Positions 1-64,000 of a stretch of DNA of 64,000 nt are shown in pieces. The notes beneath the pieces were generated by a model, which worked only from the letters and a program-made list of their open reading frames with translations, searched no databases and was not told the origin of the DNA. How positions within the stretch are numbered: position 1 is the stretch's first letter; each line of letters begins with the position of its first letter. The DNA lies in NCBI GenBank assembly GCA_934255455.1, contig CAKQNS010000002.1, positions 11,007-75,006 of the forward strand, written 5' to 3'. A program made the translations under genes and the position numbers. Source of the stretch: an uncultured Alphaproteobacteria bacterium (GTDB taxonomy: Bacteria; Pseudomonadota; Alphaproteobacteria; Rs-D84).

Positions 1-334
1 CCTGGACACCCTGGGTTGCATCAACCAGAACCAACGCGCCCTCGCACGCGGCCAAACTGCGCGACACCTCGTAAGAAAAATCGACATGTCCCGGCGTATC
101 CATCAAATTCAATTGGTATGTTTGCCCATCGCGCGCATGATAATTCAGACGCACCGTTTGGGCCTTTATAGTAATGCCACGTTCGCGTTCAATATCCATA
201 GAATCCAGAACCTGGGCCTTCATCTCGCGCGATTGCAGACCGCCGGTATATTCAATCAACCGGTCCGACAGGGTCGATTTACCGTGATCGATATGTGCAA
301 CAATGGCAAAATTTCTGATATTTTTTTGGCGCAT
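1..334 (-). CDS. lepA: Elongation factor 4 (LepA), N-terminal part, truncated by window edge
   Basis: Reverse translation from 334 gives [28 protein letters not shown]...[35 protein letters not shown], which is the LepA GTPase G1-G3 motif region. ATG at 334-332. Runs off the window start. Confidence 0.9.
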
Positions 335-422
335 GCGGCAATGATACACCAGTATATTTGAACTTTCAACCGTATTTTTCACTATTTCACTGTAAAAAAA
401 TGTCGCCCCATGGCGACATTTT

Positions 423-776
423 TTACAGATTTTCCAACAATGCATCAATTCGTGCGGCGCGTTCCAATGTGTCGTCGTATTCAAATTTAATTTCTGGCAC
501 ATATTTTTGGTCCATACGCGCGGCCAATTCATACCGCACCGTGCGCGTAATTTCATCCAACCGTTTTTGTACCGCGGCAACATCGGCATTGCGCGAATAA
601 TAGAACAGACGCACAAACTGTAACCCACCATGCGCAACCGCGCCAACCAACGACACGCCACCCAACAATTTATCGTCGCTGTAATTATCGCGCAAAATTT
701 CCGCAACCAGTGTTTGCACCTTGGCCGCGACGCGTCCCGCACGATTAGAATTATTGGTATTTTGTTTTCTTGGCAT
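423..776 (-). CDS. rbfA: Ribosome-binding factor A
   Basis: 117 aa. RbfA-like pattern (…VAEILRD…[19 protein letters not shown]…[13 protein letters not shown]…IDALLENL). Sits upstream of lepA on the same strand. Confidence 0.7.
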
Positions 777-867
777 AATTAAACCCCGACTTTATACATA
801 TAATGTGATTGTAAAATATTAAATATTCAATTACAATCAAGAAAAATTTTTACCCCAGGGGAATAAA

Positions 868-1443
868 ATGAAATTTGCCGAATATATATTGAAAAAATCT
901 GAAAGCCCCGCGTACGCGTGGATGGTGTTTTTTCTGACAATATGTGAATCTATATTCCTGTTTGTCCCACCCGAGGTTTTTATGACCCCACCCATCATTG
1001 CGAACAAGAAACGCGCCCTGCCCATCACGGTGGCGGCGGCATTGGGTTCGATTGTCGGCGGCGCATTGGCATATTTAATTGGCGCATGGTTATACGATTC
1101 GGTCGGCGTTTGGCTGATAAATACTTTTTCAAACCCCGAATTGATTGAAACCGCCATAAAACCTATGTTTTCCAAATATGGCATATTGATTATAGTTTTG
1201 ACCGCGGTCACACCAATACCGTATAAATTGCTGGCGATATGGTTGGGATTTATCGGGTTCCCAATGTGGCTGTTCTTGGCGGTTTCGGCAATATTCCGCA
1301 CGGGCCGTTTTGCCATTGTCGGATATTTATTGTGGCGGTTCCAGGAACGCGCGAACGCAATTGTGAAAAAATATTTCTGGCCATTGACACTGGGCGCAAT
1401 TATCGCCGCCGGCCTGGGAATATGCATGATATCGCTGTTTTAA
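868..1443 (+). CDS. YqaA/DedA-like (VTT/SNARE-associated domain) inner-membrane protein
   Basis: 191 aa polytopic membrane protein with a COG1238-like layout. RBS AGGGGA upstream of ATG 868. Confidence 0.5.
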   Translation: MKFAEYILKKSESPAYAWMVFFLTICESIFLFVPPEVFMTPPIIANKKRALPITVAAALGSIVGGALAYLIGAWLYDSVGVWLINTFSNPELIETAIKPMFSKYGILIIVLTAVTPIPYKLLAIWLGFIGFPMWLFLAVSAIFRTGRFAIVGYLLWRFQERANAIVKKYFWPLTLGAIIAAGLGICMISLF

Positions 1444-1476
1444 GCCATCCGGCTCTGCTGGCGCGCCGCCGCTGTA

Positions 1477-1545
1477 AAAAGTTCAGAGTTCAAAGTGCAA
1501 AGTTCAAAGGATGTGTCCACCATCGGTGGACAGCATTAATAACCT
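1477..1545. repeat. Partial copy of the AAAGTTCAAA-rich palindromic repeat element (left arm plus divergent central hairpin tgtccaccatcggtggaca)
   Basis: aaaagttcagagttcaaagtgcaaagttcaaag matches the left arm of the ~98-bp elements at 8343 and 11341. The right arm is absent. Confidence 0.6.
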
Positions 1546-1741
1546 GGATCCCGGGGACACCCCGCCATGGCGGGCACCCCGGCTTCCCAGAGGGGAATTT
1601 AACTGTGTGGCTGGTACAGAGTGAATTCCCCTTCGCTGGCGAAGGGGTGGACGCGCAGCGGACGGGGCAGTGGTAAATATGTCCCCGCAACGGAAATGAA
1701 AAAGCGCGCCGTCGGCGCACTATCTATTATCTATGCTCTAA

Positions 1742-1768
1742 AAATGCGCCGATGGCGCATTTTTTATT
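1742..1768 (-). terminator. Intrinsic terminator (hairpin gcgccgatggcgc plus T-run) at the 3' end of family gene g1; part of the CTCTAAAAA-hairpin module
   Basis: GC hairpin flanked by an A-run and T-run immediately after stop codon 1764-1766 on the minus strand. Confidence 0.6.
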
Positions 1769-2195
1769 CTATCCAAATCGCGGCGTATGTGGTGGCATTT
1801 TGCCCACCAACCGGAATTTTTACATTACCCTTGGTCACGGTGACTTTACCATCGGTCTGGGATACATCGGTCACCACCGCACCCGTACCCGACGATGTGG
1901 AATCCAGCCCACTGATTGCTTCGGTCACGGCCTTTTGCGTCATTGCACCATCAGTGTTTGTACCTGTGGATGTATACAATTTGGTCACACCGGCCGTGGT
2001 ACCCGTACCCGTTGAATATGTCGTATCGGTTGCAGAAATAACAATTTTACCGGCATTCGCACCATTGGTTGGGGTTGAAACCGTGACATTATCCCCCGAA
2101 ACAATATTGGTTTTCGCCACAATATCCGCAAACGCCCCCGACCCCATAAACACGGCAACAAACAAACCGATAAAAATACCCCTAATAATTATCAT
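1764..2195 (-). CDS. Secreted Thr/Gly-rich protein, short member (g1) of the five-gene tandem family
   Basis: Signal peptide MIIIRGIFIGLFVAVFMGSGAFA. C-terminus …NATTYAAIWIE shares the Trp-containing C-terminal motif of the downstream paralogs. The ORF track starts at TTG 2210; an internal ATG at 2195 is the likely start. Confidence 0.5.
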   Translation of the reverse strand: MIIIRGIFIGLFVAVFMGSGAFADIVAKTNIVSGDNVTVSTPTNGANAGKIVISATDTTYSTGTGTTAGVTKLYTSTGTNTDGAMTQKAVTEAISGLDSTSSGTGAVVTDVSQTDGKVTVTKGNVKIPVGGQNATTYAAIWIE

Positions 2196-2282
2196 AGCCC
2201 TTGCATTCAAATATACACAATATTACCAAGACACATTCATAGTATGGCACCGCTGTCACGGCACCATACTATGCACGTTATA

Positions 2283-3341
2283 TTAACGACCGATATATTC
2301 CCAAACCAATGTTTGGGCACCACCCTCGGCAACTTTCAAGGTCAACGCATAATTACCAACCTTGGATAAATCATCGGTATTTTGTGCCAACTGTGTTGCC
2401 GAGATTTTACCCGCCGTGATAGCACTGTCGGCAATCTTTGCTGATGTGACATTTGCATCCGTAATCTTTGCGGTCGTCACGGCACTATCTGCCAATTTTT
2501 CAGTCGTGACATTTTTATCTGCAATCTTTGCGGTTGTGACATTTGCATCTGTAATCTTTGCTGTTGTCACGGCATTATCTGCCAGTTTTTCTGTTGTGAC
2601 ATTTTTATCTGCAATCTTTGCGGTCGTCACAGCATCGGCAGCCAATTTTGCAGCTGTCACATTTGCGTCTTTGATTTTTACTGTCGTCACAGCATCGGCA
2701 GCCAATTTTGCAGCTGTCACATTTGCGTCTTTGATTTTTACTGTTGTCACGGCATTATCTTCGATCATATCTGTTTTGATTTGACCAGTTATGATTTGAC
2801 CAGTGGCATTTGTGATAACGGCCAGGTTTTTATTTGCCTCCGTTTGGTTCTTATCAACCTTGCCATCAATCGAGTCTGCCAAATCTTTATTAACCGCATC
2901 AGCCGCATTTTTCGCAATTTCTTCGGCGACGGCAACGGTCGGGAACTTTACAGCCTTGTCGGTTGCATCTTTATTGTATGTTGTTTCTTTATTCGCAGAA
3001 TCTTCTTTGTCTTTTTTCAAACCATCAATTGCAGTTTTGTTTTCACCAATTGATGTTGTATGACCAGCAATTGCGTTTTTATTTGCTTCGATATCCTCTT
3101 TGATTGTTTTATCATCGTACGCAGTGCCCGTACCATCGATTGTGATTTTGCCATCAACAATTGTCACATCGATACCATTTGAACCGGCAAGATTTGCATC
3201 CGCCCCCCCAACTTTCAATGTGTCTTGTTTTGCCTTCAAACTCTCATCAACATACGTTGTTGCGGCGATATCTGCGCGGGCGGCACCGGCCGTCATAATT
3301 GCAATCATTGAAACTGCAAATATTCCCGATAATTTTTTCAT
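2283..3341 (-). CDS. Secreted repeat protein g2 of the tandem family (about 12 decapeptide repeats D-x-N/A-V-T-T-x-K-I/L-A)
   Basis: Start MKKLSGIF… at ATG 3341 with RBS AAGGAAAG. The first ~110 residues after the signal (…YVDESLKAKQDTLKVGGADANLAGSNGIDV…VKFPTVAVAEEIAKNAADAV) are nearly identical to g3. A 30-bp tandem repeat array encodes NAVTTVKIKDANVTAAKLAAD-type units. C-terminus GNYALTLKVAEGGAQTLVWEYIGR. Confidence 0.75.
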   Translation of the reverse strand: MKKLSGIFAVSMIAIMTAGAARADIAATTYVDESLKAKQDTLKVGGADANLAGSNGIDVTIVDGKITIDGTGTAYDDKTIKEDIEANKNAIAGHTTSIGENKTAIDGLKKDKEDSANKETTYNKDATDKAVKFPTVAVAEEIAKNAADAVNKDLADSIDGKVDKNQTEANKNLAVITNATGQIITGQIKTDMIEDNAVTTVKIKDANVTAAKLAADAVTTVKIKDANVTAAKLAADAVTTAKIADKNVTTEKLADNAVTTAKITDANVTTAKIADKNVTTEKLADSAVTTAKITDANVTSAKIADSAITAGKISATQLAQNTDDLSKVGNYALTLKVAEGGAQTLVWEYIGR

Positions 3342-3418
3342 TTTTCTTTCCTTTGCTTTCATTTATCAAAATTTATGCCATGGCACGCCAAACACGTACC
3401 ACGGCACTCGGTTATTTA

Positions 3419-4279
3419 TTATTCACCTGTAGCCGGGTTTTCATTCTCGGCGCGTTCAATAACTTCCCATGCGTATGCGGCGTTGTTATATGTCAAAACA
3501 CACTTGTTTGTCGGATTCTCACATTCGCCTGCTGGCTTTGGAATCGCTTCGTTAGCGGTTTTTTGTGCGGCATCCGCAGCGGACTTTGCTGTGGCGGCAT
3601 CCTCTACCCCCTTGTCTGCCTGGGTCTTGGCCTCTGTAATTTTTCCATCCAACGCAGTGTCGGCCGCAGTGTACGCATTTGTAATCGTGGTTGTTGCCGC
3701 GTCAATTTTATAATCAACCGAGCCCTCGGTGGTTTTATCGGCGTTCAATTTTGTAATTGCACTTGTATTTGTGCCAATGTTTGTTTCATTGGTGGAAACG
3801 CGCCCTTCCAATGTCGTTAAATCGGTTGAAACCGCATCAGCCGCATTTTTCGCAATTTCTTCGGCAACAGCAACGGTCGGGAACTTTACACCCTTGTCGG
3901 TTGCATCTTTATTGTATGTTGTTTCTTTATTCGCAGAATCTTCTTTGTCTTTTTTCAAACCATCAATTGCAGTTTTGTTTTCACCAATTGACGTTGTATG
4001 ACCAGCAATTGCGTTTTTATTTGCTTCGATATCCGCCTTGATTGTTTTATCATCGTACGCAGTGCCCGTACCATCGATTGTGATTTTGCCATCAACAATT
4101 TTCACATCGATACCATTTGAACCAGCAAGATTTGCATCCGCCCCCTCAACTTTCAATGTGTCTTGCTTTTTGCCGACCTCTTGGTCAACATATCCACGCG
4201 ATGCAACGGCGGCGTCGGCGCTGTTTGCGGCGACAATCCCCAACATTACGGTAAATATACCTGCGGTTAATTTTTTCAT
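3419..4279 (-). CDS. Secreted protein g3 of the tandem family
   Basis: Start MKKLTAGIF… with signal peptide. Same 5' upstream sequence (ttttttcatttttctttcctttc) as g2. Shared N-terminal domain with g2. C-terminus IPKPAGECENPTNKCVLTYNNAAYAWEVIE matches the C-terminal box of g4. Confidence 0.75.
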   Translation of the reverse strand: MKKLTAGIFTVMLGIVAANSADAAVASRGYVDQEVGKKQDTLKVEGADANLAGSNGIDVKIVDGKITIDGTGTAYDDKTIKADIEANKNAIAGHTTSIGENKTAIDGLKKDKEDSANKETTYNKDATDKGVKFPTVAVAEEIAKNAADAVSTDLTTLEGRVSTNETNIGTNTSAITKLNADKTTEGSVDYKIDAATTTITNAYTAADTALDGKITEAKTQADKGVEDAATAKSAADAAQKTANEAIPKPAGECENPTNKCVLTYNNAAYAWEVIERAENENPATGE

Positions 4280-4318
4280 TTTTCTTTCCTTTCTTTTTTT
4301 ATTGTTTTTTTAATTTGT

Positions 4319-5515
4319 TTATTCCAACGGTTCTGTCACATCCATCCAGTATGGGTTGCCATCCTTATCAACCGACAACACGCAACGTCCGGATTCGGCC
4401 GTGCAATTAACGCCTGGTTTCGGTACCGCGTATGCGGTCACGGCCTTGACGGATGTGTATTTGGTTGTGGAATCTTTGTCGGCGGTCGAAATCGCATCAA
4501 CACGGTTGGTGGTCTTTTCAACGCCATTTAATTCCGTCGTGATGTCGTTTTTGGTTGCCAAATCAGAAATTTTTGTTGTGGACATTTCATATTGCCCGGT
4601 TGCATTCACGGTTGCGATGCCGCCCGCGGTTTCGGCGGTCACACCGGTGACCTTGTCTGCCTTGGCCGCGACGGTGGTCGCCACGCCATCAATACGGGTG
4701 CCCAATGCGGTGTCGGCCTCGGTCAATGTGCTGACAGAATCGTCAACCAATGTATTCACCGCCTTGGCCGTTGGATATTGGTCGTCGGTCGAGGCCGCCG
4801 AAATTGTTGTCGTTTTGTTCGATACATCTTCCTTGCCCGCGACAGATGTTTTTAACGATGAAATATCGGTTTTATTCGTGTCAACCTGGGTCGATACGGT
4901 GCTCAACGCGGTTGCCGTGGCCAAATCGGTAATTTTGGTCGAAGAGGCTTCGTATTGGCCGCTTGCGTTCACGGTTGCGATGCCACCGGTGTTCGCCTCG
5001 GTCATACCAGAAACTTTATCAGCCTTGGCCGCCAATGCGTCGCCCATGTCGCCCGCGACAATTTGCGCAACTTTGTCTTCGGTAAATTTAACGATTGCAC
5101 CAACCGATGGATACAGTGTGCCCGACGCCTTGTTCTGGTCGGTAATTTCGGTTGCCTTGTTTGATGTATCTTCTTTGCCGGTCACGGCTTCTTGTAATGC
5201 GGCGACATTTGTTTCGGTCGTGCCAACACGCGTTGTCAAACCGTTCACCGTATTGTTGGTTGTTGTCAATGCCGCATTTGTTGCCAAATCGTCAATCTTG
5301 GTTGTTGAAACCTGGTATTGGCCATTTGCGTCAACCGTTGCGATGTTGCCGGCATTGTCGCCAACATTTGCAACCACGTTCGCCTTGGTGCCCGCCAAAT
5401 TATCAACATAGGCCTGGCTGGCAATTCGTTTTGCCGCCCCATCGGCCGCAGACGCCGCACCAACCGACATGATTGCCGCCATAAATCCAGAAAATGCGAT
5501 ATTATTTATTTTCAT
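4319..5515 (-). CDS. Secreted protein g4 of the tandem family
   Basis: Signal peptide MKINNIAFSGFMAAIMSVGAASA. ASQAYVDNLAGTK N-box. Repeated GIATVNASGQYE(A/M)S(S/T)TKI(T/S)DLAT units. C-terminus YAVPKPGVNCTAESGRCVLSVDKDGNPYWMDVTEP. RBS AAGGAAAAAA. Confidence 0.75.
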   Translation of the reverse strand: MKINNIAFSGFMAAIMSVGAASAADGAAKRIASQAYVDNLAGTKANVVANVGDNAGNIATVDANGQYQVSTTKIDDLATNAALTTTNNTVNGLTTRVGTTETNVAALQEAVTGKEDTSNKATEITDQNKASGTLYPSVGAIVKFTEDKVAQIVAGDMGDALAAKADKVSGMTEANTGGIATVNASGQYEASSTKITDLATATALSTVSTQVDTNKTDISSLKTSVAGKEDVSNKTTTISAASTDDQYPTAKAVNTLVDDSVSTLTEADTALGTRIDGVATTVAAKADKVTGVTAETAGGIATVNATGQYEMSTTKISDLATKNDITTELNGVEKTTNRVDAISTADKDSTTKYTSVKAVTAYAVPKPGVNCTAESGRCVLSVDKDGNPYWMDVTEPLE

Positions 5516-5560
5516 CTGTTTTTTCCTTGGTTATATCTTCGTTACTGTTTCCCGGTTTTA

Positions 5561-6973
5561 CTATGGTTCCACAATTACAATCTCGGACCACGCGCCACCA
5601 CCATTACCATCGGCCGCAAATATATAGTTGCCAGCCGTTTCGGGCGCCGTCATGCCACCAGTTGCCGAAATGGTATCGCCATCAATCGTGATGTTCGTGC
5701 CCGCGGTCAATTTATTTTGCTTGCCCGCCAACGCGGTGTTGATGTCGGTCTTGGTGTAATATTGGTCCGCATCAAATGTACCAGATTGGGTAATTTTCGC
5801 ATCAACCTCGGTCTTGGTATATGCGTCACCAATGCCATATCCCGCCAGGGTTGTTGCCTTGTCCGCCTTGGTCGCGATTGATGCAGTGTTTGCCTCTATC
5901 GCGGCGGTATTTGCATCTATGGCATTTTTATTTGCACTGATGTTTGTGGCATTCGCACCAATCAATGTACGCACCGCCGTGTCGTCATACGATTTCGCCG
6001 AAATGGTATCGCCATCAATCGTGATGTTCGTACCCGCGGTCAATTTATTTTGTTTGTCCGCCAATGCCGTGTTCGTTTCGGTCTTGGTATAATATTGTTC
6101 CGCATCAAATGTACCAGAATCACGGATTTTCGCATCAACTTCGGCCTTGGTATAAACATCCGTCTTGGCCGCATAGATTGCCGACAGTGCACTGATTGCA
6201 TCTGCAATCGCGGTGTTCATTTGCTCTGTTGTGGAATATGCACTTAAATCCGCCGGAGTACCGGGTTCACCCGCCGGCCCCTGGGGCCCAGTGATTTCCG
6301 CCTTGGAAATCAGAATTCGCCAATCAGCATCACCCTCGCCCGCATAGCGCCATAACAGGTCGTTGTCATTTGAACCAATTTCAACCTCGCGCCCATCCTG
6401 GCCGGCGATGCTGCCTATTTCGTCTTTTAACCCATCAACATCAACATAAATTTGATTTGTTGTATTATCAATTACAATAAAACCGTTCAGTGTCGGTTCC
6501 AGCGTATCTTGTTTGTCACCCAATTGGCTTGATAAACTATCGTCCGCTTGGTGCAGTTCCTCGGTATCGCGCTGTAATTGGTCAATTTGACGACGCAAAT
6601 CCGCCACAACCGACGGATCAGTTGTACCACCTTCGCCCGGTTCCGGACGCACAGAACTGCCCCCGCTGACGGATGTGGTGCCCCCCAAATATTTTCCAAT
6701 AGATAAACGCGGTGTTGTTGCCACACGACCCGTTGTTGTTGCGGCCACCGGCTTTGCCGTCGCCGTCGTGCCGGTTTTACCAGCCGTTGGTGTCACACGC
6801 AATGACCCCGCACGCGCCGCACCGGTCGATGTTGCATTTGATGCGGCCGACGCACTGGAGTATGTTCCAGCCCCACCCAGCGAACGCACCGACGATGCCG
6901 CGTCAGCCCCGGAAACCGTGGCGCACACCGCACACACAATCGCAAGTATCGATATTTTGGTGTTATTTTTCAT
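5561..6973 (-). CDS. Secreted protein g5 of the tandem family; collagen-like triplet and phage-tail-fibre-like repeats
   Basis: Signal peptide MKNNTKISILAIVCAVCATVSGADA. KQDTL box as in g2/g3. …WRILISKAEITGPQGPAGEPGTP… Two ~55-aa direct repeats YTK(A/T)EVDAKI…GTFDA(E/D)QYYTKT…LA(D/G)KQNKLTAGTNITIDGDTISA. C-terminus …GGGAWSEIVIVEP. Confidence 0.75.
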   Translation of the reverse strand: MKNNTKISILAIVCAVCATVSGADAASSVRSLGGAGTYSSASAASNATSTGAARAGSLRVTPTAGKTGTTATAKPVAATTTGRVATTPRLSIGKYLGGTTSVSGGSSVRPEPGEGGTTDPSVVADLRRQIDQLQRDTEELHQADDSLSSQLGDKQDTLEPTLNGFIVIDNTTNQIYVDVDGLKDEIGSIAGQDGREVEIGSNDNDLLWRYAGEGDADWRILISKAEITGPQGPAGEPGTPADLSAYSTTEQMNTAIADAISALSAIYAAKTDVYTKAEVDAKIRDSGTFDAEQYYTKTETNTALADKQNKLTAGTNITIDGDTISAKSYDDTAVRTLIGANATNISANKNAIDANTAAIEANTASIATKADKATTLAGYGIGDAYTKTEVDAKITQSGTFDADQYYTKTDINTALAGKQNKLTAGTNITIDGDTISATGGMTAPETAGNYIFAADGNGGGAWSEIVIVEP

Positions 6974-7035
6974 GACTCTCTCTGCTTACATTGATTCTAT
7001 CATATTTTGCGAATCGGGGTCAATACTTTTTCTCA

Positions 7036-7767
7036 TTAAAATTCGTATCTGACGCCAACCGAAATAGAATTATCCCAAATCATGTCGATTTTGTTTTCAA
7101 AATTGCCGTATGTCGGGGTGTTATCCTTGATACCAATGCTGTGTTTTGTGCCCGTCATACCCGCCAAACGATAACGCAAATCTAATATCAAATTGTCGTC
7201 CAATTTGGTTGAATATCCAACTGCGATGTTCGCCATTGGCGCAATTGATGTTTTGCTGCGACTGGTTCCATCGGAATATATATTTGCAAATTTAACATCC
7301 AATGTTGTCATTGGCGCGGCAATACCCAAACCACCACCAACATACACGCCGTTCAAGAAATCATAGTATCCGTTGGCCGAAATATATGGGATTTGCAGGC
7401 TGAATTCTGAACCTGCATCTTTGTCTTCGAAATGACCGATGTATCCGGCTTCGACCTCGCCCCGCCAGAAATAGCCAAAATGGCGACCGGCGGCCAAACT
7501 GCCCCCGAATACGGGTTCAAACGAATAACTGTCACTGTTGGACGACAAATCGGCACCCGCCGCCAACAAATCAGACGAGTATTTATTCTTCCAATTCAGG
7601 AAACTAATCTCGGCACGAGCGGTCATATACCAGCCTGTTTTTGCCTTGTCCGTGTAATCGTATGTCACATTATAACCGCCACGACGATCCGGTTGAATAT
7701 AGCTGGGCGCCGCGGTGGCCGCGGTTGTCATACCAACCAGCACAAACAACGAAACTAATTTTTTCAT
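7036..7767 (-). CDS. Outer-membrane beta-barrel protein (porin/OmpA-like barrel family)
   Basis: Signal peptide MKKLVSLFVLVGMTTAATAA. Alternating amphipathic beta-strand pattern. C-terminal …SVGVRYEF ends in the aromatic residue typical of OMP barrels. Strong RBS AAGGAG before ATG 7767. Confidence 0.65.
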   Translation of the reverse strand: MKKLVSLFVLVGMTTAATAAPSYIQPDRRGGYNVTYDYTDKAKTGWYMTARAEISFLNWKNKYSSDLLAAGADLSSNSDSYSFEPVFGGSLAAGRHFGYFWRGEVEAGYIGHFEDKDAGSEFSLQIPYISANGYYDFLNGVYVGGGLGIAAPMTTLDVKFANIYSDGTSRSKTSIAPMANIAVGYSTKLDDNLILDLRYRLAGMTGTKHSIGIKDNTPTYGNFENKIDMIWDNSISVGVRYEF

Positions 7768-7845
7768 GTTAAAATTCTCCTTCCAATATCTTGGGCAAAG
7801 TATATCACATTTTTGCCCTGTTTCAAAACCATAAAAAAACAAATA

Positions 7846-7874
7846 TTGACATTTTTGCAAATAATTTGTTTAAT
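7846..7874 (+). promoter_or_regulatory. Candidate sigma70-type promoter for pal (TTGACA-N17-TTTAAT)
   Basis: ttgacatttttgcaaataatttgtttaat lies 40-70 bp upstream of the pal ATG. Confidence 0.3.
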
Positions 7875-7915
7875 ATATATCAGGTGGGAATTATTCAACC
7901 GAAAAGGGAAAGATC

Positions 7916-8317
7916 ATGAAGAAAATTTTTGCTTGCATTACATTATTGGGTTTGGCGGCATGTTGTGGCGCCCCGAAAGACATTAATAATGACCAGGTTT
8001 ATTTCGCGTTTGATTCTGCAAAGATTTCGGATCAGGCACGCGACAGTCTGGATGCCCAGGCAAAATATATGAAATTACATCCCGACCAAAATGTCCGACT
8101 GGAGGGTCATTGTGACGAACGCGGTTCCACCGAATATAATTTGGCATTGGGCGCATTGCGCGCGGGCAACGCCGCACATGTTTTAATTCGTGACGGAATT
8201 GAACCAGAACGTATTAAAACTATTTCATACGGCAAAGAAAACCCGCAATACCCCGGCAGTGGCGAAGAAATATGGGCCAAAAACAGAAATGTCACAACCA
8301 AGGTTGTGGAAAAATAA
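7916..8317 (+). CDS. pal: Peptidoglycan-associated lipoprotein Pal (OmpA-family C-terminal domain)
   Basis: Lipobox LAACCG. …VYFAFDSAKISDQARDSLDAQAKYMKLHPDQNVRLEGHCDERGSTEYNLALGALRAGNAA…ISYGKENP is the canonical Pal/OmpA peptidoglycan-binding motif set. RBS AAGGGAAAG. Confidence 0.9.
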   Translation: MKKIFACITLLGLAACCGAPKDINNDQVYFAFDSAKISDQARDSLDAQAKYMKLHPDQNVRLEGHCDERGSTEYNLALGALRAGNAAHVLIRDGIEPERIKTISYGKENPQYPGSGEEIWAKNRNVTTKVVEK

Positions 8318-8319
8318 CA

Positions 8320-8343
8320 AACGGGGCATCGCCCCGTTTTTTC
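8320..8343 (+). terminator. Intrinsic terminator of pal (ggggcatcgcccc plus T-run)
   Basis: Perfect GC hairpin followed by TTTTTT, 3 bp after the pal stop. Confidence 0.7.
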
Positions 8344-8441
8344 AAAGTTCAAATACCAAAGTGCAAAGTTCAAATAATGTGTGCGCCGGATGACGCACTG
8401 CTTTATTCATTTGAACTTTGAACTCTGAACTTTGAACTTTT
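8343..8441. repeat. ~98-bp palindromic repeat element: AAAGTTCAAA-type arms around central hairpin gtgcgccggatgacgcac
   Basis: Imperfect inverted arms (aaagttcaaataccaaagtgcaaagttcaaataa … ttattcatttgaactttgaactctgaactttgaacttt). About 95% identical to the copy at 11341-11437. Confidence 0.8.
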
Positions 8442-8480
8442 CTTTTGACCCCGATTTTTTTTTTTACTAATATCCAAATC

Positions 8481-9272
8481 ATGGAAGAAAAGACAGCGAT
8501 TTCATTTGCAAATGTGGCCGCCGCGTACGACGGTGGGCGCGATGTTTTAACAGATGTTTCATTTAACATCAGTGCGGGGGCATTCTATTTCCTATCGGGC
8601 GCGTCGGGCGCGGGTAAAACCACCCTATTACGACTGATATACCAATTACACCGACCATCACGCGGGCAAATTAAATTATTCGGTCAACCAACCGACGGAA
8701 TTTCGCGCGACGATATTGCGCGCCTGCGTCACAAAATGGCGATTGTATTCCAAGAATATTCTTTGCTGTCACATTTGACGGTGTTTGACAACATTGCATT
8801 ACCGTTGCGTGTGCGCGGCCTGCCCGATGATAAAATAAAAAAATTGGTGGCCAAGGTTCTGGAATGGGTTGGCCTGGCCAAATATGCCGATGCAAACCCA
8901 ATGGCGCTGTCGGGCGGTCAACAACAACGCGTATCGGTTGCGCGTGCGATTATTAGCCAACCGGCGATATTACTGGCCGACGAACCGACCGGAAATCTGG
9001 ACGACGAAAACGCATCGCGGTTGATGGAACTGTTTATACAAATGAACAAAATGTTCGGCACAACGATAATTTTGGCCACCCATAATCAAAAATTGATGGA
9101 CACCTATAAATTCCCGGTTATTCACGTGGAAAACCATCGGGTTGGCTTTATTGGTGGCACGAAAAAGGCCCCTGCCCCGGAATCTGATGTGAAAAAGGTA
9201 TGGAAGGGCCCCAAGCCACAAAACTATTTTTCAGAATTATCAAAACAATTTGACGATATTGGGAACGCGTAA
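8481..9272 (+). CDS. ftsE: Cell-division ABC transporter ATPase FtsE
   Basis: Walker A GASGAGKTT, ABC signature LSGGQQQRV, Walker B LLADEPTGNLD. Stop overlaps the ftsX start. The ORF track begins at TTG 8445; ATG 8481 is the likely start. Confidence 0.85.
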   Translation: MEEKTAISFANVAAAYDGGRDVLTDVSFNISAGAFYFLSGASGAGKTTLLRLIYQLHRPSRGQIKLFGQPTDGISRDDIARLRHKMAIVFQEYSLLSHLTVFDNIALPLRVRGLPDDKIKKLVAKVLEWVGLAKYADANPMALSGGQQQRVSVARAIISQPAILLADEPTGNLDDENASRLMELFIQMNKMFGTTIILATHNQKLMDTYKFPVIHVENHRVGFIGGTKKAPAPESDVKKVWKGPKPQNYFSELSKQFDDIGNA

Positions 9273-10111
9273 TGAAAACACCTGTTGTATTTTCGCTGGT
9301 ACGCCAGCAATCTGTATTTATGACGGCAATTATGTCATTGCTGACATTTTTGGCGGTGCTGTCGCTGGGAATTGGATTGGCCATTGGTACCGGCGTTATG
9401 CGTTGGAATACCCAGTGGGATTTATTTGCAACGGTTCAAATAACCGATACAAAAAATGCCGCATCGGTAAAGCAAATTATTACCGATAATCACGACAAAA
9501 TGGCATCTGTTGATGAAATCACAACAACCGAAATGCAAAATTTAATGCGGCCGTGGCTGTCATCGGGTGGTGATACACTGAAAAAATACCTGCCACAAAT
9601 GTATGAAATAAAATTCAAATCTAAATCCGATTTGCAATATGTTGAACAGCAAATTTCAAATCGCGCGCGTTTTCTGACACATGCCAACGCGTTAAAGACA
9701 TCGACAAACGCGGGATGGTATTTGATTCTGATTTCAACACTGGTTTTGACAATGGTGTTGGGCACGATTGGCGTATGCATATCGTACATCGCACGCAATA
9801 CCGCAATGCTGCATAAACGCGAATTAGAAATATTAAACCAAATTGGCGCATCCGATTCGTTTGTTGCCCGCCAAATGCAAATCATTGTGGCAAAAATATC
9901 TGCAACATCGGGCCTGGTTGGGTTTATGGCGGCGGCATTGATTTTAATGATGGTGCTGGGCGCCGCACGCACCGCACGGGTTGGACTGATGGCGATGCTG
10001 GGGTTATCTGGGTGGGGATGGTTTGCATTGGCGTTGTTGCCGGTGGTAATTATGTTTTTCGCAATGGAAATTTCACGCCGTACGACATTAAAGATTCTTG
10101 AAAATAATTGA
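9272..10111 (+). CDS. ftsX: Cell-division permease FtsX
   Basis: 279 aa with four TM segments in FtsX topology (N-terminal TM, periplasmic loop, three C-terminal TM). Translationally coupled to ftsE. Confidence 0.75.
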   Translation: MKTPVVFSLVRQQSVFMTAIMSLLTFLAVLSLGIGLAIGTGVMRWNTQWDLFATVQITDTKNAASVKQIITDNHDKMASVDEITTTEMQNLMRPWLSSGGDTLKKYLPQMYEIKFKSKSDLQYVEQQISNRARFLTHANALKTSTNAGWYLILISTLVLTMVLGTIGVCISYIARNTAMLHKRELEILNQIGASDSFVARQMQIIVAKISATSGLVGFMAAALILMMVLGAARTARVGLMAMLGLSGWGWFALALLPVVIMFFAMEISRRTTLKILENN

Positions 10112-10620
10112 TGAAAATTTTAACACCATCTTTGCTGTTATTTGGATTATTCATATTGGGGGGCATAGTGTTCAAATCTATGGCCCCGACCCAATGTGGG
10201 CCAATACAATCAAACGACAGTATATTTGTTCTGACCGGGGATATGCGGCGTATACCGTTTGCAATGCGCATTGGGCGCCAATATCCCGACACGCAAATAT
10301 ACATCATTGGCGTTGGTGCCCCCACATCATACGAAATGACAAACCGCATCAATGTTGAATCGCAATCGAAATCAACATATCAAAATGCCGTGGCCATACG
10401 CGACATTGTTGCCCGCGAAAACCTGGCCCGCATTGTCGTCATAACGACCGAGGATCATATCAATCGTGCCATATATTTATTGCACGACGAATTACCCAAC
10501 ACGGACATAGTTGCATGCCCTGCTCGACTGTACGGTATGCCACCACCACAACGATTACAACGTTGGATAACCGAGTATATAAAATACATCGTCACAATGA
10601 CCGGAATCAAGGAAAGTTAA
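10108..10620 (+). CDS. DUF218 (YdcF/ElyC/SanA-family) envelope protein
   Basis: N-terminal TM, …IFVLTGDMRRI…STYQNAVAIRDI…IVVITTEDHINRA… typical of DUF218. Start overlaps the ftsX stop (ATGA). Confidence 0.6.
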   Translation: MMKILTPSLLLFGLFILGGIVFKSMAPTQCGPIQSNDSIFVLTGDMRRIPFAMRIGRQYPDTQIYIIGVGAPTSYEMTNRINVESQSKSTYQNAVAIRDIVARENLARIVVITTEDHINRAIYLLHDELPNTDIVACPARLYGMPPPQRLQRWITEYIKYIVTMTGIKES

Positions 10621-10630
10621 AGGAACAAAT

Positions 10631-11341
10631 ATGATGATAAAGACCGTGATATTTAAATTAGTATTGGCAATATATTATGTCGTGTGGTCACCAATTATTT
10701 TGATTGGATTGGTGTCCAAACCGCTGAACGATTTTCTGGTGCGGACATGTGCCGGTGGCGTTTTAGTGCTGGCCCGATTGATTGTTGGCATAAAATATGA
10801 AATACACTGTCCCCCAACCGAAGAAAACGGCATTCCATGCACGCCAAATGATAACGCGCGTCTGGACGGCAAGGCCATAATTGCCGCCAAACACATGTCT
10901 ATATTGGAAATAGCCATTTTGGCGACGCATATTCCAAATTCTTTTTTCATTGTAAAACGTGAAATTATATGGTTCCCAATTTACGGGTGGGCGTTTTGGC
11001 GTATGGGCCTGCAACCGGTGAACCGTGCGCGTGGCGCGACAAATATGCACAAATTGGCAACCAATGTGGCCGAAAAAATTATGGATGGCAAAATTCTGAT
11101 TATTTTCCCCGAGGGCACGCGTGTAAAACCAGGCCAACATATTTCATTGAAACGCGGCCTGTTGTACCTGGCCCATGAATTAAAATTACCCATTTTGCCG
11201 GTGGGAACCGATACAGGACTGTATTGGCCCAAACATGGCCGTATGCGTGGCGGCACCGCCAATGTTTGGTTTGAACCAATGCTGCCTTGCAACGCGTCAC
11301 TGGATGAAATCAGCGCAGCAATCAACCGCCACAGCGCATAA
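10631..11341 (+). CDS. plsC: 1-acyl-sn-glycerol-3-phosphate acyltransferase (LPLAT family)
   Basis: N-terminal TM; acyltransferase motifs (…AAKHMSILE… block I variant, FPEGTR block III, PILPVG block IV). Confidence 0.7.
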   Translation: MMIKTVIFKLVLAIYYVVWSPIILIGLVSKPLNDFLVRTCAGGVLVLARLIVGIKYEIHCPPTEENGIPCTPNDNARLDGKAIIAAKHMSILEIAILATHIPNSFFIVKREIIWFPIYGWAFWRMGLQPVNRARGATNMHKLATNVAEKIMDGKILIIFPEGTRVKPGQHISLKRGLLYLAHELKLPILPVGTDTGLYWPKHGRMRGGTANVWFEPMLPCNASLDEISAAINRHSA

Positions 11342-11437
11342 AAGTTCAAATACCAAAGTACAAAGTTCAAATAATGTGTGCGCCGAATGGCGCACTGCTT
11401 TATTCATTTGAACTTTGAACTCTGAACTTTGAACTTT
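11341..11437. repeat. Second full copy of the ~98-bp AAAGTTCAAA palindromic element (central hairpin gtgcgccgaatggcgcac)
   Basis: Near-identical to 8343-8441. Starts on the plsC stop codon. Confidence 0.8.
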
Positions 11438-11843
11438 ATTTGCACCATCCATCACGACGGCCACCACTGTATGGGCGCCCCAGTTTTTCGTCTATTAAAA
11501 TTTGCCCTATATCACGGTCGTCAATAAACACCAATGCATCAATCCGCCCCAAATATTTATCATCTTTTATCTGGCGCAAATCGGCCGTTTTGCCAATGGG
11601 CAACAACTGTTCCAACCGCGCGCGTGCACGATTTGCATCGCGTATCTCTGATTCACATGCACCATGAATTTCCGGCGTATCAACATTTCGTATGCGAACA
11701 CGCACGGTAATTTTTGTATCGTCGGCCAGCATAACACGCCCCGCAAAAGTATCGCCATCAATAATATAATCAACCACAACCGGCATGGCGTTTGCCACCC
11801 CAGTAACAAATAAAACCACCAAAAACGAAACTATCTTGAACAT
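11436..11843 (-). CDS. Secreted thermonuclease (SNase-like) family nuclease
   Basis: Signal peptide. …VVDYIIDGDTF…VRIRNVDTPEI… matches the staphylococcal-nuclease-like Ca-binding/active-site motifs (DGDT, DTPE). Confidence 0.6.
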   Translation of the reverse strand: MFKIVSFLVVLFVTGVANAMPVVVDYIIDGDTFAGRVMLADDTKITVRVRIRNVDTPEIHGACESEIRDANRARARLEQLLPIGKTADLRQIKDDKYLGRIDALVFIDDRDIGQILIDEKLGRPYSGGRRDGWCK

Positions 11844-11900
11844 CTATTCTCTATGCTCTATTATCTATGCTCTAAAAATGCGCCGTATGGCACATTTTTT
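11841..11900 (-). terminator. CTCTAAAAA-hairpin terminator module (copy b) at the 3' end of tolB
   Basis: catctattctctatgctctattatctatgctctaaaaatgcgccgtatggcacatttttt. Hairpin with one mismatch plus T-run. Abuts the nuclease start codon. Confidence 0.45.
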
Positions 11901-13218
11901 ATGGCAATTTGGGCGACCATGTTGGTTCAACGCCGTTTACCTCGTCGGGCAATGGAATGTCGTAAACATTTTGTCCGGTAATATCAACACTGCGAATATG
12001 GCTGATGCGTTCGATACCATCCAGGGCCTTTTCCGTTTCATAATATACCACCCGGCGCGAGCCTGGTGCCCAGGATGGGGCCTCCATATACCAGCCACCG
12101 GCCAATATTTTTTCATTGCGACCACGCGGGTCCATTACGCCTATATAGAATGTATCGTCAGCCATTTTAGTAAACGCAATAAATTGGCCATCGGGCGACC
12201 ACGCCGGTGTCGCATACCGACCCGCCCCGTATGTCAGGCGCGTTGGTTCCAATTTATCCAAATCCATAACCCATATTTGTTGGTTGCCACTGCGGTCTGA
12301 ATTAAACGCCATTTTTTTGCCATCGGGCGAATACGACGGACTGGTGTTCAATGAATTTCCAGATGTCAATTGGCGCAAAGATTTCTGTTCAATGTCGTAT
12401 TCATATATATGTGTTAAACCGTTTTTCACCAGCGACAGCGCAACACGCGACCCATCGGGCGAAAAACGCGGTGCGAAATTCATTCCGCCAAATTGCCCCA
12501 AACGACGTTGTTCACCGGTATCCAAATCCAACGTCCACACCATTGGATCATCATCGCGGAACGACAGGAAAACAACCGTTTGCATATTCGGCGAAAAATG
12601 CGGCGACATAACAAATGTATTTTTATCAGACAAATACCGCATTCCATATCCATCTTGGTCCATAATGGCCATCCGCTTTACGCGTTCACCAACCGGCCCT
12701 GTTTCGGCAATAAATACTATTTGGGTGTCGAAATATCCGATTTCCCCGGTCAGACGTTCATATATTGCATCGGCCATAATATGTGCCAAACGACGCACCG
12801 ATTTTTTGGACGATACCAGCGACTGCGCCTCAATCTGTTCTTTGCCGGCAACATCCCAAACATAAAATTCCAATTTATATCGCCCATCAGATTCCGCTTT
12901 CAATGTTGCCTGGACCAATACCTGGGCTTTAATGGCCGCCCATAACCCAAAATTAGGCATATCGCCCATCTTTACATATTCGGGCAACGCATCGTGCGAA
13001 ACAATGCGAAACAGTCCCGTTGATTTCAAATCGCGTTCAACAACATCGCGTACCATGGCGGCATCTTTGGACGATGCGCCCGCCCCTAATTCAAACTTTT
13101 GTACGGCAATTGATATAGGCTCGGTCGCACCAGCAATAATATCAACCTTTAATTCAGCATGCGCCGGCAACGCAAATGCGACACACAAAATAAACAAAGA
13201 CAATATCTTTTTTAACAT
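11899..13218 (-). CDS. tolB: Tol-Pal system periplasmic beta-propeller protein TolB
   Basis: Signal peptide MLKKILSLFILCVAFALPAHA (ATG 13218 with RBS AAAGGAAA). N-terminal TolB domain and C-terminal WD-like propeller repeats (…SPDGSRVAL…SPDGKKMAF…SPDGQFIAF…). Confidence 0.9.
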   Translation of the reverse strand: MLKKILSLFILCVAFALPAHAELKVDIIAGATEPISIAVQKFELGAGASSKDAAMVRDVVERDLKSTGLFRIVSHDALPEYVKMGDMPNFGLWAAIKAQVLVQATLKAESDGRYKLEFYVWDVAGKEQIEAQSLVSSKKSVRRLAHIMADAIYERLTGEIGYFDTQIVFIAETGPVGERVKRMAIMDQDGYGMRYLSDKNTFVMSPHFSPNMQTVVFLSFRDDDPMVWTLDLDTGEQRRLGQFGGMNFAPRFSPDGSRVALSLVKNGLTHIYEYDIEQKSLRQLTSGNSLNTSPSYSPDGKKMAFNSDRSGNQQIWVMDLDKLEPTRLTYGAGRYATPAWSPDGQFIAFTKMADDTFYIGVMDPRGRNEKILAGGWYMEAPSWAPGSRRVVYYETEKALDGIERISHIRSVDITGQNVYDIPLPDEVNGVEPTWSPKLP

Positions 13219-13374
13219 AATAAATTTCCTTTCCATACTTATACGCGTTTTATTCTATATTCATCCATTCAAAAAATCAAACATCTATTACCCGCGGCGC
13301 CATTATTCGCCCACAACGCAACCGCCCACACAGCGGTCATTACAGAGGTAATTACACCCGTATTCACATTTGTA

Positions 13375-13402
13375 TTGACAAACGCCAATACAATGTTATA
13401 GT
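13375..13402 (+). promoter_or_regulatory. Candidate sigma70-type promoter (TTGACA-N16-TATAGT) overlapping an inverted repeat tgtattg…caataca
   Basis: Near-consensus -35/-10, 45 bp upstream of the 13448 ORF. RBS TAGGAG at 13435-13440. Confidence 0.45.
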
Positions 13403-13447
13403 CATCTGTAAATACGCCAGTATTGTAGTTAGTATAGGAGTTCGTAT

Positions 13448-13672
13448 ATGCCAAATGTTATGCAGCAATTGTTCATAATGAACATAGAATCATTGCTGCG
13501 CGAATATGCCGCATACCGCGCGTTTAATAAATCAGATTGCGTTATAAATATGCGAATTCCACGCCCTATTCTGGACCGAATTAAACAGCTGGCGGACGAA
13601 CAGCATGTGCCGTATCAATCACTGATTTCGTCTGTACTGTTTTCACTGGCAAATATCGAAGATAAAAAATAA
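13448..13672 (+). CDS. CopG/RHH-type BrnA-like antitoxin-family small DNA-binding protein (orphan)
   Basis: 74 aa. …INMRIPRPILDRIKQLADEQHVPYQSLISSVLFSLAN matches the COG3514/BrnA pattern I.LRLP…L…IK.LA….VPYQSL. No BrnT-like partner ORF on either side. Confidence 0.5.
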   Translation: MPNVMQQLFIMNIESLLREYAAYRAFNKSDCVINMRIPRPILDRIKQLADEQHVPYQSLISSVLFSLANIEDKK

Positions 13673-13680
13673 ATAGTAAA

Positions 13681-13720
13681 ACAAAAAACAGGTGCCAAAT
13701 TTGGCACCTGTTTTTAATCC
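13681..13720. terminator. Bidirectional intrinsic terminator (caggtgccaaatttggcacctg flanked by A- and T-runs)
   Basis: Perfect 9-bp stem between the convergent genes at 13448-13672 (+) and 13733-14083 (-). Confidence 0.7.
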
Positions 13721-13732
13721 AACAAATGGCAA

Positions 13733-14083
13733 TTACCAATTCAAAATAACATCTGAACAACCAATTGTTCCCATACCACTTTCACTCAAGAAGAAAGACA
13801 AAACCATACCTATACCAAACAGCATCACAAAGCCAACCAACATACCGGTACCCTTGTCTTTCAAATCGTCTTTTTTAACCTCGCCTTTCGAGATATAACC
13901 CCACGCCCAACCGGCGATAACAAATGCCGCACCAACGAACGCCAACGTGCGCAATGTTTCAAACACAGCCTTCATACTGAGAATCAATTCGCACAACCCA
14001 TTGCCCCCGGGCGCCGCATGTGCCGACATCGTTACAAAAATTCCAATCAGTGCAAAATTTGCCTTGTTCAACAATTTTTTCAT
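13733..14083 (-). CDS. VirB2/TrbC-family type IV secretion pilin-like protein
   Basis: 116 aa from ATG 14083 (RBS AAGGAAAAGGGG). Cleavable signal MKKLLNKANFALIGIFVTMSAHA, then two hydrophobic helices separated by a short charged loop (…LAFVGAAFVIAGWAWGYISKG-EVKKDDLKDKGTG-MLVGFVMLFGIGMVLSFFL…), the VirB2/TrbC pilin architecture. C-terminus …VILNW. Confidence 0.5.
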   Translation of the reverse strand: MKKLLNKANFALIGIFVTMSAHAAPGGNGLCELILSMKAVFETLRTLAFVGAAFVIAGWAWGYISKGEVKKDDLKDKGTGMLVGFVMLFGIGMVLSFFLSESGMGTIGCSDVILNW

Positions 14084-14160
14084 AAAAAACCCCTTTTCCT
14101 TTTGGGGTAATTTTATCATAAATTCTGTCCCCATTCAAATACATTTTACAAACAATTACG

Positions 14161-14246
14161 CGCACCGTTTGGTGCGCGTAATATCTGTTATCTATGTTCT
14201 GTTGTCTATTCTCTAAAAAAAAATGCGCCGACGGCGCATTTTTTAT
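14161..14246 (-). terminator. CTCTAAAAA-hairpin terminator module (copy c): two hairpins (gcgcaccgtttggtgcgc; gcgccgacggcgc) plus T-run at the 3' end of the lipoprotein gene
   Basis: Same tatctgttatctatgttct…ctctaaaaa…gcgccgNNggcgc…tttttt layout as copies at 1701 and 11841. Confidence 0.5.
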
Positions 14247-14629
14247 TATTGTGCAACGATGACATAACGGCGTTTCAGCACAGGTTGACCACATGTCGCG
14301 CAACCACACGATGGGTTTGCAACCTGAACAGGTTGGGCAACCGTGACTTCGCGTGCCGCTGGGACCAAAATGCGGCGATCGTGACGCGGTTCCTGGCCCA
14401 GGTTATCGCGTTCATACAAATCTGCGCAACGGGTATTGCGATAAACGATTTTCTTGCTGTTGTCCATATCGGAAATTTCACGATTGAAACGATGACCTTC
14501 TTCGCCGATATAATATACGCAATCTTCGCCTTCTTGGGAATATTTCACGCCACCCTTGTAATAATCATAACTGCCAGCGCAGCCAACCAATGCCGTTAAA
14601 GCAAAAACAGAAACCAAAGTTTTTTTCAT
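14246..14629 (-). CDS. Hypothetical lipoprotein
   Basis: MKKTLVSVFALTALVGC lipobox. Cys-containing C-terminal region (CGCATCGQPV). No recognisable domain. Confidence 0.5.
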   Translation of the reverse strand: MKKTLVSVFALTALVGCAGSYDYYKGGVKYSQEGEDCVYYIGEEGHRFNREISDMDNSKKIVYRNTRCADLYERDNLGQEPRHDRRILVPAAREVTVAQPVQVANPSCGCATCGQPVLKRRYVIVAQ

Positions 14630-14789
14630 AATATGTGTCCCTTTGTTAAACACCGTTTTGTTTCTCTGCCATCTCCCGATTCGTGATTCTATTGTTGCAC
14701 AAAATCCGTCATTGTCAAGATTTGTTGTAAATTTTCCGCGGGCACCACCGCCACAAATATGGTATAATCACCGCAAAAGGAAATGTATT

Positions 14790-15734
14790 ATGAAATATTC
14801 TGAATTTGGTTTGGTAAACACCCGCGCAACATTTGCCGACGCAATTCGTCGCCACTATGCGGTGCCGGCATTTAATTTCTATAATATGGAAACATTGCAG
14901 GCCATTTTGTCCGCCGCACGCGACGCGCACAGCCCGGTTATTCTGGCCGTGTCTGAATCCGCGCTGAAATACATGGGCGGCGATATGCTGATGGGAATGA
15001 TACGCGGCGCGAACATTCGCGACAACGAACGCATAACATTGCACCTGGACCACGGGGCCAGTTTTGACGCATGTAAAACGGCACTGGAACTGGGATTTTC
15101 ATCCGTTATGATTGACGCCAGCAAATTGCCATTTGACGGAAACATGGAACTGTCGCGTCGCGTTGCCGAATTGGCACACAAATACGACGCATCGGTCGAA
15201 GCGGAATTGGGCACCATATCCGGCATCGAAGACGAAAATACTTTTTCCGACCATTCCAGTTATACCGACCCCAACGATGTAATAAAATTTGTGAACGCAA
15301 CCGGAATTGATTCATTGGCCATCGCCATCGGAACCAGCCACGGCGCATATAAACGCAAAAACGAAAATGAAAAACTGCGCCTGGATATATTGGATGAAAT
15401 CGCCAAACAATTACCGGAATTTCCACTGGTATTGCACGGTGCATCCAGCATTCCGCAACACTTTGTCAAAACCATAAATGAATTTGGTGGCGCACTGCCC
15501 GGTGCACTGGGCATTGACACACAACAATTACGCGCGGCGACCGAAATGAACATTTGCAAAATAAATGTCGACAGCGATTCCCGTCTGGCATTTACCGCGG
15601 GCGTCCGTGCGACGCTGGGCCAACACCCCGAAATGTTTAACCCGCGCGATTTCCTGAAATCCGCCCGCCAGAATATCTATGACAACTGCATAGATGAAAT
15701 CAAAAACATCATGGGTTCGGATAATAAGTTGTAA
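14790..15734 (+). CDS. fba: Class II fructose-bisphosphate aldolase
   Basis: …AVPAFNFYNMETLQAILSAA…PVILAVSESA…LHLDHGASF…SVMIDAS…GTSHGAYK…LVLHGASSIP… conserved class II FBA Zn-binding and active-site blocks. ATG 14790 with AAAGGAAA RBS. Confidence 0.9.
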   Translation: MKYSEFGLVNTRATFADAIRRHYAVPAFNFYNMETLQAILSAARDAHSPVILAVSESALKYMGGDMLMGMIRGANIRDNERITLHLDHGASFDACKTALELGFSSVMIDASKLPFDGNMELSRRVAELAHKYDASVEAELGTISGIEDENTFSDHSSYTDPNDVIKFVNATGIDSLAIAIGTSHGAYKRKNENEKLRLDILDEIAKQLPEFPLVLHGASSIPQHFVKTINEFGGALPGALGIDTQQLRAATEMNICKINVDSDSRLAFTAGVRATLGQHPEMFNPRDFLKSARQNIYDNCIDEIKNIMGSDNKL

Positions 15735-15743
15735 AGGCACAAA

Positions 15744-17009
15744 ATGAAATTTGCACCACGCATACATAAATTATCAAATGACCTGAATGTTATTCTGGAC
15801 AATTTTGATATCGCAACCGCATGCGTCGAAATCGCAATACACTCTGGGGCCACGGACGAATCCGACGCGTCCGAATTCGGCATAACGCACTTTGTTGAAC
15901 ACATGCTGTCCAAGGGAACGCACCAACACCCGGACACAATGGACAACACAACCAATATTCCCATATCTATTGGCGGTGTGCGCAATGCCGGAACAACATA
16001 CGACAAGATGTGTTTGTTTGGGCGCGTGCTGGCCGAAAATCTGGATAAACTGCTGGGGCTGTTTTCAGAACAATTGCGCGAATCCCTGTTTGACCCGCAC
16101 AAGATTGAAATTGAACGCGACGTAATTCTGGACGAATACAGACGCAAAATGATGGACAGCGCGGCCGTGTTTAACATATTTTCCAATGAAAAATTATTTG
16201 GCGCGCATAATATTCTGGGGACGCCAGATACTATAAAATCATTTCCACGCGAACAACTGGTATATTATTTTTATAAAATATTGTCTGCACAAAATATGAC
16301 CATCTGCATATCTGGGAAAATCATTGATTCAGAAAAAACATTACAACATTTGGAACAATTGTTCGGATGGATTCCATCATTCCCAGTGCATCACACACAA
16401 CAAAAAATTATATCAATCGTTGCACATAATCCAAAAAACAATCAGGCAAACATTCAATTGCGCTTTGCGTTTGAAAATACAATTCCCACTGATTTACAAC
16501 ATAGACCCCAAACACTGGCTGCGAACAGATTCAGTTTCTTGTTGGGAAAAAAATTGTACGAAATTATTCGCAACAAACTGGGACTGGCATACGGCATATC
16601 CACAGCACATTTTGGCAACGCATGCGTATATGCGAACAGCATAAACACATCAACCGGCCCACAAAATATTGACGCGGTAATTGCAACGATTGCGCGCGAA
16701 TGTGCCACTGCGCGCATGAAACCCGAAATTTCCGATGACGATGTTGCGCGGCTGCGCATGCTGATGAAATTACAATTTGCCGACATCATGGAATCCGCAT
16801 CAAAACGCTGTGGAAAACTGTTGGAACATTGGCATCAATATGGCGCACTTTACGATCTGATGGGGGAAATGTACATAAATGACCAAATGACAAAATCAAA
16901 CATCATTGACGCCGCAAAAAATTTCTTTGCTCCGCCGGCATCAATCCTGACCCAAGGGCCAGAGATAAGTTCTGATTTGCAAAAAATCTGGAACGATAAT
17001 TTCAAATAA
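15744..17009 (+). CDS. M16-family zinc metallopeptidase (pitrilysin/insulinase-like)
   Basis: Inverted zinc motif HFVEH (HxxEH) near the N-terminus. ~420 aa, two-domain M16 size. Confidence 0.75.
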   Translation: MKFAPRIHKLSNDLNVILDNFDIATACVEIAIHSGATDESDASEFGITHFVEHMLSKGTHQHPDTMDNTTNIPISIGGVRNAGTTYDKMCLFGRVLAENLDKLLGLFSEQLRESLFDPHKIEIERDVILDEYRRKMMDSAAVFNIFSNEKLFGAHNILGTPDTIKSFPREQLVYYFYKILSAQNMTICISGKIIDSEKTLQHLEQLFGWIPSFPVHHTQQKIISIVAHNPKNNQANIQLRFAFENTIPTDLQHRPQTLAANRFSFLLGKKLYEIIRNKLGLAYGISTAHFGNACVYANSINTSTGPQNIDAVIATIARECATARMKPEISDDDVARLRMLMKLQFADIMESASKRCGKLLEHWHQYGALYDLMGEMYINDQMTKSNIIDAAKNFFAPPASILTQGPEISSDLQKIWNDNFK

Positions 17010-17012
17010 AAA

Positions 17013-17040
17013 CACGCGCCGAATGGCGCGTGGTTTTATT
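17013..17040 (+). terminator. Intrinsic terminator (cacgcgccgaatggcgcgtg plus TTTT)
   Basis: Perfect hairpin 4 bp after the M16 peptidase stop. Confidence 0.65.
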
Positions 17041-17145
17041 ATTTCAAAAAAAAATTAGAACGGTGCAGATGGTGGGTGTGACGAAGGCGAAGTGTATTAA
17101 ACATACACGAGCCGCCGCCACGCCCGCCAGATGTGCCGTTATAAA

Positions 17146-17715
17146 TTATTTGGCGCGTTCAACATATTCCAGGGTTTCGGTGTTGACCACGATTTTTTCG
17201 CCGGCTTCGACAAACAATGGAACCTGGACGCGAATACCGTTATCCAAAACGGCCGGTTTGCCGCCACTGCTGGATGCGGTTTGGCCCTTTAACGCTGGTT
17301 CGGTTTCTTCGACAGTTGCGATAACTGTTTTTGGCAACGAGATAGATACTGGTTTACCCTCGACAAAATTCGCCTTTACATTCATTTCTGGGGCCAAGAA
17401 TTTCATTTGTTCGCCCAATGATTCAACCGGCATTGTGAATTGTTCATAATCAGACAGGTTCATAAAGAACGCATCCGTACCATCAGAATACAGATATTGG
17501 CATTCAAAATCTTCGACCATCAGTTTTTCAACCTTGTCTTCGGCACGCCAACGATCGCCGCCCTTGTTGCCAGAATCAATATCACGCAGGTCTGCCTGGA
17601 CGAACGCACCGCCCTTGCCCGGTTTTACCTTGGTAATAGATGTTACAGAATAACGACGGCCATTGTGCGAAATCACCAAACCGACGCGCATATCATTTGC
17701 AATATATGATGCCAT
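17146..17715 (-). CDS. efp: Elongation factor P
   Basis: MASYIANDMRVGLVISHNGRRYSVTSITKVKPGKGGAFVQADLRDI… has the EF-P KOW/OB layout with the conserved KPGKG loop. ATG 17715 with RBS AAGAGG. Confidence 0.9.
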   Translation of the reverse strand: MASYIANDMRVGLVISHNGRRYSVTSITKVKPGKGGAFVQADLRDIDSGNKGGDRWRAEDKVEKLMVEDFECQYLYSDGTDAFFMNLSDYEQFTMPVESLGEQMKFLAPEMNVKANFVEGKPVSISLPKTVIATVEETEPALKGQTASSSGGKPAVLDNGIRVQVPLFVEAGEKIVVNTETLEYVERAK

Positions 17716-17780
17716 TGTTTTTACCTCTTTGATTTTTAGTGTTTGGATTATAAAAACGCAACCGCCGCTATGCAAGAAAT

Positions 17781-18323
17781 TTATTGCGCCGTGCGTTTAT
17801 GTGCCCAATACCGGTCGATGCTTTCCATAATCAATTGGTCCGCCGCATCGCGATTGGCCCAACCCTTTATTTTCGACCAAGAATTAGGTTGCAAATCCTT
17901 GTAATGGCGAAAGAAATATTCGATTTTAGACCGCAATATTTCCGGTAATTGTTCCACATAGTTCGTGTTTGTATAAAACGGATCGATTTTATCCAATGGT
18001 ACGCAGATAATTTTCTCGTCCCCGCCGGCCTGGTCTTCCATAATCAATGCACCGATGGGTCGAACCTCGATCAAAACGCCGGGACGCAGTGGCGCATTAC
18101 ACACAACCACACAATCCAATGGGTCACCATCATCCCCCAATGTACCCGGGAAATATCCATAGTTCGCCGGATATGCCATCGGCGCGTGCAAAATACGATC
18201 CACCCGCAACAGACCCGATTCCTTGTTTATTTCATATTTAACAACACCATTTTCAGGAATTTCAATAATTGCATTCATTTGCTTTGGCGGCATTTTGCCA
18301 GGCGCGATTTCTTCAATATTCAT
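17781..18323 (-). CDS. ppa: Inorganic pyrophosphatase (family I)
   Basis: …NAIIEIP…KYE…DRIL…YPANYGYFPGTLGDDGDPLDCVVV… family I PPase signature DGDPLD. ATG 18323 with AAGGAAA RBS. Confidence 0.9.
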   Translation of the reverse strand: MNIEEIAPGKMPPKQMNAIIEIPENGVVKYEINKESGLLRVDRILHAPMAYPANYGYFPGTLGDDGDPLDCVVVCNAPLRPGVLIEVRPIGALIMEDQAGGDEKIICVPLDKIDPFYTNTNYVEQLPEILRSKIEYFFRHYKDLQPNSWSKIKGWANRDAADQLIMESIDRYWAHKRTAQ

Positions 18324-18422
18324 AATATGTTTCCTTTGATTACCCAAATGATACTATCAGAAAAACACCGCGTTGCAACAATGTTCATAAAAAAAATCCC
18401 GCAAATGCGGGATTTTTTTATT

Positions 18423-19541
18423 TTACATGCGCATCGGCATCAATATAAACAATGCGTCGGTGTCCTTGTCCGTCGATTTAATAATCGTTGGCGACAACGG
18501 ATCCTGCATTTCCATCTGGAATTTTTCACCTTCAACCTGGCCGGCAACATCCATCAAGAATTTCACATTAAATGTGACCGTAAACGATGCATCACCATTG
18601 TATTCAATGTCCAATTCCTGGGTTGCGGTACCGGCATCTGGGCTGGACGCATTCACAACCAATTTGTTCATTGAATATGTCAATTGCACAGATTTTGTTT
18701 TATCCATACTGGCAACAGACACCAAATCGACCGCGTTCAAGAACTGTTTTCTGTCCAGAACGGCAATTTTATCGTTGCCCTTTGGAATTACAACACGATA
18801 GTTCGGATATTGCGCATCAACCAGTTTGCTGGTCAAAATTGCCGAACCAACTGTGAAACGCGCCTTGGTATCGGACAATTCAACCGTCACATCATCAACA
18901 GTTGCATCTTCCAATAATTTGGACAATTCACCAATCACGCGACGCGGCAAAATAACCGCCGGCATTTCTGCACTGCCCGCGGGGGCCGGCATTGCACACA
19001 GCGCCATACGCTGGGCATCGGTGGCAACCGCGGTCAACATTTTTTCTTTGCCTTCGTCCGCAATGTGGAAATAAATACCACCCAAATGATAGCGAACATC
19101 GTCGGTTGGAATTGCAAATTTGGTTTGGTTTATCAAATGCGCCAAATCGCCAGTTGTCATCTGGAATTTTGTGGTCAGATTGCTGCCCGCCATGGCCGGG
19201 AAATTTTCCGCCGGCAATGTTGGCAAACGGAATACGGCGCGCCCACTGGACACAACCAATTGGTCACCCGATTGTTTGAAAGTAATTTCGGCATCATCCG
19301 GCAATTTACGAACAATATCATACAACATCTGGACCGGAACAGTTGTTTTTCCACCCAATGTAATATCGGCCGCAACATGTTCAACCAATTCCAAATCAAC
19401 ATTTGTCGCAGACAGGATTAAATCATCTGCAACCTCTAACTTTACATTCATCAATATCGGCAGTGTTGCGCGCTTTTCCACAATTGATTGCATGTGGCCC
19501 AATGCACGAATTAAAACCTGACGAAATACTGAAAATTCCAT
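18423..19541 (-). CDS. dnaN: DNA polymerase III beta sliding clamp
   Basis: 372 aa. N-terminus …ALGHMQSIVEKRATLPILMNVKLEV… aligns with DnaN along its length. RBS AGGAG. Confidence 0.9.
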   Translation of the reverse strand: MEFSVFRQVLIRALGHMQSIVEKRATLPILMNVKLEVADDLILSATNVDLELVEHVAADITLGGKTTVPVQMLYDIVRKLPDDAEITFKQSGDQLVVSSGRAVFRLPTLPAENFPAMAGSNLTTKFQMTTGDLAHLINQTKFAIPTDDVRYHLGGIYFHIADEGKEKMLTAVATDAQRMALCAMPAPAGSAEMPAVILPRRVIGELSKLLEDATVDDVTVELSDTKARFTVGSAILTSKLVDAQYPNYRVVIPKGNDKIAVLDRKQFLNAVDLVSVASMDKTKSVQLTYSMNKLVVNASSPDAGTATQELDIEYNGDASFTVTFNVKFLMDVAGQVEGEKFQMEMQDPLSPTIIKSTDKDTDALFILMPMRM

Positions 19542-19702
19542 AACACGCTCCTAGTATCTATATGTGTTCCCACATTCTTTTGTTCGATTTTACCAAAAAA
19601 TGCCGATTCGGTGCAAGGGGAAAACAAAGCCCGTACAATCGGTTTGTTATTTGCGGATAATTGCTTTTTGTCAAAAACAAAAACGCCCCAAACGGGGCGA
19701 TT

Positions 19703-20461
19703 TTACTTTGCCAGAACTTTGGACAATTTGGTTCGCAATTTTTTTATATCGTCGTACTTTGTAAATTTTCCCTTTTCGGCAATTGATATGTCACCACTTT
19801 CTTCGGATACCACCAAAACGGTCGCACTGGATAATTCCGACAACCCCAGCGCCGCACGGTGACGTGTACCATATTTCCAATTCAGATTATTTTGCGACAA
19901 TGGCAAAATTGCACCAGCATACGCAATACGATTTCGGTCTATTATTACCGCTCCATCATGCAATGGCGTTTTGTTAAAGAATATGGTCAACAACAATTCA
20001 CTGGTAATAACGGCATCTATGCGAACGCCCTTCTTTTCAATGACGCTTTCGTCCAATGTTGACGGAAACACAATCAACGCACCGGTATGTTTTGCCGACA
20101 TATATTCAACCGCACTGCAAATTGCATCCAATCCGCGGGTATCTTGGGCGCTGGCATCACCAAGATGAAATATGCGGGACCAGCCTTCGATATTTCCCAT
20201 CAACGCCATAAATTTTCGCAATTCTGGTTGGAATATAACAATCAAGCCCAATGACAAGAACAATGCCGTCCAATGCAAAAACGCCCCCAGTAAATCCAGA
20301 TGCGCCCACGACAAAATAAAACTGAGTATCCACAGCGCCGCCAGCCCAAACAACCCACGCACCAATTTTTCAGACGATGTGTTGCGAATAAAACCGCGGT
20401 AAAATAACCATACAATCGCCGCGATAATAATAACCTGAATAAAACCCAACCAATTAAACAT
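19703..20461 (-). CDS. cdaA: Diadenylate cyclase CdaA (c-di-AMP synthase), membrane-anchored
   Basis: Three N-terminal TM helices then a DAC domain with both catalytic motifs: HDGAVIIDRNRI and GTRHRAALGLSE…VLVVSEESG. Confidence 0.85.
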   Translation of the reverse strand: MFNWLGFIQVIIIAAIVWLFYRGFIRNTSSEKLVRGLFGLAALWILSFILSWAHLDLLGAFLHWTALFLSLGLIVIFQPELRKFMALMGNIEGWSRIFHLGDASAQDTRGLDAICSAVEYMSAKHTGALIVFPSTLDESVIEKKGVRIDAVITSELLLTIFFNKTPLHDGAVIIDRNRIAYAGAILPLSQNNLNWKYGTRHRAALGLSELSSATVLVVSEESGDISIAEKGKFTKYDDIKKLRTKLSKVLAK

Positions 20462-20464
20462 TTT

Positions 20465-22558
20465 TTATTTTTCCCCCTGTGTTTGTTTTGACATAATTGT
20501 TTGTTGTAATTCTGGTATCGGCAAATTCATCCATTCTGGGTCGTTGCGCATATCTGGCGCACCGCGTTCCATGGCGGTTTCGCACGGATGATCATCCGCC
20601 AGCCAATTTTCCAACAAATCCCCAGCCAGTAAACCAACGCCCGCCCCCGCGACCAAACCGATACCACCGGTAAATGGCGCCAACAACAATCCCAAACCGG
20701 TTGCTGATGCAACCTTGCCCGCGACGGCCGCACCACTGATGCGGACATCTGGCTCGGACAAATTGCCACTGATTTCTATGGAATTTACAACATTTCCGGT
20801 CAACGATAATTTCAGTCCACGCACCGGAACCGTGGTCAATGCCATTTTCATATTTTCGCCCCCCAAATTCAAATTACCTGCCAGGCGCAAATTGATAACA
20901 TTTGTTTCAACCGCAACGCCATTTTGCGTTTCGGCAACGCCATCGCGCAATTTAGTATTCAGGGCCACGCATTTAATCGTAAAACCGTTGTACTTTTTTT
21001 CGCTACGCAACGAATCTTCTATTGCGTGCCGCACCGATGTAAGAAAATCTGTTCCGTACATATATGACATCAATGCCGAATGCGCATACCCCGTGCCCGA
21101 TGATTTAATCTGGACCGGGCCGGTAATAGTCGACATCATTTCCGACAAATTGGTTCCATTGCCCTGAATATATAAATCTATGTTCGTGGGCAGCCCAGAT
21201 ATAAAATCAGATTCCCAAACCTCGTTCAATATTTGACCAATCAATATATCACGTCCAGTTGCCGCCACGGTCGCAAATATGCGTCCATCGGCATCAATGT
21301 CGCCATCGGCACCAATTTGAATATTGCCACCACCAATTGTGGCCCCCATATCAATTCGCACCACGCGGTTTTGCACTTTTGCGGTCAAATCAATTTGCCC
21401 AATTGTCAAATCACGATAAACAATCAGTTTGCCAATCTTGGCCCGAACGGTGCCATTAAATCCGCCGATTTCACGTCCAAACAGCGGGATATCATGAAAC
21501 GCGTTTAATTCACGATCGGGGTGCGTCCAATTGCCATCATATACATCGGGGAATATCTGAATCAGATTTAACGATTTTGATTCAACATTCGCATTCAATT
21601 GTGGTGTCGCCCGCGACCAATCAAATGCACCCGATATGGTCAATTCGTTCCCACGCACCACAATTGACGATTTGCGCAATGTCAGTTTTGAATGATCCAA
21701 CCCGCCCGCAATGTTCACCTGCATCTTTGGCACTTTGTGCAAGTCCAATTTCAGCAAACGCCCCACTGCACGAATGTCTGGAATGTCACCCTTGATTATA
21801 AAATCAATTGGCATACGGCTTTGGCCTTCAAGTGCGATATTTGCAATCAATGCATTTCCACCCGATGAAAAAGCAATACGCATTGGGTATACACGGCGTT
21901 CGGCGTTATATTCCGAATATGTAATTATAAATGGAAATACATCATCACCATTTTTTATCCACCCAGCGTATTCACGCGAATCTGATTTCGGAACATACCG
22001 CAATTGAAACCCAGACAATGAATATGATTCATCAAAAATATGTGCGACCAGGTTTCGAACCTCTACCCCGCCCAAGCCAGGATCTGTAAATGGGTATTTT
22101 GACTGTACAGTTTTTGTCCCATCATCTGAGGCGGTATTATCAGCCAACGCCGACACAATAGAATATGCACCATCGGCGTTTTTTTCCAGGCATACCGTCG
22201 CATCATACACCTTGATGTTTTGAATTGTTGGGCGCGATTGAAACAGTGAAAACAAATTCAATGTGACATCTATTTTTTCGGCACTGAATGCATATTTATG
22301 TTTTGCCCAATCGGCATTCGGAACGCGCACCTGGTTTAATTCAATCCGCGGACGCAGCGAAAATTTCCACGACACGGCACCATCTATTTCAACCGGCATA
22401 CCAGTCGCATTTTGTAATATCGACAAAATGTTGCCACGCAGTGTTTCCAAATTTACCTGGGATAACGCAATTACAAACGCCACAACCATACCGACGATAA
22501 ACAGCATGACTATGCGCATAATTGTCAGAAAAGATTTATTTCGTTTCCGTGTGACCAA
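20465..22558 (-). CDS. AsmA-family outer-membrane assembly protein
   Basis: 697 aa. N-terminal TM anchor then a long predicted beta-rich periplasmic domain. AsmA/DUF3971-like size and organisation. Confidence 0.5.
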   Translation of the reverse strand: MVTRKRNKSFLTIMRIVMLFIVGMVVAFVIALSQVNLETLRGNILSILQNATGMPVEIDGAVSWKFSLRPRIELNQVRVPNADWAKHKYAFSAEKIDVTLNLFSLFQSRPTIQNIKVYDATVCLEKNADGAYSIVSALADNTASDDGTKTVQSKYPFTDPGLGGVEVRNLVAHIFDESYSLSGFQLRYVPKSDSREYAGWIKNGDDVFPFIITYSEYNAERRVYPMRIAFSSGGNALIANIALEGQSRMPIDFIIKGDIPDIRAVGRLLKLDLHKVPKMQVNIAGGLDHSKLTLRKSSIVVRGNELTISGAFDWSRATPQLNANVESKSLNLIQIFPDVYDGNWTHPDRELNAFHDIPLFGREIGGFNGTVRAKIGKLIVYRDLTIGQIDLTAKVQNRVVRIDMGATIGGGNIQIGADGDIDADGRIFATVAATGRDILIGQILNEVWESDFISGLPTNIDLYIQGNGTNLSEMMSTITGPVQIKSSGTGYAHSALMSYMYGTDFLTSVRHAIEDSLRSEKKYNGFTIKCVALNTKLRDGVAETQNGVAVETNVINLRLAGNLNLGGENMKMALTTVPVRGLKLSLTGNVVNSIEISGNLSEPDVRISGAAVAGKVASATGLGLLLAPFTGGIGLVAGAGVGLLAGDLLENWLADDHPCETAMERGAPDMRNDPEWMNLPIPELQQTIMSKQTQGEK

Positions 22559-22560
22559 TT

Positions 22561-23541
22561 TTACTTTCCCTGTGGTAAATGGAATTCAAAAAATTCCATA
22601 ACCGGCGTCATAAATGCCGGTGGTGTGGCGCGAAAAGTCATTATGCGCCCCGTTGTCGGGTGCTGAAAAGTCAACTGGTACGCCAACAAGAACAAATTGT
22701 TGGTTGCAATCACACCGCCCAGCGCATTGTCAATATGCCGCCCCGCCCCATATAACGCATCACCAACGATTGGTGCATTCAAAACGCATGCGCTGTGCAC
22801 ACGCAATTGGTGTGTACGGCCGGTTTTCGGCGAAAACAAAACCCATGACAAATGATCGCCAGCATTTGCCAAAACACGATATTCCGTAATTGCACGTTGG
22901 GGGCGTTGACCGGCACCATTATTTACGCGCGCTGGACTGTCAAACACCTGGCCTTTGATCATATAGTCATCAATGATTCCATGCGACGGTTTAACATCAC
23001 CGTTTAACAATGCCAGATATTCTTTGTGCGCGGTTTTTGCCTGGAACGCGGTTGCCAAACTTTGCGCCGCACGCATATTTTTTGCAACGACCAACAAACC
23101 AGATGTTTCGCGGTCCAACCGATGCACCAATGAAATTTTGTCATACGGAAACAACGCCGCCGCCATTTTATCCACAGATTTACGAATGCCCGTGCCACCC
23201 TGGACCGCCAATCCAGCCGGTTTATTAAACACCACGATATCGTCATCATTGTGAATGATACACCTGCGCAAATCTTCCAAATCAGTTAAAGAAAATACGA
23301 CACCACTCTCAGTCTTTTTGGTGCGTTGTTCGGCATATCCGGCAATTGTGGGCGGCACACGCACCACATCACCCGCCAGTAATATCTCGGTCCCGCGCAC
23401 GCGACGTGAATTCACACGAATTTGCCCCCCACGACACAATTTGTAAAATTCGCGCTGTGGCATTGATGGAAAATGCCGCAAGAACCAGCGCAACAAACGT
23501 GTGCCCTCTTCGGTCTGTGGAACTGTGATGAATTCAGCCAT
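22561..23541 (-). CDS. RluA-family 23S rRNA pseudouridine synthase (RluC/RluD-like)
   Basis: S4-like N-terminus then catalytic motif HRLDRETSGLLVVAKN. Confidence 0.8.
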   Translation of the reverse strand: MAEFITVPQTEEGTRLLRWFLRHFPSMPQREFYKLCRGGQIRVNSRRVRGTEILLAGDVVRVPPTIAGYAEQRTKKTESGVVFSLTDLEDLRRCIIHNDDDIVVFNKPAGLAVQGGTGIRKSVDKMAAALFPYDKISLVHRLDRETSGLLVVAKNMRAAQSLATAFQAKTAHKEYLALLNGDVKPSHGIIDDYMIKGQVFDSPARVNNGAGQRPQRAITEYRVLANAGDHLSWVLFSPKTGRTHQLRVHSACVLNAPIVGDALYGAGRHIDNALGGVIATNNLFLLAYQLTFQHPTTGRIMTFRATPPAFMTPVMEFFEFHLPQGK

Positions 23542-23558
23542 TGCAATACCCGTATATA

Positions 23559-24023
23559 TTATTCGCCGTATATTATTTCAACGGTATTGTTGTTTGCGCC
23601 ATTTTTACAATTTCCCGTGGCCCCACTGTTTTTACCATTGGAATTTGTATATCCAATCGAATCAGACCAGGCCTTGGTAGCAAAATATTCACAATCAGAT
23701 TGCGCCAGCCCAGAAATAGTCACAACAAATTGGCGCGAATTAGATGGATCAACCGCCAACGCGTATGTCCCACCATACGGGTTTTGATTTGTCATACCAA
23801 TTACATTAAATATGGTGCTGTTGTTTATATGTGAATAATCGTCATATTCGCCCAGCAGTGTGCGAACCTGGGTCACCATTTGAATGACCTCGTCATTGAC
23901 AGCATTGCGCTTTTGCGTGCGCATGGCGGTTGAAATCATTCCAATCGCCCCAACAGTTATCACTCCCATGATGGCCAAAACACCCAACATTTCAATCATG
24001 GAACGCCCTGATTCTTGTCTCAT
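23559..24023 (-). CDS. Type IVb pilin (TcpA/BfpA/PilS-like major pilin)
   Basis: Class III signal MRQESG|RSMIEMLGVLAIMGVITVGAIG… with Glu at +5. N-terminal helix closely resembles TcpA (…VLGIMGVVSAGVV…AQRAIDSQN…). C-terminal Cys pair (SDCEYF…TGNCKNG) fits a D-region disulfide. Confidence 0.7.
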   Translation of the reverse strand: MRQESGRSMIEMLGVLAIMGVITVGAIGMISTAMRTQKRNAVNDEVIQMVTQVRTLLGEYDDYSHINNSTIFNVIGMTNQNPYGGTYALAVDPSNSRQFVVTISGLAQSDCEYFATKAWSDSIGYTNSNGKNSGATGNCKNGANNNTVEIIYGE

Positions 24024-24072
24024 AATATATCTCCCATTTGCTATTTGTTTTTTTTATTCTATCATATTTGAT

Positions 24073-25494
24073 ATGGATGTTCAATTTTCTGATTTAATCG
24101 CAAACAGCCCAAATGCCCCCGGGGTCTATAAAATGTACGACGCCGATGGCGCATTATTGTATGTGGGCAAGGCAAAAAACCTGTCAAACCGGCTGAAACA
24201 ATATGTGGACACATCCAAATTGGAATTGCATAAACAGGTTATGCGCAGTCTGGTCGCGCGCGTTGATTGGGAAACCGTTCCCACCGAATCGGACGCGTTA
24301 TTGCGCGAACAGGAATTGATTAAAACCCTGCGTCCCAAATATAATATTATGTTGACCGATGGGAAAATGTACCCAATGTTGGCATTGACCAATTCGGAAT
24401 ATCCGCGCCTGTTAAAATTTCGCGGTAAAATTTCCCAGCGGCGCGATGTATATGGCCCATATCCGTCGGTTGGCGCATTGAACGAAACTATTAAAACAAT
24501 TCAAAAAGTATGCCAGATTCGCACATGCAACGATACATTTATGCGCAATCGCGCGCGCCCATGCTTATTACACCAAATTGGCCGATGCAGCGCACCATGT
24601 GTATTACCCCAAACAGATTACGACGCACGCGTCGGCTTGGCGCGCCGAATCTTGACTGGGGACAGCGAACCAATCATTGCTGAATTAACACAACAAATGC
24701 AAAAATTTTCATCGGAAATGGATTTTGAATCGGCGGCGGCGGTGCGCGATAAAATCGCCGAATTAACGCATACATCAAATCGCGGTATGCGGCGTGAACG
24801 TGCACATAGCGCGAATTTTGATTGGGAAAATTCTGTCAATGATTTGGAACAATTTTCCGGTGTAAAAATACAGATAGTTGGTGTATTTGACAATTCACAT
24901 TTGTTTGGCCGCAGTCCCGTTGGTGCGATGATAACATTTGGTCACAATGGTTTCATAAAAAATGGATACCGCCATTTCAAATTACGCAATGCAGCCGCCG
25001 CCGGAAACGATATTGCAATGATGGCCGAATTTGTAACCCGCGCGACCGAAAAAAATAAACTGGATATGATTATTGTTGATGGCGGTATGGCGCAATGGCG
25101 CATTGCACACCGCGTTGCACCCAACATTCCGATTTTGGGTGTCACCAAGGGCGAGGTTCGCAACGGCGACGAACACTTTATTATGCCTGATGGCACCATC
25201 AACCGCGATGTCCCCAAGGATTCACGATTGTTTTTATTGTTGCGTGCCGTCCGGGACGAGGCACATCGTTTCGTCATAACATATCACCGCACCGTTCGCG
25301 CAAAGACAATGACATCATCGGTACTGGATGATATTGAAGATATCGGTCCAAAACGCAAACACGCCCTGCTGACACATTTCGGTGCAGTTCGTGAAATTGC
25401 CGATGCCGATATGGCCGCATTGTTGCGCGTTCCGGGGCTGGGGCGCAGTGCCGCCGAAAAAATTTATGCCTATTTCCATTCTGGGGTGGTATAA
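24073..25494 (+). CDS. uvrC: Excinuclease ABC subunit C (compact form)
   Basis: GIY-YIG motif GVYKMYDADGALLYVGKAKNLSNRLKQY. Cys cluster. UvrB-interaction region (FESAAAVRDKIAEL). C-terminal HhH (LLRVPGLGRSAAEKI). 473 aa from ATG 24073, shorter than the ~600-aa norm. Confidence 0.8.
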   Translation: MDVQFSDLIANSPNAPGVYKMYDADGALLYVGKAKNLSNRLKQYVDTSKLELHKQVMRSLVARVDWETVPTESDALLREQELIKTLRPKYNIMLTDGKMYPMLALTNSEYPRLLKFRGKISQRRDVYGPYPSVGALNETIKTIQKVCQIRTCNDTFMRNRARPCLLHQIGRCSAPCVLPQTDYDARVGLARRILTGDSEPIIAELTQQMQKFSSEMDFESAAAVRDKIAELTHTSNRGMRRERAHSANFDWENSVNDLEQFSGVKIQIVGVFDNSHLFGRSPVGAMITFGHNGFIKNGYRHFKLRNAAAAGNDIAMMAEFVTRATEKNKLDMIIVDGGMAQWRIAHRVAPNIPILGVTKGEVRNGDEHFIMPDGTINRDVPKDSRLFLLLRAVRDEAHRFVITYHRTVRAKTMTSSVLDDIEDIGPKRKHALLTHFGAVREIADADMAALLRVPGLGRSAAEKIYAYFHSGVV

Positions 25495-25521
25495 TGTGCA
25501 TACAAGCAAAGGAGAAATAAT

Positions 25522-26121
25522 ATGAAATTTTTTGTAAACTTTTTATCCGCGTTCCGTATCGCATCGGCGTTTGTTGTCGTGTTGACAATGTTGTATGGAT
25601 GGCCATGGGTCACATTTGTATTGTTTGCATTGGCGGCGGCATCTGATTGGTTTGATGGATATTTGGCGCGTAAATATAATGTATGCACAAAATTGGGCGG
25701 CGTAATGGACCACATTGGCGACAAATTGTTGGTATGCAACACATTGATTATGTTGGCCGTTATGATGCGCGTGTGGTTTGTAATCATCCCTGTAATTTTG
25801 ATGATTGCGCGCGAATTGTATATCAGCGGTCTGCGCGAATTTCTGGGCACCCAGAAAATTGAAATGCCGGTTCCCAAGGCGCGTTTTTCAATGGGTAAAA
25901 TCAAAACAACATTTCAAATGATTACCATCGTTGCGTTTCTGGGACTGTATGTTATCGGCGCATCCATCACCCCCGAAACAGACAGTCGTTTCATTATGTT
26001 CTTGTTGAATGTATTGCCGGCTATTGGTTTATATGGTTTGTGGATTTCACTGTTTGCATCCCTGTTCAGTGCCGCACAATACACCCGCACATTTATACAA
26101 AAATTAAAGCAAATTAAATAG
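25522..26121 (+). CDS. pgsA: CDP-diacylglycerol--glycerol-3-phosphate 3-phosphatidyltransferase
   Basis: CDP-alcohol phosphatidyltransferase signature DWFDGYLARKYNVCTKLGGVMDHIGDKLLV. Confidence 0.85.
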   Translation: MKFFVNFLSAFRIASAFVVVLTMLYGWPWVTFVLFALAAASDWFDGYLARKYNVCTKLGGVMDHIGDKLLVCNTLIMLAVMMRVWFVIIPVILMIARELYISGLREFLGTQKIEMPVPKARFSMGKIKTTFQMITIVAFLGLYVIGASITPETDSRFIMFLLNVLPAIGLYGLWISLFASLFSAAQYTRTFIQKLKQIK

Positions 26122-26129
26122 TAAAATAC

Positions 26130-26152
26130 CGGCAAAATTTGCCGGTATTTTT
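26130..26152 (+). terminator. Intrinsic terminator of pgsA (ccggcaaaatttgccgg plus T-run)
   Basis: Perfect hairpin followed by ttttttt. Confidence 0.7.
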
Positions 26153-26166
26153 TTACTGCAAAAAAA

Positions 26167-26200
26167 CGCACTATGTGCACTGTTTCCTGCACATAGCGCG
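26167..26200. repeat. Full palindromic copy of the GCGCTATGTGCA motif family (cgcactatgtgcactgtttcctgcacatagcgcg), also acting as the dnaJ terminator
   Basis: 13-bp arms around an 8-nt loop. Half-site copies at 43277, 52105 and 54403. Confidence 0.6.
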
Positions 26201-26204
26201 ATTT

Positions 26205-27338
26205 TTAAAACCATCCTTTTTTTGCGCTTTTTGTTTCGGCAAATTCGGTCAAAATCTTTTTCTGTTTTTCGGTCAATTTTGTTGGAATTGAAATTGCAAC
26301 ATCAATATACAAATCGCCAAAACTGCCCGTGCGACGCGTCGGCATACCGTGCCCACGAACGCGCAACTTTTCACCAACCTGGGTACCGGACGGAACCTTG
26401 ACCGACAATTTTTTATCATCAATGGTGTCTACCTCAATTTCGCCACCCAACGCCAATGTCGTAAATGGAATTTCCGTACGCGACACCAAATCATCGCCAA
26501 CGCGTTTGAAACGCGCATCGGGTGCAATATGAATATCCAAATAGAAATCGCCCGGCGTGCCACCATTCGGTGCCGCCTCGCCCTGGCCCGCCAGACGCAG
26601 ACGCGCGCCATCTTCGATGCCGGCCGGAATTTTCACATCCAGCGTCCGCGATTTATGCACCGTGCCCGTGCCATCACAAGCCGTGCACTTTTTATCAATT
26701 TTATGTCCCAGGCCACCACAATCGGGACACGGCGTTTCCATTGCGAAAAATCCCTGGCGTGTGTGGACATAACCCGACCCACCACATGTTTTGCATACGG
26801 GCGCTGGTTTTCCATCGGCGGTGCCATTGCCACCACATTTTTCACATGTAACATTACTGGAAAATTTAACAGTATGTGTTGTGCCAAAATATGCATCACG
26901 CAAGGAAATTGTCACATCATCTAACAAATCGCGACCACGATTTTGTTGTGCGCCACGCGCCGCACCGCCACCAAAATCACCAAATCCGAAACCACGCATT
27001 GCCTCGCGCAAGATGTCGTCCATACCGGCGCCGCCCCCCATATCAAAATGGAATGCGCCATTACCAAACGGATTGCCGCCACCAAACCCCGCACCCGCTG
27101 ATGCACCGTTGCCGCCGGCAAACGCCGCATCGCCAAAACGGTCATACGCCGCACGTTTTTGTGGATCTTTCAGAATATCAAACGCGTTGTTGACCTCTTT
27201 GAATTTTTCTTCGGCAGATTTATCGCCCGGATTTTTATCCGGATGATATTGCATCACCAATTTATGGTATGCCTTTTTAATATCGGTGTCCGACGCATCA
27301 CGCGCGACCCCCAAAACTTCGTACGGATTTTTGTTCAT
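26205..27338 (-). CDS. dnaJ: Chaperone DnaJ
   Basis: J-domain with HPD (MQYHPDKNPGD), G/F-rich linker, four CxxCxGxG zinc-finger repeats (CEKCGGNG, CKTCGGSG, CPDCGGLG, CTACDGTG), C-terminal domains. No dnaK adjacent. Confidence 0.9.
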   Translation of the reverse strand: MNKNPYEVLGVARDASDTDIKKAYHKLVMQYHPDKNPGDKSAEEKFKEVNNAFDILKDPQKRAAYDRFGDAAFAGGNGASAGAGFGGGNPFGNGAFHFDMGGGAGMDDILREAMRGFGFGDFGGGAARGAQQNRGRDLLDDVTISLRDAYFGTTHTVKFSSNVTCEKCGGNGTADGKPAPVCKTCGGSGYVHTRQGFFAMETPCPDCGGLGHKIDKKCTACDGTGTVHKSRTLDVKIPAGIEDGARLRLAGQGEAAPNGGTPGDFYLDIHIAPDARFKRVGDDLVSRTEIPFTTLALGGEIEVDTIDDKKLSVKVPSGTQVGEKLRVRGHGMPTRRTGSFGDLYIDVAISIPTKLTEKQKKILTEFAETKSAKKGWF

Positions 27339-27454
27339 AATTTCAGGCCTGTTATTTCTTGATGTTGAATATATAGACCGATTAGATAAAAAATCAAGCC
27401 CCGAAAACTGTTTCACTTGCGAAAAATGAAATTTTGCGCTAATAATATGATGCT

Positions 27455-29434
27455 ATGACAGAAAATAATACACACACATACGACGCATCAGATATTCAGG
27501 TACTGGAAGGTTTAGAGCCCGTTCGTCTGCGCCCCGGCATGTATATTGGCGGCACCGACGAAAAGGCATGGCATCACCTGCCGATTGAAATTATGGACAA
27601 CTCGATTGACGAGGCGGTGGCCGGTTTTGCCAAGAAAATCACCGTAAACCTGATTGATGCCAAAACAATTGAAATTACCGACGATGGTCGCGGTATTCCG
27701 GTTGATGAACACCCAAAATACCCGGGCAAATCCGCGTTAGAGGTTATTTTAACCACACTGCATTCGGGCGGTAAATTTAACAACAATGTTTATAAAACCA
27801 GTGGTGGTCTGCACGGCGTGGGCAGTGCGGTCGTAAACGCGTTGTCGCAAGAGATGATTGTGACAATTTCCCGCGATGGATATGAATGGCACCAAACTTT
27901 TTCACGCGGGAAACCTACAACCGCAATGACCCGCGGTGATGCAACACGGGCGCACGGAACAAAAATCCGCTTTACCATTGATGACGAAATATTCGGCGCA
28001 AATGCGGTGTTCAAACCGGTCAAGATTTACCGTATGGCGCGTGCGAAATCTTTCCTGTCGCGCGGGGTCAAAATTGATTGGCATTGTAATCCAGAATTAT
28101 TGACCGAGGATATGAACATCCCCGCCGATACGACATTCTATTACCCGGGTGGTGTGGCCGATTTCTTGGACGAAAAAACCCGTGACAAACCACGCATTTT
28201 GCCAAAAATTTTCAGTGGCAGTGTTGATTTCCCGGACGATTCCGGTCGCGTGGAATGGGCGTTGACGGTGTTGACCGATGAAAACGGAGCGGCGTCTGAC
28301 GATGGATTTTTTGCATCATATTGCAATACAATTGCAACAATTGATGGCGGCACACACGAAACCGGATTCAAGGCCGCAATTACCAAGGGGATAAAGGCAT
28401 ACGGCGAAAAAGTAAACAACAAATCCGCCACCACAATCATTGGTGATGATGTATTTGATTCGGTCGCCGCAATTGTATCTGTGTTCTACAAAACACCGCA
28501 ATTTTTGGGCCAGACCAAGGAAAAATTATCTAACCCTGAAATTGCACGATACACTGAAAATGCCCTGCGCGACCCATGGGAAATATTCTTGGCATCCGAC
28601 CCCAAAACGGCAAACGCGTTGTTGGATTTTGTGGTAAACCTGGCAAATGCCCGTATCAAAACCAAACAGGTCAAGGATATTGCCCGCAAAACCCCGACCA
28701 AGCGCGCCCGTATGCCGGCGAAATTGGCCGATTGTTCAAAACACGGAATCGAAGGCACCGAATTATTTATTGTCGAGGGCGAATCTGCGGGCGGCACTGC
28801 AAAACAGGCGCGCGACCGTGCGACCCAGGCAATTATGCCCCTGCGTGGCAAGGTATTAAATGTTATCTCTAATTCCGACGAACGATTCGGTGCGAACAAG
28901 GAATTAAACGAACTGATTGACATTATCGGTGCCGGCACGGCCAAGGATTGGGATGAATCCAAACTGCGCTATGAAAAAATTATCGTTATGACCGATGCCG
29001 ATGTCGATGGCAGCCATATTGCATCACTGTTGATGGCGTTTTTCTATCAGCACATGCCACAATTGATTTATGGTGGCCACCTGTACCTGTCGTGCCCACC
29101 ACTGTATAAATTCACATGCGGCACAGAATCATTTTATGTTGACAGTGACGAAGAATTGGACGCATTGCAAAACGGCAAATATAAAAATAAAAAGGTGGAA
29201 ATTTCCCGATTCAAGGGTTTGGGCGAAATGATGCCCAACCAGTTAAAGGAAACAACCATGTCGCCAAAAACGCGTCGGTTGATTCGCGTCGACCTGCCCC
29301 CGCGGACGGACGATGGCGCCGAAGACACGGAAAAAACCCGCACAATTGTTTCCGAACTGATGGGGAAAAAGCCCGAATTTCGTTTCCGCTTTATCACTGA
29401 ACACGCACAATTTGTCAAAGATTTGTTTGTCTGA
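27455..29434 (+). CDS. parE: Type IIA topoisomerase ATPase subunit, most likely topoisomerase IV ParE (659 aa); GyrB not excluded
   Basis: GHKL ATPase motifs (…EIMDNSIDEA…DDGRGIP…GLHGVGSAVVNALS…), Toprim (…ELFIVEGESAGG…DADVDGSHI…). The length fits ParE rather than GyrB (~800 aa). Confidence 0.8.
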   Translation: MTENNTHTYDASDIQVLEGLEPVRLRPGMYIGGTDEKAWHHLPIEIMDNSIDEAVAGFAKKITVNLIDAKTIEITDDGRGIPVDEHPKYPGKSALEVILTTLHSGGKFNNNVYKTSGGLHGVGSAVVNALSQEMIVTISRDGYEWHQTFSRGKPTTAMTRGDATRAHGTKIRFTIDDEIFGANAVFKPVKIYRMARAKSFLSRGVKIDWHCNPELLTEDMNIPADTTFYYPGGVADFLDEKTRDKPRILPKIFSGSVDFPDDSGRVEWALTVLTDENGAASDDGFFASYCNTIATIDGGTHETGFKAAITKGIKAYGEKVNNKSATTIIGDDVFDSVAAIVSVFYKTPQFLGQTKEKLSNPEIARYTENALRDPWEIFLASDPKTANALLDFVVNLANARIKTKQVKDIARKTPTKRARMPAKLADCSKHGIEGTELFIVEGESAGGTAKQARDRATQAIMPLRGKVLNVISNSDERFGANKELNELIDIIGAGTAKDWDESKLRYEKIIVMTDADVDGSHIASLLMAFFYQHMPQLIYGGHLYLSCPPLYKFTCGTESFYVDSDEELDALQNGKYKNKKVEISRFKGLGEMMPNQLKETTMSPKTRRLIRVDLPPRTDDGAEDTEKTRTIVSELMGKKPEFRFRFITEHAQFVKDLFV

Positions 29435-29718
29435 TGCGCCGCTGCATACCACTGAAATGGGTGCGGCGCGCATTAGGGGAAACCTGGGGCTGGCGGCGGA
29501 TGCCGATGTTGTGCGATTTTGCCGCGATGCGATTTATGGCGCCGAAATTATCCACCACGGAAAAAATTACTATGCCACACACCGCGATTTGGTGATTACA
29601 ATAAACGCAACATCATTCACGATAATAACCGCACACAAAATCAAGCAGCCACACCAGTGATTGACAATTTGATTTTTTGTATTATATTACACAAGCAATA
29701 AACAAGGAAAATATTAAA

Positions 29719-30234
29719 ATGACAAATTTAAGTAAAGTGGCACAGATACACAAAAGCCATAAAAAGAAGAATACTTATATAGTACACCTGGACGGCGAAT
29801 TTAATATGCCAGCATTCTGGGAAGAATTCAGCAAATCGCCATTGACCATTTTGGCCAAAAACGGCGAAACGGTTCAAGAAGTCGGCCGCTGTATGCGTTG
29901 CACCAAATTCCCAAACCCTGGCGCAATTCAAATGCATCGCGAATATCGCTATTTGGCCAAGGTAGATAAAAAATTGGCGTCAACCGTTGTTGAATATTTG
30001 GACAAGGACACCGGCGCACCGGTAGCATTATTGTACCCAACAGACCTGTATGTGTATGAAGAATATCGTGACAACGATTTCTTGGCACATTTGAATCATG
30101 CGTCACGTCAAGATTTTGCCCGCCAAATGGATTTGCGCACCAAAATGCTGGACAAGGCAATCACCATGGGCCAAGGATTACAAATAACGAGAAAAAAATG
30201 GCAAGCACAAAACACAAAAACACATACATTGTAA
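29719..30234 (+). CDS. Hypothetical cytoplasmic protein, paralog A of a tandem pair
   Basis: ATG 29719 with RBS AAGGAAAA. Shares K(K)NTYIV…DG…FPNPGA…EY…KLAST(V/I)VEYLDKD…PV…LYPT…HLNHA(S/T)R(Q/R)D…RQ with the next gene. No known domain recognised. Confidence 0.55.
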   Translation: MTNLSKVAQIHKSHKKKNTYIVHLDGEFNMPAFWEEFSKSPLTILAKNGETVQEVGRCMRCTKFPNPGAIQMHREYRYLAKVDKKLASTVVEYLDKDTGAPVALLYPTDLYVYEEYRDNDFLAHLNHASRQDFARQMDLRTKMLDKAITMGQGLQITRKKWQAQNTKTHTL

Positions 30235-30632
30235 AAATTGATGGCACAATGGCCGACTTGCAGGCCTTTGCCATGTGCGACCACGCTCCACTGCCAGTCG
30301 TCACATTTAATGGGGCGCCGGTTAAACAAAATGCCGGCGGGTGGATGAACTCGGTTCGTTTTCCAAACCCAGGGGCATCGTATATGTCATCGGAATATAA
30401 AAATATCGTTCCCCACTTTGGCGAAAAATTGGCATCAACAATTGTTGAATACCTGGACAAAGATAACAAAACGCCAGTTGTATATTTATACCCAACAATT
30501 ATTTTGGTTTGTGATGGATATAGTGAAACATATCAAACGCACCTTAATCATGCAACGCGTCGCGATTTGGTTCGTCAAATCAAAAAACGCATGGAAGCAT
30601 TAAATAGAATGGAACAACAAAAACAACTATAA
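30198..30632 (+). CDS. Hypothetical cytoplasmic protein, paralog B of a tandem pair
   Basis: 144 aa. Clear homolog of 29719-30234 (see motifs). Start overlaps the 3' end of paralog A in another frame. Confidence 0.55.
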   Translation: MASTKHKNTYIVKIDGTMADLQAFAMCDHAPLPVVTFNGAPVKQNAGGWMNSVRFPNPGASYMSSEYKNIVPHFGEKLASTIVEYLDKDNKTPVVYLYPTIILVCDGYSETYQTHLNHATRRDLVRQIKKRMEALNRMEQQKQL

Positions 30633-30640
30633 CAAAAACA

Positions 30641-30668
30641 CCGGCAATGCCGGTGCTTTTGTTTTCCC
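30641..30668. terminator. Bidirectional terminator (caccggcaatgccggtg flanked by A/T runs)
   Basis: Between convergent genes 30198-30632 (+) and 30679-32154 (-). Confidence 0.65.
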
Positions 30669-30678
30669 ACATCTTTGT

Positions 30679-32154
30679 TTATTGGATACCGACGCGGAAC
30701 TCGTCACCCCAACCGGCGACGGCCTGGCCGCCAACGGTACATTGCAGGGCATCAAAACCTTTTTCAACTTGATTTTTCTTGACCACATGGCTGGTAACCA
30801 AACCACCGGTCGTTCCCAGTACAACCGCAGCAATGGAATCTGATGCCAAACGTGCGGTGTTGAAATTACCCTCGGCATCTTTCCACACGGTCACCTTGAA
30901 ATCATCTTGCATGCTGTCCAATTTGCTGATGATACCACTGATTTTATTGCGCGATGTTGTTTGCTGAACCGACAACTGCGCCGCCGCGGCGTTTTGCGCC
31001 TGTTGGTTTTGCGCTGAAATAAGCGCACGCAATTGCGCCATTAAACTGTTAAATTTAATCGAATCGCGATTGCTGTCATTTGTACAGAATTCTAAAATCG
31101 CATTGATTTTGTTTTGAATTTCGGCGTTTGTTGCATATTGTTCCAACCAGGCATACAACATATTCAAATCAGATTCCGCACAGGTATATGTGGATTGGTT
31201 GTTATTATTTTGCACAACTGTGGCGCCAACACAACTGCGGCTTGATGCATTAAATGTTTTTGTCGCATCAACACATGTGCAATTCGTACCGTTCCATGTT
31301 GCAACCGACGATGGCATATAACAACATGCCTTGCCCTCGGCCGAGGAACGCGAATTCAAACATTTTTGCAACGCGCCACTTTGTACGACGCCCTTGGCCA
31401 CACATTTTTTGTTGACTGCGTCCCACACATGTTTATCGCCACAATTGCATGCCGTGCCATTCCAATTTGTAGGCTCACCCCGGGCGGCGGCCGCCACACA
31501 ATCGGACTGGGCCGCGGTCGCGCCACCATTTGATGTGTTATTACTTGCAATGCCCGCGACCGAACATTTGCCATTATTTACCACCATACCTTCAATACAC
31601 TTGGTCGCCTTGCATACAAATTTTGGTCCCTCGCGGCAAACACCTTCAAATTCAACACCATTTTGATCGGTCATTTCAATACCGCTGCATTCGATTTTGG
31701 TCAAAACACGTACGGCGCCATCCTTCATCAAATGTTGTCCAACCGGAACATCACCAAACGAATTTGTTTTGCAGACGCCGTCCTGCAATTCTTCCCACCG
31801 GTCATTTCCACCCTTGCCACCACGGAATAACAATTCCGTTTTACAGATGTACGATGCCTTGTGATTGATTATTTGTCCCTTGAATACATGTCCGACCGGC
31901 ATAGTCACAGATTGCCCCGTGGTATACCCACCAGAATTATATGCGTCACATTCGTATGCGTACCCACCACCAGAATTTTTATGTCCGGTCGTTTCATACC
32001 CATTTTTCGCCATATTATACTGTGTCGCATTTTCATACAAAAATTCGTCATCATCTGGTTTTTGTGAACCCTCGTAACTGATGATGGTTGCGCCGGCCGC
32101 AAATACCGACATTGGTGCCATTGCCAAAAACAAAACTGCTAGTATTTTTTTCAT
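30679..32154 (-). CDS. Secreted cysteine-rich repeat protein (hypothetical)
   Basis: Signal peptide MKKILAVLFLAMAPMSVFA. About 30 Cys. Internal duplicated unit (T/N)WNGT(A/N)C(N/T)C(G/V)D…(K/S)(K/R)CV(A/G)…VVQ. Cys-free Gln/Ala-rich C-terminal ~150 aa. Confidence 0.6.
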   Translation of the reverse strand: MKKILAVLFLAMAPMSVFAAGATIISYEGSQKPDDDEFLYENATQYNMAKNGYETTGHKNSGGGYAYECDAYNSGGYTTGQSVTMPVGHVFKGQIINHKASYICKTELLFRGGKGGNDRWEELQDGVCKTNSFGDVPVGQHLMKDGAVRVLTKIECSGIEMTDQNGVEFEGVCREGPKFVCKATKCIEGMVVNNGKCSVAGIASNNTSNGGATAAQSDCVAAAARGEPTNWNGTACNCGDKHVWDAVNKKCVAKGVVQSGALQKCLNSRSSAEGKACCYMPSSVATWNGTNCTCVDATKTFNASSRSCVGATVVQNNNNQSTYTCAESDLNMLYAWLEQYATNAEIQNKINAILEFCTNDSNRDSIKFNSLMAQLRALISAQNQQAQNAAAAQLSVQQTTSRNKISGIISKLDSMQDDFKVTVWKDAEGNFNTARLASDSIAAVVLGTTGGLVTSHVVKKNQVEKGFDALQCTVGGQAVAGWGDEFRVGIQ

Positions 32155-32284
32155 TCTCTTTCTCCGTAATCATGGGACGCGGTGCATTCCCATTCATATT
32201 CATCGTGTATATTTTATCATAAAACAGGCCCCAATCCAAGAGATAAACTTAAAATTAAAACCGCGCCATTTGCGCGGTTGTGCA

Positions 32285-33568
32285 TTATTTGCATTCGGCA
32301 ACCAATTGATTTATTTGCGCCGCCAAAACCAAATCTGTCTGTTTTTGTTTTTCAATTTGGGAAATAGCATATACAACCGTCGCATGGTCGCGACCGCCAA
32401 CATAACCGCCAATTTCAGACAACGACAACCCTGTTGCAGATTTCAACACCGCCATCATAACCTGGCGCGCCATAACCAATGCGCGACTGCGTCCACGGCC
32501 ACATACCGCATCATACGAAACACCCAATTTTTCGCACATTGCACGCACCATAGAAATTGGTGTTTTTGCGCGTTGTAATGTGTCGGCCAACAAACGCGAC
32601 GCAACATTCATGTCAACCGGCATTCCCATCAAATCATTATATGTTTTGATTTTCATAATAACGCCGCGAACTAAATGACCATCGGCCGCCGTGCGATGCG
32701 CCAATTCGGTTGCAACATCCGACGCAACCCCCGCACGCAACAACATTACACGACGAACATTTTCATTTGGTTGAACCATATCTGCAACCAAGCCCGACGC
32801 CATCAACGATTGTGCACGACGATCAAAACCAGTCAAATTACCCGGTGCCGCATTTGCCGTTAAAACGATGTTTTTACCGGCACTGCGCAAATCCATAATC
32901 AGTTGCATAAATTCTTCGCATGTGGCACGTTTACCAGCCAACATTTGAACATCATCCATAATAAATGTATCACAATTGCGGCAGTAATCTTTGAATGCGA
33001 AAATTGTGCGGTCATGCAACGCGCGTGCAAATTCCGAAACAAAATTACCACCAGTCATCATAATGGTGCGACCCACCGCAGCCGAATTGATGCAACGCGC
33101 CAACAACGATTTACCGCAACCCGCCGGGCCATAAATAAACAACGGCGAGAATGGTACACACCCCGCCGCCAATTTTTTGCATGCCGACACGACAAACGCA
33201 TTTTCGTCGGACGCAACAAATTCTTCGAATGTTGCGGTTGTCGCATCATCAGTCGCGCGCGCCGCCGGTGCATAGGATTGAACCGCGTTATCATTCGCAA
33301 CGGTTGCCGGCGCAACCGCCGCACCGCGCACCGCAATGCGCACCGCCAAACCAAATTCCGCCGCAACCGCGTTTAATGTTGCACCATGCACCCCCGAAAT
33401 AAAATCGGCCGAGAATTGATTTTGCGCGGTCAACACCAGTGTATTATCAGCAATTTCAAAATTCAGTGGGGAAATCCAGGACGAGAACGCAGCAGAATCC
33501 ATTTTTGCGGCAATGGCCCCCTTGATAACTTCCAAGTTAGTCATTTTTATTGTCGCCGCTGCCTGCAT
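32285..33568 (-). CDS. dnaA: Chromosomal replication initiator DnaA
   Basis: N-terminal domain (…FSSWISPLNFEIADNTLVLTAQNQF…), AAA+ (IYGPAGCGKSLL, …DDVQML…), C-terminal DNA-binding helix-turn-helix (…LSLSEIGGYVGGRDHATVVYAISQIE…). ATG 33568 chosen for its strong RBS AAGGAAGGAG; the ORF track starts at GTG 33628. Confidence 0.85.
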   Translation of the reverse strand: MQAAATIKMTNLEVIKGAIAAKMDSAAFSSWISPLNFEIADNTLVLTAQNQFSADFISGVHGATLNAVAAEFGLAVRIAVRGAAVAPATVANDNAVQSYAPAARATDDATTATFEEFVASDENAFVVSACKKLAAGCVPFSPLFIYGPAGCGKSLLARCINSAAVGRTIMMTGGNFVSEFARALHDRTIFAFKDYCRNCDTFIMDDVQMLAGKRATCEEFMQLIMDLRSAGKNIVLTANAAPGNLTGFDRRAQSLMASGLVADMVQPNENVRRVMLLRAGVASDVATELAHRTAADGHLVRGVIMKIKTYNDLMGMPVDMNVASRLLADTLQRAKTPISMVRAMCEKLGVSYDAVCGRGRSRALVMARQVMMAVLKSATGLSLSEIGGYVGGRDHATVVYAISQIEKQKQTDLVLAAQINQLVAECK

Positions 33569-33627
33569 GTCGTTTCTCCTTCCTTTCAGAGTTTCCTGCC
33601 AGCGCAAGAGTGTAAAAATCACCTGCA

Positions 33628-33671
33628 CATAAACGCTAAATTTTACTGTTCCATAAAATTTAGTGTTTATG
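33628..33671. promoter_or_regulatory. 18-bp inverted repeat (cataaacgctaaatttta-N8-taaaatttagtgtttatg) ~60 bp upstream of dnaA
   Basis: Near-perfect palindrome in the dnaA 5' region, followed by an AT-rich 200-bp intergenic stretch. Confidence 0.4.
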
Positions 33672-33873
33672 TTAGCCCTACTTTACAACCCTCTCGCTTT
33701 GGTGACTGAGATGTTTACTCTCAATCGTTTTGGATACGTCAGTTAAGTTATAAGATAAATTTTGATTTTCAACCAAATGTTAAACAATTTTTTAACATTT
33801 ATTTTTTGACAACGATTCGTTTTTTTGCCAGATTTCCGCCGTTTGTATATACAATGTATAGACAAGAAAATAT

Positions 33874-34905
33874 TCATATACGAATATATCCACTGTCAAC
33901 TTTTCGTACCAAACCCTGTAATTCCAGCACAACTAAATCGCGCTTAATTTCCGAAATATTTTTTTTGACAATTTCTGCCAATACAGATTCGGACACCGGA
34001 ATCGTCCCCAGTTTATCCAACAAGGAATTTTCACCCGTATCTTTTTTTGTTTTTTTCTGCAACGATTGGGAATTATTTTCCAGTTCTGGAAAATCGGGTA
34101 CCCCAACGCACAACTCTGCCGCCCCCGATTTTATCAGCGAATTTGGCCCCGCGCCGCGGGAATCCGCCGGATGCGACGGAATTGCATATATTTTACGGCC
34201 AAATTCCTGTGCGAATCGGGCGGTGTGCATACTGCCAGATTTCTTGTCGGCCTCGCCCAATATCAATTTTTGGCCGATTCCTGCGACCCAGCGATTGCGT
34301 TGCACAAAATTTGATGCAATTGGCGACATGCCAACTGGCATTTCACTGATCACCACCCCGCGCGAAACAATTTCCCAATACAGCGATTCGTTTTCAATCG
34401 GCCAAATGTTATCGCACCCACCCGCCAGAACGGCAATTGTTTGGGCATTGCCATCCGCGCGCAACGCACCACGATGCGCCGCCGCATCGGTACCAATTGC
34501 CATACCAGACACAACCGCAATGCCATGCGCGGCAAAATTCGTTGCCAAATTCGCCATAAATTCCATACCCGCCGCGGTTGCATGACGCGTGCCAACCATT
34601 GCGACGGCCGGGCACCGCAATGTTTCCAAATTTCCGCGTGCCGATAACACCGGTGGATGATTTTTCAGCACCCGCAACGCCGCCGGATAATACGCATCGG
34701 TGTCACATATATAATGTATGTCCAATTCTGCCGCACGGTCCATTTCACGCCGCACCGACGCAACATGCGCATCATCCGCCCCCAGGGACGCCGCCGCCGC
34801 ACGAACATCACCACCGAATCGGTCCAGCAATTTACCATAGTTCACCGGCCCAATATTCGGCATACGCAAAATCAATAATCTTTCAAACAAATCAGACATA
34901 TTCAT
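33874..34905 (-). CDS. dprA: DNA processing protein A (DprA/Smf)
   Basis: Rossmann-like DprA core (…AVAMVGTRHATAAGMEFMANLATNFAAHGIAVVSGMAIGTDAAAHRGAL…ILGEADKKSGSMHTA…) and C-terminal winged-helix-like tail. Confidence 0.85.
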   Translation of the reverse strand: MNMSDLFERLLILRMPNIGPVNYGKLLDRFGGDVRAAAASLGADDAHVASVRREMDRAAELDIHYICDTDAYYPAALRVLKNHPPVLSARGNLETLRCPAVAMVGTRHATAAGMEFMANLATNFAAHGIAVVSGMAIGTDAAAHRGALRADGNAQTIAVLAGGCDNIWPIENESLYWEIVSRGVVISEMPVGMSPIASNFVQRNRWVAGIGQKLILGEADKKSGSMHTARFAQEFGRKIYAIPSHPADSRGAGPNSLIKSGAAELCVGVPDFPELENNSQSLQKKTKKDTGENSLLDKLGTIPVSESVLAEIVKKNISEIKRDLVVLELQGLVRKVDSGYIRI

Positions 34906-34983
34906 ACTATAAGAAATATTACCCATATAATAAAAGTAAAAAAAGCGCCCCAGTCGGGGCGCCAATATAAATGCGACACTATA

Positions 34984-35820
34984 TTACGCTTCCAATGCAC
35001 GGATTAAATCGTCGTAATCCAAATTTGTGCATTCGGCGGGCTTGCCAACCGTATTCCAAATGCTGTTTTCACATTCGGCCTTTAATTCTTTCAGGCTTTG
35101 TAAAAACGCACTGTATTGTGTTGGTTTTTCTTTCTTTAACGCCAACAATTGACTGCGCAGCAATTCATCATCGGCCAATGCCTTTTGTCCCTGGACCTTG
35201 CCGCCAATCAGTTTATTTCCGAACAATTCCATTACACCAACACCAACGCCGGCGCCACCAACCGCGCCACCAACGGTCGCCCATACGCGGGCCTTTTTCT
35301 TGGCATCCAGAATGCGTTGTTGCATTTTGGCCTCGTCCACCCAGGCACCACATGTGATATTTTGTCCCCATTCATAATACTGGGTTGGAATATCCGAAAC
35401 ATCAATGCGCGAATCGGTCGATTTCATACCAACCTTAACAAAGCATGTGTTGTTTTCTGGATTCTCGGTATCCTCGGTCATGGTGGCATAATTTGATGTA
35501 TTGCTGTACCGCGACGCCCAAACGAACGTGTTGCCAACGCCAATATTATTACTTATGCATGCCTTTTTTTCAGCCTCGCGCGTGTCAACAGCCGGCTTTT
35601 CCGGTTCGGTGGGTTCCACACGAACACTGGATTTATTATCCGACGGATTTGACATAGACATAGATGCCATCGCACTCAGTTGCCCCGTTGATGCCGTGGC
35701 ACGCGGTGCACTGGCAACCATTTGCGTCTGCATTGAACGACGCGAATGTCCGGCCGCCTCTAACGCAAACGACGGCGCCACAAAAACGCTGAACACTATC
35801 AAAGAAACTATCGCTTTCAT
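34984..35820 (-). CDS. Hypothetical secreted protein
   Basis: Signal peptide MKAIVSLIVFSVFVAPSFA. Gly-rich GGAVGGAGVGVGV segment. No recognisable domain. Confidence 0.5.
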   Translation of the reverse strand: MKAIVSLIVFSVFVAPSFALEAAGHSRRSMQTQMVASAPRATASTGQLSAMASMSMSNPSDNKSSVRVEPTEPEKPAVDTREAEKKACISNNIGVGNTFVWASRYSNTSNYATMTEDTENPENNTCFVKVGMKSTDSRIDVSDIPTQYYEWGQNITCGAWVDEAKMQQRILDAKKKARVWATVGGAVGGAGVGVGVMELFGNKLIGGKVQGQKALADDELLRSQLLALKKEKPTQYSAFLQSLKELKAECENSIWNTVGKPAECTNLDYDDLIRALEA

Positions 35821-35934
35821 TATGGAATCCCCCACTACTTTGGTGGGTATTATACCACAAAATCGACCAAAAATAAAGGCCAAATGCAATACCGCAAAAA
35901 AATCGGGCCGCAAATTACGCGACCCACAATTGAT

Positions 35935-36522
35935 TTATTTTTTCCATTTCCATTCTATTTTTGATTCCTGGCCACGCAGCAATCGCGAAATATTCGCGCG
36001 ATGGCGCCACAAGCACAGCAAACCAATGGCCAGAAACGCAAATCCAACATTGGTATCAATAACAAAACCCAACACCGGCATCAAACAAAACACCACAACA
36101 GCCCCCAGTGATGAATACCCCGATGACAATGCAACAATCAACCATTCAATTGCACATATAATAAATGTCAATGGACTGACCGCCAACATAACCCCAAACA
36201 GCGACGATATGCCCTTGCCCCCATGAAATTTTAACCAAACCGGATAACAGTGCCCAACAATAGCAACAAAACCGCACCATGCGCCGAACGCGGCGCCACC
36301 AATGTAATTCCCCAAAATAACGGCGACAATCGCCTTGGCCATATCCAATAACCATGTCAGTCCCGCCAGGCGCAGCCCACCAACACGCATAACATTGGTC
36401 GCCCCGATGTTACCACTGCCCACCGTGCGTAAATCGCCCTTGCCCGCGGCCCGCGTCAACAGCAATCCCATGGGTACCGAACCCAATAAATATGAAATAA
36501 TTACAGTAAATGCGTACATCAT
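35935..36522 (-). CDS. plsY: Glycerol-3-phosphate acyltransferase PlsY
   Basis: …YLLGSVPMGLL…GSGNIGATNVMRVGG…GHCYPVWLKFHGGKG… conserved PlsY motifs. Five TM segments. Confidence 0.9.
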   Translation of the reverse strand: MMYAFTVIISYLLGSVPMGLLLTRAAGKGDLRTVGSGNIGATNVMRVGGLRLAGLTWLLDMAKAIVAVILGNYIGGAAFGAWCGFVAIVGHCYPVWLKFHGGKGISSLFGVMLAVSPLTFIICAIEWLIVALSSGYSSLGAVVVFCLMPVLGFVIDTNVGFAFLAIGLLCLWRHRANISRLLRGQESKIEWKWKK

Positions 36523-36595
36523 TTTATTTTTCCTTGATTTTATCTTTGTTTTTTATAGAATACCAAGAAACTTGAATAAATAAAAGGAAAATAAA

Positions 36596-36856
36596 GTGGC
36601 AAATCATAAGTCATCTGAAAAAAGAATCTTGGTCACGGAAAAGAAAAACGCCGTGAACACCGCCCGTCGCAGTGCTGTTAAAACAGCCACGAAAAAGGCG
36701 TTAACCGCAATTGCATCTGGGGACAAGGCCGCGGCAGCAACCGCCGCACGCAGCGCAGAAAGCAAGATTATGAAATCTGCTGGCAAAATTATGCCAAAAC
36801 AACGCGCGGCGCGTAAAATCTCGCGCTTGGCGAAAAAAGTTTCCAAAATGGCATAA
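36596..36856 (+). CDS. rpsT: 30S ribosomal protein S20
   Basis: MANHKSSEKRILVTEKKNAVNTARRSAVKTATKKA… basic alpha-helical protein of S20 size. GTG start with RBS AAAGGAAA. Confidence 0.85.
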   Translation: MANHKSSEKRILVTEKKNAVNTARRSAVKTATKKALTAIASGDKAAAATAARSAESKIMKSAGKIMPKQRAARKISRLAKKVSKMA

Positions 36857-36876
36857 TGCCATTGGCAAAACATATT

Positions 36877-36936
36877 TGGCGCACATTTGGTGCGCCTTTT
36901 GTTGTATAAAAAACGCCCAGCGGGCGTTTTTTCTTT
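36877..36936. terminator. Two consecutive intrinsic terminators (ggcgcacatttggtgcgcc; aacgcccagcgggcgtt) after rpsT
   Basis: Each hairpin is followed by a T-run. Confidence 0.65.
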
Positions 36937-36974
36937 GAGCTATGAACCCTTGCTACGGTAAATTATCGGAGGAA

Positions 36975-37026
36975 ACCGGATTGCGCACTCTCTAAAAATA
37001 AAACCGGCAATTGCCGGTTTTATTTT
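36975..37026 (-). terminator. CTCTAAAAA-hairpin terminator module (copy d) at the 3' end of the secretin gene (…gcgcactctctaaaaataaaaccggcaattgccggttttatttttt)
   Basis: Same module organisation as the copies at 1701, 11841 and 14161. Perfect hairpin aaccggcaattgccggtt. Confidence 0.55.
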
Positions 37027-38655
37027 TTAATTCAATGGTGCGCCCCAATGCTGTTGGATACTGCGTTCTGCATCCATCGGACTGACCAATACCTGGGGAG
37101 TCAAGATAACCACCAGTGTATCACGCGTGGCCGATGTTTCGCGCGACCCCGACAGTGCCATAAAGTCCGGATCACCCAAGCCATAACGCGTATCGTTATT
37201 GGTCTGTTTTTCAAATCCAGATACAACCAACATCTGGCCAGATTCCATAATAACTTCTTGCATGAAACTGCGCTCTTCAACCTCGGGCAATTGCAATGTG
37301 ACCTCGCCAATGGTTTGGGTTGACATTTTCAGCAATTCGCGAACCGACATACGGAACAGCAACAGAATCTTGCCATTTTCCAAAACATTCGGCAACAATT
37401 GCATTGAAAATCCGGTTTCCAAATCGTCCTGGTCAACGGTGCTGGATTCAACCGTTGTGAAATTACGCGATTCAAAACGTTTGATATAGCCGGTCGTTTT
37501 GGTGTTGTTTACAGGCGCAACGCGGTTGCTGCGCGTTGTCACACCAACATTTGTCACCAACGATACCTTGCCCTGTTTGGCCAAAGCCTCTATCAATGCA
37601 TTACTGCCCGCGCCACGCGCCAACGAACCGTTTTGAATTTGGTTCTGGGTATATGCACCGGCGACCGTAGAACCATTTTCTAAATGTGTTGCCCCCGTCA
37701 GTGCCGATACGGTGTTTGACAAAACAGCAATGTTCATGGAACTGGCCTCGGTCGTGGCAAGGTTATTTTTTGGATTCGCCACAATGTTCAATCCAGACGC
37801 ACTGTTGATGGCCGCCGCCAAATTCAATCCAAACGCCGAATCGTTAGACACAGATACCTGCAAAACCTTGACATCAATTGTCACCAATTGCGACAGCCGC
37901 TTGTTTTGTTTGTTGATATAATCGCCAACACGTGTCAATACCGACGGTGGCGCGGTCACGGTAATGGTTCCCAAACTGCGCGACACGGTGAACTCGGCGT
38001 TTTCAGATTTTCCGATAATACCGGAAATGGCCTTTTCAATTTCATCCCATTCTTTTAATGTAGATTCCAATGCGACCTGGTTTCCGTCATCGGTTTGAAC
38101 CGCGGTCTGGTATGAAACATCGGTTCCCAGTGCATATAATGTAAATGTTTTGGTTTCCGTTTCATAAAATACAATTGATGTTTTGTCATAATACCACAGC
38201 AAATCTAAATCGGTTGCAACCTGGGATAACAGGCCCGACAATTTGCCGGTATACGCAACATTGATGGTCTTTTTCAATTTTTCGGAATTTACCTGGCTGT
38301 CAATTTTAACCGGCAATCCGGTAATAGAATTAATGTCATTTGCCAAAACCTGTAATGTGACGGGGTCATTCAACAGAATTGTCACACCGGTATCGGTTTC
38401 GAAACGCGATGGCAAATTATTGCGATGTTCCAGCACGGTCGATTTGTTGCCCAACCATACGCCCTCGGACATGGAAACAGTGTCACCACTGGCAACCTTG
38501 GCACGAGGATTTTTAGACATTTCAAACGCATCGTACGCGTTGATAAAATCCTGGTCAACCTTGGCGGCAACCTTGGCCGATTCCTTGGTGGTGCACCCCG
38601 CCAGCGCAACCGCCAACGCACCACACGCAAATAATACTTTCATTGTTTTTATCAT
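37027..38655 (-). CDS. Lipoprotein secretin of the type IVb pilus family (PilN/TcpC/BfpB-like)
   Basis: ATG 38655 with RBS GGAGAG. Lipobox LAGC. C-terminal secretin domain (…GQMLVVSGFEKQ…RYGLGDPDFMALSGSRETSATRDTLVVILTPQVL…). ~540 aa, the size of R64 PilN and BfpB. 37 bp after the TcpQ-like gene. Confidence 0.7.
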   Translation of the reverse strand: MIKTMKVLFACGALAVALAGCTTKESAKVAAKVDQDFINAYDAFEMSKNPRAKVASGDTVSMSEGVWLGNKSTVLEHRNNLPSRFETDTGVTILLNDPVTLQVLANDINSITGLPVKIDSQVNSEKLKKTINVAYTGKLSGLLSQVATDLDLLWYYDKTSIVFYETETKTFTLYALGTDVSYQTAVQTDDGNQVALESTLKEWDEIEKAISGIIGKSENAEFTVSRSLGTITVTAPPSVLTRVGDYINKQNKRLSQLVTIDVKVLQVSVSNDSAFGLNLAAAINSASGLNIVANPKNNLATTEASSMNIAVLSNTVSALTGATHLENGSTVAGAYTQNQIQNGSLARGAGSNALIEALAKQGKVSLVTNVGVTTRSNRVAPVNNTKTTGYIKRFESRNFTTVESSTVDQDDLETGFSMQLLPNVLENGKILLLFRMSVRELLKMSTQTIGEVTLQLPEVEERSFMQEVIMESGQMLVVSGFEKQTNNDTRYGLGDPDFMALSGSRETSATRDTLVVILTPQVLVSPMDAERSIQQHWGAPLN

Positions 38656-38694
38656 ATTACTCTCCAAGATTCCCAGTTTCACACGCACCATTTA

Positions 38695-39585
38695 TTATTC
38701 TTCGGATGTTGTAATTACCAACACACGGTTTCCTTTATAAAATTTCGCATACGGAACTGGTGTCGCGCGCCCAAAATTACGAACCAATGCCGATGCTACA
38801 TCAACAAAGCGACCCTTGAACACGGCGCTGGCCTCTATCGGATATTCACGCGATGTCGCCCATACTAAATCCCAGCCCTCTTTGTCGCACCAGTTTTGCA
38901 GAACCTCGCGCAATGTTTGACCATTTGCAACAACCCACGAACGAACTTGGTCGGTCAATTTCTGGGCTGGTTCCGCATCGGCAGATGTGTCAACCGCGAT
39001 TTCTTTTTCTTCGACAATTTCACCATTTTCGTCGGTAATTGTTTTTGTCATTCCCATCTTGGCCGCGAACGCCGCATATCCATCAGATGCATTGTTGCAA
39101 TTTTTGCGACCACTGCGTGACACGGTCAGAACACTGCCCCCGTCATCTTCCAACATTTCGCGGTGCAGCAATGGCATTTCGGAACCATTATTGCATTCGT
39201 CATCAAATCCGACCGGGATCTGGTTGCCATGCAACATATTCGCCCCGCCCGACCAATCGCCATATCCGTTAGTCGCCAGATTGAAATTATTTTCCACAAC
39301 CAAATCGTTGCCAATTTTGGAAACAATTCTGATATTGTCAGATGTCGCCGATTTTTCGCACGCCGCATCACCACAGGCAACCGTAACATCGGCATCAGAC
39401 CCGGCAATCGGCCACACCGGAACCGGCATCTGCGTTTCCTGGCTGTCAACATATTGATTTTCATCAACCACATTTTCCTGGGTATAGAAAACCTCGCTCG
39501 TGACGACCTGGGGCAAAGATTCCGCCGCAAAGCAATAGCCCGCCGCGGTTGCAAACATTGCGACAATCAAAAATTTACGGAACAT
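38695..39585 (-). CDS. TcpQ/PilL-like pilus biogenesis protein (secretin partner)
   Basis: Signal peptide MFRKFLIVAMFATAAGYCFA. C-terminal …GQTLREVLQNWCDKEGWDLVWATSREYPIEASAVFKGRFVDVASALVRNF matches the TcpQ-family C-terminal domain pattern. RBS AAGGAAG before ATG 39585. Confidence 0.55.
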   Translation of the reverse strand: MFRKFLIVAMFATAAGYCFAAESLPQVVTSEVFYTQENVVDENQYVDSQETQMPVPVWPIAGSDADVTVACGDAACEKSATSDNIRIVSKIGNDLVVENNFNLATNGYGDWSGGANMLHGNQIPVGFDDECNNGSEMPLLHREMLEDDGGSVLTVSRSGRKNCNNASDGYAAFAAKMGMTKTITDENGEIVEEKEIAVDTSADAEPAQKLTDQVRSWVVANGQTLREVLQNWCDKEGWDLVWATSREYPIEASAVFKGRFVDVASALVRNFGRATPVPYAKFYKGNRVLVITTSEE

Positions 39586-39761
39586 AAAAACTTCCTTTAC
39601 TGAATAAGTTGTTTCATTTATTGCACTTATTATAACAATTTGACCGAATCTGTGCAAGACCAAATCGCACCCAACAAATTTAATATTTTCAAGATAAAAT
39701 CGCACGAATCGGTAAAAGATGTTATACTGTTCGTGTTTAATACGACATACGGGGCGAAAAA

Positions 39762-40307
39762 ATGCAAAACATATTGATTTTAACTGGAATTTCTATTGTT
39801 ATCATCATCGGCATTGCAATTATTGTCATGCTTGTGGGAATGCGTGGCCAAATGCGCGATATTACCAAGACACAAACATACCAATACAACCTGATTGTAA
39901 AAATCCAATCTGTGCTGAAAAATAAATCGGCCACAAACGCGGTTGCTGAACATGCCGAAATGATTTACCAGGATTTATTGCAAAATTTAATTCCAATTAT
40001 GGCGGCAATTGACATTATGCCACGCGCAACGCCCGAGCATCCATTGTGGCGCGCGCTGGGCGGCATTTTGGATGAATATGGCAAAAACCCATTTGTTATG
40101 GAAAAATTGCGTCGTTGCATCAAACTGGATGCCGAGGTCGCGCGCAGTGTCGACAATTACATGAGCCGCGCCGACGGATTTTTGCAACATTTAACCACAA
40201 CCGAACCAGATGGAATATTGACATCAACATTTACCGACGGCCTGTTGGGCCAATCGTTGACATTTTTTGCCCAGGCACGTGCTCTGGCCACCCAGAATAA
40301 TGAATAA
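39762..40307 (+). CDS. Hypothetical single-pass membrane protein
   Basis: N-terminal TM ILILTGISIVIIIGIAIIVMLVGM, then ~150-aa soluble domain. Divergent from the TcpQ-like/secretin operon. Confidence 0.4.
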   Translation: MQNILILTGISIVIIIGIAIIVMLVGMRGQMRDITKTQTYQYNLIVKIQSVLKNKSATNAVAEHAEMIYQDLLQNLIPIMAAIDIMPRATPEHPLWRALGGILDEYGKNPFVMEKLRRCIKLDAEVARSVDNYMSRADGFLQHLTTTEPDGILTSTFTDGLLGQSLTFFAQARALATQNNE

Positions 40308-41642
40308 ATGGCAAAACTGACCGAAAATCTTGTTCGTGATATATCAAACATTCGGCATGAACCCGAATGGTTGACCGAATGGCGCGTGGCCGCATTTAAT
40401 GCATGGCGCGCCGCGCCCGAACCACATTGGGCCGAATTTGAATATGCACCAATCAATTATGATGAATTAAATTACTATAACGAACCCCGGCCGATTGATA
40501 ATTCCGATTTGAAACAAACATACGATAAAATGGGACTGCCCGAATCGGAACAGCGCGCGTTATTGGGCATGGCAACCGACACCGTTGTTGACAGCCGTTC
40601 TGTTCATACATCATACACCGCCGAATTGGAAAAACTGGGGATTATATTCCTGCCTTTTTCCGAGGCCGTCATATCGCACCCCGAATTAGTAAAAAAATAT
40701 TTGGGTCGCGTGGTGCCCGCAACCGATAATTTCTTTGCCGCGTTAAATGCCGCGGTATTTTCGGATGGCACATTTGTTTATATTCCGCCACACACAAAAT
40801 GTCCAATTGACCTGGCCAGCTATTTCAGAATAGAAACCGCAAAAATTGGTCAATTTGAACGCACATTGATTATTGCAGACACGGGCGCTGAATTATCGTA
40901 TATGGAGGGTTGCAGTGCCCCGCGTCGTCCCAACCATCAATTGCACAGTGGCGTCGTTGAAATTATTGCTATGGATGGGGCACGCGTTAAATATGCAACC
41001 GTGCAAAATTGGTACGCCGGCGAAATGCGCGATGGAAAAAATGTTGGCGGCATTTTGAATTTCGTGACCAAACGCGGGCGGGCCGAAAAAAACGCAACAA
41101 TTGATTGGACCCAGGTTGAAATTGGCTCGGCCATGACATGGAAATACCCATCAACAATTTTGGCGGGTGATAACGCACACAGCGATTTTTATTCATTGAC
41201 CATTACGCGCGGCGCCCAATTGGCCGACACCGGGACAAAAATGATTCACATTGGCGATAATACCGTATCGAACATAGTTTCATACGGCGTGGCATTGGAC
41301 AATTCAAATCAAACATTTCGCAGTTTGGTATCTTTTACTGGGCGCGGCGGAAAGAACGCTTCGAAATGCGACACACGCATAATTGGCAATAATGCCACGG
41401 CAAACACATTGCCAACAATCATTCATACAAACGGCGAAAACACTCAAAGTCACGAGGCTACAACCGGTGCAATCGACGAGAAACAATTACTATTTTTGAT
41501 GCAATCTGGCATTCCCCAGGACCAGGCAACCGCGTTGATTATCGGCGCATCGGCGGCACCGATTATATCGCGCCTGCCAATGGAATTTTTGGTGGAATCA
41601 AAACAGCTGATTCAAATGGCACTGGCAAAGTCACAGGATTAA
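40308..41642 (+). CDS. sufB: Fe-S cluster assembly protein SufB
   Basis: 444 aa. …GTFVYIPPHTKCPIDL…ETAKIGQFERTLIIADTGAELSYMEGCSAP…VEIIAMDGARVKY…QNW… SufB/SufD beta-helix core with the SufB-type Cys region. Directly precedes sufC. Confidence 0.8.
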   Translation: MAKLTENLVRDISNIRHEPEWLTEWRVAAFNAWRAAPEPHWAEFEYAPINYDELNYYNEPRPIDNSDLKQTYDKMGLPESEQRALLGMATDTVVDSRSVHTSYTAELEKLGIIFLPFSEAVISHPELVKKYLGRVVPATDNFFAALNAAVFSDGTFVYIPPHTKCPIDLASYFRIETAKIGQFERTLIIADTGAELSYMEGCSAPRRPNHQLHSGVVEIIAMDGARVKYATVQNWYAGEMRDGKNVGGILNFVTKRGRAEKNATIDWTQVEIGSAMTWKYPSTILAGDNAHSDFYSLTITRGAQLADTGTKMIHIGDNTVSNIVSYGVALDNSNQTFRSLVSFTGRGGKNASKCDTRIIGNNATANTLPTIIHTNGENTQSHEATTGAIDEKQLLFLMQSGIPQDQATALIIGASAAPIISRLPMEFLVESKQLIQMALAKSQD

Positions 41643-41644
41643 AT

Positions 41645-42322
41645 ATGTTAGAAATAAAAAATTTATCTGTATCACTGGATGGCAAAGAATTATTGCACGA
41701 CATAAATATGACCGTTACGGCGGGCGCGCGGCATTTACTGGCGGGGCACAATGGTTCCGGCAAATCAACATTGGCCAGTGTTATCGCAGGTGCGCCGTCA
41801 TACACAATTGATGCGGGACAAATTATTTTTGATGGTCGTGATATAACACATGAAAACACAACTACACGCGCACTGTTGGGAATATTTCTGGGCGCGCAAA
41901 ATGTGCCGGAAATTCCGGGGCTGACAACATTAAGTTTTTTGAAACATTCACTGGCGTCACACGCACATTTTGAAACTGGGCGCGACCTGTCGATGGCGGA
42001 ATTCTTGGAAAAATTGGAAAGCGCGCGCGCAAAATTAAACATTCCCAAGGAATGGTTAAACCGCAGTGTAAATGTTGGTTTTTCTGGCGGGGAACGCAAA
42101 CGATTGATGTTATTGCGCCTGGTTATGACCGCACCAAAATTTGCAATTTTGGACGAACCTGATTCCGGTGCCGATGCCGAAACCCAACAGATGATTGCCG
42201 ACACCATGCACCAAATGAAAAACACAACATTTATGTTTATCAGCCATCAATCAAAATTTACCGAAATGGTATGCCCAACGCATATAACGACTTTGTCAAA
42301 TGGTCACATTATGGTAAAATAA
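41645..42322 (+). CDS. sufC: Fe-S cluster assembly ATPase SufC
   Basis: Walker A GHNGSGKST. SufC signature LNRSVNVGFSGGERKR. Walker B ILDEPDSG. Confidence 0.85.
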   Translation: MLEIKNLSVSLDGKELLHDINMTVTAGARHLLAGHNGSGKSTLASVIAGAPSYTIDAGQIIFDGRDITHENTTTRALLGIFLGAQNVPEIPGLTTLSFLKHSLASHAHFETGRDLSMAEFLEKLESARAKLNIPKEWLNRSVNVGFSGGERKRLMLLRLVMTAPKFAILDEPDSGADAETQQMIADTMHQMKNTTFMFISHQSKFTEMVCPTHITTLSNGHIMVK

Positions 42323-42354
42323 CAAAAGAATAAAAAATGAACAAAGGAACAAAA

Positions 42355-43272
42355 ATGTCACGCGAACGCACAACCGGGTTATTGTCATGGGTATTGTGGC
42401 AACCGTTGAAATTTGCATTTATATCATTTGCATTGATGTCTGTGGTATCGGCCACATATTCCATTGTTGCAAACGCGATAACCGCCGGTGCAACAACCGT
42501 GGTATGGCCAATGTGGGCATTGATTGGTGGTGCAATCGCGCTGTCGGCATGGTTGATGTTGCGGAAATTGCCCCGTGCAAATATTGACCAACGCAGTTTT
42601 ATCGCATTGAATAACGCCCAGGCAATTATATTGGCCATTGCCGTATTTATGTCGATATTTATTGCAAAATATGCCCAGGGCGCAATGATGGGGATGATGT
42701 GGCGTGGCACCACCGGCAGTGTGCAATTCATTGCAATTGCAATCGGATTAGCGTTGTATTATATGTACTTGTTCGGATTGTTCATATCGAATGTATACGC
42801 TAAATTCTGGCGTGCACGCGCGATGGGCGTATCCACATGGCGCATTATTTGCACCATGCCAATGGGGTTCGGCCTATTGTGGATTCCAGGGTATATTTTA
42901 CCAGAGCCGCCGACACGACGGCCAGCATTGCCAATTCGCACCGCATGGTATGACCATTTTACAAACTGGATTGCATCACGCGGCACAATAACGGTCATTG
43001 CATTTGCGGTGTTAACACTGTTTACCGGTTTTATGTTTGGCCCACAATCATTAATGTTGACCGGCGGCATAACATTGCTGTTTGCCGTGTGGTTGGGATT
43101 TATGGGCCCCGCCAAGTTCCGCAACAGTATGCGCGGCGCGTATTCCACATTTGCAATTATCATAAACATTTTGTTGATAATCGGTGTAATTATGTTTGCC
43201 ACAATGCGCACCGAACCAAACGTTCAAATAAACATATCAGACATACAGACAACAACAAATATAACAAAATAA
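42355..43272 (+). CDS. Hypothetical polytopic inner-membrane protein (sits where sufD is expected)
   Basis: 6-7 predicted TM helices, no soluble beta-helix domain. ATG 42355 with RBS AAAGGAA; the ORF track start is 42337. Confidence 0.5.
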   Translation: MSRERTTGLLSWVLWQPLKFAFISFALMSVVSATYSIVANAITAGATTVVWPMWALIGGAIALSAWLMLRKLPRANIDQRSFIALNNAQAIILAIAVFMSIFIAKYAQGAMMGMMWRGTTGSVQFIAIAIGLALYYMYLFGLFISNVYAKFWRARAMGVSTWRIICTMPMGFGLLWIPGYILPEPPTRRPALPIRTAWYDHFTNWIASRGTITVIAFAVLTLFTGFMFGPQSLMLTGGITLLFAVWLGFMGPAKFRNSMRGAYSTFAIIINILLIIGVIMFATMRTEPNVQINISDIQTTTNITK

Positions 43273-43317
43273 AAAACGCGCTATGTGCACGATTTACTGG
43301 GACACAAAGGATTTAAT

Positions 43318-44361
43318 ATGAATGGTTTAATACTGTTTGTTGGTGGAATGTTTTTATTGTGGATGGGTCGCACAATTTTAATTCCACTGTTGGTGGCAAC
43401 ATTTTTGTGGTATTTGATAAATGCTATATCAACATATTGTCGTATGGTTTTGCCATTTCACACCGACGATGCCCGACACGAATACCCAATTGGTGCACGC
43501 GTGTTTGATTGGGCGGCGCATTTAATTTCATTGGCGGTACTGGCGGCATTGCTGTACACATTTGCAACCCAAGTTCGGCCTATGTTTTCAGAATTATTGG
43601 CCGCCCTGCCCGCGATACAACATAAACTGATTGATTTTGGCGTGATGGCATCTGATAAATTGGGCATTGCGTTTGATACATCAATGTTGCCAAACATTAC
43701 AAAAATCGCCGGTGGCATTGGTGCATCATTGGCCGGCATCGCAACATCGGTCGGTATGATATGTGTATATCTGTTGTTTATGTTTATTGAACAAACGACA
43801 TTTGATAAAAAGTTTTCTGCACTGTTTCCAAATAAAACACAATCCAAAAAAATGCGCTATATTATCGGCAGCATAGACACCAATATGAAAAAATATTTGT
43901 TTATGAAAACACTGATTTCGGCGGCAACTGGGCTGCTGTCATATTTATGGTTGCATGCCATCGGATTGGAATTTGCCGGCGTGTGGGCGTTTATAGTATT
44001 TATCGCAAATTATATCCCAACAATTGGTGCAATTGTCGCATGCGGGCTGCCAATACTGTATGCATTGGCCGTATCGTCAACATTACATCTGCCAATACTG
44101 GTTGCGGCGGGCTTGATTGGTTTGCAAATATTACTGGGCAATATTATCGAACCAAAATTGACCGGAAAAACATTAAACCTGTCAACATTGGCAATTTTAA
44201 TAAACCTGGTATTCTGGGGAATGATTTGGGGTATTGCCGGAATGTTTTTCAGTGTTCCATTATTGGTGGCAACATTTATCATTACCGCACAATTTGATTC
44301 CACACGTTGGGTCGCGGTACTGTTGTCGGCCGACGGAAAAATCCCCGATAAAAATGATTGA
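43318..44361 (+). CDS. AI-2E family transporter (PerM/YhhT, UPF0118)
   Basis: ~350 aa, 7-8 TM, family-typical …KTLISAATGLLSYLWLHAIGLEFAGVWAFIVFIANYIPTIG… block. ATG 43318 with RBS AAAGGA. Confidence 0.65.
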   Translation: MNGLILFVGGMFLLWMGRTILIPLLVATFLWYLINAISTYCRMVLPFHTDDARHEYPIGARVFDWAAHLISLAVLAALLYTFATQVRPMFSELLAALPAIQHKLIDFGVMASDKLGIAFDTSMLPNITKIAGGIGASLAGIATSVGMICVYLLFMFIEQTTFDKKFSALFPNKTQSKKMRYIIGSIDTNMKKYLFMKTLISAATGLLSYLWLHAIGLEFAGVWAFIVFIANYIPTIGAIVACGLPILYALAVSSTLHLPILVAAGLIGLQILLGNIIEPKLTGKTLNLSTLAILINLVFWGMIWGIAGMFFSVPLLVATFIITAQFDSTRWVAVLLSADGKIPDKND

Positions 44362-44400
44362 TAAAAAACGCGCTGGATACATTAAATCCGGCGTTTTTTA

Positions 44401-44853
44401 TTATTTTATTCGTGAAATAATCGCAATGGCATTTTCCAATATTACGCGTGCCGATTCCGAATCAAGTTTTGTTTTTATATCCCCGCGGCGCACACGCCCC
44501 ATATCAGATTGTGCGGCAACGCTGGAATAACTTTCGTCGACAAAGCATATTGGTAAATCAATATACCCCGCCAATTCATTTGCGCACGCGCGCACCATTT
44601 TTGATGTCTCAGATTCCGTCCCGTCACCATGATGTGGCAAACCAATTATAATTCCAACGGCATTTTCCACGCGCGCCGCATCGGCAATTTGTTGCGCAAT
44701 TGTTGGGCCCGCACGCCGTGCCAAAATTGGCGGGCGAACAAAAGTAAATTCACGCGTTGCGTCCGACACCGCAACCCCCGTGCGCGATGCCCCCCAATCA
44801 ATTCCAACAATGCGCCCAGTGCGCGGAAAAGCCTTGAAATCTGGCAAAATCAT
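44401..44853 (-). CDS. ruvX: RuvC-like resolvase family protein YqgF/RuvX (putative pre-16S rRNA nuclease)
   Basis: …GRIVGIDWGASRTGVAVSD… N-terminal acidic motif. …VGIIIGLP… ~150 aa. Confidence 0.8.
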   Translation of the reverse strand: MILPDFKAFPRTGRIVGIDWGASRTGVAVSDATREFTFVRPPILARRAGPTIAQQIADAARVENAVGIIIGLPHHGDGTESETSKMVRACANELAGYIDLPICFVDESYSSVAAQSDMGRVRRGDIKTKLDSESARVILENAIAIISRIK

Positions 44854-44889
44854 TGTATAATTCCCTTTGATTTAATCATAGGATTTGAA

Positions 44890-45186
44890 ATGGCGTTTAG
44901 CAAGCAACAATTACAAAAATTTGCCAATCTGATTCGGATTGAAATTTCCGATGAAAAACTGGAACAAATGAATATCGATTCCGTCATTGATTGGTTGGAT
45001 AAATTACAGAAAATCGATACACGTGGTGTTGAACCAATGCTGAATCCGGCATCGCATAAATTGCCGCAACGCGCGGACAATGTGACCGATGGAAATATTC
45101 GTGATGCGGTTATGGCAAATACACCTGATAAATCGGGCGTATCACGCGGATATTTTGCAGTTCCCAAAGTTATGGATGGTGAATAA
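44890..45186 (+). CDS. gatC: Asp/Glu-tRNA(Asn/Gln) amidotransferase subunit C
   Basis: ~98 aa helical protein immediately upstream of gatA, with a 2-bp gap. ATG 44890. Confidence 0.75.
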   Translation: MAFSKQQLQKFANLIRIEISDEKLEQMNIDSVIDWLDKLQKIDTRGVEPMLNPASHKLPQRADNVTDGNIRDAVMANTPDKSGVSRGYFAVPKVMDGE

Positions 45187-45188
45187 AA

Positions 45189-46655
45189 ATGATAGATTTA
45201 ACAATTACCCAGGCATTACAGAAATTAAAATCACGCGCCATCAGCGCAACCGAATTGACCCGCGCATATTTGAACCGCATGGAAAAATTTGGTAAAAAAT
45301 TAAATTGCTATATCACGCAAACGCCCGAACGCGCATTGGCGGATGCCGCCGCGGCGGACGCACGGTATGCCGATGGTACGGCGGGCGCATTGGACGGTAT
45401 TCCAATTGGGATGAAGGATTTATTTGCAACCCGTGGCATTCGCACAACCGCGGCATCGCGTATGTTGGAAAATTTTGTTCCAGAATACGAATCAACCGTG
45501 TCACAAAAATTAATTGATGCGGGTACTGTTTTGTTGGGCAAAACAAATCTGGACGAATTTGCAATGGGCACATTCAGCAAAACCAGTTTCTTTGGCGCAC
45601 CGGTAAATCCGTGGTATCTGGACCAGAATTTAACCGCCGGCGGTTCGTCGGGTGGTTCAACCAGTGCGGTTGCAGGCGGCCTGGCCATAGCGGCAACGGG
45701 AACCGATACCGGCGGTTCGATTCGTTTCCCCGCATCGGTCACCGGCCTGGTCGGAATGAAACCAACATACGGTTTATGCAGTCGTTGGGGTTGCGTTGCA
45801 TTTGCATCCAGTTTGGACACCCCCGGCCCAATCGCACGCACCGCAGATGACGCGGCATTGATGTTGGCGGCAATGGCGGGACACGATTCAAAAGATTCGA
45901 CCAGCGAAGGAAACGGTTTCGCATTTGACGGCGAATTAAAACCTATTATTGGCGATGGCAAAAAATTGCGTGTCGGCGTTATCAAGGAATTTGCCAATGT
46001 CAAAATTTCGCCCGATATGAAGCGCATATTTGACGCCCGCATTGCCGATTTGAAATCGAACGGTGCCGAAATAGTCGAGGTATCAATTCCAAATATCTTG
46101 GACGCATTGGCGGCATATTACATCATTGCCCCAGCCGAGGCATCATCAAACCTGGCGCGATATGACGGTATGCGATATGGTTTGCGGGTCGAAGGTTCTG
46201 ATTTAATCGACACATATAAAAAGACGCGTGCCGCGGGCTTTGGAACCGAGGTTCAACGCCGTATGATTATCGGCACGGCGGTGTTGTCCAGCGAATCCTA
46301 CGAGGTTTATTTTATGCAGGCCGCGCGCGTTCGCCGTATGATTGCCGACAGTTTCACCGCCGCATTTGAACAATGCGATTTGATTGTTTGCCCGGCTGGC
46401 GCGGGCACGGCGATGCCATTGGATTCGGATTTAACACCATTGGAATATTATGCACTGGATTTGTTCACAGTGGCAATGAACCTGGCTGGAATTCCGGCGT
46501 GCAGCGTACCCGCCGGATTGGCCGAAAACGGATTACCATTGGGAATGCAGGTTGTTGGTCGTCGCTTTGACGATATGCGCGTGTTGCAATTGTCAAAACA
46601 TATCCAGGAATTCGGCGGTGTTGACAATCGTCCAACTGTAATTATGGGGGAATAA
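45189..46655 (+). CDS. gatA: Glu-tRNA(Gln) amidotransferase subunit A (amidase family)
   Basis: Amidase signature GGSSGGSTSAVAGGLAIAATGTDTGGSIRFPAS. Catalytic Lys region (…IPIGMKDLF…). Confidence 0.9.
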   Translation: MIDLTITQALQKLKSRAISATELTRAYLNRMEKFGKKLNCYITQTPERALADAAAADARYADGTAGALDGIPIGMKDLFATRGIRTTAASRMLENFVPEYESTVSQKLIDAGTVLLGKTNLDEFAMGTFSKTSFFGAPVNPWYLDQNLTAGGSSGGSTSAVAGGLAIAATGTDTGGSIRFPASVTGLVGMKPTYGLCSRWGCVAFASSLDTPGPIARTADDAALMLAAMAGHDSKDSTSEGNGFAFDGELKPIIGDGKKLRVGVIKEFANVKISPDMKRIFDARIADLKSNGAEIVEVSIPNILDALAAYYIIAPAEASSNLARYDGMRYGLRVEGSDLIDTYKKTRAAGFGTEVQRRMIIGTAVLSSESYEVYFMQAARVRRMIADSFTAAFEQCDLIVCPAGAGTAMPLDSDLTPLEYYALDLFTVAMNLAGIPACSVPAGLAENGLPLGMQVVGRRFDDMRVLQLSKHIQEFGGVDNRPTVIMGE

Positions 46656-46690
46656 AAAAACGCGCATAATGCGCGCAGACAAATAAATAG

Positions 46691-46766
46691 TGGTGGCTAG
46701 GAACGGAATCGAACCGCTGACACAGGGATTTTCAGTCCCTTGCTCTACCAACTGAGCTACCTAGCC
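46691..46766 (-). tRNA. tRNA-Phe (anticodon GAA)
   Basis: Reverse complement GGCTAGGTAGCTCAGTTGGTAGAGCAAGGGACTGAAAATCCCTGTGTCAGCGGTTCGATTCCGTTCCTAGCCACCA. Cloverleaf with anticodon loop CTGAAAA. Encoded CCA. Confidence 0.9.
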
Positions 46767-46820
46767 AACGCGAGACGAATAATAAGATACGAAAATAAAA
46801 AAAGCAAGGAAAAATAAAAA

Positions 46821-48344
46821 ATGTTTACGATAAAGGGCAAAACAACAGATTGGGAACTGGTTATCGGGCTGGAAACACACATCGAAGTGTTGTCAAATTC
46901 CAAACTTTTCAGTGGTGCGTCGGCAAATTATAACCCGACGATTGCCCCAAATACCCAGGTTTCTATGGTTGATGTGGCAATGCCCGGTATGTTGCCGGTG
47001 TTGAACGAATACTGTGTTGAACAGGCTATTAAAATGGGATTGGGCCTGAATGCCGAAATTTCACATCACAGCAAATTTGCCCGTAAACAATATTTTTACC
47101 CTGACCTGCCCCAGGGATACCAGATTTCACAACCAGCCGAAGAGCCACCGGTTGTTGGCCGCGGATGGGTTGAAATTATGGGCGATGATGGCAACCCGAA
47201 AAAGATTTTGATTGAACGCGCACATTTGGAACAAGACGCCGGTAAATTAAAACACGATGTTCACCCAACAAAATCTTTTGCCGATTATAACCGTACGGGC
47301 GTTGCATTATTGGAAATCGTGACATTTTTGGACACAAAAAATCCGGAAAACAATTCATACATTTCGTCCCCAGACGAGGCCGAGCGCTATCTGCGTGAAA
47401 TTCGTGAAATCGCACGCGCCCTGGGCGTATCCAAGGCTAATATGGAAGAAGGTTCTATGCGCGCGGATGTGAATGTTTCTGTTCGTCCAGTTGGTGATAC
47501 AAAATTCCGCACCCGCACCGAAACCAAGAATATGGTATCGTTCAAATTCATTAAATCCGCCATTGAATACGAGGCGCATCGTCAAATTGAAATATATGAA
47601 AACGGTGGCGCCGTATCCCAGGATACAATGCGTTATAACCAGGGCGACGGCACAACATCGGTTATGCGCAGCAAAGAAGACGCATTAGATTATCGCTATT
47701 TCCCAGACCCCGATTTATTGCCATTGGACATTACCGACGAACAAATTGAACGCGTTCGTAAAACTATGCCAGAATTGCCGGCGGCAACGCGTGCACGTTA
47801 TATAAACGAATATGGTTTGGCCGAATATGATGCGGCGCGTTTAACCGAAACAACCGATATTTCAAAATGGTTTGATGCCGCCGTTGGTGGCAATGCGTCG
47901 CGCGCAAAACCAATTGCAAATTGGATGATTTCGGAACTGTTTGCGCACGTCGAAAATTGGGATGTAAAAAACGCTGTGGATACAGCCGAGCCTGGCACAC
48001 CGCGGATTATTCGCCCATTTGATTTGGCCGAATTGGTTGATATGATAAGTGCATCTGAAATCAACGGTAAACAGGCCAAAGATATATTTATAAAAATGCT
48101 GGATGGCGAAACCGGCAGCCCGCGCGAAATTGCCGATAAATTTGGTATGAAACAAATTACCGACACATCTGAAATCGAGGCCGCCATAGATGCCGTTATC
48201 GCCGCATCTGCCCCCCAGGTTGCACAATACAAGGCGGGCAAAACAGGCCTGTTGGGATTCTTTGTCGGCGGCGTAATGCGTGCCACACATGGCAAGGCTA
48301 ACCCAGCCGTTGTAAATGAAATATTATTGAAAAAATTATCATAA
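46821..48344 (+). CDS. gatB: Asp/Glu-tRNA amidotransferase subunit B
   Basis: …WELVIGLETHIEVLSNSKLFSG…VAMPGMLPVLN… conserved GatB N-terminus. C-terminal YqeY-like tail. RBS AAGGAAAAA. Confidence 0.9.
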   Translation: MFTIKGKTTDWELVIGLETHIEVLSNSKLFSGASANYNPTIAPNTQVSMVDVAMPGMLPVLNEYCVEQAIKMGLGLNAEISHHSKFARKQYFYPDLPQGYQISQPAEEPPVVGRGWVEIMGDDGNPKKILIERAHLEQDAGKLKHDVHPTKSFADYNRTGVALLEIVTFLDTKNPENNSYISSPDEAERYLREIREIARALGVSKANMEEGSMRADVNVSVRPVGDTKFRTRTETKNMVSFKFIKSAIEYEAHRQIEIYENGGAVSQDTMRYNQGDGTTSVMRSKEDALDYRYFPDPDLLPLDITDEQIERVRKTMPELPAATRARYINEYGLAEYDAARLTETTDISKWFDAAVGGNASRAKPIANWMISELFAHVENWDVKNAVDTAEPGTPRIIRPFDLAELVDMISASEINGKQAKDIFIKMLDGETGSPREIADKFGMKQITDTSEIEAAIDAVIAASAPQVAQYKAGKTGLLGFFVGGVMRATHGKANPAVVNEILLKKLS

Positions 48345-48359
48345 CCCAAAGGAGCACAC

Positions 48360-48527
48360 ATGCAAATCATTGGTATTGTAAATAACAATCACATCACGGG
48401 CGTTGAATATGGTCCCATTGAAATCCATGCGCCGAAAACGGATTACAAACACGCGCAACATCGTGCACAGCAAATCAATTCAATCCAGGCACGTGCAAAA
48501 CGCAACCTGCGCACCAGACAAAAATAG
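48360..48527 (+). CDS. Small hypothetical protein (55 aa)
   Basis: Strong RBS AAAGGAG 6 nt upstream of the ATG. Sits between gatB and miaB. No similarity recognised. Confidence 0.3.
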   Translation: MQIIGIVNNNHITGVEYGPIEIHAPKTDYKHAQHRAQQINSIQARAKRNLRTRQK

Positions 48528-48532
48528 TACAA

Positions 48533-49837
48533 ATGAAAAAGTTTTTTATCCAGACATTTGGCTGTCAAATGAATGTGTATGACGGCCAACGCATTGCGGC
48601 CATGCTGGCGCACCACGGTTTAACACAAACAGACGCTGTGGCCGATGCCGATATTATTATATTAAACACTTGTTCCGTACGAGAAAAAGCAACGAACAAG
48701 GTTTATTCCGCCCTGGGGCGCATTCGCAAAGAAAAAAAGCCCACTGCCCTGTTTGGCATTGTTGGGTGTGTTGCACGCGAAAGTGGCGCCGATGCATTCA
48801 AGCGCATTCCGGATTTGAATTTTGTTTTGGGCCCACAAAGTTATCATAAATTACCAGAAATTTTGAACGACCCCGATACACGTTTATTAAATATCGATTT
48901 GGGCGGTCTGGAAAAATTTGATGAATTGCCACAAATGCAGACATCACCATCGGTCGCATATATTCCAATTCAAGAAGGATGCAATCACTGCTGTACATAC
49001 TGTATTGTGCCGTATACACGCGGTCGCGAAATTTCGCGTTCATTTAATGATGTTATGCGCGACACGGTTCACGCCGCAGAAACGGGCGCGATTGAAATAT
49101 GCTTTTTGGGTCAAAATGTAAATGGATATAAATATACCGATGAAAACGGCAAGTTATGGCGACTGTCTGATTTAATTCGGGCGACCGCGAAACTGGATAA
49201 TGTCAAACGCATTCGTTTTACATCCAGTTATCCAACCGAAATGACTGACGATTTGATTGAAATGTTTGCAATTGAACCGAAATTGTTGCCATTTCTGAAC
49301 ATGCCTATACAAAGTGGGTCGCCCAATGTATTGACACGAATGAACCGCCCATATTCATTAAATCTATATATAGATATAGTTGACAAATTACGTGCTGCAC
49401 GACCCGATATTCAAATTTCCAGCGATTTTATTGTTGGGTTCCCCGGCGAAACCGACGACGATTTCGCACAAACAATGCAAATTGCGGAAAAGGTAAAATA
49501 TATCAATTCGTATTCTTTCAAATATTCACCCCGCCCCCACACGGCGGCGGCCGTAATGCCAAATCAAATATCAGAACAGATAAAGGCCGCGCGCCTGGCA
49601 AAACTGGACGGATATTTGAACGAAATTCAACGCGCATTTAATGAAAATTGCGTTGGCAAAACATTTGAATGCCTGTGCGAGGGTCGCGACAAAACCGGTC
49701 ATCACCTGGTATACCGTACACCGTATATGCAGCAATGCATTGTTGATGCCCCGGGCGGCGCCGCACCAATAATGGCAAATATCAAAATAACCGCGGCCAA
49801 CAAGGCGTCCCTGCGCGGGGAACTGGTCAAAGAATAA
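48533..49837 (+). CDS. miaB: tRNA-i6A37 methylthiotransferase MiaB
   Basis: MTTase N-terminus FIQTFGCQMNVYDG, radical-SAM CxxxCxxC (CNHCCTYCIVPYTRG), TRAM domain. Confidence 0.85.
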   Translation: MKKFFIQTFGCQMNVYDGQRIAAMLAHHGLTQTDAVADADIIILNTCSVREKATNKVYSALGRIRKEKKPTALFGIVGCVARESGADAFKRIPDLNFVLGPQSYHKLPEILNDPDTRLLNIDLGGLEKFDELPQMQTSPSVAYIPIQEGCNHCCTYCIVPYTRGREISRSFNDVMRDTVHAAETGAIEICFLGQNVNGYKYTDENGKLWRLSDLIRATAKLDNVKRIRFTSSYPTEMTDDLIEMFAIEPKLLPFLNMPIQSGSPNVLTRMNRPYSLNLYIDIVDKLRAARPDIQISSDFIVGFPGETDDDFAQTMQIAEKVKYINSYSFKYSPRPHTAAAVMPNQISEQIKAARLAKLDGYLNEIQRAFNENCVGKTFECLCEGRDKTGHHLVYRTPYMQQCIVDAPGGAAPIMANIKITAANKASLRGELVKE

Positions 49838-49842
49838 TAAAT

Positions 49843-51381
49843 TCAGAACGCAAAACGTGCGTTAAATGACACACGATGCATTGTACCAAAATCGGTTGTG
49901 ATAATGCCGAATTCGGCACCACCGCCGGCGGCATCAAACACAGACCAGGCATCAATATGCAATGCAGCACCAACATCGCCCGATGTTTCGGCGCGCATAC
50001 GCAAACCATAATCGTATGTCAAATCATCCGTGCCACCATGCGTATCAATATCAACGCCAATGCCAGTGTTGCTTTTATTATCCGACTGGTGTGCCACCAC
50101 GGCACGGTTTATGCCGGCGCCCGCAAAGGGCGTAAAAACAAAATCACCATCCGGATTCAAATGAACCCCAACATCAAATTGACCATAAAAACTTTTACCA
50201 TTTGGCGCCGAACGCGTCTTGGCACCGTCCATAACAAAATCTGATTCAAATGTGGCAAACGATGCTCCAACAATGCCACGCGCCATAAATTCGCCGTTGT
50301 CATATTTTGCACCAATATTTGCACCGACAAACGAACCAACAAAATCATTTATATCGTCCGACACATCAACCATACCGGCATAACCCGCAACACCAACATT
50401 AAAATTATTTGTAAAGGCTACACCATACGACATACGCGCCGCGTTTATATTTGCTTCCGCATTTTTAATTACAATTGGCGCAATGTAAAAATCATTTTCA
50501 ATGTTCAAATTAAACATTTCAAACGCATCAAACACCCGCACAGGATTCATCAGATTTATCGGATTCAGCCGCACAGATTTTGCCATAACTCCACGCAATG
50601 CCTCGATATCCGGTGCGCCATCCATTGCGACCAGCAATCTGTCATGTGGAGACGCCGCACGCACCGAATGCAGGAAATTTCCAGTATTTGAATCAAGTAT
50701 CTTGCGATAGTCTGTTTCACGAACCGTTGTCACATACAGCTTGTCATTTTCTATGTATGTTTTGATTGCCATCAACGGATTATCATTTGGCGCAATAATT
50801 GTTGCAACGCCGGTACCACCAATATTATCAATTAAAATTCCATTGGCCAAATCACGCAACGAATTCACATACAATTTTACATTTCCAATCAATTGTATCA
50901 ACGACGTGTCTGCAATTGTGGAATCAATAACCAACGATGAATTTTCCAGAATTATGCGACCGCTGGTGCCACCAATTGAAACTATATCGCCCAACGATAA
51001 CATTTCGGCATTGCGAACTAATATTGAATAATCAACATCCGTTTCTAAATTTTTTATGTCATCTGACGAAGTTATCAATTGTGTCAAACGCGAATTTGTC
51101 CCCAAATAAAAATCGGCATCCATTGTGCCACTGTTTTTAATGCTCAACGCCATACCATCGGCGACATGAATATTGCCCTGGAACAAACCACGGTTTTCGA
51201 ACGCCAATGCCGCATCAATGTACAAATCTGAAATATAAACACCGCCACGCATATCAATATATACATCATCCGCCACATGATAATCAGACGCATACATACC
51301 ACCATAAAAGCGCTCACCGTATGATGTCGTCACCGACACCAGCGTCACAATGAAACCAAAGGCAATTTTTCCTATACGCAT
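49843..51381 (-). CDS. Autotransporter-like outer-membrane protein (passenger plus C-terminal beta-barrel)
   Basis: Signal peptide. Repetitive beta-rich N-terminal region. C-terminal ~250 aa with alternating aromatic/Gly beta-strand pattern ending …RVSFNARFAF (terminal Phe). Confidence 0.55.
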   Translation of the reverse strand: MRIGKIAFGFIVTLVSVTTSYGERFYGGMYASDYHVADDVYIDMRGGVYISDLYIDAALAFENRGLFQGNIHVADGMALSIKNSGTMDADFYLGTNSRLTQLITSSDDIKNLETDVDYSILVRNAEMLSLGDIVSIGGTSGRIILENSSLVIDSTIADTSLIQLIGNVKLYVNSLRDLANGILIDNIGGTGVATIIAPNDNPLMAIKTYIENDKLYVTTVRETDYRKILDSNTGNFLHSVRAASPHDRLLVAMDGAPDIEALRGVMAKSVRLNPINLMNPVRVFDAFEMFNLNIENDFYIAPIVIKNAEANINAARMSYGVAFTNNFNVGVAGYAGMVDVSDDINDFVGSFVGANIGAKYDNGEFMARGIVGASFATFESDFVMDGAKTRSAPNGKSFYGQFDVGVHLNPDGDFVFTPFAGAGINRAVVAHQSDNKSNTGIGVDIDTHGGTDDLTYDYGLRMRAETSGDVGAALHIDAWSVFDAAGGGAEFGIITTDFGTMHRVSFNARFAF

Positions 51382-51477
51382 ACAGGAAATTTAGCATATA
51401 TGAAATGTTTCTTACAATAAAAAAGCAACCCGGGATTACCCCGGGCGCCAGATTCATGAACAAATAACAATTATTTT

Positions 51478-52017
51478 TTACATTTTAGAAATGTTGCCAA
51501 TACTCCCCCATGCGGCCTTGTACCCGCCATCACGTGTCAGATACAATTTTGCATTATTCAACTGTTTTGCGGTCAACCCACGAATCATAAATGTTTCTTG
51601 CAGTTGGCCGACTCTGTCTATACGCAATGTTGGCAAAGTTATAGGCATAGCCGCATTGTCACAGCACATACCATTGGCACATGGGCCGCATTGGTGTATA
51701 CGCATTGTGTATGTCACACCTGGGCGCAGATCTTGCAAATCTGTTTCCATTTTCAAGCCCGCATCGGTTTCCATAAATTTAATATACCCCATTGCAGACT
51801 CACCACCACGGCTGCTGCGTGTGAACATTTTCGCCGCGACACGATTAACCGCGGCATCTTCGTACGTCTGATAGAACATAACAGTTTCTGCCGGTTTATT
51901 GTGTGCTGGATGATGCTTTGCTTTTTTATTGCTACACATACCCGCACATCCTGACAATATTGCTGCCATGCCAATCACAGATGACATAACAAACACTTTT
52001 TTCATCATGTCTTTCAT
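51478..52017 (-). CDS. SodC-like (Cu/Zn superoxide dismutase fold) lipoprotein, probably lacking the full set of metal-binding His
   Basis: Lipobox LSGC. …GYIKFMETDAGLKMETDLQDLRPGVTYTMRIHQCGPC… and …ITLPTLRIDRVGQ…FMIRGL…LYLTRDGG… align with the SodC Greek-key blocks (GFHVHE.G.C / …LPAL.VD.G…IHAGGD). Only one His is retained. Confidence 0.4.
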   Translation of the reverse strand: MKDMMKKVFVMSSVIGMAAILSGCAGMCSNKKAKHHPAHNKPAETVMFYQTYEDAAVNRVAAKMFTRSSRGGESAMGYIKFMETDAGLKMETDLQDLRPGVTYTMRIHQCGPCANGMCCDNAAMPITLPTLRIDRVGQLQETFMIRGLTAKQLNNAKLYLTRDGGYKAAWGSIGNISKM

Positions 52018-52104
52018 AAAGGTCTCCTTTTCCTTTGGTTTACATGCCAAATTGTATATTATTTTTATATACTTTTCGCCAGGTATGATTACCTAGGAAT
52101 CCCA

Positions 52105-52125
52105 GGAAACAATGCACATAGCGCG
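52105..52125. repeat. GGAAACAATGCACATAGCGCG motif copy
   Basis: Matches the right arm of the 26167 palindrome and the copy at 54403. Confidence 0.5.
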
Positions 52126-52129
52126 TTTT

Positions 52130-52567
52130 TTATATCACGCGTTTAATGTGCAACAGTGCGCGCACGGCAAACGGCATTGCAACCAAATTTTGTAATAACA
52201 ACGCGGCGATATAATTACGTGGAAACGCAATTATATATTGCGATAAATTTATCACATGACCTGTTTCAATAATTGGCGCAACAAATGTCATTGTTCCCGC
52301 CATACACGCCGTCATAATAAACGGCGTATATTTCATTAAACCGAATCGCATCACCGTATGATGTACCAACGGTACAACAATAAAGAAATTCAGCACAACT
52401 GCAAATGCATATATTGGCATAAACCCACGGCAAAATGTCGTTGCATTCAACACCCCATGAATCCACAGATTCAACCCCATCATACCAATGACCATAATAA
52501 AACTGTTTGCCAAACAAAATATAACCGATTCGGTTTTTGTTTCCGGTCTGATATGTACACTACTCAT
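52130..52567 (-). CDS. Hypothetical small membrane protein (four TM)
   Basis: Hydrophobic segments and internal duplication. No recognised motif. Confidence 0.4.
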   Translation of the reverse strand: MSSVHIRPETKTESVIFCLANSFIMVIGMMGLNLWIHGVLNATTFCRGFMPIYAFAVVLNFFIVVPLVHHTVMRFGLMKYTPFIMTACMAGTMTFVAPIIETGHVINLSQYIIAFPRNYIAALLLQNLVAMPFAVRALLHIKRVI

Positions 52568-52692
52568 TTTTACACCCCATAAAAAACAGTGCCACCAACT
52601 GGACTTATGTGTTGATGGCACTGCGCGTTGTTATTATTTCTTGAAATTTGCGCTGGGCATTATAAATACAAATCAGCCACGGGTCAAGTTTT

Positions 52693-54321
52693 TCAACTGT
52701 ACAATTTCAAGAAAGATTTTAACAATGTTCGTGGTGAATATTGATGTTTATTTATTGATGTTAAATCTTTATCAATTCCCATCAGATAATACACCGCCCG
52801 CTGTGCGGCACGCACAGAATATTCCATGGTGAAAACCACATCATCGGGCTGTTCGGCAAATTGGCTGACGAATGCAAAATTTTCATACCCATGCGGATTT
52901 ACATCAGGCCGGTCGCCCGGGCGCCGAGGTTGAAATTGCGAATTGATATACGGCATAATGCATGTACGGCAAATGACACCACGCATCATATCAGCTTGCT
53001 GTTTCTTGGGCACATGCAAATGTCCCATCAATTCGGTCATTATTTCGCGACCGGTGCATTTGTACATCGGCTTTTTAACATAATCGCCATCAACAAACAT
53101 ATTCAAAGAATATCCCCAGAATATATTTGTATCGGCCGGCTGATTTTTAAAATGTGGTTGACGCGCAACAACAATGGACAGGCGCCACGCCGATTCGCGG
53201 AATGTCACCAATGCCCCACCACCGGGATGATTTGTGGTGAATTTTTGAATATATCCCAATACGCCCGGGTTGCTATTTATAGTTGTCGTGAACGACATCC
53301 ACATACTTTCATCGGGACGGCCGCAAAATACATCTGGGTCGCCAAATTCCGGTCGTCCGCGCGCAATACGGCGCCACAGTTCGAACGACGGGGCCGTTTT
53401 ATCACGATTGTATTTTGCAACTGTGTCGGTTGTGGCCTCAGCCGAATTATCGGTCATACAACCATTAGCAAACAAAACTATATCCGTTGGTTTTACCTTT
53501 ATTGTGCGTTCTTTGCCGCCCTTTTCGGTGTATAGAATTTTATCAGCAACATTATTTCCCGATTTATCGGTCACAAAGTTTATATCTGTCACGGTTGTGT
53601 TCAGCGAAATTTGCACCCCATGCTGGGCCAGCCATTCCGATATTGGACGAACGACAGAATCATATTGATTAAACGCCGTACGCGCGACACCAGCCAATGT
53701 GTGTATCCGCGGGAATTCATGCATAAAGCGCAACATATACCGACGCAATTCCGCCGCACTGGACCAGGGCTGAAACGCAAATGTCGTTTGCCACATCAAC
53801 CAGAAATTAGTTGTGAAAAAATGCTTGCCAAAAACCTCGTCAATGCGTTTGGCACCCAATGACTCCTCGCTCTCCATCAGAATCAGTTTTTCCATATCCA
53901 ATCTGTCAGATGTGGAAAATCCCATACGCGTCACATCAACTTTGGTCCCATCGGCATTTACCAACCGAGCACGTGAATGCGTTTTGAATTCGTCATTAAA
54001 ATTCAAAAATTCACGTTCCATATCTATCCCGTCAAATTCAATAGACGGAACCGCACTTATCATATCTTGGAAGCATTCGTATGTCGGAATGTTTAACATT
54101 CTGCCACCGCGTATCATATATCCACGACTGGCGTCACCGGCACCATCCAAACTGCCCCCGGCAACCGGCAATGTTTCCAGTATATGAATATTTTTGCCCA
54201 GAACATGTGCATCGCGAATTAAATAAACCGATGCCGCCAATGCCCCAATACCGCCGCCGATGATATATACATTTGTATCAGACGCGCGACGTTTTATTAA
54301 ACTTTTGCCTGTTTTTGCCAT
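52693..54321 (-). CDS. ohyA: Oleate hydratase (MCRA family, FAD-dependent fatty-acid hydratase)
   Basis: N-terminal FAD fold NVYIIGGGIGALAASVYLIRDA…ILETLPVAGGSLDG. 542 aa; MCRA-family blocks along its length. Confidence 0.8.
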   Translation of the reverse strand: MAKTGKSLIKRRASDTNVYIIGGGIGALAASVYLIRDAHVLGKNIHILETLPVAGGSLDGAGDASRGYMIRGGRMLNIPTYECFQDMISAVPSIEFDGIDMEREFLNFNDEFKTHSRARLVNADGTKVDVTRMGFSTSDRLDMEKLILMESEESLGAKRIDEVFGKHFFTTNFWLMWQTTFAFQPWSSAAELRRYMLRFMHEFPRIHTLAGVARTAFNQYDSVVRPISEWLAQHGVQISLNTTVTDINFVTDKSGNNVADKILYTEKGGKERTIKVKPTDIVLFANGCMTDNSAEATTDTVAKYNRDKTAPSFELWRRIARGRPEFGDPDVFCGRPDESMWMSFTTTINSNPGVLGYIQKFTTNHPGGGALVTFRESAWRLSIVVARQPHFKNQPADTNIFWGYSLNMFVDGDYVKKPMYKCTGREIMTELMGHLHVPKKQQADMMRGVICRTCIMPYINSQFQPRRPGDRPDVNPHGYENFAFVSQFAEQPDDVVFTMEYSVRAAQRAVYYLMGIDKDLTSINKHQYSPRTLLKSFLKLYS

Positions 54322-54402
54322 AATATATCCCCCTTGGTTTTATCAAAATAATAACAATTCAACCATCACATTATCCACAGGATACAAATCACAAAAAACG
54401 CC

Positions 54403-54422
54403 GGAAACAATGCACATAGCGC
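54403..54422. repeat. GGAAACAATGCACATAGCGC motif copy, followed by terminator hairpin cacccgcaataaatgcgggtg (54428-54450)
   Basis: Identical core to the copy at 52105. Intergenic between the ohyA start and the OMP gene end. Confidence 0.5.
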
Positions 54423-54472
54423 ATAAAAACACCCGCAATAAATGCGGGTGTTTTTGGTGCAAAATGTTTATA

Positions 54473-55081
54473 TCAGAACATAAATCTGATACCAACATCG
54501 CCACCAAAATTATGCAAACCGGAATTGACATCCGCGTATGTATAACGCGCTGCGACATCCACAGCAAAGTAATCCATATCGAATGTCATACCCAATGTTC
54601 CCATTGCGGCAACGCTGCCACGGCTTTGGTGATGATCCGCAACCGCTGGGATTTTACGAGTGACTTCCGAGAACGCCGCACCAACGCCCAATCCGACGAA
54701 CGGACGAACGATTTGGTAACCGCCGAATTCCCAATATGTATTGACCAACAATGTCTGCAATTTTGCATCAATGTCGACCTGGGTGCTTGTGCCAAATGTA
54801 TCATTGTCTTTGGCTTTGCTGAATATAGACCATTCAACTTCGCTGCGGACAGTGTCACAAATTTCCAAACCCAACGCCGCGCGGCCCTGGAATTCCATAT
54901 CGGTCATAGATTCTTTGCGGTCGTTAAAGCTGTAATTCAAATTGGTGTATCCCAAACCACCACGCAATGCAATGTATGGATCCAGACCAAACAATTGCCA
55001 ATCACTGCCACCCTTTTGTGTGCCTGCAAATGCCGGGCACGCAATCAACACAGCCAGTGTCGATATAACTATTTTTTTCAT
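54473..55081 (-). CDS. Small outer-membrane beta-barrel protein (OmpA-like/opacity-type 8-strand barrel)
   Basis: Signal peptide MKKIVISTLAVLIACPAFA. Alternating beta-strand pattern. C-terminal …GGDVGIRFMF. Confidence 0.65.
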   Translation of the reverse strand: MKKIVISTLAVLIACPAFAGTQKGGSDWQLFGLDPYIALRGGLGYTNLNYSFNDRKESMTDMEFQGRAALGLEICDTVRSEVEWSIFSKAKDNDTFGTSTQVDIDAKLQTLLVNTYWEFGGYQIVRPFVGLGVGAAFSEVTRKIPAVADHHQSRGSVAAMGTLGMTFDMDYFAVDVAARYTYADVNSGLHNFGGDVGIRFMF

Positions 55082-55210
55082 GTTTTCTCCTTTTATGTTT
55101 TATTTGTTAAAAACAGTTTCATGTCATGTCAACACTGTGATTGTATCAAACAAAAAAACATCTTTGCATAGGTATGGATTCCACGGGACGTACCCAGTAA
55201 CACAACCAGA

Positions 55211-55492
55211 TTATTTTACGCGCATGCCCAGTTTTATTTCCCACACGCGCGGCAAATTCAAATCGTTTTTTGCGGTCGTTTGGGAAACATCACTGATTGC
55301 AAATTCCATGGTGCGCGCCGTGTATCCGCGATGGAACACCACATGATACCGTACGCCCGAATCAATATCACGCGCAACGCGCCCCAACCTGTCATTCCAG
55401 TATGGTTTGCATTCGCGATATTCTGACGTTTTGTCGCCCTGCGCAATCTTGTCATACCACCGCCCTGCCAAAACCAAATGCAATTTTTTCAT
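55211..55492 (-). CDS. ASCH (PUA-like) domain protein
   Basis: MKKLHLVLAGRWYDKIAQGDKTSEYRECKPYWNDRL matches the ASCH N-terminal pattern H.L.L…W…I..G.KT.E.R. Confidence 0.45.
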   Translation of the reverse strand: MKKLHLVLAGRWYDKIAQGDKTSEYRECKPYWNDRLGRVARDIDSGVRYHVVFHRGYTARTMEFAISDVSQTTAKNDLNLPRVWEIKLGMRVK

Positions 55493-55595
55493 ACAAATAT
55501 TATATCACACCCAAAAATAATCATCCACAAGACACGCCCAGAGTATTTTACGAAAACCAAATAAAAAAACGCCGACAAGCGACGCTTTTTGTTCG

Positions 55596-55671
55596 TGGTG
55601 GACGCACAGGGACTCGAACCCTGGACCCACTGATTAAGAGTCAGTTGCTCTACCAACTGAGCTATGCATCC
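55596..55671 (-). tRNA. tRNA-Lys (anticodon CUU)
   Basis: Reverse complement GGATGCATAGCTCAGTTGGTAGAGCAACTGACTCTTAATCAGTGGGTCCAGGGTTCGAGTCCCTGTGCGTCCACCA. Anticodon loop CTCTTAA. Encoded CCA. Confidence 0.85.
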
Positions 55672-55743
55672 AGAACTGTTAAACTGTGGCAATTATATAT
55701 CTTTTTGCCGCATTTGCAAGCGTTTATTGCGCGCCGCGCGACA

Positions 55744-57171
55744 TCATCGCAAATACGACGACGGGTTGTATGCCTTGGTTCCCTTGCGAATTTCAAAGTG
55801 CAATTGCGGTTTGTCGACCTTGCCCGTGGCGCCGACCGTACCAATTTTCTGGCCAACCGACACACGCGCGCCGCGACGCACCGCCATTGAATCCATGTGT
55901 GCATAAACCGTCATCCAACCACCAGAATGCTGAATTATGACCAGGTTGCCCATACCTTTGACCTCGTTCCCGGCGTATGCAACAACACCATTTTCCGCCG
56001 CTTTGACCGCCGTGCCACGCGCGGCGCTGATATTTATACCATCGTTAAACAAACCGCCCGATTTTGCGCCATAGTGAGACAAAATCTTGCCCCGGACCGG
56101 CCACGAGAATTTTGATGATGATCGCGCCGCGATTGCTGGCAATTTTTTCGTTGGGTCGGACGATATTTTTTGCTTGGCCGGTTTGGTTTGGGTGGACGTT
56201 TTGATGGTGGCCGTGGTCCCCTGTTGTGTTGTTTTTGCCGCGGGTGTCGCCGATTGCGCGGGACGCGCGGGTGATTGTGGGGCCACCGTGGTTGCACCAC
56301 GCACCGGGGCAGATGCCAGGTTTGGAACCTTTAATTTTTGACCAACCGACAATGTAAATGGTGCCGAAATATTATTCATAACCGCCAAATCATTGACCGG
56401 GACCGAATATTTACGCGACAGCGAATATAATGTATCGCCCGCACCAACGGTAATTTCCGTCAATTGTACCCGCGTTGTTGTTGGCACATTTTTTGGCGTC
56501 GCCGGCGTTGCAGATGGCACCGCCGATGCAGTCGCGGCGCGCGGCGCCGATTGGGTTATGTACAATTTCTGGCCAATCTGCAATGGCTTTGACATATCCA
56601 GGTTATTTTTATTGGCCAATGCCTCGGGCGTGGTGGCGTATTGTTGTGCCAATGAATACAGTGTATCGCCACGGGTCACGGTTATGGTCGCGTTTGCCGT
56701 CGTGGGCGCAACATCTGCGCCATTATTATATTCCGGCACCGTTAAATAATCATCGGGCACCAATGTTGTTTGCGCGGACGCGCCCCCGGTCGGCGCATCT
56801 GTTTGTGTTATAACGACCGATGTTTCGGCATCATTTGTCACCGGCACAGATTCCGGCGGTGTACCATACATAATTGTTGTTTCCGATTGGGTCGGTGGAA
56901 CGATATAATCATCGACACTGGCGTATGTGACATAGTCAGATGTATCAACCGAACCGTACAATTGTGGCGACGCGTACACACCATAGTCACTTGCCGCCGA
57001 ATTATAAATTTCGGGCTGGGCATTCGGGTCGGCCAACAATGTTGGATAACGCGCGGCGATAAAATCGCCAACCGAATCCGGCAATGATGTTATCTTTGGC
57101 TGTAAATCACACCCCGATATAATCGGCAAAACCGTCACACAAAAAAATAACCAGATTTTTTTCACACACAA
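55744..57171 (-). CDS. nlpD: LysM-domain M23 peptidase lipoprotein (NlpD-like murein hydrolase activator)
   Basis: Lipobox ISGC. Pro/Thr-rich linker. Two LysM repeats (TRGDTLYSLAQQY…; VGAGDTLYSLSRKY…). C-terminal M23 domain (…GINISAARGTAVKAAENGVVAYAG…LVIIQHSGGWMTVYAH…). Confidence 0.85.
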   Translation of the reverse strand: MCVKKIWLFFCVTVLPIISGCDLQPKITSLPDSVGDFIAARYPTLLADPNAQPEIYNSAASDYGVYASPQLYGSVDTSDYVTYASVDDYIVPPTQSETTIMYGTPPESVPVTNDAETSVVITQTDAPTGGASAQTTLVPDDYLTVPEYNNGADVAPTTANATITVTRGDTLYSLAQQYATTPEALANKNNLDMSKPLQIGQKLYITQSAPRAATASAVPSATPATPKNVPTTTRVQLTEITVGAGDTLYSLSRKYSVPVNDLAVMNNISAPFTLSVGQKLKVPNLASAPVRGATTVAPQSPARPAQSATPAAKTTQQGTTATIKTSTQTKPAKQKISSDPTKKLPAIAARSSSKFSWPVRGKILSHYGAKSGGLFNDGINISAARGTAVKAAENGVVAYAGNEVKGMGNLVIIQHSGGWMTVYAHMDSMAVRRGARVSVGQKIGTVGATGKVDKPQLHFEIRKGTKAYNPSSYLR

Positions 57172-57208
57172 ATTATATCACAAATTGTGTAATAAATGAA
57201 AAGTAATC

Positions 57209-57925
57209 TTATTCAGATGGGCCGTCCCGCATGAACAATATGCTGGATTCAAACAATATCCACATTGGCAAAGCCAATGCAATTTGCGACACAACATCTG
57301 GGGGCGTTAAAATCGCCGCCACGATAACAATCAGAACAATCGCATACCGGCGCATTTTTATCACGCGCGCACGCGACAGCACCCCAATACGATTCAACAA
57401 AACCAGCGCCAATGGCAATTGGAACGCAATGCCGAAAACCTTTAACATACCAATTGCAAAGCCCAAGTAATCGCGCGCAGCGGGAATCAATATGGCTGGC
57501 ACCGGCGCCGATGTATTTAATTCCATAAAAAATCCAAACACAAATGGGAACATTACATAAAATGCAAACGCCCCACCGATTATAAATAATATCGGCGACA
57601 AAACCAAAAACGGCCAAATAAAATTACGTTCGGTATTTTTCAGGCCCGGCGCAATATATTGCCATAACTGATACAGTCCAAACGGAATCACAAATATAAT
57701 TCCAACCAACACCGCCAATGAAAACCGTATCATTAAACCGTCGGATATATTGTTATACAGCAATGCCCCATCGGGCCACACGCGCATCAATGGCGCGGTC
57801 AATAATTCTTGAGCATGCGGGGCAATATACCACCCACAAATTACCGCCACCAAAAACATTCCGAATGTCCACAGCACACGGCGACGTAATTCGGCGAAAT
57901 GTTGCATCATAGTCATTTTTTGCAT
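57209..57925 (-). CDS. tatC: Twin-arginine translocase subunit TatC
   Basis: …HFAELRRRVL… six TM. TatC-family blocks throughout. Confidence 0.9.
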   Translation of the reverse strand: MQKMTMMQHFAELRRRVLWTFGMFLVAVICGWYIAPHAQELLTAPLMRVWPDGALLYNNISDGLMIRFSLAVLVGIIFVIPFGLYQLWQYIAPGLKNTERNFIWPFLVLSPILFIIGGAFAFYVMFPFVFGFFMELNTSAPVPAILIPAARDYLGFAIGMLKVFGIAFQLPLALVLLNRIGVLSRARVIKMRRYAIVLIVIVAAILTPPDVVSQIALALPMWILFESSILFMRDGPSE

Positions 57926-58209
57926 TTTGTGCCCCGCCCTGTCTTTCTGGTTTTCTTGGGTGCAATTGGTGTCGAAAATTCCGCCAGCACATCATCAGTC
58001 GTCGTGCGTATCAATTCATCAATTGGTTGTTCCAATTCAATGGTATTTTTTATCTGTTCAGATGCATCGGTAATTTTCCAAATTATTTGGCGTACAAATT
58101 TTACCACACGCGCAATTGCACGCGCCACATCGGGCCACATGCGCGGTGGCAAAACCAATACCGCAACCAAAATTATTACCGCAAATTCAGCCCAACTGAT
58201 TCCGAACAT
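57913..58209 (-). CDS. tatB: Twin-arginine translocase TatA/TatB-family protein (TatB-like)
   Basis: MFGISWAEFAVIILVAVLVLPPRMWPDVARAIARVVKFVRQ… N-terminal TM plus amphipathic helix. Overlaps the tatC start by 13 nt. Confidence 0.75.
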   Translation of the reverse strand: MFGISWAEFAVIILVAVLVLPPRMWPDVARAIARVVKFVRQIIWKITDASEQIKNTIELEQPIDELIRTTTDDVLAEFSTPIAPKKTRKTGRGTKCKK

Positions 58210-58220
58210 ATACCAATCCA

Positions 58221-58835
58221 TCAATCATAGAAATCGTCGCCGCCACTGGTGCTGACGGTTTTGTGTCGTGATATTTGAAAATAGTTTTTCCCGAAATCTG
58301 TTTTTGTTTTCAGCCCCGAAAACGCGACATCGGTTGTTGTGCCGGTGGCGTCAACGACACTCCACGAATTTAACTTTACGGGCTTCTTGTCAAATACAAC
58401 CGTCATGTGCCCCAAACCCTCTTGACCGCGCAAATTTAATTTTAACGAAAAAGTTCTTTTATCATCTGTGGTTTCAACAACATTTATATCGGCATTTTTC
58501 AAATCAATTTTTTTGCGAATTAAAATGCCAGCGGGGGTACTGGTCAATGGCACAGTTGTAATTTGGTCCAGTGAACTGTCAAAAAAATACAAATCGCGAC
58601 CGTCAGCAATCAATTGCACCGGCATATCGTTATAGTCCAACCGAACACGACCCGGGCGCAACATAGAAAACACACCATGCTGTTTTTTACCAGACGCAGT
58701 TTGCGTGAAATCACCGGTCAGCCCAGTTATAGAATTCAAATATTTTTCCGCCGAATTCACCAAAGCATTGTCAACCGCGGCACGGGCCGGAATTACCATC
58801 ATGCACAACAAAATTGCGGCAAATATTTTTTTCAT
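58221..58835 (-). CDS. lolA: Outer-membrane lipoprotein carrier protein LolA-like
   Basis: Signal peptide. …GDFTQTASGKKQHGVFSMLRPGRVRLDY…LYFFDSSLDQIT… LolA half-barrel pattern. Confidence 0.65.
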   Translation of the reverse strand: MKKIFAAILLCMMVIPARAAVDNALVNSAEKYLNSITGLTGDFTQTASGKKQHGVFSMLRPGRVRLDYNDMPVQLIADGRDLYFFDSSLDQITTVPLTSTPAGILIRKKIDLKNADINVVETTDDKRTFSLKLNLRGQEGLGHMTVVFDKKPVKLNSWSVVDATGTTTDVAFSGLKTKTDFGKNYFQISRHKTVSTSGGDDFYD

Positions 58836-59788
58836 AATTGCTCCTTTTTGAACAAATCCAATAATTTTGTGCGAACATTTTCCAATGTGTCGTCAATAAC
58901 AGCGCCAGCTGCGAATGTATGCCCCCCACCACCCATTGCCGTTGCAATGTGTTCAACCGGGTGACTGCGCCCGCGCAGTGACAGGCCAATCTTATTTTCT
59001 TTTTGTTCTTTTAATAACGCAATACATTCAACGCCACGTATTTGCGCCAACAAATTCAAAATCAATTCACCGCGACCATCCAAATGCTTGTAATCTTTTT
59101 TGAAAACCGTTGCCAACGCCAATTTTCCACGGAATAAAAATTCGGCATTAGAAACAACCGCGGCCTCGGTCTGGACGGCGCGACGCGGTTTGTTGTTCAT
59201 ACCATCGGCCAATTCGGCAATGTTTGCACCCGCGTCCACCAAATCGGCCATTATGCGCAAAACATCACCACGACGGGCAAATTTGAAAAAACCGGTATCG
59301 GTCAATATAGACACCGACAACAAATCGCGAACAATATCATCAGATTTCCAATTTAATTCCCGCATTATCTGATACACAATTTGACCAGCGGCCATTGCTG
59401 TATCATCGTCGATGCACAATTGTGCCACATGCGCGTCATTTATATGATGGTCGATTTCAACGGTATACCGCGCGTTTTCCAAAATAGGCATTGTGCCACC
59501 GATGTTTCGTGCCGTACCATAATCCATCACAATCGCAACATCAAACGGGCGCGCCAGATCCAAATGTTCAAAATATGTTATGCGATGCCGTTCGGGCACA
59601 TTATCCAACGCATCGGGAATATTACCATCGTATGTACAAATTGGACGACGACCATAATTTAATTCTATCAACCGCGCCAATGCCAACACGCTGCACAACG
59701 CATCACCATCGGGATTTTTATGTGCAAAAATTGCAATCGAACGCGCCGACCGAATTTTCTCGTCAAAAATTTTCAGTTTATCATCCAT
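58832..59788 (-). CDS. nrnA: DHH-DHHA1 phosphoesterase, NrnA-like (nanoRNase / pAp phosphatase)
   Basis: DHH motifs (…IFAHKNPDGDALCS…, …VEIDHHINDAH…) and DHHA1 (…GGGGHTFAAGA…). 318 aa. Confidence 0.8.
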   Translation of the reverse strand: MDDKLKIFDEKIRSARSIAIFAHKNPDGDALCSVLALARLIELNYGRRPICTYDGNIPDALDNVPERHRITYFEHLDLARPFDVAIVMDYGTARNIGGTMPILENARYTVEIDHHINDAHVAQLCIDDDTAMAAGQIVYQIMRELNWKSDDIVRDLLSVSILTDTGFFKFARRGDVLRIMADLVDAGANIAELADGMNNKPRRAVQTEAAVVSNAEFLFRGKLALATVFKKDYKHLDGRGELILNLLAQIRGVECIALLKEQKENKIGLSLRGRSHPVEHIATAMGGGGHTFAAGAVIDDTLENVRTKLLDLFKKEQL

Positions 59789-59797
59789 ATATAAATC

Positions 59798-61573
59798 CTA
59801 TATTGCAATATCTTCAACAAAGAATTGCGCACTTTTGCGGCCATTATATTCGTTTTCTTTCAACCGCCCCAGCATTGTAATTGTAGTGTTTGTGTTTGCA
59901 TCGTCCAGTAAAAAATCACCAACCGGCGTTCCAACCAGATTAAACCCGACAAACGCCAATTGACCGTTGCTGGTCATAACATTGCCGCGCAAATGCGCGC
60001 CATTACCCATAACACTGGCAAAGCGCAACGACGCCCCATGCAGAATCAACATTGGTTCGGGGTTGCCCTGGCCGAATGGTTCCAGTGCGCCCATTTGTTC
60101 AATCAATTTCATATTTGCAGCACCGGCGTCTAATTCGGCATCGGCCACAATTTCACATGTTGGGATTTCGCCATTTAATTGCGCTCGCACGGCATTTTCC
60201 AGAAATTCGCGGAACGCGGCCTCGTTTTCCGTACGCAAAGAAAATCCCGCCGCCGCCGCATGACCGCCGCCCTCGGACACAACGCCCGCCGCCAATGCAT
60301 CGTGAATAATGCGGCCTAAATCGACCCCGGCAATAGAACGGCCCGAACCATTTATCATACCATCGGCACGCGTCGCGACGCATGATGGCAAATTATATTT
60401 ATCCTTTAACCGGCCTGCAATAATTCCCATAACACCGCCATGCCAATTATCGCCACAAACAAACAAACTGCAATTGCCGGTCTGTTTGCATTTTTCGGCC
60501 TGGGCATCGGCACACAACATAATTGCATTTTGAATATCAATGCGTTCCTGGTTCATGTGGTGCAATTTATTTGCCAAATCGCCCGCAATCAATGGATTAT
60601 CGGTCAACAGCAATTCCAATGCCGGTGCGGCCGAATCCAACCGCCCCGCCGCATTCAACCGCGGCCCCAACGCAAACCCGGCCGCATATACAGATGGCCG
60701 ACGAATACCCGCAACATCCATCAATACGCGCAGCCCCAAATTTTGGTGCAACCCCAATACTTTCAGTCCCGTTGCAACAAACGCGCGGTTTAATCCAACC
60801 AACGGCATAGTGTCACAAATGGTCCCCAACGCCACCAAATCCAAATAATTCATCAAATTCAGATTATTCACGCGCGCCCGCATATCATCGGATAAATCGC
60901 GCGATTTTAATTCACGTCGCAATGCAACCATTGTCAAAAATGCAACACCAACCCCCGCCAGATATGATAACCCAGACGTGTCATCCGTGCGTTTTGGATC
61001 AATCACCGCATCGGCTGCCGGCAAAACCGCGTCGGGTGAATGGTGGTCGGTCACAACAACCCGCATTCCCAATTCGCGTGCATGTGCGACATCGGACGCG
61101 CCGGAAATTCCACAATCAACCGTTATCAGCAACTTTGCGTCCTGGGACGCAATTTCATCAATTGCATGCGCGTTCAGGCCATATCCTTCGCCCTCGCGGG
61201 TGGGCAAATGCCAAATACAATCCACCCCCAACGCCCGCAAACATTTAATGCAAATTGCGGTCGATGTAATTCCATCAACATCATAGTCACCGTATATTGC
61301 AATTTTATCACCACGCAAAACACTGTCTGCAATGATGCGCGCGGCATCGTCCATATCGTGCAGCACAGATGGATCTGGCATATATTCTTTGATACTGGGG
61401 TTCAGGAACTTTTCCTGGGCATCGGCCCCAGTCACACCACGACTGACCAAAATTTTTTGTACTAAATTATCAGCCCCGGCGGCGCCATCATCAGATGTCG
61501 CCACCATCCATGCCCGCCCCAGCATGGATTTATCTACTACTTTTCTCACGCTATACTCTTTTTTTATTATCAA
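59798..61573 (-). CDS. recJ: Single-stranded-DNA-specific exonuclease RecJ
   Basis: DHH motifs (IAIYGDYDVDGITSTA…, VVVTDHHSP), DHHA1 (…GGGHAAAAGFSL…), C-terminal OB domain. ~590 aa. Confidence 0.9.
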   Translation of the reverse strand: MIIKKEYSVRKVVDKSMLGRAWMVATSDDGAAGADNLVQKILVSRGVTGADAQEKFLNPSIKEYMPDPSVLHDMDDAARIIADSVLRGDKIAIYGDYDVDGITSTAICIKCLRALGVDCIWHLPTREGEGYGLNAHAIDEIASQDAKLLITVDCGISGASDVAHARELGMRVVVTDHHSPDAVLPAADAVIDPKRTDDTSGLSYLAGVGVAFLTMVALRRELKSRDLSDDMRARVNNLNLMNYLDLVALGTICDTMPLVGLNRAFVATGLKVLGLHQNLGLRVLMDVAGIRRPSVYAAGFALGPRLNAAGRLDSAAPALELLLTDNPLIAGDLANKLHHMNQERIDIQNAIMLCADAQAEKCKQTGNCSLFVCGDNWHGGVMGIIAGRLKDKYNLPSCVATRADGMINGSGRSIAGVDLGRIIHDALAAGVVSEGGGHAAAAGFSLRTENEAAFREFLENAVRAQLNGEIPTCEIVADAELDAGAANMKLIEQMGALEPFGQGNPEPMLILHGASLRFASVMGNGAHLRGNVMTSNGQLAFVGFNLVGTPVGDFLLDDANTNTTITMLGRLKENEYNGRKSAQFFVEDIAI

Positions 61574-61591
61574 GAGTATTATAATCGAAAA

Positions 61592-63229
61592 TTATTCAAA
61601 TAGCAACGGCAGGATACTGTCAAGAATTTTTCCCGTTGTTGGCACCGCATTCCATGCCGCCGTGCGCAATCCCCAGTTTTCTTTTATACCCTGGGGTTCG
61701 TCCAAAATCACCAATATCGTATATTGGGGTGCCGCCGCCGGGAATATTCCGGCAAATGCGGTCAAATTGCGTTTACGGTCAACACGTCCATGCGCATCAT
61801 ATTTAACCGCCGTTGCAGTTTTGCCGCCAATTTGAATTCCGGCGACACGCGCCTGTTTACCACTGGTTTCTTCGGCAATGCGCAACATTACCCCGCGCAG
61901 ACGCGCCGATATTTCATCGGACAACACGCGCACGCCACGCACCGCGCCAACATCGCGTTTTTGTAATGTTGGATAAATATATATTCCGCCATTTGTCATA
62001 GCATTTACCGCCAACAACAAATGCATTGGTGTGACCGATATACCGTGCCCGTACGACATTGTTGCGCGTTCAACAGGCCCCCATTTTGCCGGCATAATCG
62101 GATGTTCAGTTCGCCCAAATTCCAAATCCAACGGTGCATCAAAATTCAGACGATGGAAAAATTCGCGTTGGGTTCCATCAGGTAAATCCAATGCGATTTG
62201 CGCACTGCCCACATTGCACGAATGCAACATAATCTCTTCGACGGACAAATATGGACGCGGTGGTTTAAAACTGGAAACATCGGAAATTCGCGCAGCCGTG
62301 CGGCCAAATTTATCGGGAATTTTGAACGGTTCTTTGATGTAATATTCTTTGTTTATACCATTTTCCATCGCCATGGCGGTATTAAATATTTTGAATATAG
62401 ACCCCATTTCATATACGCCACGCAACGGTTTGAACAACCGATTTTGTTCAAATTCACGGTTGCGAACCTCGGGATCAAAATCGGGCAAAGACACCATTGC
62501 CAACATTTCACCTGTTCGCGAATTCATCAGCATACCCATGGCTGATTTTGCCTGGTATTTCTGCATAGCAATTGACAACTGTTCATAAAATACCGATTGA
62601 ATACGCGCATCCAGCGACAACCGCAATGGCATAGTATTTTCACGCAGGTAATCGTCGTATATGCGCTCTACCCCCTCTTGACCATGTTGACCATCACGAC
62701 TAACAAAACCAACGATGTGCGAAAACAACCGACGTTTCGGATACCTGCGCTTTTGAATCGGTTCTATTTCCACCCCCTCGATACGCGCCTTGGATATTGT
62801 TTCGCGCTGGGTGTCACTGACAAATTTTTTCAGATAAATAAATTTGCGATCTGAATTTATCAAATTCAATGCATCCGCGACCGTATAGTCAAACGGCAAC
62901 ACCTGGTGAATCAGATTGGCGGCCTTGTCCTTGTCTTTATCTTGGATGCGATTCGGATGCAATGTGATATGCCCCGACATAATATTTTTTGCCAATATAT
63001 CGCCATTGCGGTCAACAATATCGGCACGTGCCACAACCCACGCGCCATCGCCACCCGGCAACCGCGATCGGTCGGTTCCCTGGACACCCAACCACAATGT
63101 GCGCACGGCAAACAATACAAATGCAATTTTCAACAAACCATAAACAAAACGCAACCGCGAATGCGCAACGCGGTCGCCGCTGTTTGCAACAAATCCAGAT
63201 TTCAAAATGTCTTGACCGACATCAAACAT
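61592..63229 (-). CDS. ftsI: Peptidoglycan D,D-transpeptidase FtsI (PBP3; class B PBP)
   Basis: N-terminal TM, dimerisation domain, transpeptidase motifs SxxK (GSIFKIF), SxN (SCN), KTG (GGKTATA). Confidence 0.85.
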   Translation of the reverse strand: MFDVGQDILKSGFVANSGDRVAHSRLRFVYGLLKIAFVLFAVRTLWLGVQGTDRSRLPGGDGAWVVARADIVDRNGDILAKNIMSGHITLHPNRIQDKDKDKAANLIHQVLPFDYTVADALNLINSDRKFIYLKKFVSDTQRETISKARIEGVEIEPIQKRRYPKRRLFSHIVGFVSRDGQHGQEGVERIYDDYLRENTMPLRLSLDARIQSVFYEQLSIAMQKYQAKSAMGMLMNSRTGEMLAMVSLPDFDPEVRNREFEQNRLFKPLRGVYEMGSIFKIFNTAMAMENGINKEYYIKEPFKIPDKFGRTAARISDVSSFKPPRPYLSVEEIMLHSCNVGSAQIALDLPDGTQREFFHRLNFDAPLDLEFGRTEHPIMPAKWGPVERATMSYGHGISVTPMHLLLAVNAMTNGGIYIYPTLQKRDVGAVRGVRVLSDEISARLRGVMLRIAEETSGKQARVAGIQIGGKTATAVKYDAHGRVDRKRNLTAFAGIFPAAAPQYTILVILDEPQGIKENWGLRTAAWNAVPTTGKILDSILPLLFE

Positions 63230-63231
63230 AT

Positions 63232-63537
63232 CTATTTATTATCCCCCGGGACATTGCGCATTGGTAAATCATCAACAGAAACACTTTTGTGAAAACTTAT
63301 AACCTCGGGATGGGGGGGAATGTTATCAACCAAATTGCGTAATATTTCGGGGCGAACATACGATGCAAAATTAGCCTGGCGGGCGGCAATCTGTTGTTGC
63401 GTTTGGACAATTTCATCACGCACATGCCGGCGCGCCTTATTCTGTGTACGATAACATACCTGTAATGTAGTGGTCAGCAATATGACCGCCCCCAGCGACC
63501 ATACACCAATTTGAAACATTCTCTCGTCTTCATTCAT
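63232..63537 (-). CDS. ftsL: Cell-division protein FtsL
   Basis: ~100-aa bitopic protein (TM VWSLGAVILLTTTLQV, then coiled-coil-like segment) immediately upstream of ftsI. Confidence 0.6.
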   Translation of the reverse strand: MNEDERMFQIGVWSLGAVILLTTTLQVCYRTQNKARRHVRDEIVQTQQQIAARQANFASYVRPEILRNLVDNIPPHPEVISFHKSVSVDDLPMRNVPGDNK

Positions 63538-63572
63538 CCCTGTGTGCCTGTGATTTTATATGGTACAGTGTA

Positions 63573-63935
63573 TCACAAATTTTGCAAAAAACTAATCATA
63601 GAATTCACACCGTTTAACCGTCCCGCCCCCAGCGGCAACCCCAGCGCAGAAAATTCGCCCGCCAGGTCCATTTTTTTTATCTCGTCGGGACTTTTACCAT
63701 CAACCATCGCCGTTATAATTGCGACAATCCCGCGAACAATTGCAGAATCGGCACGGCCATAAAACCGATTGCCATCGCGGCAAATTTCGGCATGTGATGC
63801 GCACCCAACAATATCGCTGCACACGGCCGCATCGGGCACCGCCGGCGCATGCGCCCCAATGTCCATTACCATTTCCAGTTTTTCGGCCGGCCCGTCCACC
63901 ATGGCCAATGTCGATTTTATTTGTTCGTATGTCAT
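63573..63935 (-). CDS. sufE: SufE-like cysteine desulfuration acceptor protein
   Basis: …VCSDIVGCASHAEI… (GC.S active-site Cys) and …GRADSAIVRGIVAIITAMVDGKSPDEI…SALGLPLGAGRLNGVNSMISFLQN… align with the SufE C-terminal blocks. Confidence 0.6.
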   Translation of the reverse strand: MTYEQIKSTLAMVDGPAEKLEMVMDIGAHAPAVPDAAVCSDIVGCASHAEICRDGNRFYGRADSAIVRGIVAIITAMVDGKSPDEIKKMDLAGEFSALGLPLGAGRLNGVNSMISFLQNL

Positions 63936-64000
63936 ACAATTACCACCCATGTTCGGTTAAATCCAATTCCAATCGCGCCGCGTCCGACATACGCGACAAA

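Follow-up and report, generated by a model that had tools for sequence, protein, structure and literature searches.

We find that two adjacent genes in a 64,000-nucleotide stretch of DNA (hereafter the window) from Candidatus Enterousia, a gut alphaproteobacterium with a genome of roughly 0.9 Mb, very probably form a small operon encoding the outer-membrane half of a type IVb pilus machine. Judged from their sequences, one product is predicted to be the pore and the other the clamp of the outer-membrane complex. We observed homologies, a domain architecture, a split genomic arrangement and a strong conservation, each of which is described below together with the features listed in Table 1. Both reading frames were found on the minus strand where a preliminary description of this DNA had placed them, with the TcpQ-like gene directly upstream of the secretin gene on the same strand. 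Their close spacing holds as well, although the gap is 39 nt and not the 37 bp given before, a trivial difference, and the synteny of the pair is kept in 80 genomes. The order Rs-D84, which includes Enterousia, is uncultured and widespread in the guts of humans, ruminants, horses and birds; genomes of the Enterousia/Rs-D84 lineage measure ~0.75–1.0 Mb, are reduced, lack flagella and standard transporters and probably belong to partner-dependent organisms (PMC12306168).

Table 1 Features of the predicted pilus genes and their surroundings in the window.
Feature	Coordinates	Strand	Basis
TcpQ/BfpG-family secretin partner, 296 aa	38695..39585	-	PF10671 profile; BfpG sequence and fold matches
Lipoprotein secretin, PilN/BfpB/TcpC (type IVb) family, 542 aa	37027..38655	-	PF00263, TIGR02520, BfpB 9u5s_A
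Candidate major pilin, 154 aa	23559..24023	-	Prepilin-like N-terminus, invariant signature, predicted fold
Promoter-like site: TGCACA, 16-nt spacer, TATAAT, extended -10 TG	39629..39656	-	Consensus match 10/12
GC-rich hairpin between the secretin stop codon and convergent rpsT	36878..36896		7-bp stem, 6 GC pairs

The secretin gene starts at an ATG at position 38655, preceded by GGAGA; an in-frame ATG further upstream, at 38691, is used by some gene callers and gives a protein of 554 aa. Its product matches the Pfam Secretin profile (PF00263) with E=1.2e-13 over 168 of 169 profile positions. Among NCBIfam profiles, TIGR02520 (PilN family type IVB secretin) scores 237 bits (E=3.6e-70), against 92.6 bits for MshL and 29.5 bits for SctC; since 237 lies below the equivalog cutoff of 287.65, the secretin is to be read as a member of this family and not as an equivalog. 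BfpB (9u5s_A) was the sole PDB sequence matched at E<0.01 (E=1.4e-39), and the secretin is collinear with it over residues 33–116, 123–302 and 348–523. Matches on plasmids numbered 2,918, all below 60% identity; all but three of the 15 listed among them carry a PilN family annotation, and identity to plasmid PilN proteins is 24–30%. No GspD match was obtained in either NCBIfam or the PDB. The secretin thus groups with PilN and BfpB, as had been proposed, and not with GspD, RcpA, MshL or SctC.

The secretin shows the domain order signal peptide, LG, N0, N3, secretin domain; the last of these spans residues ~346–523, and the protein stops ~20 residues later with no S-domain. Its lipobox reads L-A-G-C, in which Cys21, the predicted lipidation site, is invariant in 80/80 orthologues and is followed at +2 by Ala or Thr; type IVb lipoprotein secretins rely on such an acylated Cys in place of an S-domain and pilotin. 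The LG domain aligns to BfpB residues 14–96, with its partner-binding region at residues 58–76, ahead of N0. Within this region the BfpB segment M39-V-S41-K-T43-D-S-I46-Y47-I48-G49-N-S51-S-F53, whose partner-binding residues are reported to be functionally important (PMC12531336), aligns to T-V-S-M-S-E-G-V-W-L-G-N-K-S-T, placing V-W-L-G as the counterpart of I46-Y47-I48-G49. The stretch D-T-V-S-M-S-E-G-V-W-L-G is near-invariant across the 80 genomes, and no part of the secretin N-terminus is more conserved than this predicted partner-binding interface. N3 carries a putative hairpin insertion of ~24 residues, which sequence alignment places opposite BfpB Y198–V235 (38 residues); in this secretin family a long N3 hairpin builds a third barrel.

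The partner gene begins at an ATG at position 39585, with AAGGAAG in front. A Sec signal peptide (residues 1–20) is followed by a variable acidic spacer, a conserved middle region (~residues 55–180), another variable spacer and, at the C-terminus, a TcpQ/N0-like domain (~residues 210–292). The assignment of this C-terminus to the TcpQ family is supported by profile search (PF10671, E=8.2e-18, 64.7 bits against a cutoff of 27, residues 215–292) and by a phmmer match of the protein to BfpG (chain 9u5s_R, E=2.8e-16). In the AF2 model the domain reaches pLDDT 80–93, and its best Foldseek match is again 9u5s_R (prob 1.00, target TM 0.76, rmsd 3.1 Å), with 37% identity in the structural alignment, so that the predicted fold is N0-like, as in BfpG. 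Mean pairwise identity of the domain is 89.9% across 50 genomes. The middle region is lineage-specific, being covered by only ~25–37 of 1,738 homologous 50%-identity clusters, and AF2 models of representative sequences give it pLDDT of only 45–57.

A promoter-like site lies ~45 nt upstream of the partner's ATG. It shares the best consensus score in the region, 10/12, with two other sites and alone among the three has an extended -10 TG; on this consensus match it is the putative promoter of the two-gene operon. At the other end, the GC-rich hairpin has a good T-run on the plus strand (the rpsT side) and a weaker one on the minus strand, and is probably a bidirectional terminator that bounds the operon. 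The genes on either side gave no informative profile matches and were not assigned as pilus parts: u181 (39762–40307) abuts sufB and probably belongs to that operon, and the other (34984–35913) encodes a 278/309-aa protein.

No type IV pilus ATPase, platform protein or prepilin peptidase was found in the window or in the 10 kb past each end, in agreement with the preliminary description, which had viewed the system as dispersed. Our search for pilus parts used Methylovorus, IncI and Enterousia proteins as tblastn queries; the Enterousia DNA inspected amounts to ~130 kb of distinct sequence, for a genome of the size given above. In other Enterousia genomes, a block of pilO2, pilP, ATPase and platform genes lies between lpxC and gyrB, with identical gene order in four Enterousia species groups. 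The block is known from congeners of the window genome, the closest probably at 94% secretin identity. Its PilO2 matches PF06864 (E=1e-9) and BfpC (3vhj, E=6.8e-5), its PilP matches TIGR03021 (E=3.3e-8) and its platform protein matches T2SSF (E=1.5e-25). The ATPase carries the motifs GPTSSGKST and DPDTLMVGEIR and matches T2SSE (E=4.9e-65); its closest relative is BfpD (8dze, E=7.7e-78), which scores 266 bits where PilF and GspE reach ~150. On one contig (L083) ~9 kb separates the secretin pair from pilO2, the pair and the block occupy contigs 26 and 16 of the MAG JBGUTP01, and homologue counts are similar for secretin (819), pilin (820) and PilO2 (877).

Because the block occurs elsewhere in Enterousia genomes, and on a separate contig in one MAG, we conclude that the machine is real and is split into at least three loci embedded among housekeeping genes. 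The view of the pair as a stand-alone module was therefore overstated, since it is one part of a multi-locus machine. We propose that an ancestral operon like that of R64 or BFP was fragmented, leaving at least three pieces surrounded by housekeeping genes today. A prepilin peptidase, a minor or tip pilin, PilM and a retraction ATPase were not found in the ~130 kb of distinct Enterousia DNA. Several small unannotated genes beside the pilO2 block (encoding 146, 189, 87–98, 97, 119, 213 and 323 aa) were considered, and none fits PilM, a minor pilin or a peptidase; the longest of them (323 aa) is a beta-barrel of the outer membrane, and the one of 146 aa is a lipoprotein.

Pairwise identities were computed across 50 genomes. 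The means are 86.6% for the secretin overall and 94.4% for its secretin domain, compared with 83.6% for S20, 79.5% for SufB and 69.9% for DnaA; identity of the block ATPase is 82–88%. As the pore is more conserved than adjacent housekeeping genes, the pilus is probably central to the organism's way of life. These values bear on a reading in which the secretin is an orphan left by a lost pilus or phage system, either with no functioning machine behind it or turned to a new use as a passive pore. Such a relic would fit the absence of any other pilus gene within ~84 kb, and type IV pili are mentioned in PMC12306168 for another lineage and are not reported there for Enterousia/Rs-D84. However, the genus does have the motor block, one MAG carries it in the same genome as the pair, constraint on the pair exceeds that on SufB or S20, and both the partner-binding interface and the pilin processing signature are preserved (near-invariant and invariant, respectively). 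The relic reading is already largely refuted, and we regard it as highly improbable.

Conservation also bears on a role in DNA uptake, which had been suggested from the presence of dprA in the window. The gene is indeed there (~33874–34926, PF02481), ~2 kb from the operon, and a genome-reduced organism could gain by scavenging DNA (PMC12306168). The link to uptake, however, rests only on co-location among housekeeping genes: dprA stands in a run with plsY, rpsT and dnaA, and it is less conserved (66% identity) than the pilus genes (87%). It is also common in non-competent bacteria. Neither comEA nor comEC was seen in the DNA inspected, and every part of the machine is of type IVb, whereas the competence pili known from Gram-negative bacteria belong to type IVa and use secretins of the PilQ type. 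A competence pilus is thus a quite improbable reading.

Among the known systems closest to the operon and the block is the bundle-forming pilus (BFP) of EPEC, whose BfpB–BfpG complex has been solved (PDB 9u5s; PMC12531336). Both secretins are lipoproteins of similar length (542 aa here, 535 in BfpB), with collinear LG, N0, N3 and secretin domains and no S-domain, and the strand-linker-strand motif that binds the partner is retained with its aromatic, hydrophobic residue and Gly. The partner shares the BfpG-type N0-like domain, the ATPase is nearest to BfpD, and the N-terminal domain of PilO2 matches BfpC. The two systems differ in that overall sequence identity of the secretin is low, its putative N3 hairpin insertion is shorter and has no Ser/Gly-rich loop, and the 296-aa partner has an extra middle region and two spacers, whereas the BfpG chain in 9u5s has 114 aa. 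In addition, BFP is encoded by a 14-gene plasmid operon while the Enterousia genes are chromosomal, and no counterparts of BfpF, P, H, I, J, K, L or U were found in the Enterousia DNA searched.

The only prepilin-like N-terminus within the window belongs to the candidate major pilin. Its leader has 6 residues (MRQESG), with predicted cleavage at G6|R7 and Glu at +5; G6 (−1), R7 (+1), E11 (+5) and C111 are invariant in 37 orthologues. A long N-terminal helix leads into a globular domain with a conserved pair, Cys111/Cys139. Profile matches are weak, both for N_methyl (E=0.0054, below the gathering cutoff) and for GspH (E=0.01). In the AF2 model the globular domain has pLDDT ~90, and its top eight Foldseek PDB matches are all structures of the type IVb pilins CofA (among them 9iuf, E=2.9e-4, and 3s0t) and TcpA (among them 8uhf, E=4.8e-4, and 3hrv), with modest scores (E 3e-4 to 8e-2, query TM 0.37–0.61) and no type IVa pilin or pseudopilin among the eight. 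The model thus predicts the alpha/beta-roll globular fold of type IVb. Type IVb major pilins have leaders of ~15–30 residues, a residue other than Phe at +1 and mature lengths of ~180–200 aa. The Enterousia pilin falls outside these lengths, with its short leader and 148 mature residues, and its Arg at +1 is non-Phe but unusual; in short leader and small size it resembles type IVa pilins or the small R64-type pilins. Its earlier comparison with TcpA hence holds for the predicted fold and not for the leader, which is type IVa-like. A search for pilin paralogues in an assembly operon gave only orthologues, 73–97% identical.

NCBI and JGI name this protein a type II secretion pseudopilin, a label that would suit a machine, whether type IVb pilus or pseudopilus, that mainly secretes soluble proteins instead of building an adhesive fibre. 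The single pilin gene, the lack of a retraction ATPase in the Enterousia DNA inspected and the many signal-peptide surface or secreted proteins in the window without known exporters speak for the same possibility, and precedent exists in TCP, which secretes TcpF, and CFA/III, which secretes CofJ. Yet the fold matches of the pilin are to major type IVb pilins, with none to a GspG-type pseudopilin; pilus systems supply the nearest relatives of secretin, partner, ATPase and PilO2; and secretion and adhesion can coexist in type IVb systems. We consider a mainly secretory device unlikely, while by analogy with other type IVb systems the Enterousia machine may also export proteins. A type II secretion system as such, with a GspD of N0-N1-N2-N3 domains plus S-domain and a GspG pseudopilin, does not fit these parts, for which no GspD match in NCBIfam or the PDB and no pseudopilin fold match was found.

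The R64/IncI thin pilus offers a parallel in gene order, which runs from a TcpQ-domain protein and PilN secretin to PilO2, PilP, ATPase and platform; chromosomal or ICE-borne relatives occur in S. Typhi SPI-7, PAPI-1 and B. pseudomallei Tfp7 (PMC3984277). PilO2 (PF06864) and PilP (TIGR03021) lie beside ATPase and platform in Enterousia congeners as they do in R64, and PAPI-1 and Tfp7 likewise have no dedicated peptidase (pilU) linked to their pilus genes (PMC3984277). The Enterousia genes depart from R64/IncI in several ways: a break falls between pilN and pilO2, the pilin gene stands apart, the partner carries a Sec signal where PilL has a lipobox, there is no plasmid or ICE link, and identity to IncI proteins is only 25–29%. 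PilM, PilV with its shufflon, the PilT-type transglycosylase and PilU all went without a hit in the window and in the ~130 kb of distinct Enterousia DNA searched.

This parallel raises the possibility of a domesticated conjugation-type thin pilus, like R64 PilL–V or that of PAPI-1, which with a type IV secretion system would stabilise cell pairs for the transfer of DNA or effectors. PilO2 and PilP are hallmarks of the R64 thin-pilus variant (PMC3984277), the best annotated secretin relative adjoins a Trb type IV secretion system on a conjugative plasmid, and several Enterousia contigs carry virB3–virB4 ~7 kb upstream of pilO2. Against this, the DNA searched yielded neither a relaxase nor a shufflon nor a PilV adhesin, the context in all ~80 species examined is core housekeeping with no mobile element, conservation equals or exceeds that of housekeeping genes, and the ATPase and secretin are nearer to BFP than to IncI proteins. 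On balance a conjugation-type pilus is distinctly unlikely.

V. cholerae TCP shares the gene order Q then C, the TcpQ-family domain and the lipoprotein secretin, and the globular fold predicted for the Enterousia pilin is like that of TcpA. The Enterousia mature pilin is shorter (148 aa, against 191–198 residues in the 8uhf chains), and its 6-residue leader with Arg at +1 differs from TcpA, which has a long leader and Met at +1. PilO2 and PilP, present in Enterousia, are not known to be part of TCP, and no equivalents of TcpB, R, D, S, F or J were identified. The Enterousia system is nearest to the R64/IncI thin-pilus and BFP branches, not to TCP specifically.

From these parallels we infer complex formation, its stoichiometry, pilus assembly and a biological role for the outer-membrane pair and its motor. 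The 542-aa lipoprotein would be exported, lipidated on Cys21 and moved to the outer membrane by the Lol pathway, of which LolA is encoded within the window. There the secretin would multimerise into a gated channel of the BfpB/PilN type, a family characterised by 17-fold multimers with the partner bound 1:1. The C-terminal BfpG/TcpQ-type domain of the 296-aa partner would bind the LG domain of the secretin at its paired beta-strands and the hydrophobic V-W-L-G linker between them, forming a hoop around the ring level with N3, in the manner of BfpG around BfpB. The channel would then serve the motor from the separate locus, consisting of PilO2 (BfpC-like), PilP, the BfpD-like assembly ATPase and the T2SSF platform, which would polymerise the candidate pilin.

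Considering family and lifestyle, the pilus most likely serves to adhere to, or make contact with, another microbe or the mucosa of the host, on which this metabolically dependent bacterium relies. More tentatively, and as a reading that is less likely than not, the pilus may be an organelle that is essential to Enterousia and defines the lineage, used for attaching to and exploiting a partner cell or host mucosa. If true, it would give a transporter-poor bacterium with incomplete glycolysis the means to do so, much as type IV pili function in epibiotic Saccharibacteria, and it might act jointly with the virB3/virB4 secretion system encoded nearby. The middle domain of the partner, specific to the lineage, and the short-leader pilin with Arg at +1 would then be adaptations to attachment, and the lack of a dedicated peptidase in the DNA inspected could mean that the pilin is processed in a non-canonical way.

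The Enterousia genes take the recently solved BfpB–BfpG architecture far outside enteric pathogens and plasmids. They retain a complete-looking type IVb pilus core spread among housekeeping genes, and offer a clear example of an operon fragmented during genome reduction with all its parts still under selection. The pilus is a concrete, testable candidate for the contact of Enterousia with its partner or host.

Both open reading frames of the preliminary description are present on the minus strand, at the positions it listed, and their start sites, the intergenic gap, the promoter-like site and the hairpin (see table) make the pair look, from sequence, like a self-contained two-gene operon. The promoter-like site matches the consensus at 10 of 12 positions, tied with two other sites, and is the nearest of them upstream of the operon. 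The partner protein carries a Sec-type signal peptide (MFRKFLIVAMFATAAGYCFA) cut before AE, and the signal peptide of the secretin terminates in the lipobox L-A-G-C.

Features of the window and of related Enterousia contigs (window coordinates unless a locus, L, is named)
Feature	Position	Strand	Details
Partner protein gene (TcpQ/BfpG family)	39585 to 38695	-	ATG start with AAGGAAG ahead of it; 296 aa
Secretin gene (PilN/BfpB family)	start ATG 38655	-	GGAGA before ATG; 39 nt after partner gene; 542 aa
Promoter-like site	~45 nt upstream of partner gene	-	TGCACA, 16 nt, TATAAT, extended -10 TG
GC-rich hairpin	36878-36896		between secretin and convergent rpsT
Candidate major pilin	23559-24023	-	154 aa; only prepilin-like N-terminus in window and 10-kb flanks
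Five tandem genes	1764-6973	-	signal-peptide proteins of 148, 359, 286, 398 and 470 aa
181-aa protein gene	39762-40307	+	single N-terminal transmembrane helix; divergent from pilus operon
512-aa protein gene	49843-51381	-	signal peptide; C-terminal beta-barrel-like region ending RFAF
Region past dnaA, window	29677-33628		491-aa Cys-rich secreted protein, two overlapping tandem paralogues (185 and 144 aa), 659-aa GyrB/ParE-family gene
Region past dnaA, relative	L083 13814-20165		HD-domain, DUF374, lpxK, lpxC, then pilO2 block
virB3-like and virB4/trbE genes	L100 1-1304; L101 426-3148; L102 450-3172		98 aa and ~809 aa
Variable island	L095 538-6325; L096 534-6367		just upstream of DUF374-lpxK
Three Cys/His-rich paralogues	L092 5386-7655		144, 130 and 131 aa; between lepA and acpP, left flank of window's contig

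The secretin matches Pfam Secretin (PF00263, E=1.2e-13) and, among NCBIfam models, TIGR02520, the PilN family of type IVB secretins (E=3.6e-70, 237 bits; MshL 92.6 and SctC 29.5 bits); since the score falls under the equivalog cutoff of 287.65, it is a divergent family member. Its sole match among all PDB sequences is BfpB, the secretin of the EPEC bundle-forming pilus (9u5s_A, E=1.4e-39), collinear across residues 33–116, 123–302 and 348–523, and tblastn against 72,556 plasmids matched 2,918 records, every one below 60% identity, with 12 of the 15 matches listed annotated as PilN family secretin and identities of 24–37% among them. These results place the protein with PilN/BfpB, as had been proposed, and clustering with GspD or RcpA was not seen. 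BfpB comprises a lipidated N-terminal LG domain, then N0, then N3, with no S-domain; the C-terminal part of LG (beta1, hydrophobic linker, beta2) contacts two adjacent BfpG subunits, and N3 carries a hairpin forming a third barrel (PMC12531336). In our alignment, BfpB M39-V-S41-K-T43-D-S-I46-Y47-I48-G49-N-S51-S-F53 corresponds to T-V-S-M-S-E-G-V-W-L-G-N-K-S-T in the secretin, in which D58-T-V-S-M-S-E-G-V-W-L-G69 is near-invariant, and the lipobox Cys invariant, across 80 species-level genomes. The partner-binding interface is thus retained at the level of sequence, and binding itself would follow by analogy; the insertion aligned with the N3 hairpin (Y198–V235) has ~24 residues compared to 38 in BfpB.

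The partner protein shows the TcpQ-family C-terminus that had been suggested for it (PF10671, E=8.2e-18, residues 215–292), and matches BfpG in the same PDB entry (9u5s_R, E=2.8e-16). Its AlphaFold2 model is confident in the C-terminal domain alone (pLDDT 80–93), for which BfpG is the top match (probability 1.00, target TM 0.76, 37% identity). At 296 aa, however, it is much longer than the 114-aa BfpG chain, and contains a conserved region of ~120 residues, flanked by two variable acidic spacers, with the motifs PVWP..GSDAD, IVSKIG.DL.VENN, [WF]SGGAN and EMPL...EM.EDDG..VL and no confident fold (pLDDT 45–57). When 1.84 billion cluster representatives were searched exhaustively, 1,738 clusters had a TcpQ domain, with highly variable N-terminal extensions; because only ~25–37 of these cover the middle region, it is lineage-specific.

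The profile match of the pilin is weak (N_methyl, E=0.0054), and across 37 orthologues G6(-1), R7(+1), E11(+5) and C111 are invariant, with C139 almost so. The globular part of its AF2 model reaches pLDDT ~90, and its eight best PDB matches are type IVb major pilins throughout (including CofA 9iuf and 3s0t, TcpA 8uhf and 3hrv; for 9iuf, E=2.9e-4, query TM 0.61), with S. Typhi PilS at rank 14 and no type IVa pilin or pseudopilin among the fold matches. The earlier label 'TcpA-like' therefore holds for the fold, but not for the 6-residue leader, the Arg at +1 or the 148-aa mature length, all atypical of type IVb pilins.

No pilus ATPase, platform protein or peptidase was found in the window or 10 kb past either end, in line with the initial reading. 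Among annotated relatives of the secretin, the best is encoded by Methylovorus plasmid pMsip01, inside a complete operon (TcpQ-family, PilN, PilO2, PilP, ATPase, T2SSF, pilin and additional genes). With pMsip01 proteins as tblastn queries, PilO2 matched one Enterousia locus, L083, in which pilO2 lies ~9 kb from the secretin and gene order past dnaA differs. This partial PilO2 retrieved 877 homologues, mostly ~420 aa, most of those listed containing PF06864 and named 'type 4b pilus protein PilO2' by NCBI. Four species groups share the order DUF374-lpxK-lpxC-lipoprotein, pilO2 (420 aa), pilP-like (221–233 aa), T2SSE ATPase (~545 aa), T2SSF platform (~357 aa), gyrB. The 233-aa protein matches TIGR03021 (PilP, E=3.3e-8), the ATPase is closest to BfpD (8dze, E=7.7e-78, 266 bits, nearly full length; PilF and GspE ~150 bits, PilB ~120), and the N-terminal domain of PilO2 matches BfpC (E=6.8e-5), in agreement with the relationship described in PMC3984277. 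Every part is homologous to type IVb components.

MAG JBGUTP01 carries the secretin pair on contig 26 (L043) and the pilO2 block ~105 kb into the 186-kb contig 16 (L102); with the pilin apart, the system is therefore split over at least three loci, the block being known from other Enterousia genomes. This bears out the dispersed system of the preliminary description and extends it, and the break falls exactly where plasmid operons run contiguous. The closest evidence for the block in the window's own genome is a PilO2 cluster of 143 members, similar in size to the 144-member secretin cluster that shares 94% identity with the window's secretin. In ~130 kb of distinct Enterousia DNA, no A24 prepilin peptidase, minor or tip pilin, PilM, transglycosylase or retraction ATPase was found; a linked peptidase is likewise missing from PAPI-1 and B. 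pseudomallei Tfp7, which borrow that of another system (PMC3984277), and the source of this activity in a 0.9-Mb genome is worth finding.

Synteny between the window and L083 breaks directly past dnaA; in window-type genomes, the two pilus modules came apart through a rearrangement close to the replication origin. The window's two overlapping paralogues past dnaA have KNTYIV...FPNPGA...LASTIVEYLDKD in common. The relatives' variable island holds an integrase, a RhuM-like gene and DUF3800 in one genome, and a resolvase, EcoRI-type methylase, GmrSD and DUF3631 in another.

The window is otherwise housekeeping throughout (sufBCD, plsY, rpsT, dprA, dnaA, GyrB/ParE-family gene, dnaJ, pgsA, uvrC, rluD, asmA, dnaN, tolB/pal, ftsEX, gatCAB, tatABC, lolA, recJ). 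The 181-aa gene, without a family match, has its stop adjacent to the sufB start, is kept in 78 of 80 genomes (~72–74% identity) and probably belongs to the suf operon, not the pilus. The five tandem genes encode Ala/Thr-rich repeat or coiled cores (~11-residue 'DANVTTAKIAD'-type repeats at 2283-3362), with an 'A..YVD' motif past the signal peptide in three, related C-termini and C-x5-6-C-VL...W at the C-terminus in two; relatives' versions match no Pfam family, and they may be a family of variable surface fibres or adhesins. The 512-aa protein, also without a Pfam match, resembles an autotransporter or outer-membrane protein. The L092 paralogues adjoin an integrase-like gene (Arm-DNA-bind_3) and may be a mobile-element remnant.

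The secretin search recovers 80 species-representative genomes (85–99% identity). They go by the names Candidatus Enterousia or uncultured Alphaproteobacteria/Rickettsiales, and their gut sources are humans, ruminants, horses, rabbits and chickens; one is a 958,618-bp MAG assembled to chromosome level and circular according to its isolate name. As these 80 loci had been picked by secretin similarity, identities were computed all-against-all among the 50 genomes carrying every gene, window omitted. Mean pairwise identity was 86.6% for the secretin (94.4% for the secretin domain alone) and 89.9% for the partner C-terminal domain, compared to 83.6% for ribosomal protein S20, 79.5% for SufB, 74.9% for PlsY, 72.4% for SufC, 69.9% for DnaA and 66.0% for DprA. 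In three species, the motor block is 82–88% (ATPase), 76–81% (platform), 57–73% (PilO2) and 58–79% (PilP) identical, with flanking GyrB at 88–94% and LpxC at 66%. The pilus genes are under strong purifying selection, and the most notable quantitative result is that this envelope machine is constrained at least as strongly as core housekeeping proteins, which argues against a relic.

By analogy with BfpB-BfpG, the secretin would reach the outer membrane by Lol-dependent targeting and form a ring, clamped at the N3 level by the partner's C-terminal domain, and the BfpD-like motor would polymerise a pilus that passes through the channel. The lineage, order Rs-D84, has a reduced genome and lacks flagella, respiratory chains, some of glycolysis and standard transporters, a partner-dependent lifestyle has been suggested, and type IV pili are mentioned for a different lineage only (PMC12306168). 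From family and lifestyle, the pilus most likely serves to adhere to a partner microbe or the mucosa or to make cell-to-cell contact with it, protein export through the pilus system being an alternative. DNA uptake, for which dprA had been cited, is another, but the argument is weak, because dprA belongs to a run of housekeeping genes and is far less conserved than the pilus genes. A further alternative is cooperation with a T4SS, which would accord with several genomes having virB3-virB4 genes ~7 kb from pilO2. These genes, ~7–9 kb upstream of the block in several contigs, precede unannotated proteins of 207 and 560 aa, and mean that Enterousia also encodes components of type IV secretion close to the genes for its pilus motor.

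The type IVb reading is thus supported and extended: the Enterousia system is a BFP/R64-like type IVb pilus with no new mechanism. Its variant features are an operon scattered across core genes, a lineage-specific domain in the partner protein, and a pilin that is small, has a short leader and carries Arg at +1. This surface machine of a widespread, uncultured gut lineage is well supported and had not been reported before, and its conservation suggests that it is central to the lineage's way of life.

Follow-up and report, generated by a model that had tools for sequence, protein, structure and literature searches.

Envelope genes between miaB and tRNA-Lys in 'Candidatus Enterousia': probably a conserved chromosomal backbone with two small indel slots

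Genes and features between miaB and tRNA-Lys

The window (the whole 64,000-nucleotide stretch of DNA that was analysed) carries, between miaB and a tRNA-Lys gene, a run of genes that the first-pass annotation had regarded as a candidate island integrated at the tRNA. The open reading frames that it listed (49843-51381, 51478-52050, 52693-54321, 54473-55081 and 55211-55492) are all present and all on the minus strand, and the tRNA-Lys(CTT) gene lies where it was placed; a gene for a 145-aa membrane protein (52130-52567) had been overlooked. The features are as follows.

48533-49837, plus strand: miaB, left flank, core gene (TIGR01574, E 5e-134)
49843-51381, minus strand: type Va autotransporter, 512 aa, core-syntenic (AF2 fold and Foldseek)
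51428-51446, minus strand: intrinsic-terminator-like hairpin 3' of the lipoprotein gene
51478-52017, minus strand: SodC-fold lipoprotein, 179 aa from the ATG at 52017, core-syntenic (open reading frame 51478-52050)
52105-52125, plus strand: GGAAACAATGCACATAGCGCG motif copy A, within conserved sequence upstream of the lipoprotein gene
52130-52567, minus strand: integral membrane protein of 145 aa, weakly DUF2798-like, variably present (open reading frame and 145-aa homologues)
52659-52687, minus strand: strong sigma-70-like promoter of the membrane-protein gene, TTGACC-17-TATAAT
52693-54321, minus strand: ohyA, FAD-dependent oleate hydratase (MCRA family), 542 aa, variably present (Pfam, NCBIfam)
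54348-54377, minus strand: ohyA promoter-like site, TGGATA-18-TATTAT, extended -10
54403-54423, plus strand: motif copy B, ~80 nt upstream of the ohyA start, adjoining the OMP terminator
54425-54455, no single strand: bidirectional terminator hairpin after the OMP gene, AAAAA-CACCCGCA-ATAAA-TGCGGGTG-TTTTT (sequence inspection)
54473-55081, minus strand: small outer-membrane beta-barrel protein (OMP), 202 aa, core-syntenic (borderline OMP_b-brl match)
55185-55559, no strand: "ASCH islet", strain-variable segment of 375 bp at the tRNA-Lys 3' flank
55211-55492, minus strand: phage-type small protein (ASCH-like), 93 aa (phrog_625, E 3e-13)
55564-55590, minus strand: terminator hairpin immediately 3' of tRNA-Lys, also in L085
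55596-55671, minus strand: tRNA-Lys, anticodon CTT (ARAGORN; Rfam, 73 bits)
55692-55719, minus strand: tRNA-Lys promoter-like site, TTGCAA-16-TATAAT
55744-57171, minus strand: LysM/M23 protein (DipM/NlpD-like), right flank, core gene (profile matches, synteny)

The miaB and autotransporter genes are convergent with a gap of 5 nt, and at the other end the 3' end of tRNA-Lys faces the variable segment. For comparison, we used 80 related loci from species-level genomes of 'Candidatus Enterousia', anchored on miaB, and every relative compared is a metagenome-assembled genome or a metagenome contig. 'Candidatus Enterousia' belongs to the order Rs-D84 and is a gut alphaproteobacterium with a reduced genome of ~0.75-1.0 Mb. 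The clade gene order is gatA-gatB-miaB, autotransporter, SodC-like lipoprotein, small OMP, tRNA-Lys, M23/LysM, tatCB, and lolA. Among the 70 informative loci, 68 keep miaB, autotransporter, lipoprotein, and OMP collinear (counting L045, which fails only by a 1-nt overlap and leaves the script tally at 67), and the autotransporter adjoins miaB in 69, the exception being L076; in L073 the orientation of the OMP gene is inverted. The position of tRNA-Lys(CTT) was scanned in 43 loci and falls between the OMP and M23 genes in 42, the locus of L009 stopping short. Checked across relatives, as the first-pass annotation had proposed, the backbone order is thus conserved clade-wide. The backbone would represent a cluster of cell-envelope genes, each transcribed separately, that continues past the OMP with tRNA-Lys, the DipM-like M23 protein, TatBC, and LolA.

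Envelope proteins and composition of the backbone

The protein next to miaB had been called autotransporter-like from its terminal ...ARFAF, and its fold agrees. The AF2 model (pLDDT 88) has a signal peptide, a beta-helical passenger of ~200 aa (22-221), a helical linker (225-290), and a 12-strand barrel (298-510), and its best Foldseek matches are the barrels of EstA, EspP, Hbp, NalP, and BrkA (E 1e-9 to 1e-10). With these proteins and AIDA-I it shares the signal peptide, a beta-rich passenger, the helical linker, the 12-strand C-terminal barrel, and the terminal aromatic residue (here F). It differs from classical type Va autotransporters in the shortness of its passenger and in having no detectable sequence similarity in Pfam or the PDB; one homologue does carry PF03797. 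The family has so far been found in the Enterousia clade only (22 matches) and is the fastest-evolving in the block, with a mean pairwise identity of 30% vs 84% for core genes. The autotransporter would display its short beta-helical passenger at the cell surface.

The lipoprotein had been described as having a degenerate SodC fold, and structure comparison bears this out: the AF2 domain has a pLDDT of ~90, and the Foldseek matches at E<=1e-3 are Cu,Zn superoxide dismutases in 29 cases out of 29. None of the 339 homologues has a Pfam domain, and Sod_Cu reaches only 15 of the 28.9 bits required, with NCBIfam likewise below its cutoff. The beta-sandwich fold is common to the protein and SodC, with a weak sequence match across the first strands that extends to YojM of Bacillus subtilis (PDB 1S4I, 1U3N, 1XTM), which we take to be a ligand-deficient SodC-like lipoprotein similarly missing part of the metal site. 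The lipobox reads LSGC. The differences from SodC are a shortened zinc loop, four invariant cysteines (CxxC...CC), several invariant methionines, and the absence of any conserved metal-binding His or invariant His column in the family. Since no His is invariant, neither a Cu nor a Zn site is possible, and this Cys-rich lipoprotein cannot be a classical Cu,Zn superoxide dismutase. For the remaining backbone protein, earlier described as an 8-strand OMP, OMP_b-brl matches at 28.4 bits, just under the 28.7 cutoff, and the Opacity and Rick_Adr matches are weak.

Codon usage, proposed earlier as a further check, is native in the block by both GC3 and codon-usage KL score. In the block genes GC3 lies between 0.39 and 0.55, where the window averages 0.467 (sd 0.042), and the KL scores of ohyA (0.051) and the autotransporter (0.078) are similar to those of other long genes. 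Relative to the sister species L001, dS is 0.29-0.41 for block genes and 0.25-0.34 for gatA, gatB, and miaB, and dN/dS is <0.26 for every gene (0.17 for the autotransporter).

Slot 1, ohyA, and the GGAAACAATGCACATAGCGCG motif

The gap between the lipoprotein and OMP genes, which we call slot 1, can hold DUF5856, the membrane-protein gene, and ohyA, and all eight combinations of presence and absence occur; the window has the last two. At the locus, the membrane-protein gene and ohyA each occur in 22 of 67 species tallied. For the membrane protein, DUF2798 stays below threshold in a copy that is 99% identical (E 0.007) and was not detected on the window copy. The identity of OhyA as an MCRA oleate hydratase is clear (Pfam E 6e-195; NCBIfam 681 bits vs a cutoff of 567). 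Like EmOhy (4UIR) and SaOhyA (7KAV), it has a full-length MCRA domain, the FAD-binding GxGxxG motif, and the conserved Tyr (= Y241), and RGGRM is invariant across 23 clade OhyA sequences. Aligned to 4UIR, the window protein is "Met-type", with Met75 at the usual catalytic Glu position and the Tyr kept. A Met replacing the catalytic Glu and a short C-terminus have been reported for ReOhy (5ODO, HFam3; PMC8403116), and window OhyA matches this description in both. OhyA is predicted to hydrate cis-9 unsaturated fatty acids, and family membership suggests the detoxifier role proposed earlier.

Pairwise identity of OhyA tracks core identity (r = 0.82), tighter than for tatC or lolA, and on the core tree ohyA carriers lie in one part, mixed among non-carriers. 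Two close relatives, L007 and L011, have lost ohyA by independent deletions with different junctions; the ohyA promoter-like site went with the gene, and the membrane-gene promoter was kept despite the loss. Parsimony among the ingroup loci, without an outgroup, together with these two deletion scars, suggests an ancestral slot 1 with three genes, followed by losses. The three genes would be independent units, vertically inherited and differentially lost during genome reduction. The two other major subclades have no ohyA at the locus, and the gene may therefore have been gained once, horizontally and in ancient times, at the base of one subclade; the homologue search with OhyA was filled by clade members. 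Identity to window OhyA is 91% in L009/L010 and 80-83% in L002-L006, with core identity slightly reversed, which hints at some exchange within the clade.

The block had also been described as flanked by copies of GGAAACAATGCACATAGCGCG. The motif is real and non-random, with 3 copies in the window (<=3 mismatches) vs 0 in 100 shuffles; its copies at 52105 and 54403, however, bracket only the membrane-protein gene and ohyA, not 49.8-55.7 kb. These two genes could on this basis constitute a mobile cassette, inserted or excised by recombination between direct 21-27-nt motif copies: exactly these genes lie between the two copies, which match at 24 of 27 nt, and where slot 1 is empty the locus has one copy, spaced from the OMP stop much as copy B is. 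We consider this unlikely. The ohyA losses in L007 and L011 leave both copies, B included, in place with junctions away from the motif, the three slot 1 genes assort independently, and OhyA divergence follows the core genes. Copy A is moreover part of the conserved lipoprotein upstream region in all subclades; an alignment of 24 species has the core GCGCTATGTGCA ~100 nt before the start codon, regardless of the content of slot 1. Unrelated intergenic sites and terminator palindromes carry the motif too; the third window copy, at 26167, is one arm of such a palindrome between pgsA and dnaJ. Motif-mediated deletion may nevertheless account for the six loci with an empty slot 1.

The 12-nt core has 104 matches in 1.58 Mb, 82 of them intergenic and many at orthologous sites, where a uniform model estimates ~7 by chance. 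GGAAACAATGCACATAGCGCG is a clade-wide intergenic cis-element, probably associated with promoters or terminators. It resembles REP elements and uptake sequences that pair into terminators in its over-represented short core, mostly intergenic and conserved across species, and in its occasional inverted pairs, which form terminator-like palindromes between convergent genes. Unlike them it is sparse (about one copy in 15 kb) and not palindromic as a single copy, and several copies sit at a fixed distance upstream of gene starts, an arrangement that would appear more operator-like.

The tRNA-Lys flank and the extent of integration

The tRNA-Lys 3' flank, slot 2, measures 0.3-5.5 kb across loci, and its gene content differs by lineage. 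The window layout is common to 22 of 24 contigs with an identical OMP. In the conspecific L085, whose flanks are 98.3-99.0% identical, 2327 bp of different DNA replaces 55185-55559, and this cargo has the tRNA 3' end at one edge and, at the other, a 17-nt direct repeat of that end (16/17 matching). A terminator directly follows the tRNA in both variants, and L085 has a second at the distal repeat. In the sister species L001, additional genes lie on either side of the ASCH gene. The tRNA-Lys 3' flank is thus a real, strain-level hot spot.

Because the relatives are all metagenome-derived, and some carry labels from an unrelated phylum (L011 as Bacteroides fragilis, L013 as Muribaculaceae), presence/absence variation in the slots could in principle be an artefact of assembly or binning. 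This is scarcely credible, as each state lies on one contiguous contig with both flanks conserved, the states recur in independent assemblies with base-clean junctions, and 24 same-species contigs were read.

The ASCH-like gene is present in just 4 of 80 loci. Searches of Pfam, PDB sequences, and PADLOC gave no match for it, and the ASCH assignment comes from phrog_625 and from phage homologues annotated as ASCH by others (by tblastn, 110 phage records matched, two with an annotated ASCH domain). There is no att repeat in the window, and integration of the ASCH segment at the tRNA is therefore argued by analogy with L085. Slot 2 would exchange DNA through integration at the tRNA 3' end, followed by decay, with an integrase that acted in trans or has since been lost, and the window version would be a remnant consisting of a terminator and one phage-type gene, without att repeat or integrase. 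The earlier notion of an old, integrase-less islet at a tRNA fits 55185-55559 only, and not the envelope-gene backbone, since the motif is clade-wide and brackets the membrane-protein gene and ohyA alone.

Alternatively, the autotransporter and ASCH genes and all that lies between them could form a single ancient island, integrated at tRNA-Lys ahead of the Enterousia radiation and fully ameliorated since. The block does terminate at a tRNA, its gene types are surface or host-interface ones, and L085 shows the flank to serve as an integration site in the same species. We regard this as very unlikely, as the backbone is found in essentially all sampled species with native composition and dS, and in this wording the idea is indistinguishable from plain core genome. 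No copy of the tRNA-Lys 3' end was found anywhere in the window, including near 49.8 kb where a repeat had been suggested, and profile searches found no integrase in any locus examined, the window included, in keeping with the first-pass annotation. The att-like repeats that occur are 0.15-2.3 kb away from the tRNA, and none lies beyond the OMP gene. Given the clade-wide order, the native composition and dS, and the lack of a tRNA-end repeat or integrase, the 5.8-kb block is not an island as first proposed; with a probability of roughly 0.8, 49.8-55.7 kb is conserved chromosomal backbone with two small embedded indel slots, and the motif is not an island boundary.

Slot 2 nonetheless shares with tRNA-gene islands and prophage remnants (attL/attR) the variable DNA adjoining the tRNA-Lys 3' end, the phage-type character of the remaining gene, and, in L085, the bounding 17-nt repeat. 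It differs in being tiny (0.4 kb in the window, 2.3 kb in L085), in having no integrase at any locus and, in the window, no repeat, and in that the 5-kb envelope gene set falls outside the variable segment.

Gene order and composition between miaB and tRNA-Lys

The genes between miaB and tRNA-Lys had been proposed in the first-pass annotation as an old island of host-interface functions integrated at the tRNA gene. Their placement holds: the minus strand carries every long ORF in this interval, and the listed genes are real and end at the tRNA, although a 145-aa membrane protein had been omitted.

Features between miaB and tRNA-Lys (window coordinates, strand, feature)
48533-49837, +, miaB, the left flank
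49843-51381, -, 512-aa protein (autotransporter), C-terminal ...ARFAF
51478-52017, -, 179-aa lipoprotein
52130-52567, -, 145-aa membrane protein
52693-54321, -, 542-aa oleate hydratase (ohyA)
54473-55081, -, 202-aa OMP
55211-55492, -, 93-aa protein (ASCH-like)
55596-55671, -, tRNA-Lys(CTT)

Each gene of the block has promoter-like or terminator-like signals of its own, and the tRNA was the sole Rfam match. An exact look-up of MiaB returned no record; a MiaB search yielded 80 species-level loci at 79–97% identity, nearly all of them gut metagenome-assembled genomes that carry the label Candidatus Enterousia, uncultured Rickettsiales or Alphaproteobacteria. Enterousia belongs to the order Rs-D84, with genomes of ~0.75–1.0 Mb and neither a TCA cycle nor respiration (PMC12306168). 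Window positions 48473-61081 are 99.99% identical to a Hadza/Nepal gut contig.

Gene order in these relatives argues against an island. The clade order is gatA, gatB and miaB forward, then in reverse the autotransporter, lipoprotein, slot 1 (the lipoprotein–OMP interval), OMP, slot 2 (the 3′ flank of tRNA-Lys) with tRNA-Lys, M23, tatC, tatB and lolA. Of the 70 informative loci, meaning those with enough sequence, 68 keep the autotransporter, lipoprotein and OMP in line with miaB (a script gave 67, having missed locus L045 over a 1-nt overlap). There are two exceptions: in one species the OMP–lipoprotein segment is inverted (L073:12988-14722), and in another an insertion of ~6 kb follows miaB, with no homologue of the autotransporter detected (L076:11300-17700).

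Composition is likewise native, with GC, GC3 and codon-usage divergence of the block all inside the range of the window. GC3 of the block genes is 0.39–0.55 (window mean 0.467, sd 0.042), codon-usage divergence is typical for long genes (0.051 for ohyA, 0.078 for the autotransporter), and GC skew equals that of the adjoining minus-strand regions. Compared with the sister species (L001, 92% nucleotide identity), dS is 0.29–0.41 for block genes and 0.25–0.34 for gatA, gatB and miaB, while dN/dS is 0.03–0.05 for core genes and ohyA, 0.17 for the autotransporter and 0.25 for the 93-aa gene. A repeat of the tRNA-Lys 3′ end (16–24 nt, 1–4 mismatches) was not found in the window, where the sole matches lie in the D-arm region of tRNA-Phe, and, as first noted, the block genes include no integrase.

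Gene order is conserved and composition is native, the outcome named in the first-pass annotation as refuting its proposal, and the att repeat looked for in the third check it suggested is missing. The block as a unit is therefore not a tRNA-gene island; that interpretation applies only to ~0.4 kb beside the tRNA. Nor is there a system here outside known kinds. The main value of this result is as a correction: "virulence-looking" surface genes beside a tRNA need not be an island, and here such a cluster is part of the core genome of an uncultured, reduced-genome gut lineage. These findings should be of interest to researchers working on Enterousia and Rs-D84.

Conserved surface proteins of the clade

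The initial observation was largely right about the proteins themselves, and two of its gene calls now have support from predicted structures. The autotransporter-like protein was modelled with AlphaFold from 20 homologues (pLDDT 88). The model opens with an N-terminal helix (4-14, signal), continues with a beta-rich passenger (22-221) and a helical stretch (225-290), and closes with a C-terminal barrel of 12 strands (298-510, pLDDT above 90); its top Foldseek matches are autotransporter translocator barrels (E 1e-9 to 1e-10). The predicted arrangement of signal peptide, passenger, helical linker and barrel is that of a type Va autotransporter. By sequence, the protein had no Pfam match even at E ≤ 10, PF03797 included, and no PDB match; PF03797 is present in one distant homologue.

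The lipoprotein had been described as a degenerate SodC fold, and structure bears this out. All 29 Foldseek matches with E ≤ 1e-3 are Cu,Zn superoxide dismutases (target-normalised TM-scores up to 0.65), and the folded domain, modelled at pLDDT ~90, is predicted to form the Greek-key beta-sandwich of SodC. SodC binds Cu through four His, and Zn through three His and one Asp. No His is invariant among 38 aligned members of the lipoprotein family, so the protein shares the fold of SodC but not its metal sites. The SodC HxH is R-I-H/Y in this family, which instead shares a lipobox and four invariant Cys (CxxC...CC). Its residue pattern hints at metal handling rather than dismutation. Scores against SodC models were below cutoff (PF00080, 15.1 bits against 28.9; NF007628, 22.6 against 165), and the family numbers 339 unannotated proteins. 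The domain also has invariant Met residues, and the His/Gln/Lys-rich linker after the lipobox is very variable in length, with up to ~50 extra residues in some of the 339 homologues.

The 202-aa OMP is a borderline match to OMP_b-brl (28.4 bits, cutoff 28.7). Together, the clade-wide, fast-evolving autotransporter and the 339-member family of Cys-rich, SodC-fold lipoproteins are conserved surface components and candidates for host or partner interaction. Elsewhere in the window, a 154-aa ORF (23559-24023, minus strand) has a prepilin-type N-terminus (GRSMIEMLGVLAIMGVI...), pointing to a component of a type IV pilus or pseudopilus.

Oleate hydratase, slot 1 and the repeated motif

The oleate hydratase call is well founded. 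The family models score well above cutoff (PF06100, 649 bits, Pfam E 6e-195; NF010584, 681 bits, cutoff 567), the FAD-binding GxGxxG is present as IIGGGIGALAAS, and the protein aligns over its full length to the reference enzymes EmOhy and SaOhyA (E ~1e-117), with the Tyr equivalent to Y241 kept. In all 23 OhyA sequences of the clade, Met (RGGRM) takes the place of the catalytic Glu of oleate hydratases (E122 in EmOhy, E82 in SaOhy). The same replacement occurs in ReOhy, an active HFam3 enzyme from Rhodococcus (PMC8403116). The neighbouring membrane protein carries precomputed DUF2798 labels; a 99%-identical copy scored 16.8 bits against this model (cutoff 23.5), and the window copy gave no match.

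Slot 1 varies across the clade, ranging from 61 bp to 2.9 kb. It holds ohyA, the membrane gene and a plus-strand DUF5856 gene that is absent from the window, in all eight possible combinations among 67 species. The DUF5856 gene, found in 45 of the 67 loci (e.g., L038:13540-14073, plus strand), is divergent from the lipoprotein gene and matches PF19174 (35.7 bits) and phrog_858, a "starvation-inducible regulator".

Gene content of slot 1 among 67 related species
DUF5856 only: 26 species
DUF5856 and membrane gene, no ohyA: 9 species
DUF5856 and ohyA, no membrane gene: 8 species
Membrane gene and ohyA, no DUF5856: 7 species, plus the window
Empty (none of the three genes): 6 species
ohyA only: 5 species
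Membrane gene only: 4 species
All three genes: 2 species

On the core-gene tree, all 22 species with ohyA belong to a single region, where they are interspersed with species without it, and pairwise OhyA identity follows core identity (r = 0.82). In two species (L007, L011) close to ohyA-bearing ones (L009, L010), ohyA has gone by two deletions with different junctions, both of which spare the neighbouring promoter and both copies of the motif GGAAACAATGCACATAGCGCG. From these sequence comparisons, the pattern of slot 1 is best explained by vertical descent and recurrent loss. An older single gain of ohyA at the base of its subclade is an alternative that may still apply, as the homologue search returned clade members only (at least 76% identity) and no outgroup. 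On the first reading, ohyA and its neighbour are optional and are being lost, and ohyA could mark lineages exposed to unsaturated fatty acids.

The motif GGAAACAATGCACATAGCGCG had been thought to flank the whole block. It occurs in the window at 52105 (copy A), 54403 (copy B) and 26167, and copies A and B bracket only the membrane gene and ohyA. Its 12-nt core, TGCACATAGCGC (at most one mismatch), was found 104 times in 1.58 Mb of clade sequence, compared with ~7 by a rough chance estimate; 82 of the 104 are intergenic, and many are at orthologous sites. Copy A sits within a conserved non-coding block that, in 24 aligned species, precedes the lipoprotein start codon by ~100 nt irrespective of slot 1 content, and copy B lies ~90 nt upstream of ohyA in six species and is kept where ohyA is gone. 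Many species also conserve the sites that precede the lipoprotein gene and a PerM/AI-2E-like transporter gene, and inverted pairs form terminator-like palindromes between convergent genes, including a perfect one between pgsA and dnaJ (26167-26200). The motif is not an island boundary. Loci with an empty slot 1 have one motif copy each, and the six empty loci may therefore have arisen by motif-to-motif deletion.

Several identities for the motif were considered and rejected. By eye, and against consensus sequences, spacing or sequence was wrong for a sigma-54 or ECF/EcfG promoter, parS, LexA, Fur and a DUS-like uptake signal. Neither is the core a consistent hairpin arm: of the 104 instances, it is mostly paired in 62 on one strand and in 38 on the opposite strand. 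A single copy of the core at 43277-43297 lies 29 nt before the PerM/AI-2E-like transporter gene, immediately after the stop of the preceding membrane gene, and another lies inside uvrC (24800-24813). Between copy B and the ohyA promoter there is also a perfect DnaA-box nonamer (TTATCCACA, 54371-54379); its counterparts in L010 and L007 are imperfect, and it probably arose by chance.

The 3′ flank of tRNA-Lys

Slot 2 is the genuinely plastic site of the region, varying from 0.3 to 5.5 kb across species, and it is here that part of the island proposal survives: the 375-bp segment at 55185-55559 does show strain-level presence and absence beside the tRNA 3′ end, but the window has no repeat. The layout of the window is common to 22 of the 24 contigs of its species. 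Two contigs (L085, L083), 98–99% identical to the window, hold other DNA in place of the segment. In L085 (ENA ERZ27287326 k141_1650287; 98.3–99.0% identical), the full replacement is 2327 bp (L085:3570-5896), with the tRNA 3′ end at one boundary and a 17-nt direct repeat of it, TCCCTGCGCGTCCACCA, at the other. Its cargo consists of three unrelated ORFs (a PD-(D/E)xK/DUF4365-like protein called at 169 aa, a 370-aa Cys-rich lipoprotein and a 95-aa membrane protein), among which no integrase, PADLOC defence-system match or PHROG match was found. Cargo and repeat together are the signature of tRNA 3′-end integration. By analogy, the most economical reading of the 375-bp segment would be a decayed remnant of an L085-type element. 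The segment is old, because its dS to the sister species (0.33) is like that of core genes. A small active insertion site at tRNA-Lys has been kept even in genomes of ~0.9 Mb.

The ASCH label on the 93-aa gene of this segment found no support in Pfam or PDB: the protein had no Pfam match at E ≤ 10, PF04266 included, and no PDB match below E 0.07. Support for ASCH comes only from phrog_625 (E 3e-13) and third-party phage annotation, with two of 110 phage records that carry 30–40% identical homologues annotated as such. PADLOC gave no defence-system match for this gene, and a viral contig scan gave one weak partial match. The gene is present in only 4 of the 80 loci. In the sister species it has extra genes on both sides (methyltransferase, TetR regulator, lipoprotein, membrane protein and a gene read by eye as GIY-YIG-like that matches phrog_5356). 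Across species, the slot 2 translations, again read by eye, resemble a methyltransferase (with a TetR regulator), an SDR and an FMN-dependent 2-hydroxyacid oxidase, alongside one protein of 1211 aa. No integrase or mobility gene was found in the slot 2 ORFs scanned (the three of L085 and the GIY-YIG-like gene); in the remaining ORFs of relatives, mobility genes were judged by eye only.

A 125–165-nt unit, absent from the window, follows the tRNA-Lys terminator in 13 species loci. It begins GGACGAG-AACCC-(variable loop)-GGGTTCGA, has further hairpins inside, and ends in a copy of the last 17–19 nt of the tRNA, including CCA. The 17-nt copies in these 13 loci are 140–175 nt from the tRNA, with a second tandem copy in L073 at 316 nt. 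The right end of the L085 island is the last ~85 nt of this unit.

Examples of the downstream unit (locus coordinates, strand)
L003:16117-16275, -
L010:17110-17274, -
L013:8550-8712, -
L073:19995-20326, -, two tandem copies
L054:14390-14565, +

Such units may be what miniature integrative elements left behind, or else a tRNA-like RNA. Rfam gave nothing near threshold for the units in relatives and ARAGORN no tmRNA; a tmRNA was rejected because the sequences, in our own reading, contain no stop-terminated tag reading frame. For eight copies, RNAalifold gave only a weak consensus (−12 kcal/mol) with little covariation, and a viral contig scan with att-proximal sequence returned nothing. A broader proposal, doubtful when taken as a whole, is that the tRNA-Lys flank is served by undescribed, integrase-less miniature elements (alternatively, a new tRNA-like small RNA) of which L085 is a cargo-carrying version, and that, in parallel, TGCACATAGCGC is the operator of a clade-specific regulon comprising the SodC-like lipoprotein, ohyA and the PerM-like transporter.

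The tRNA gene is inverted in some subclades. In a large one (L014, L016-L019, L022-L027, L029, L035, L042, L044 and others), tRNA-Lys is on the opposite strand to that in the window and L001-L013, which is a local inversion within a spacer often ~300 bp long. Several close relatives (L001:16684-17980, L081:284-1580, L002, L006, L007) have a pair of SAM-methyltransferase and TetR genes on the stretch from the OMP gene to the ASCH gene or tRNA. The pair is absent from the window, and its junction corresponds exactly to window position 55184, 103 nt upstream of the OMP start.
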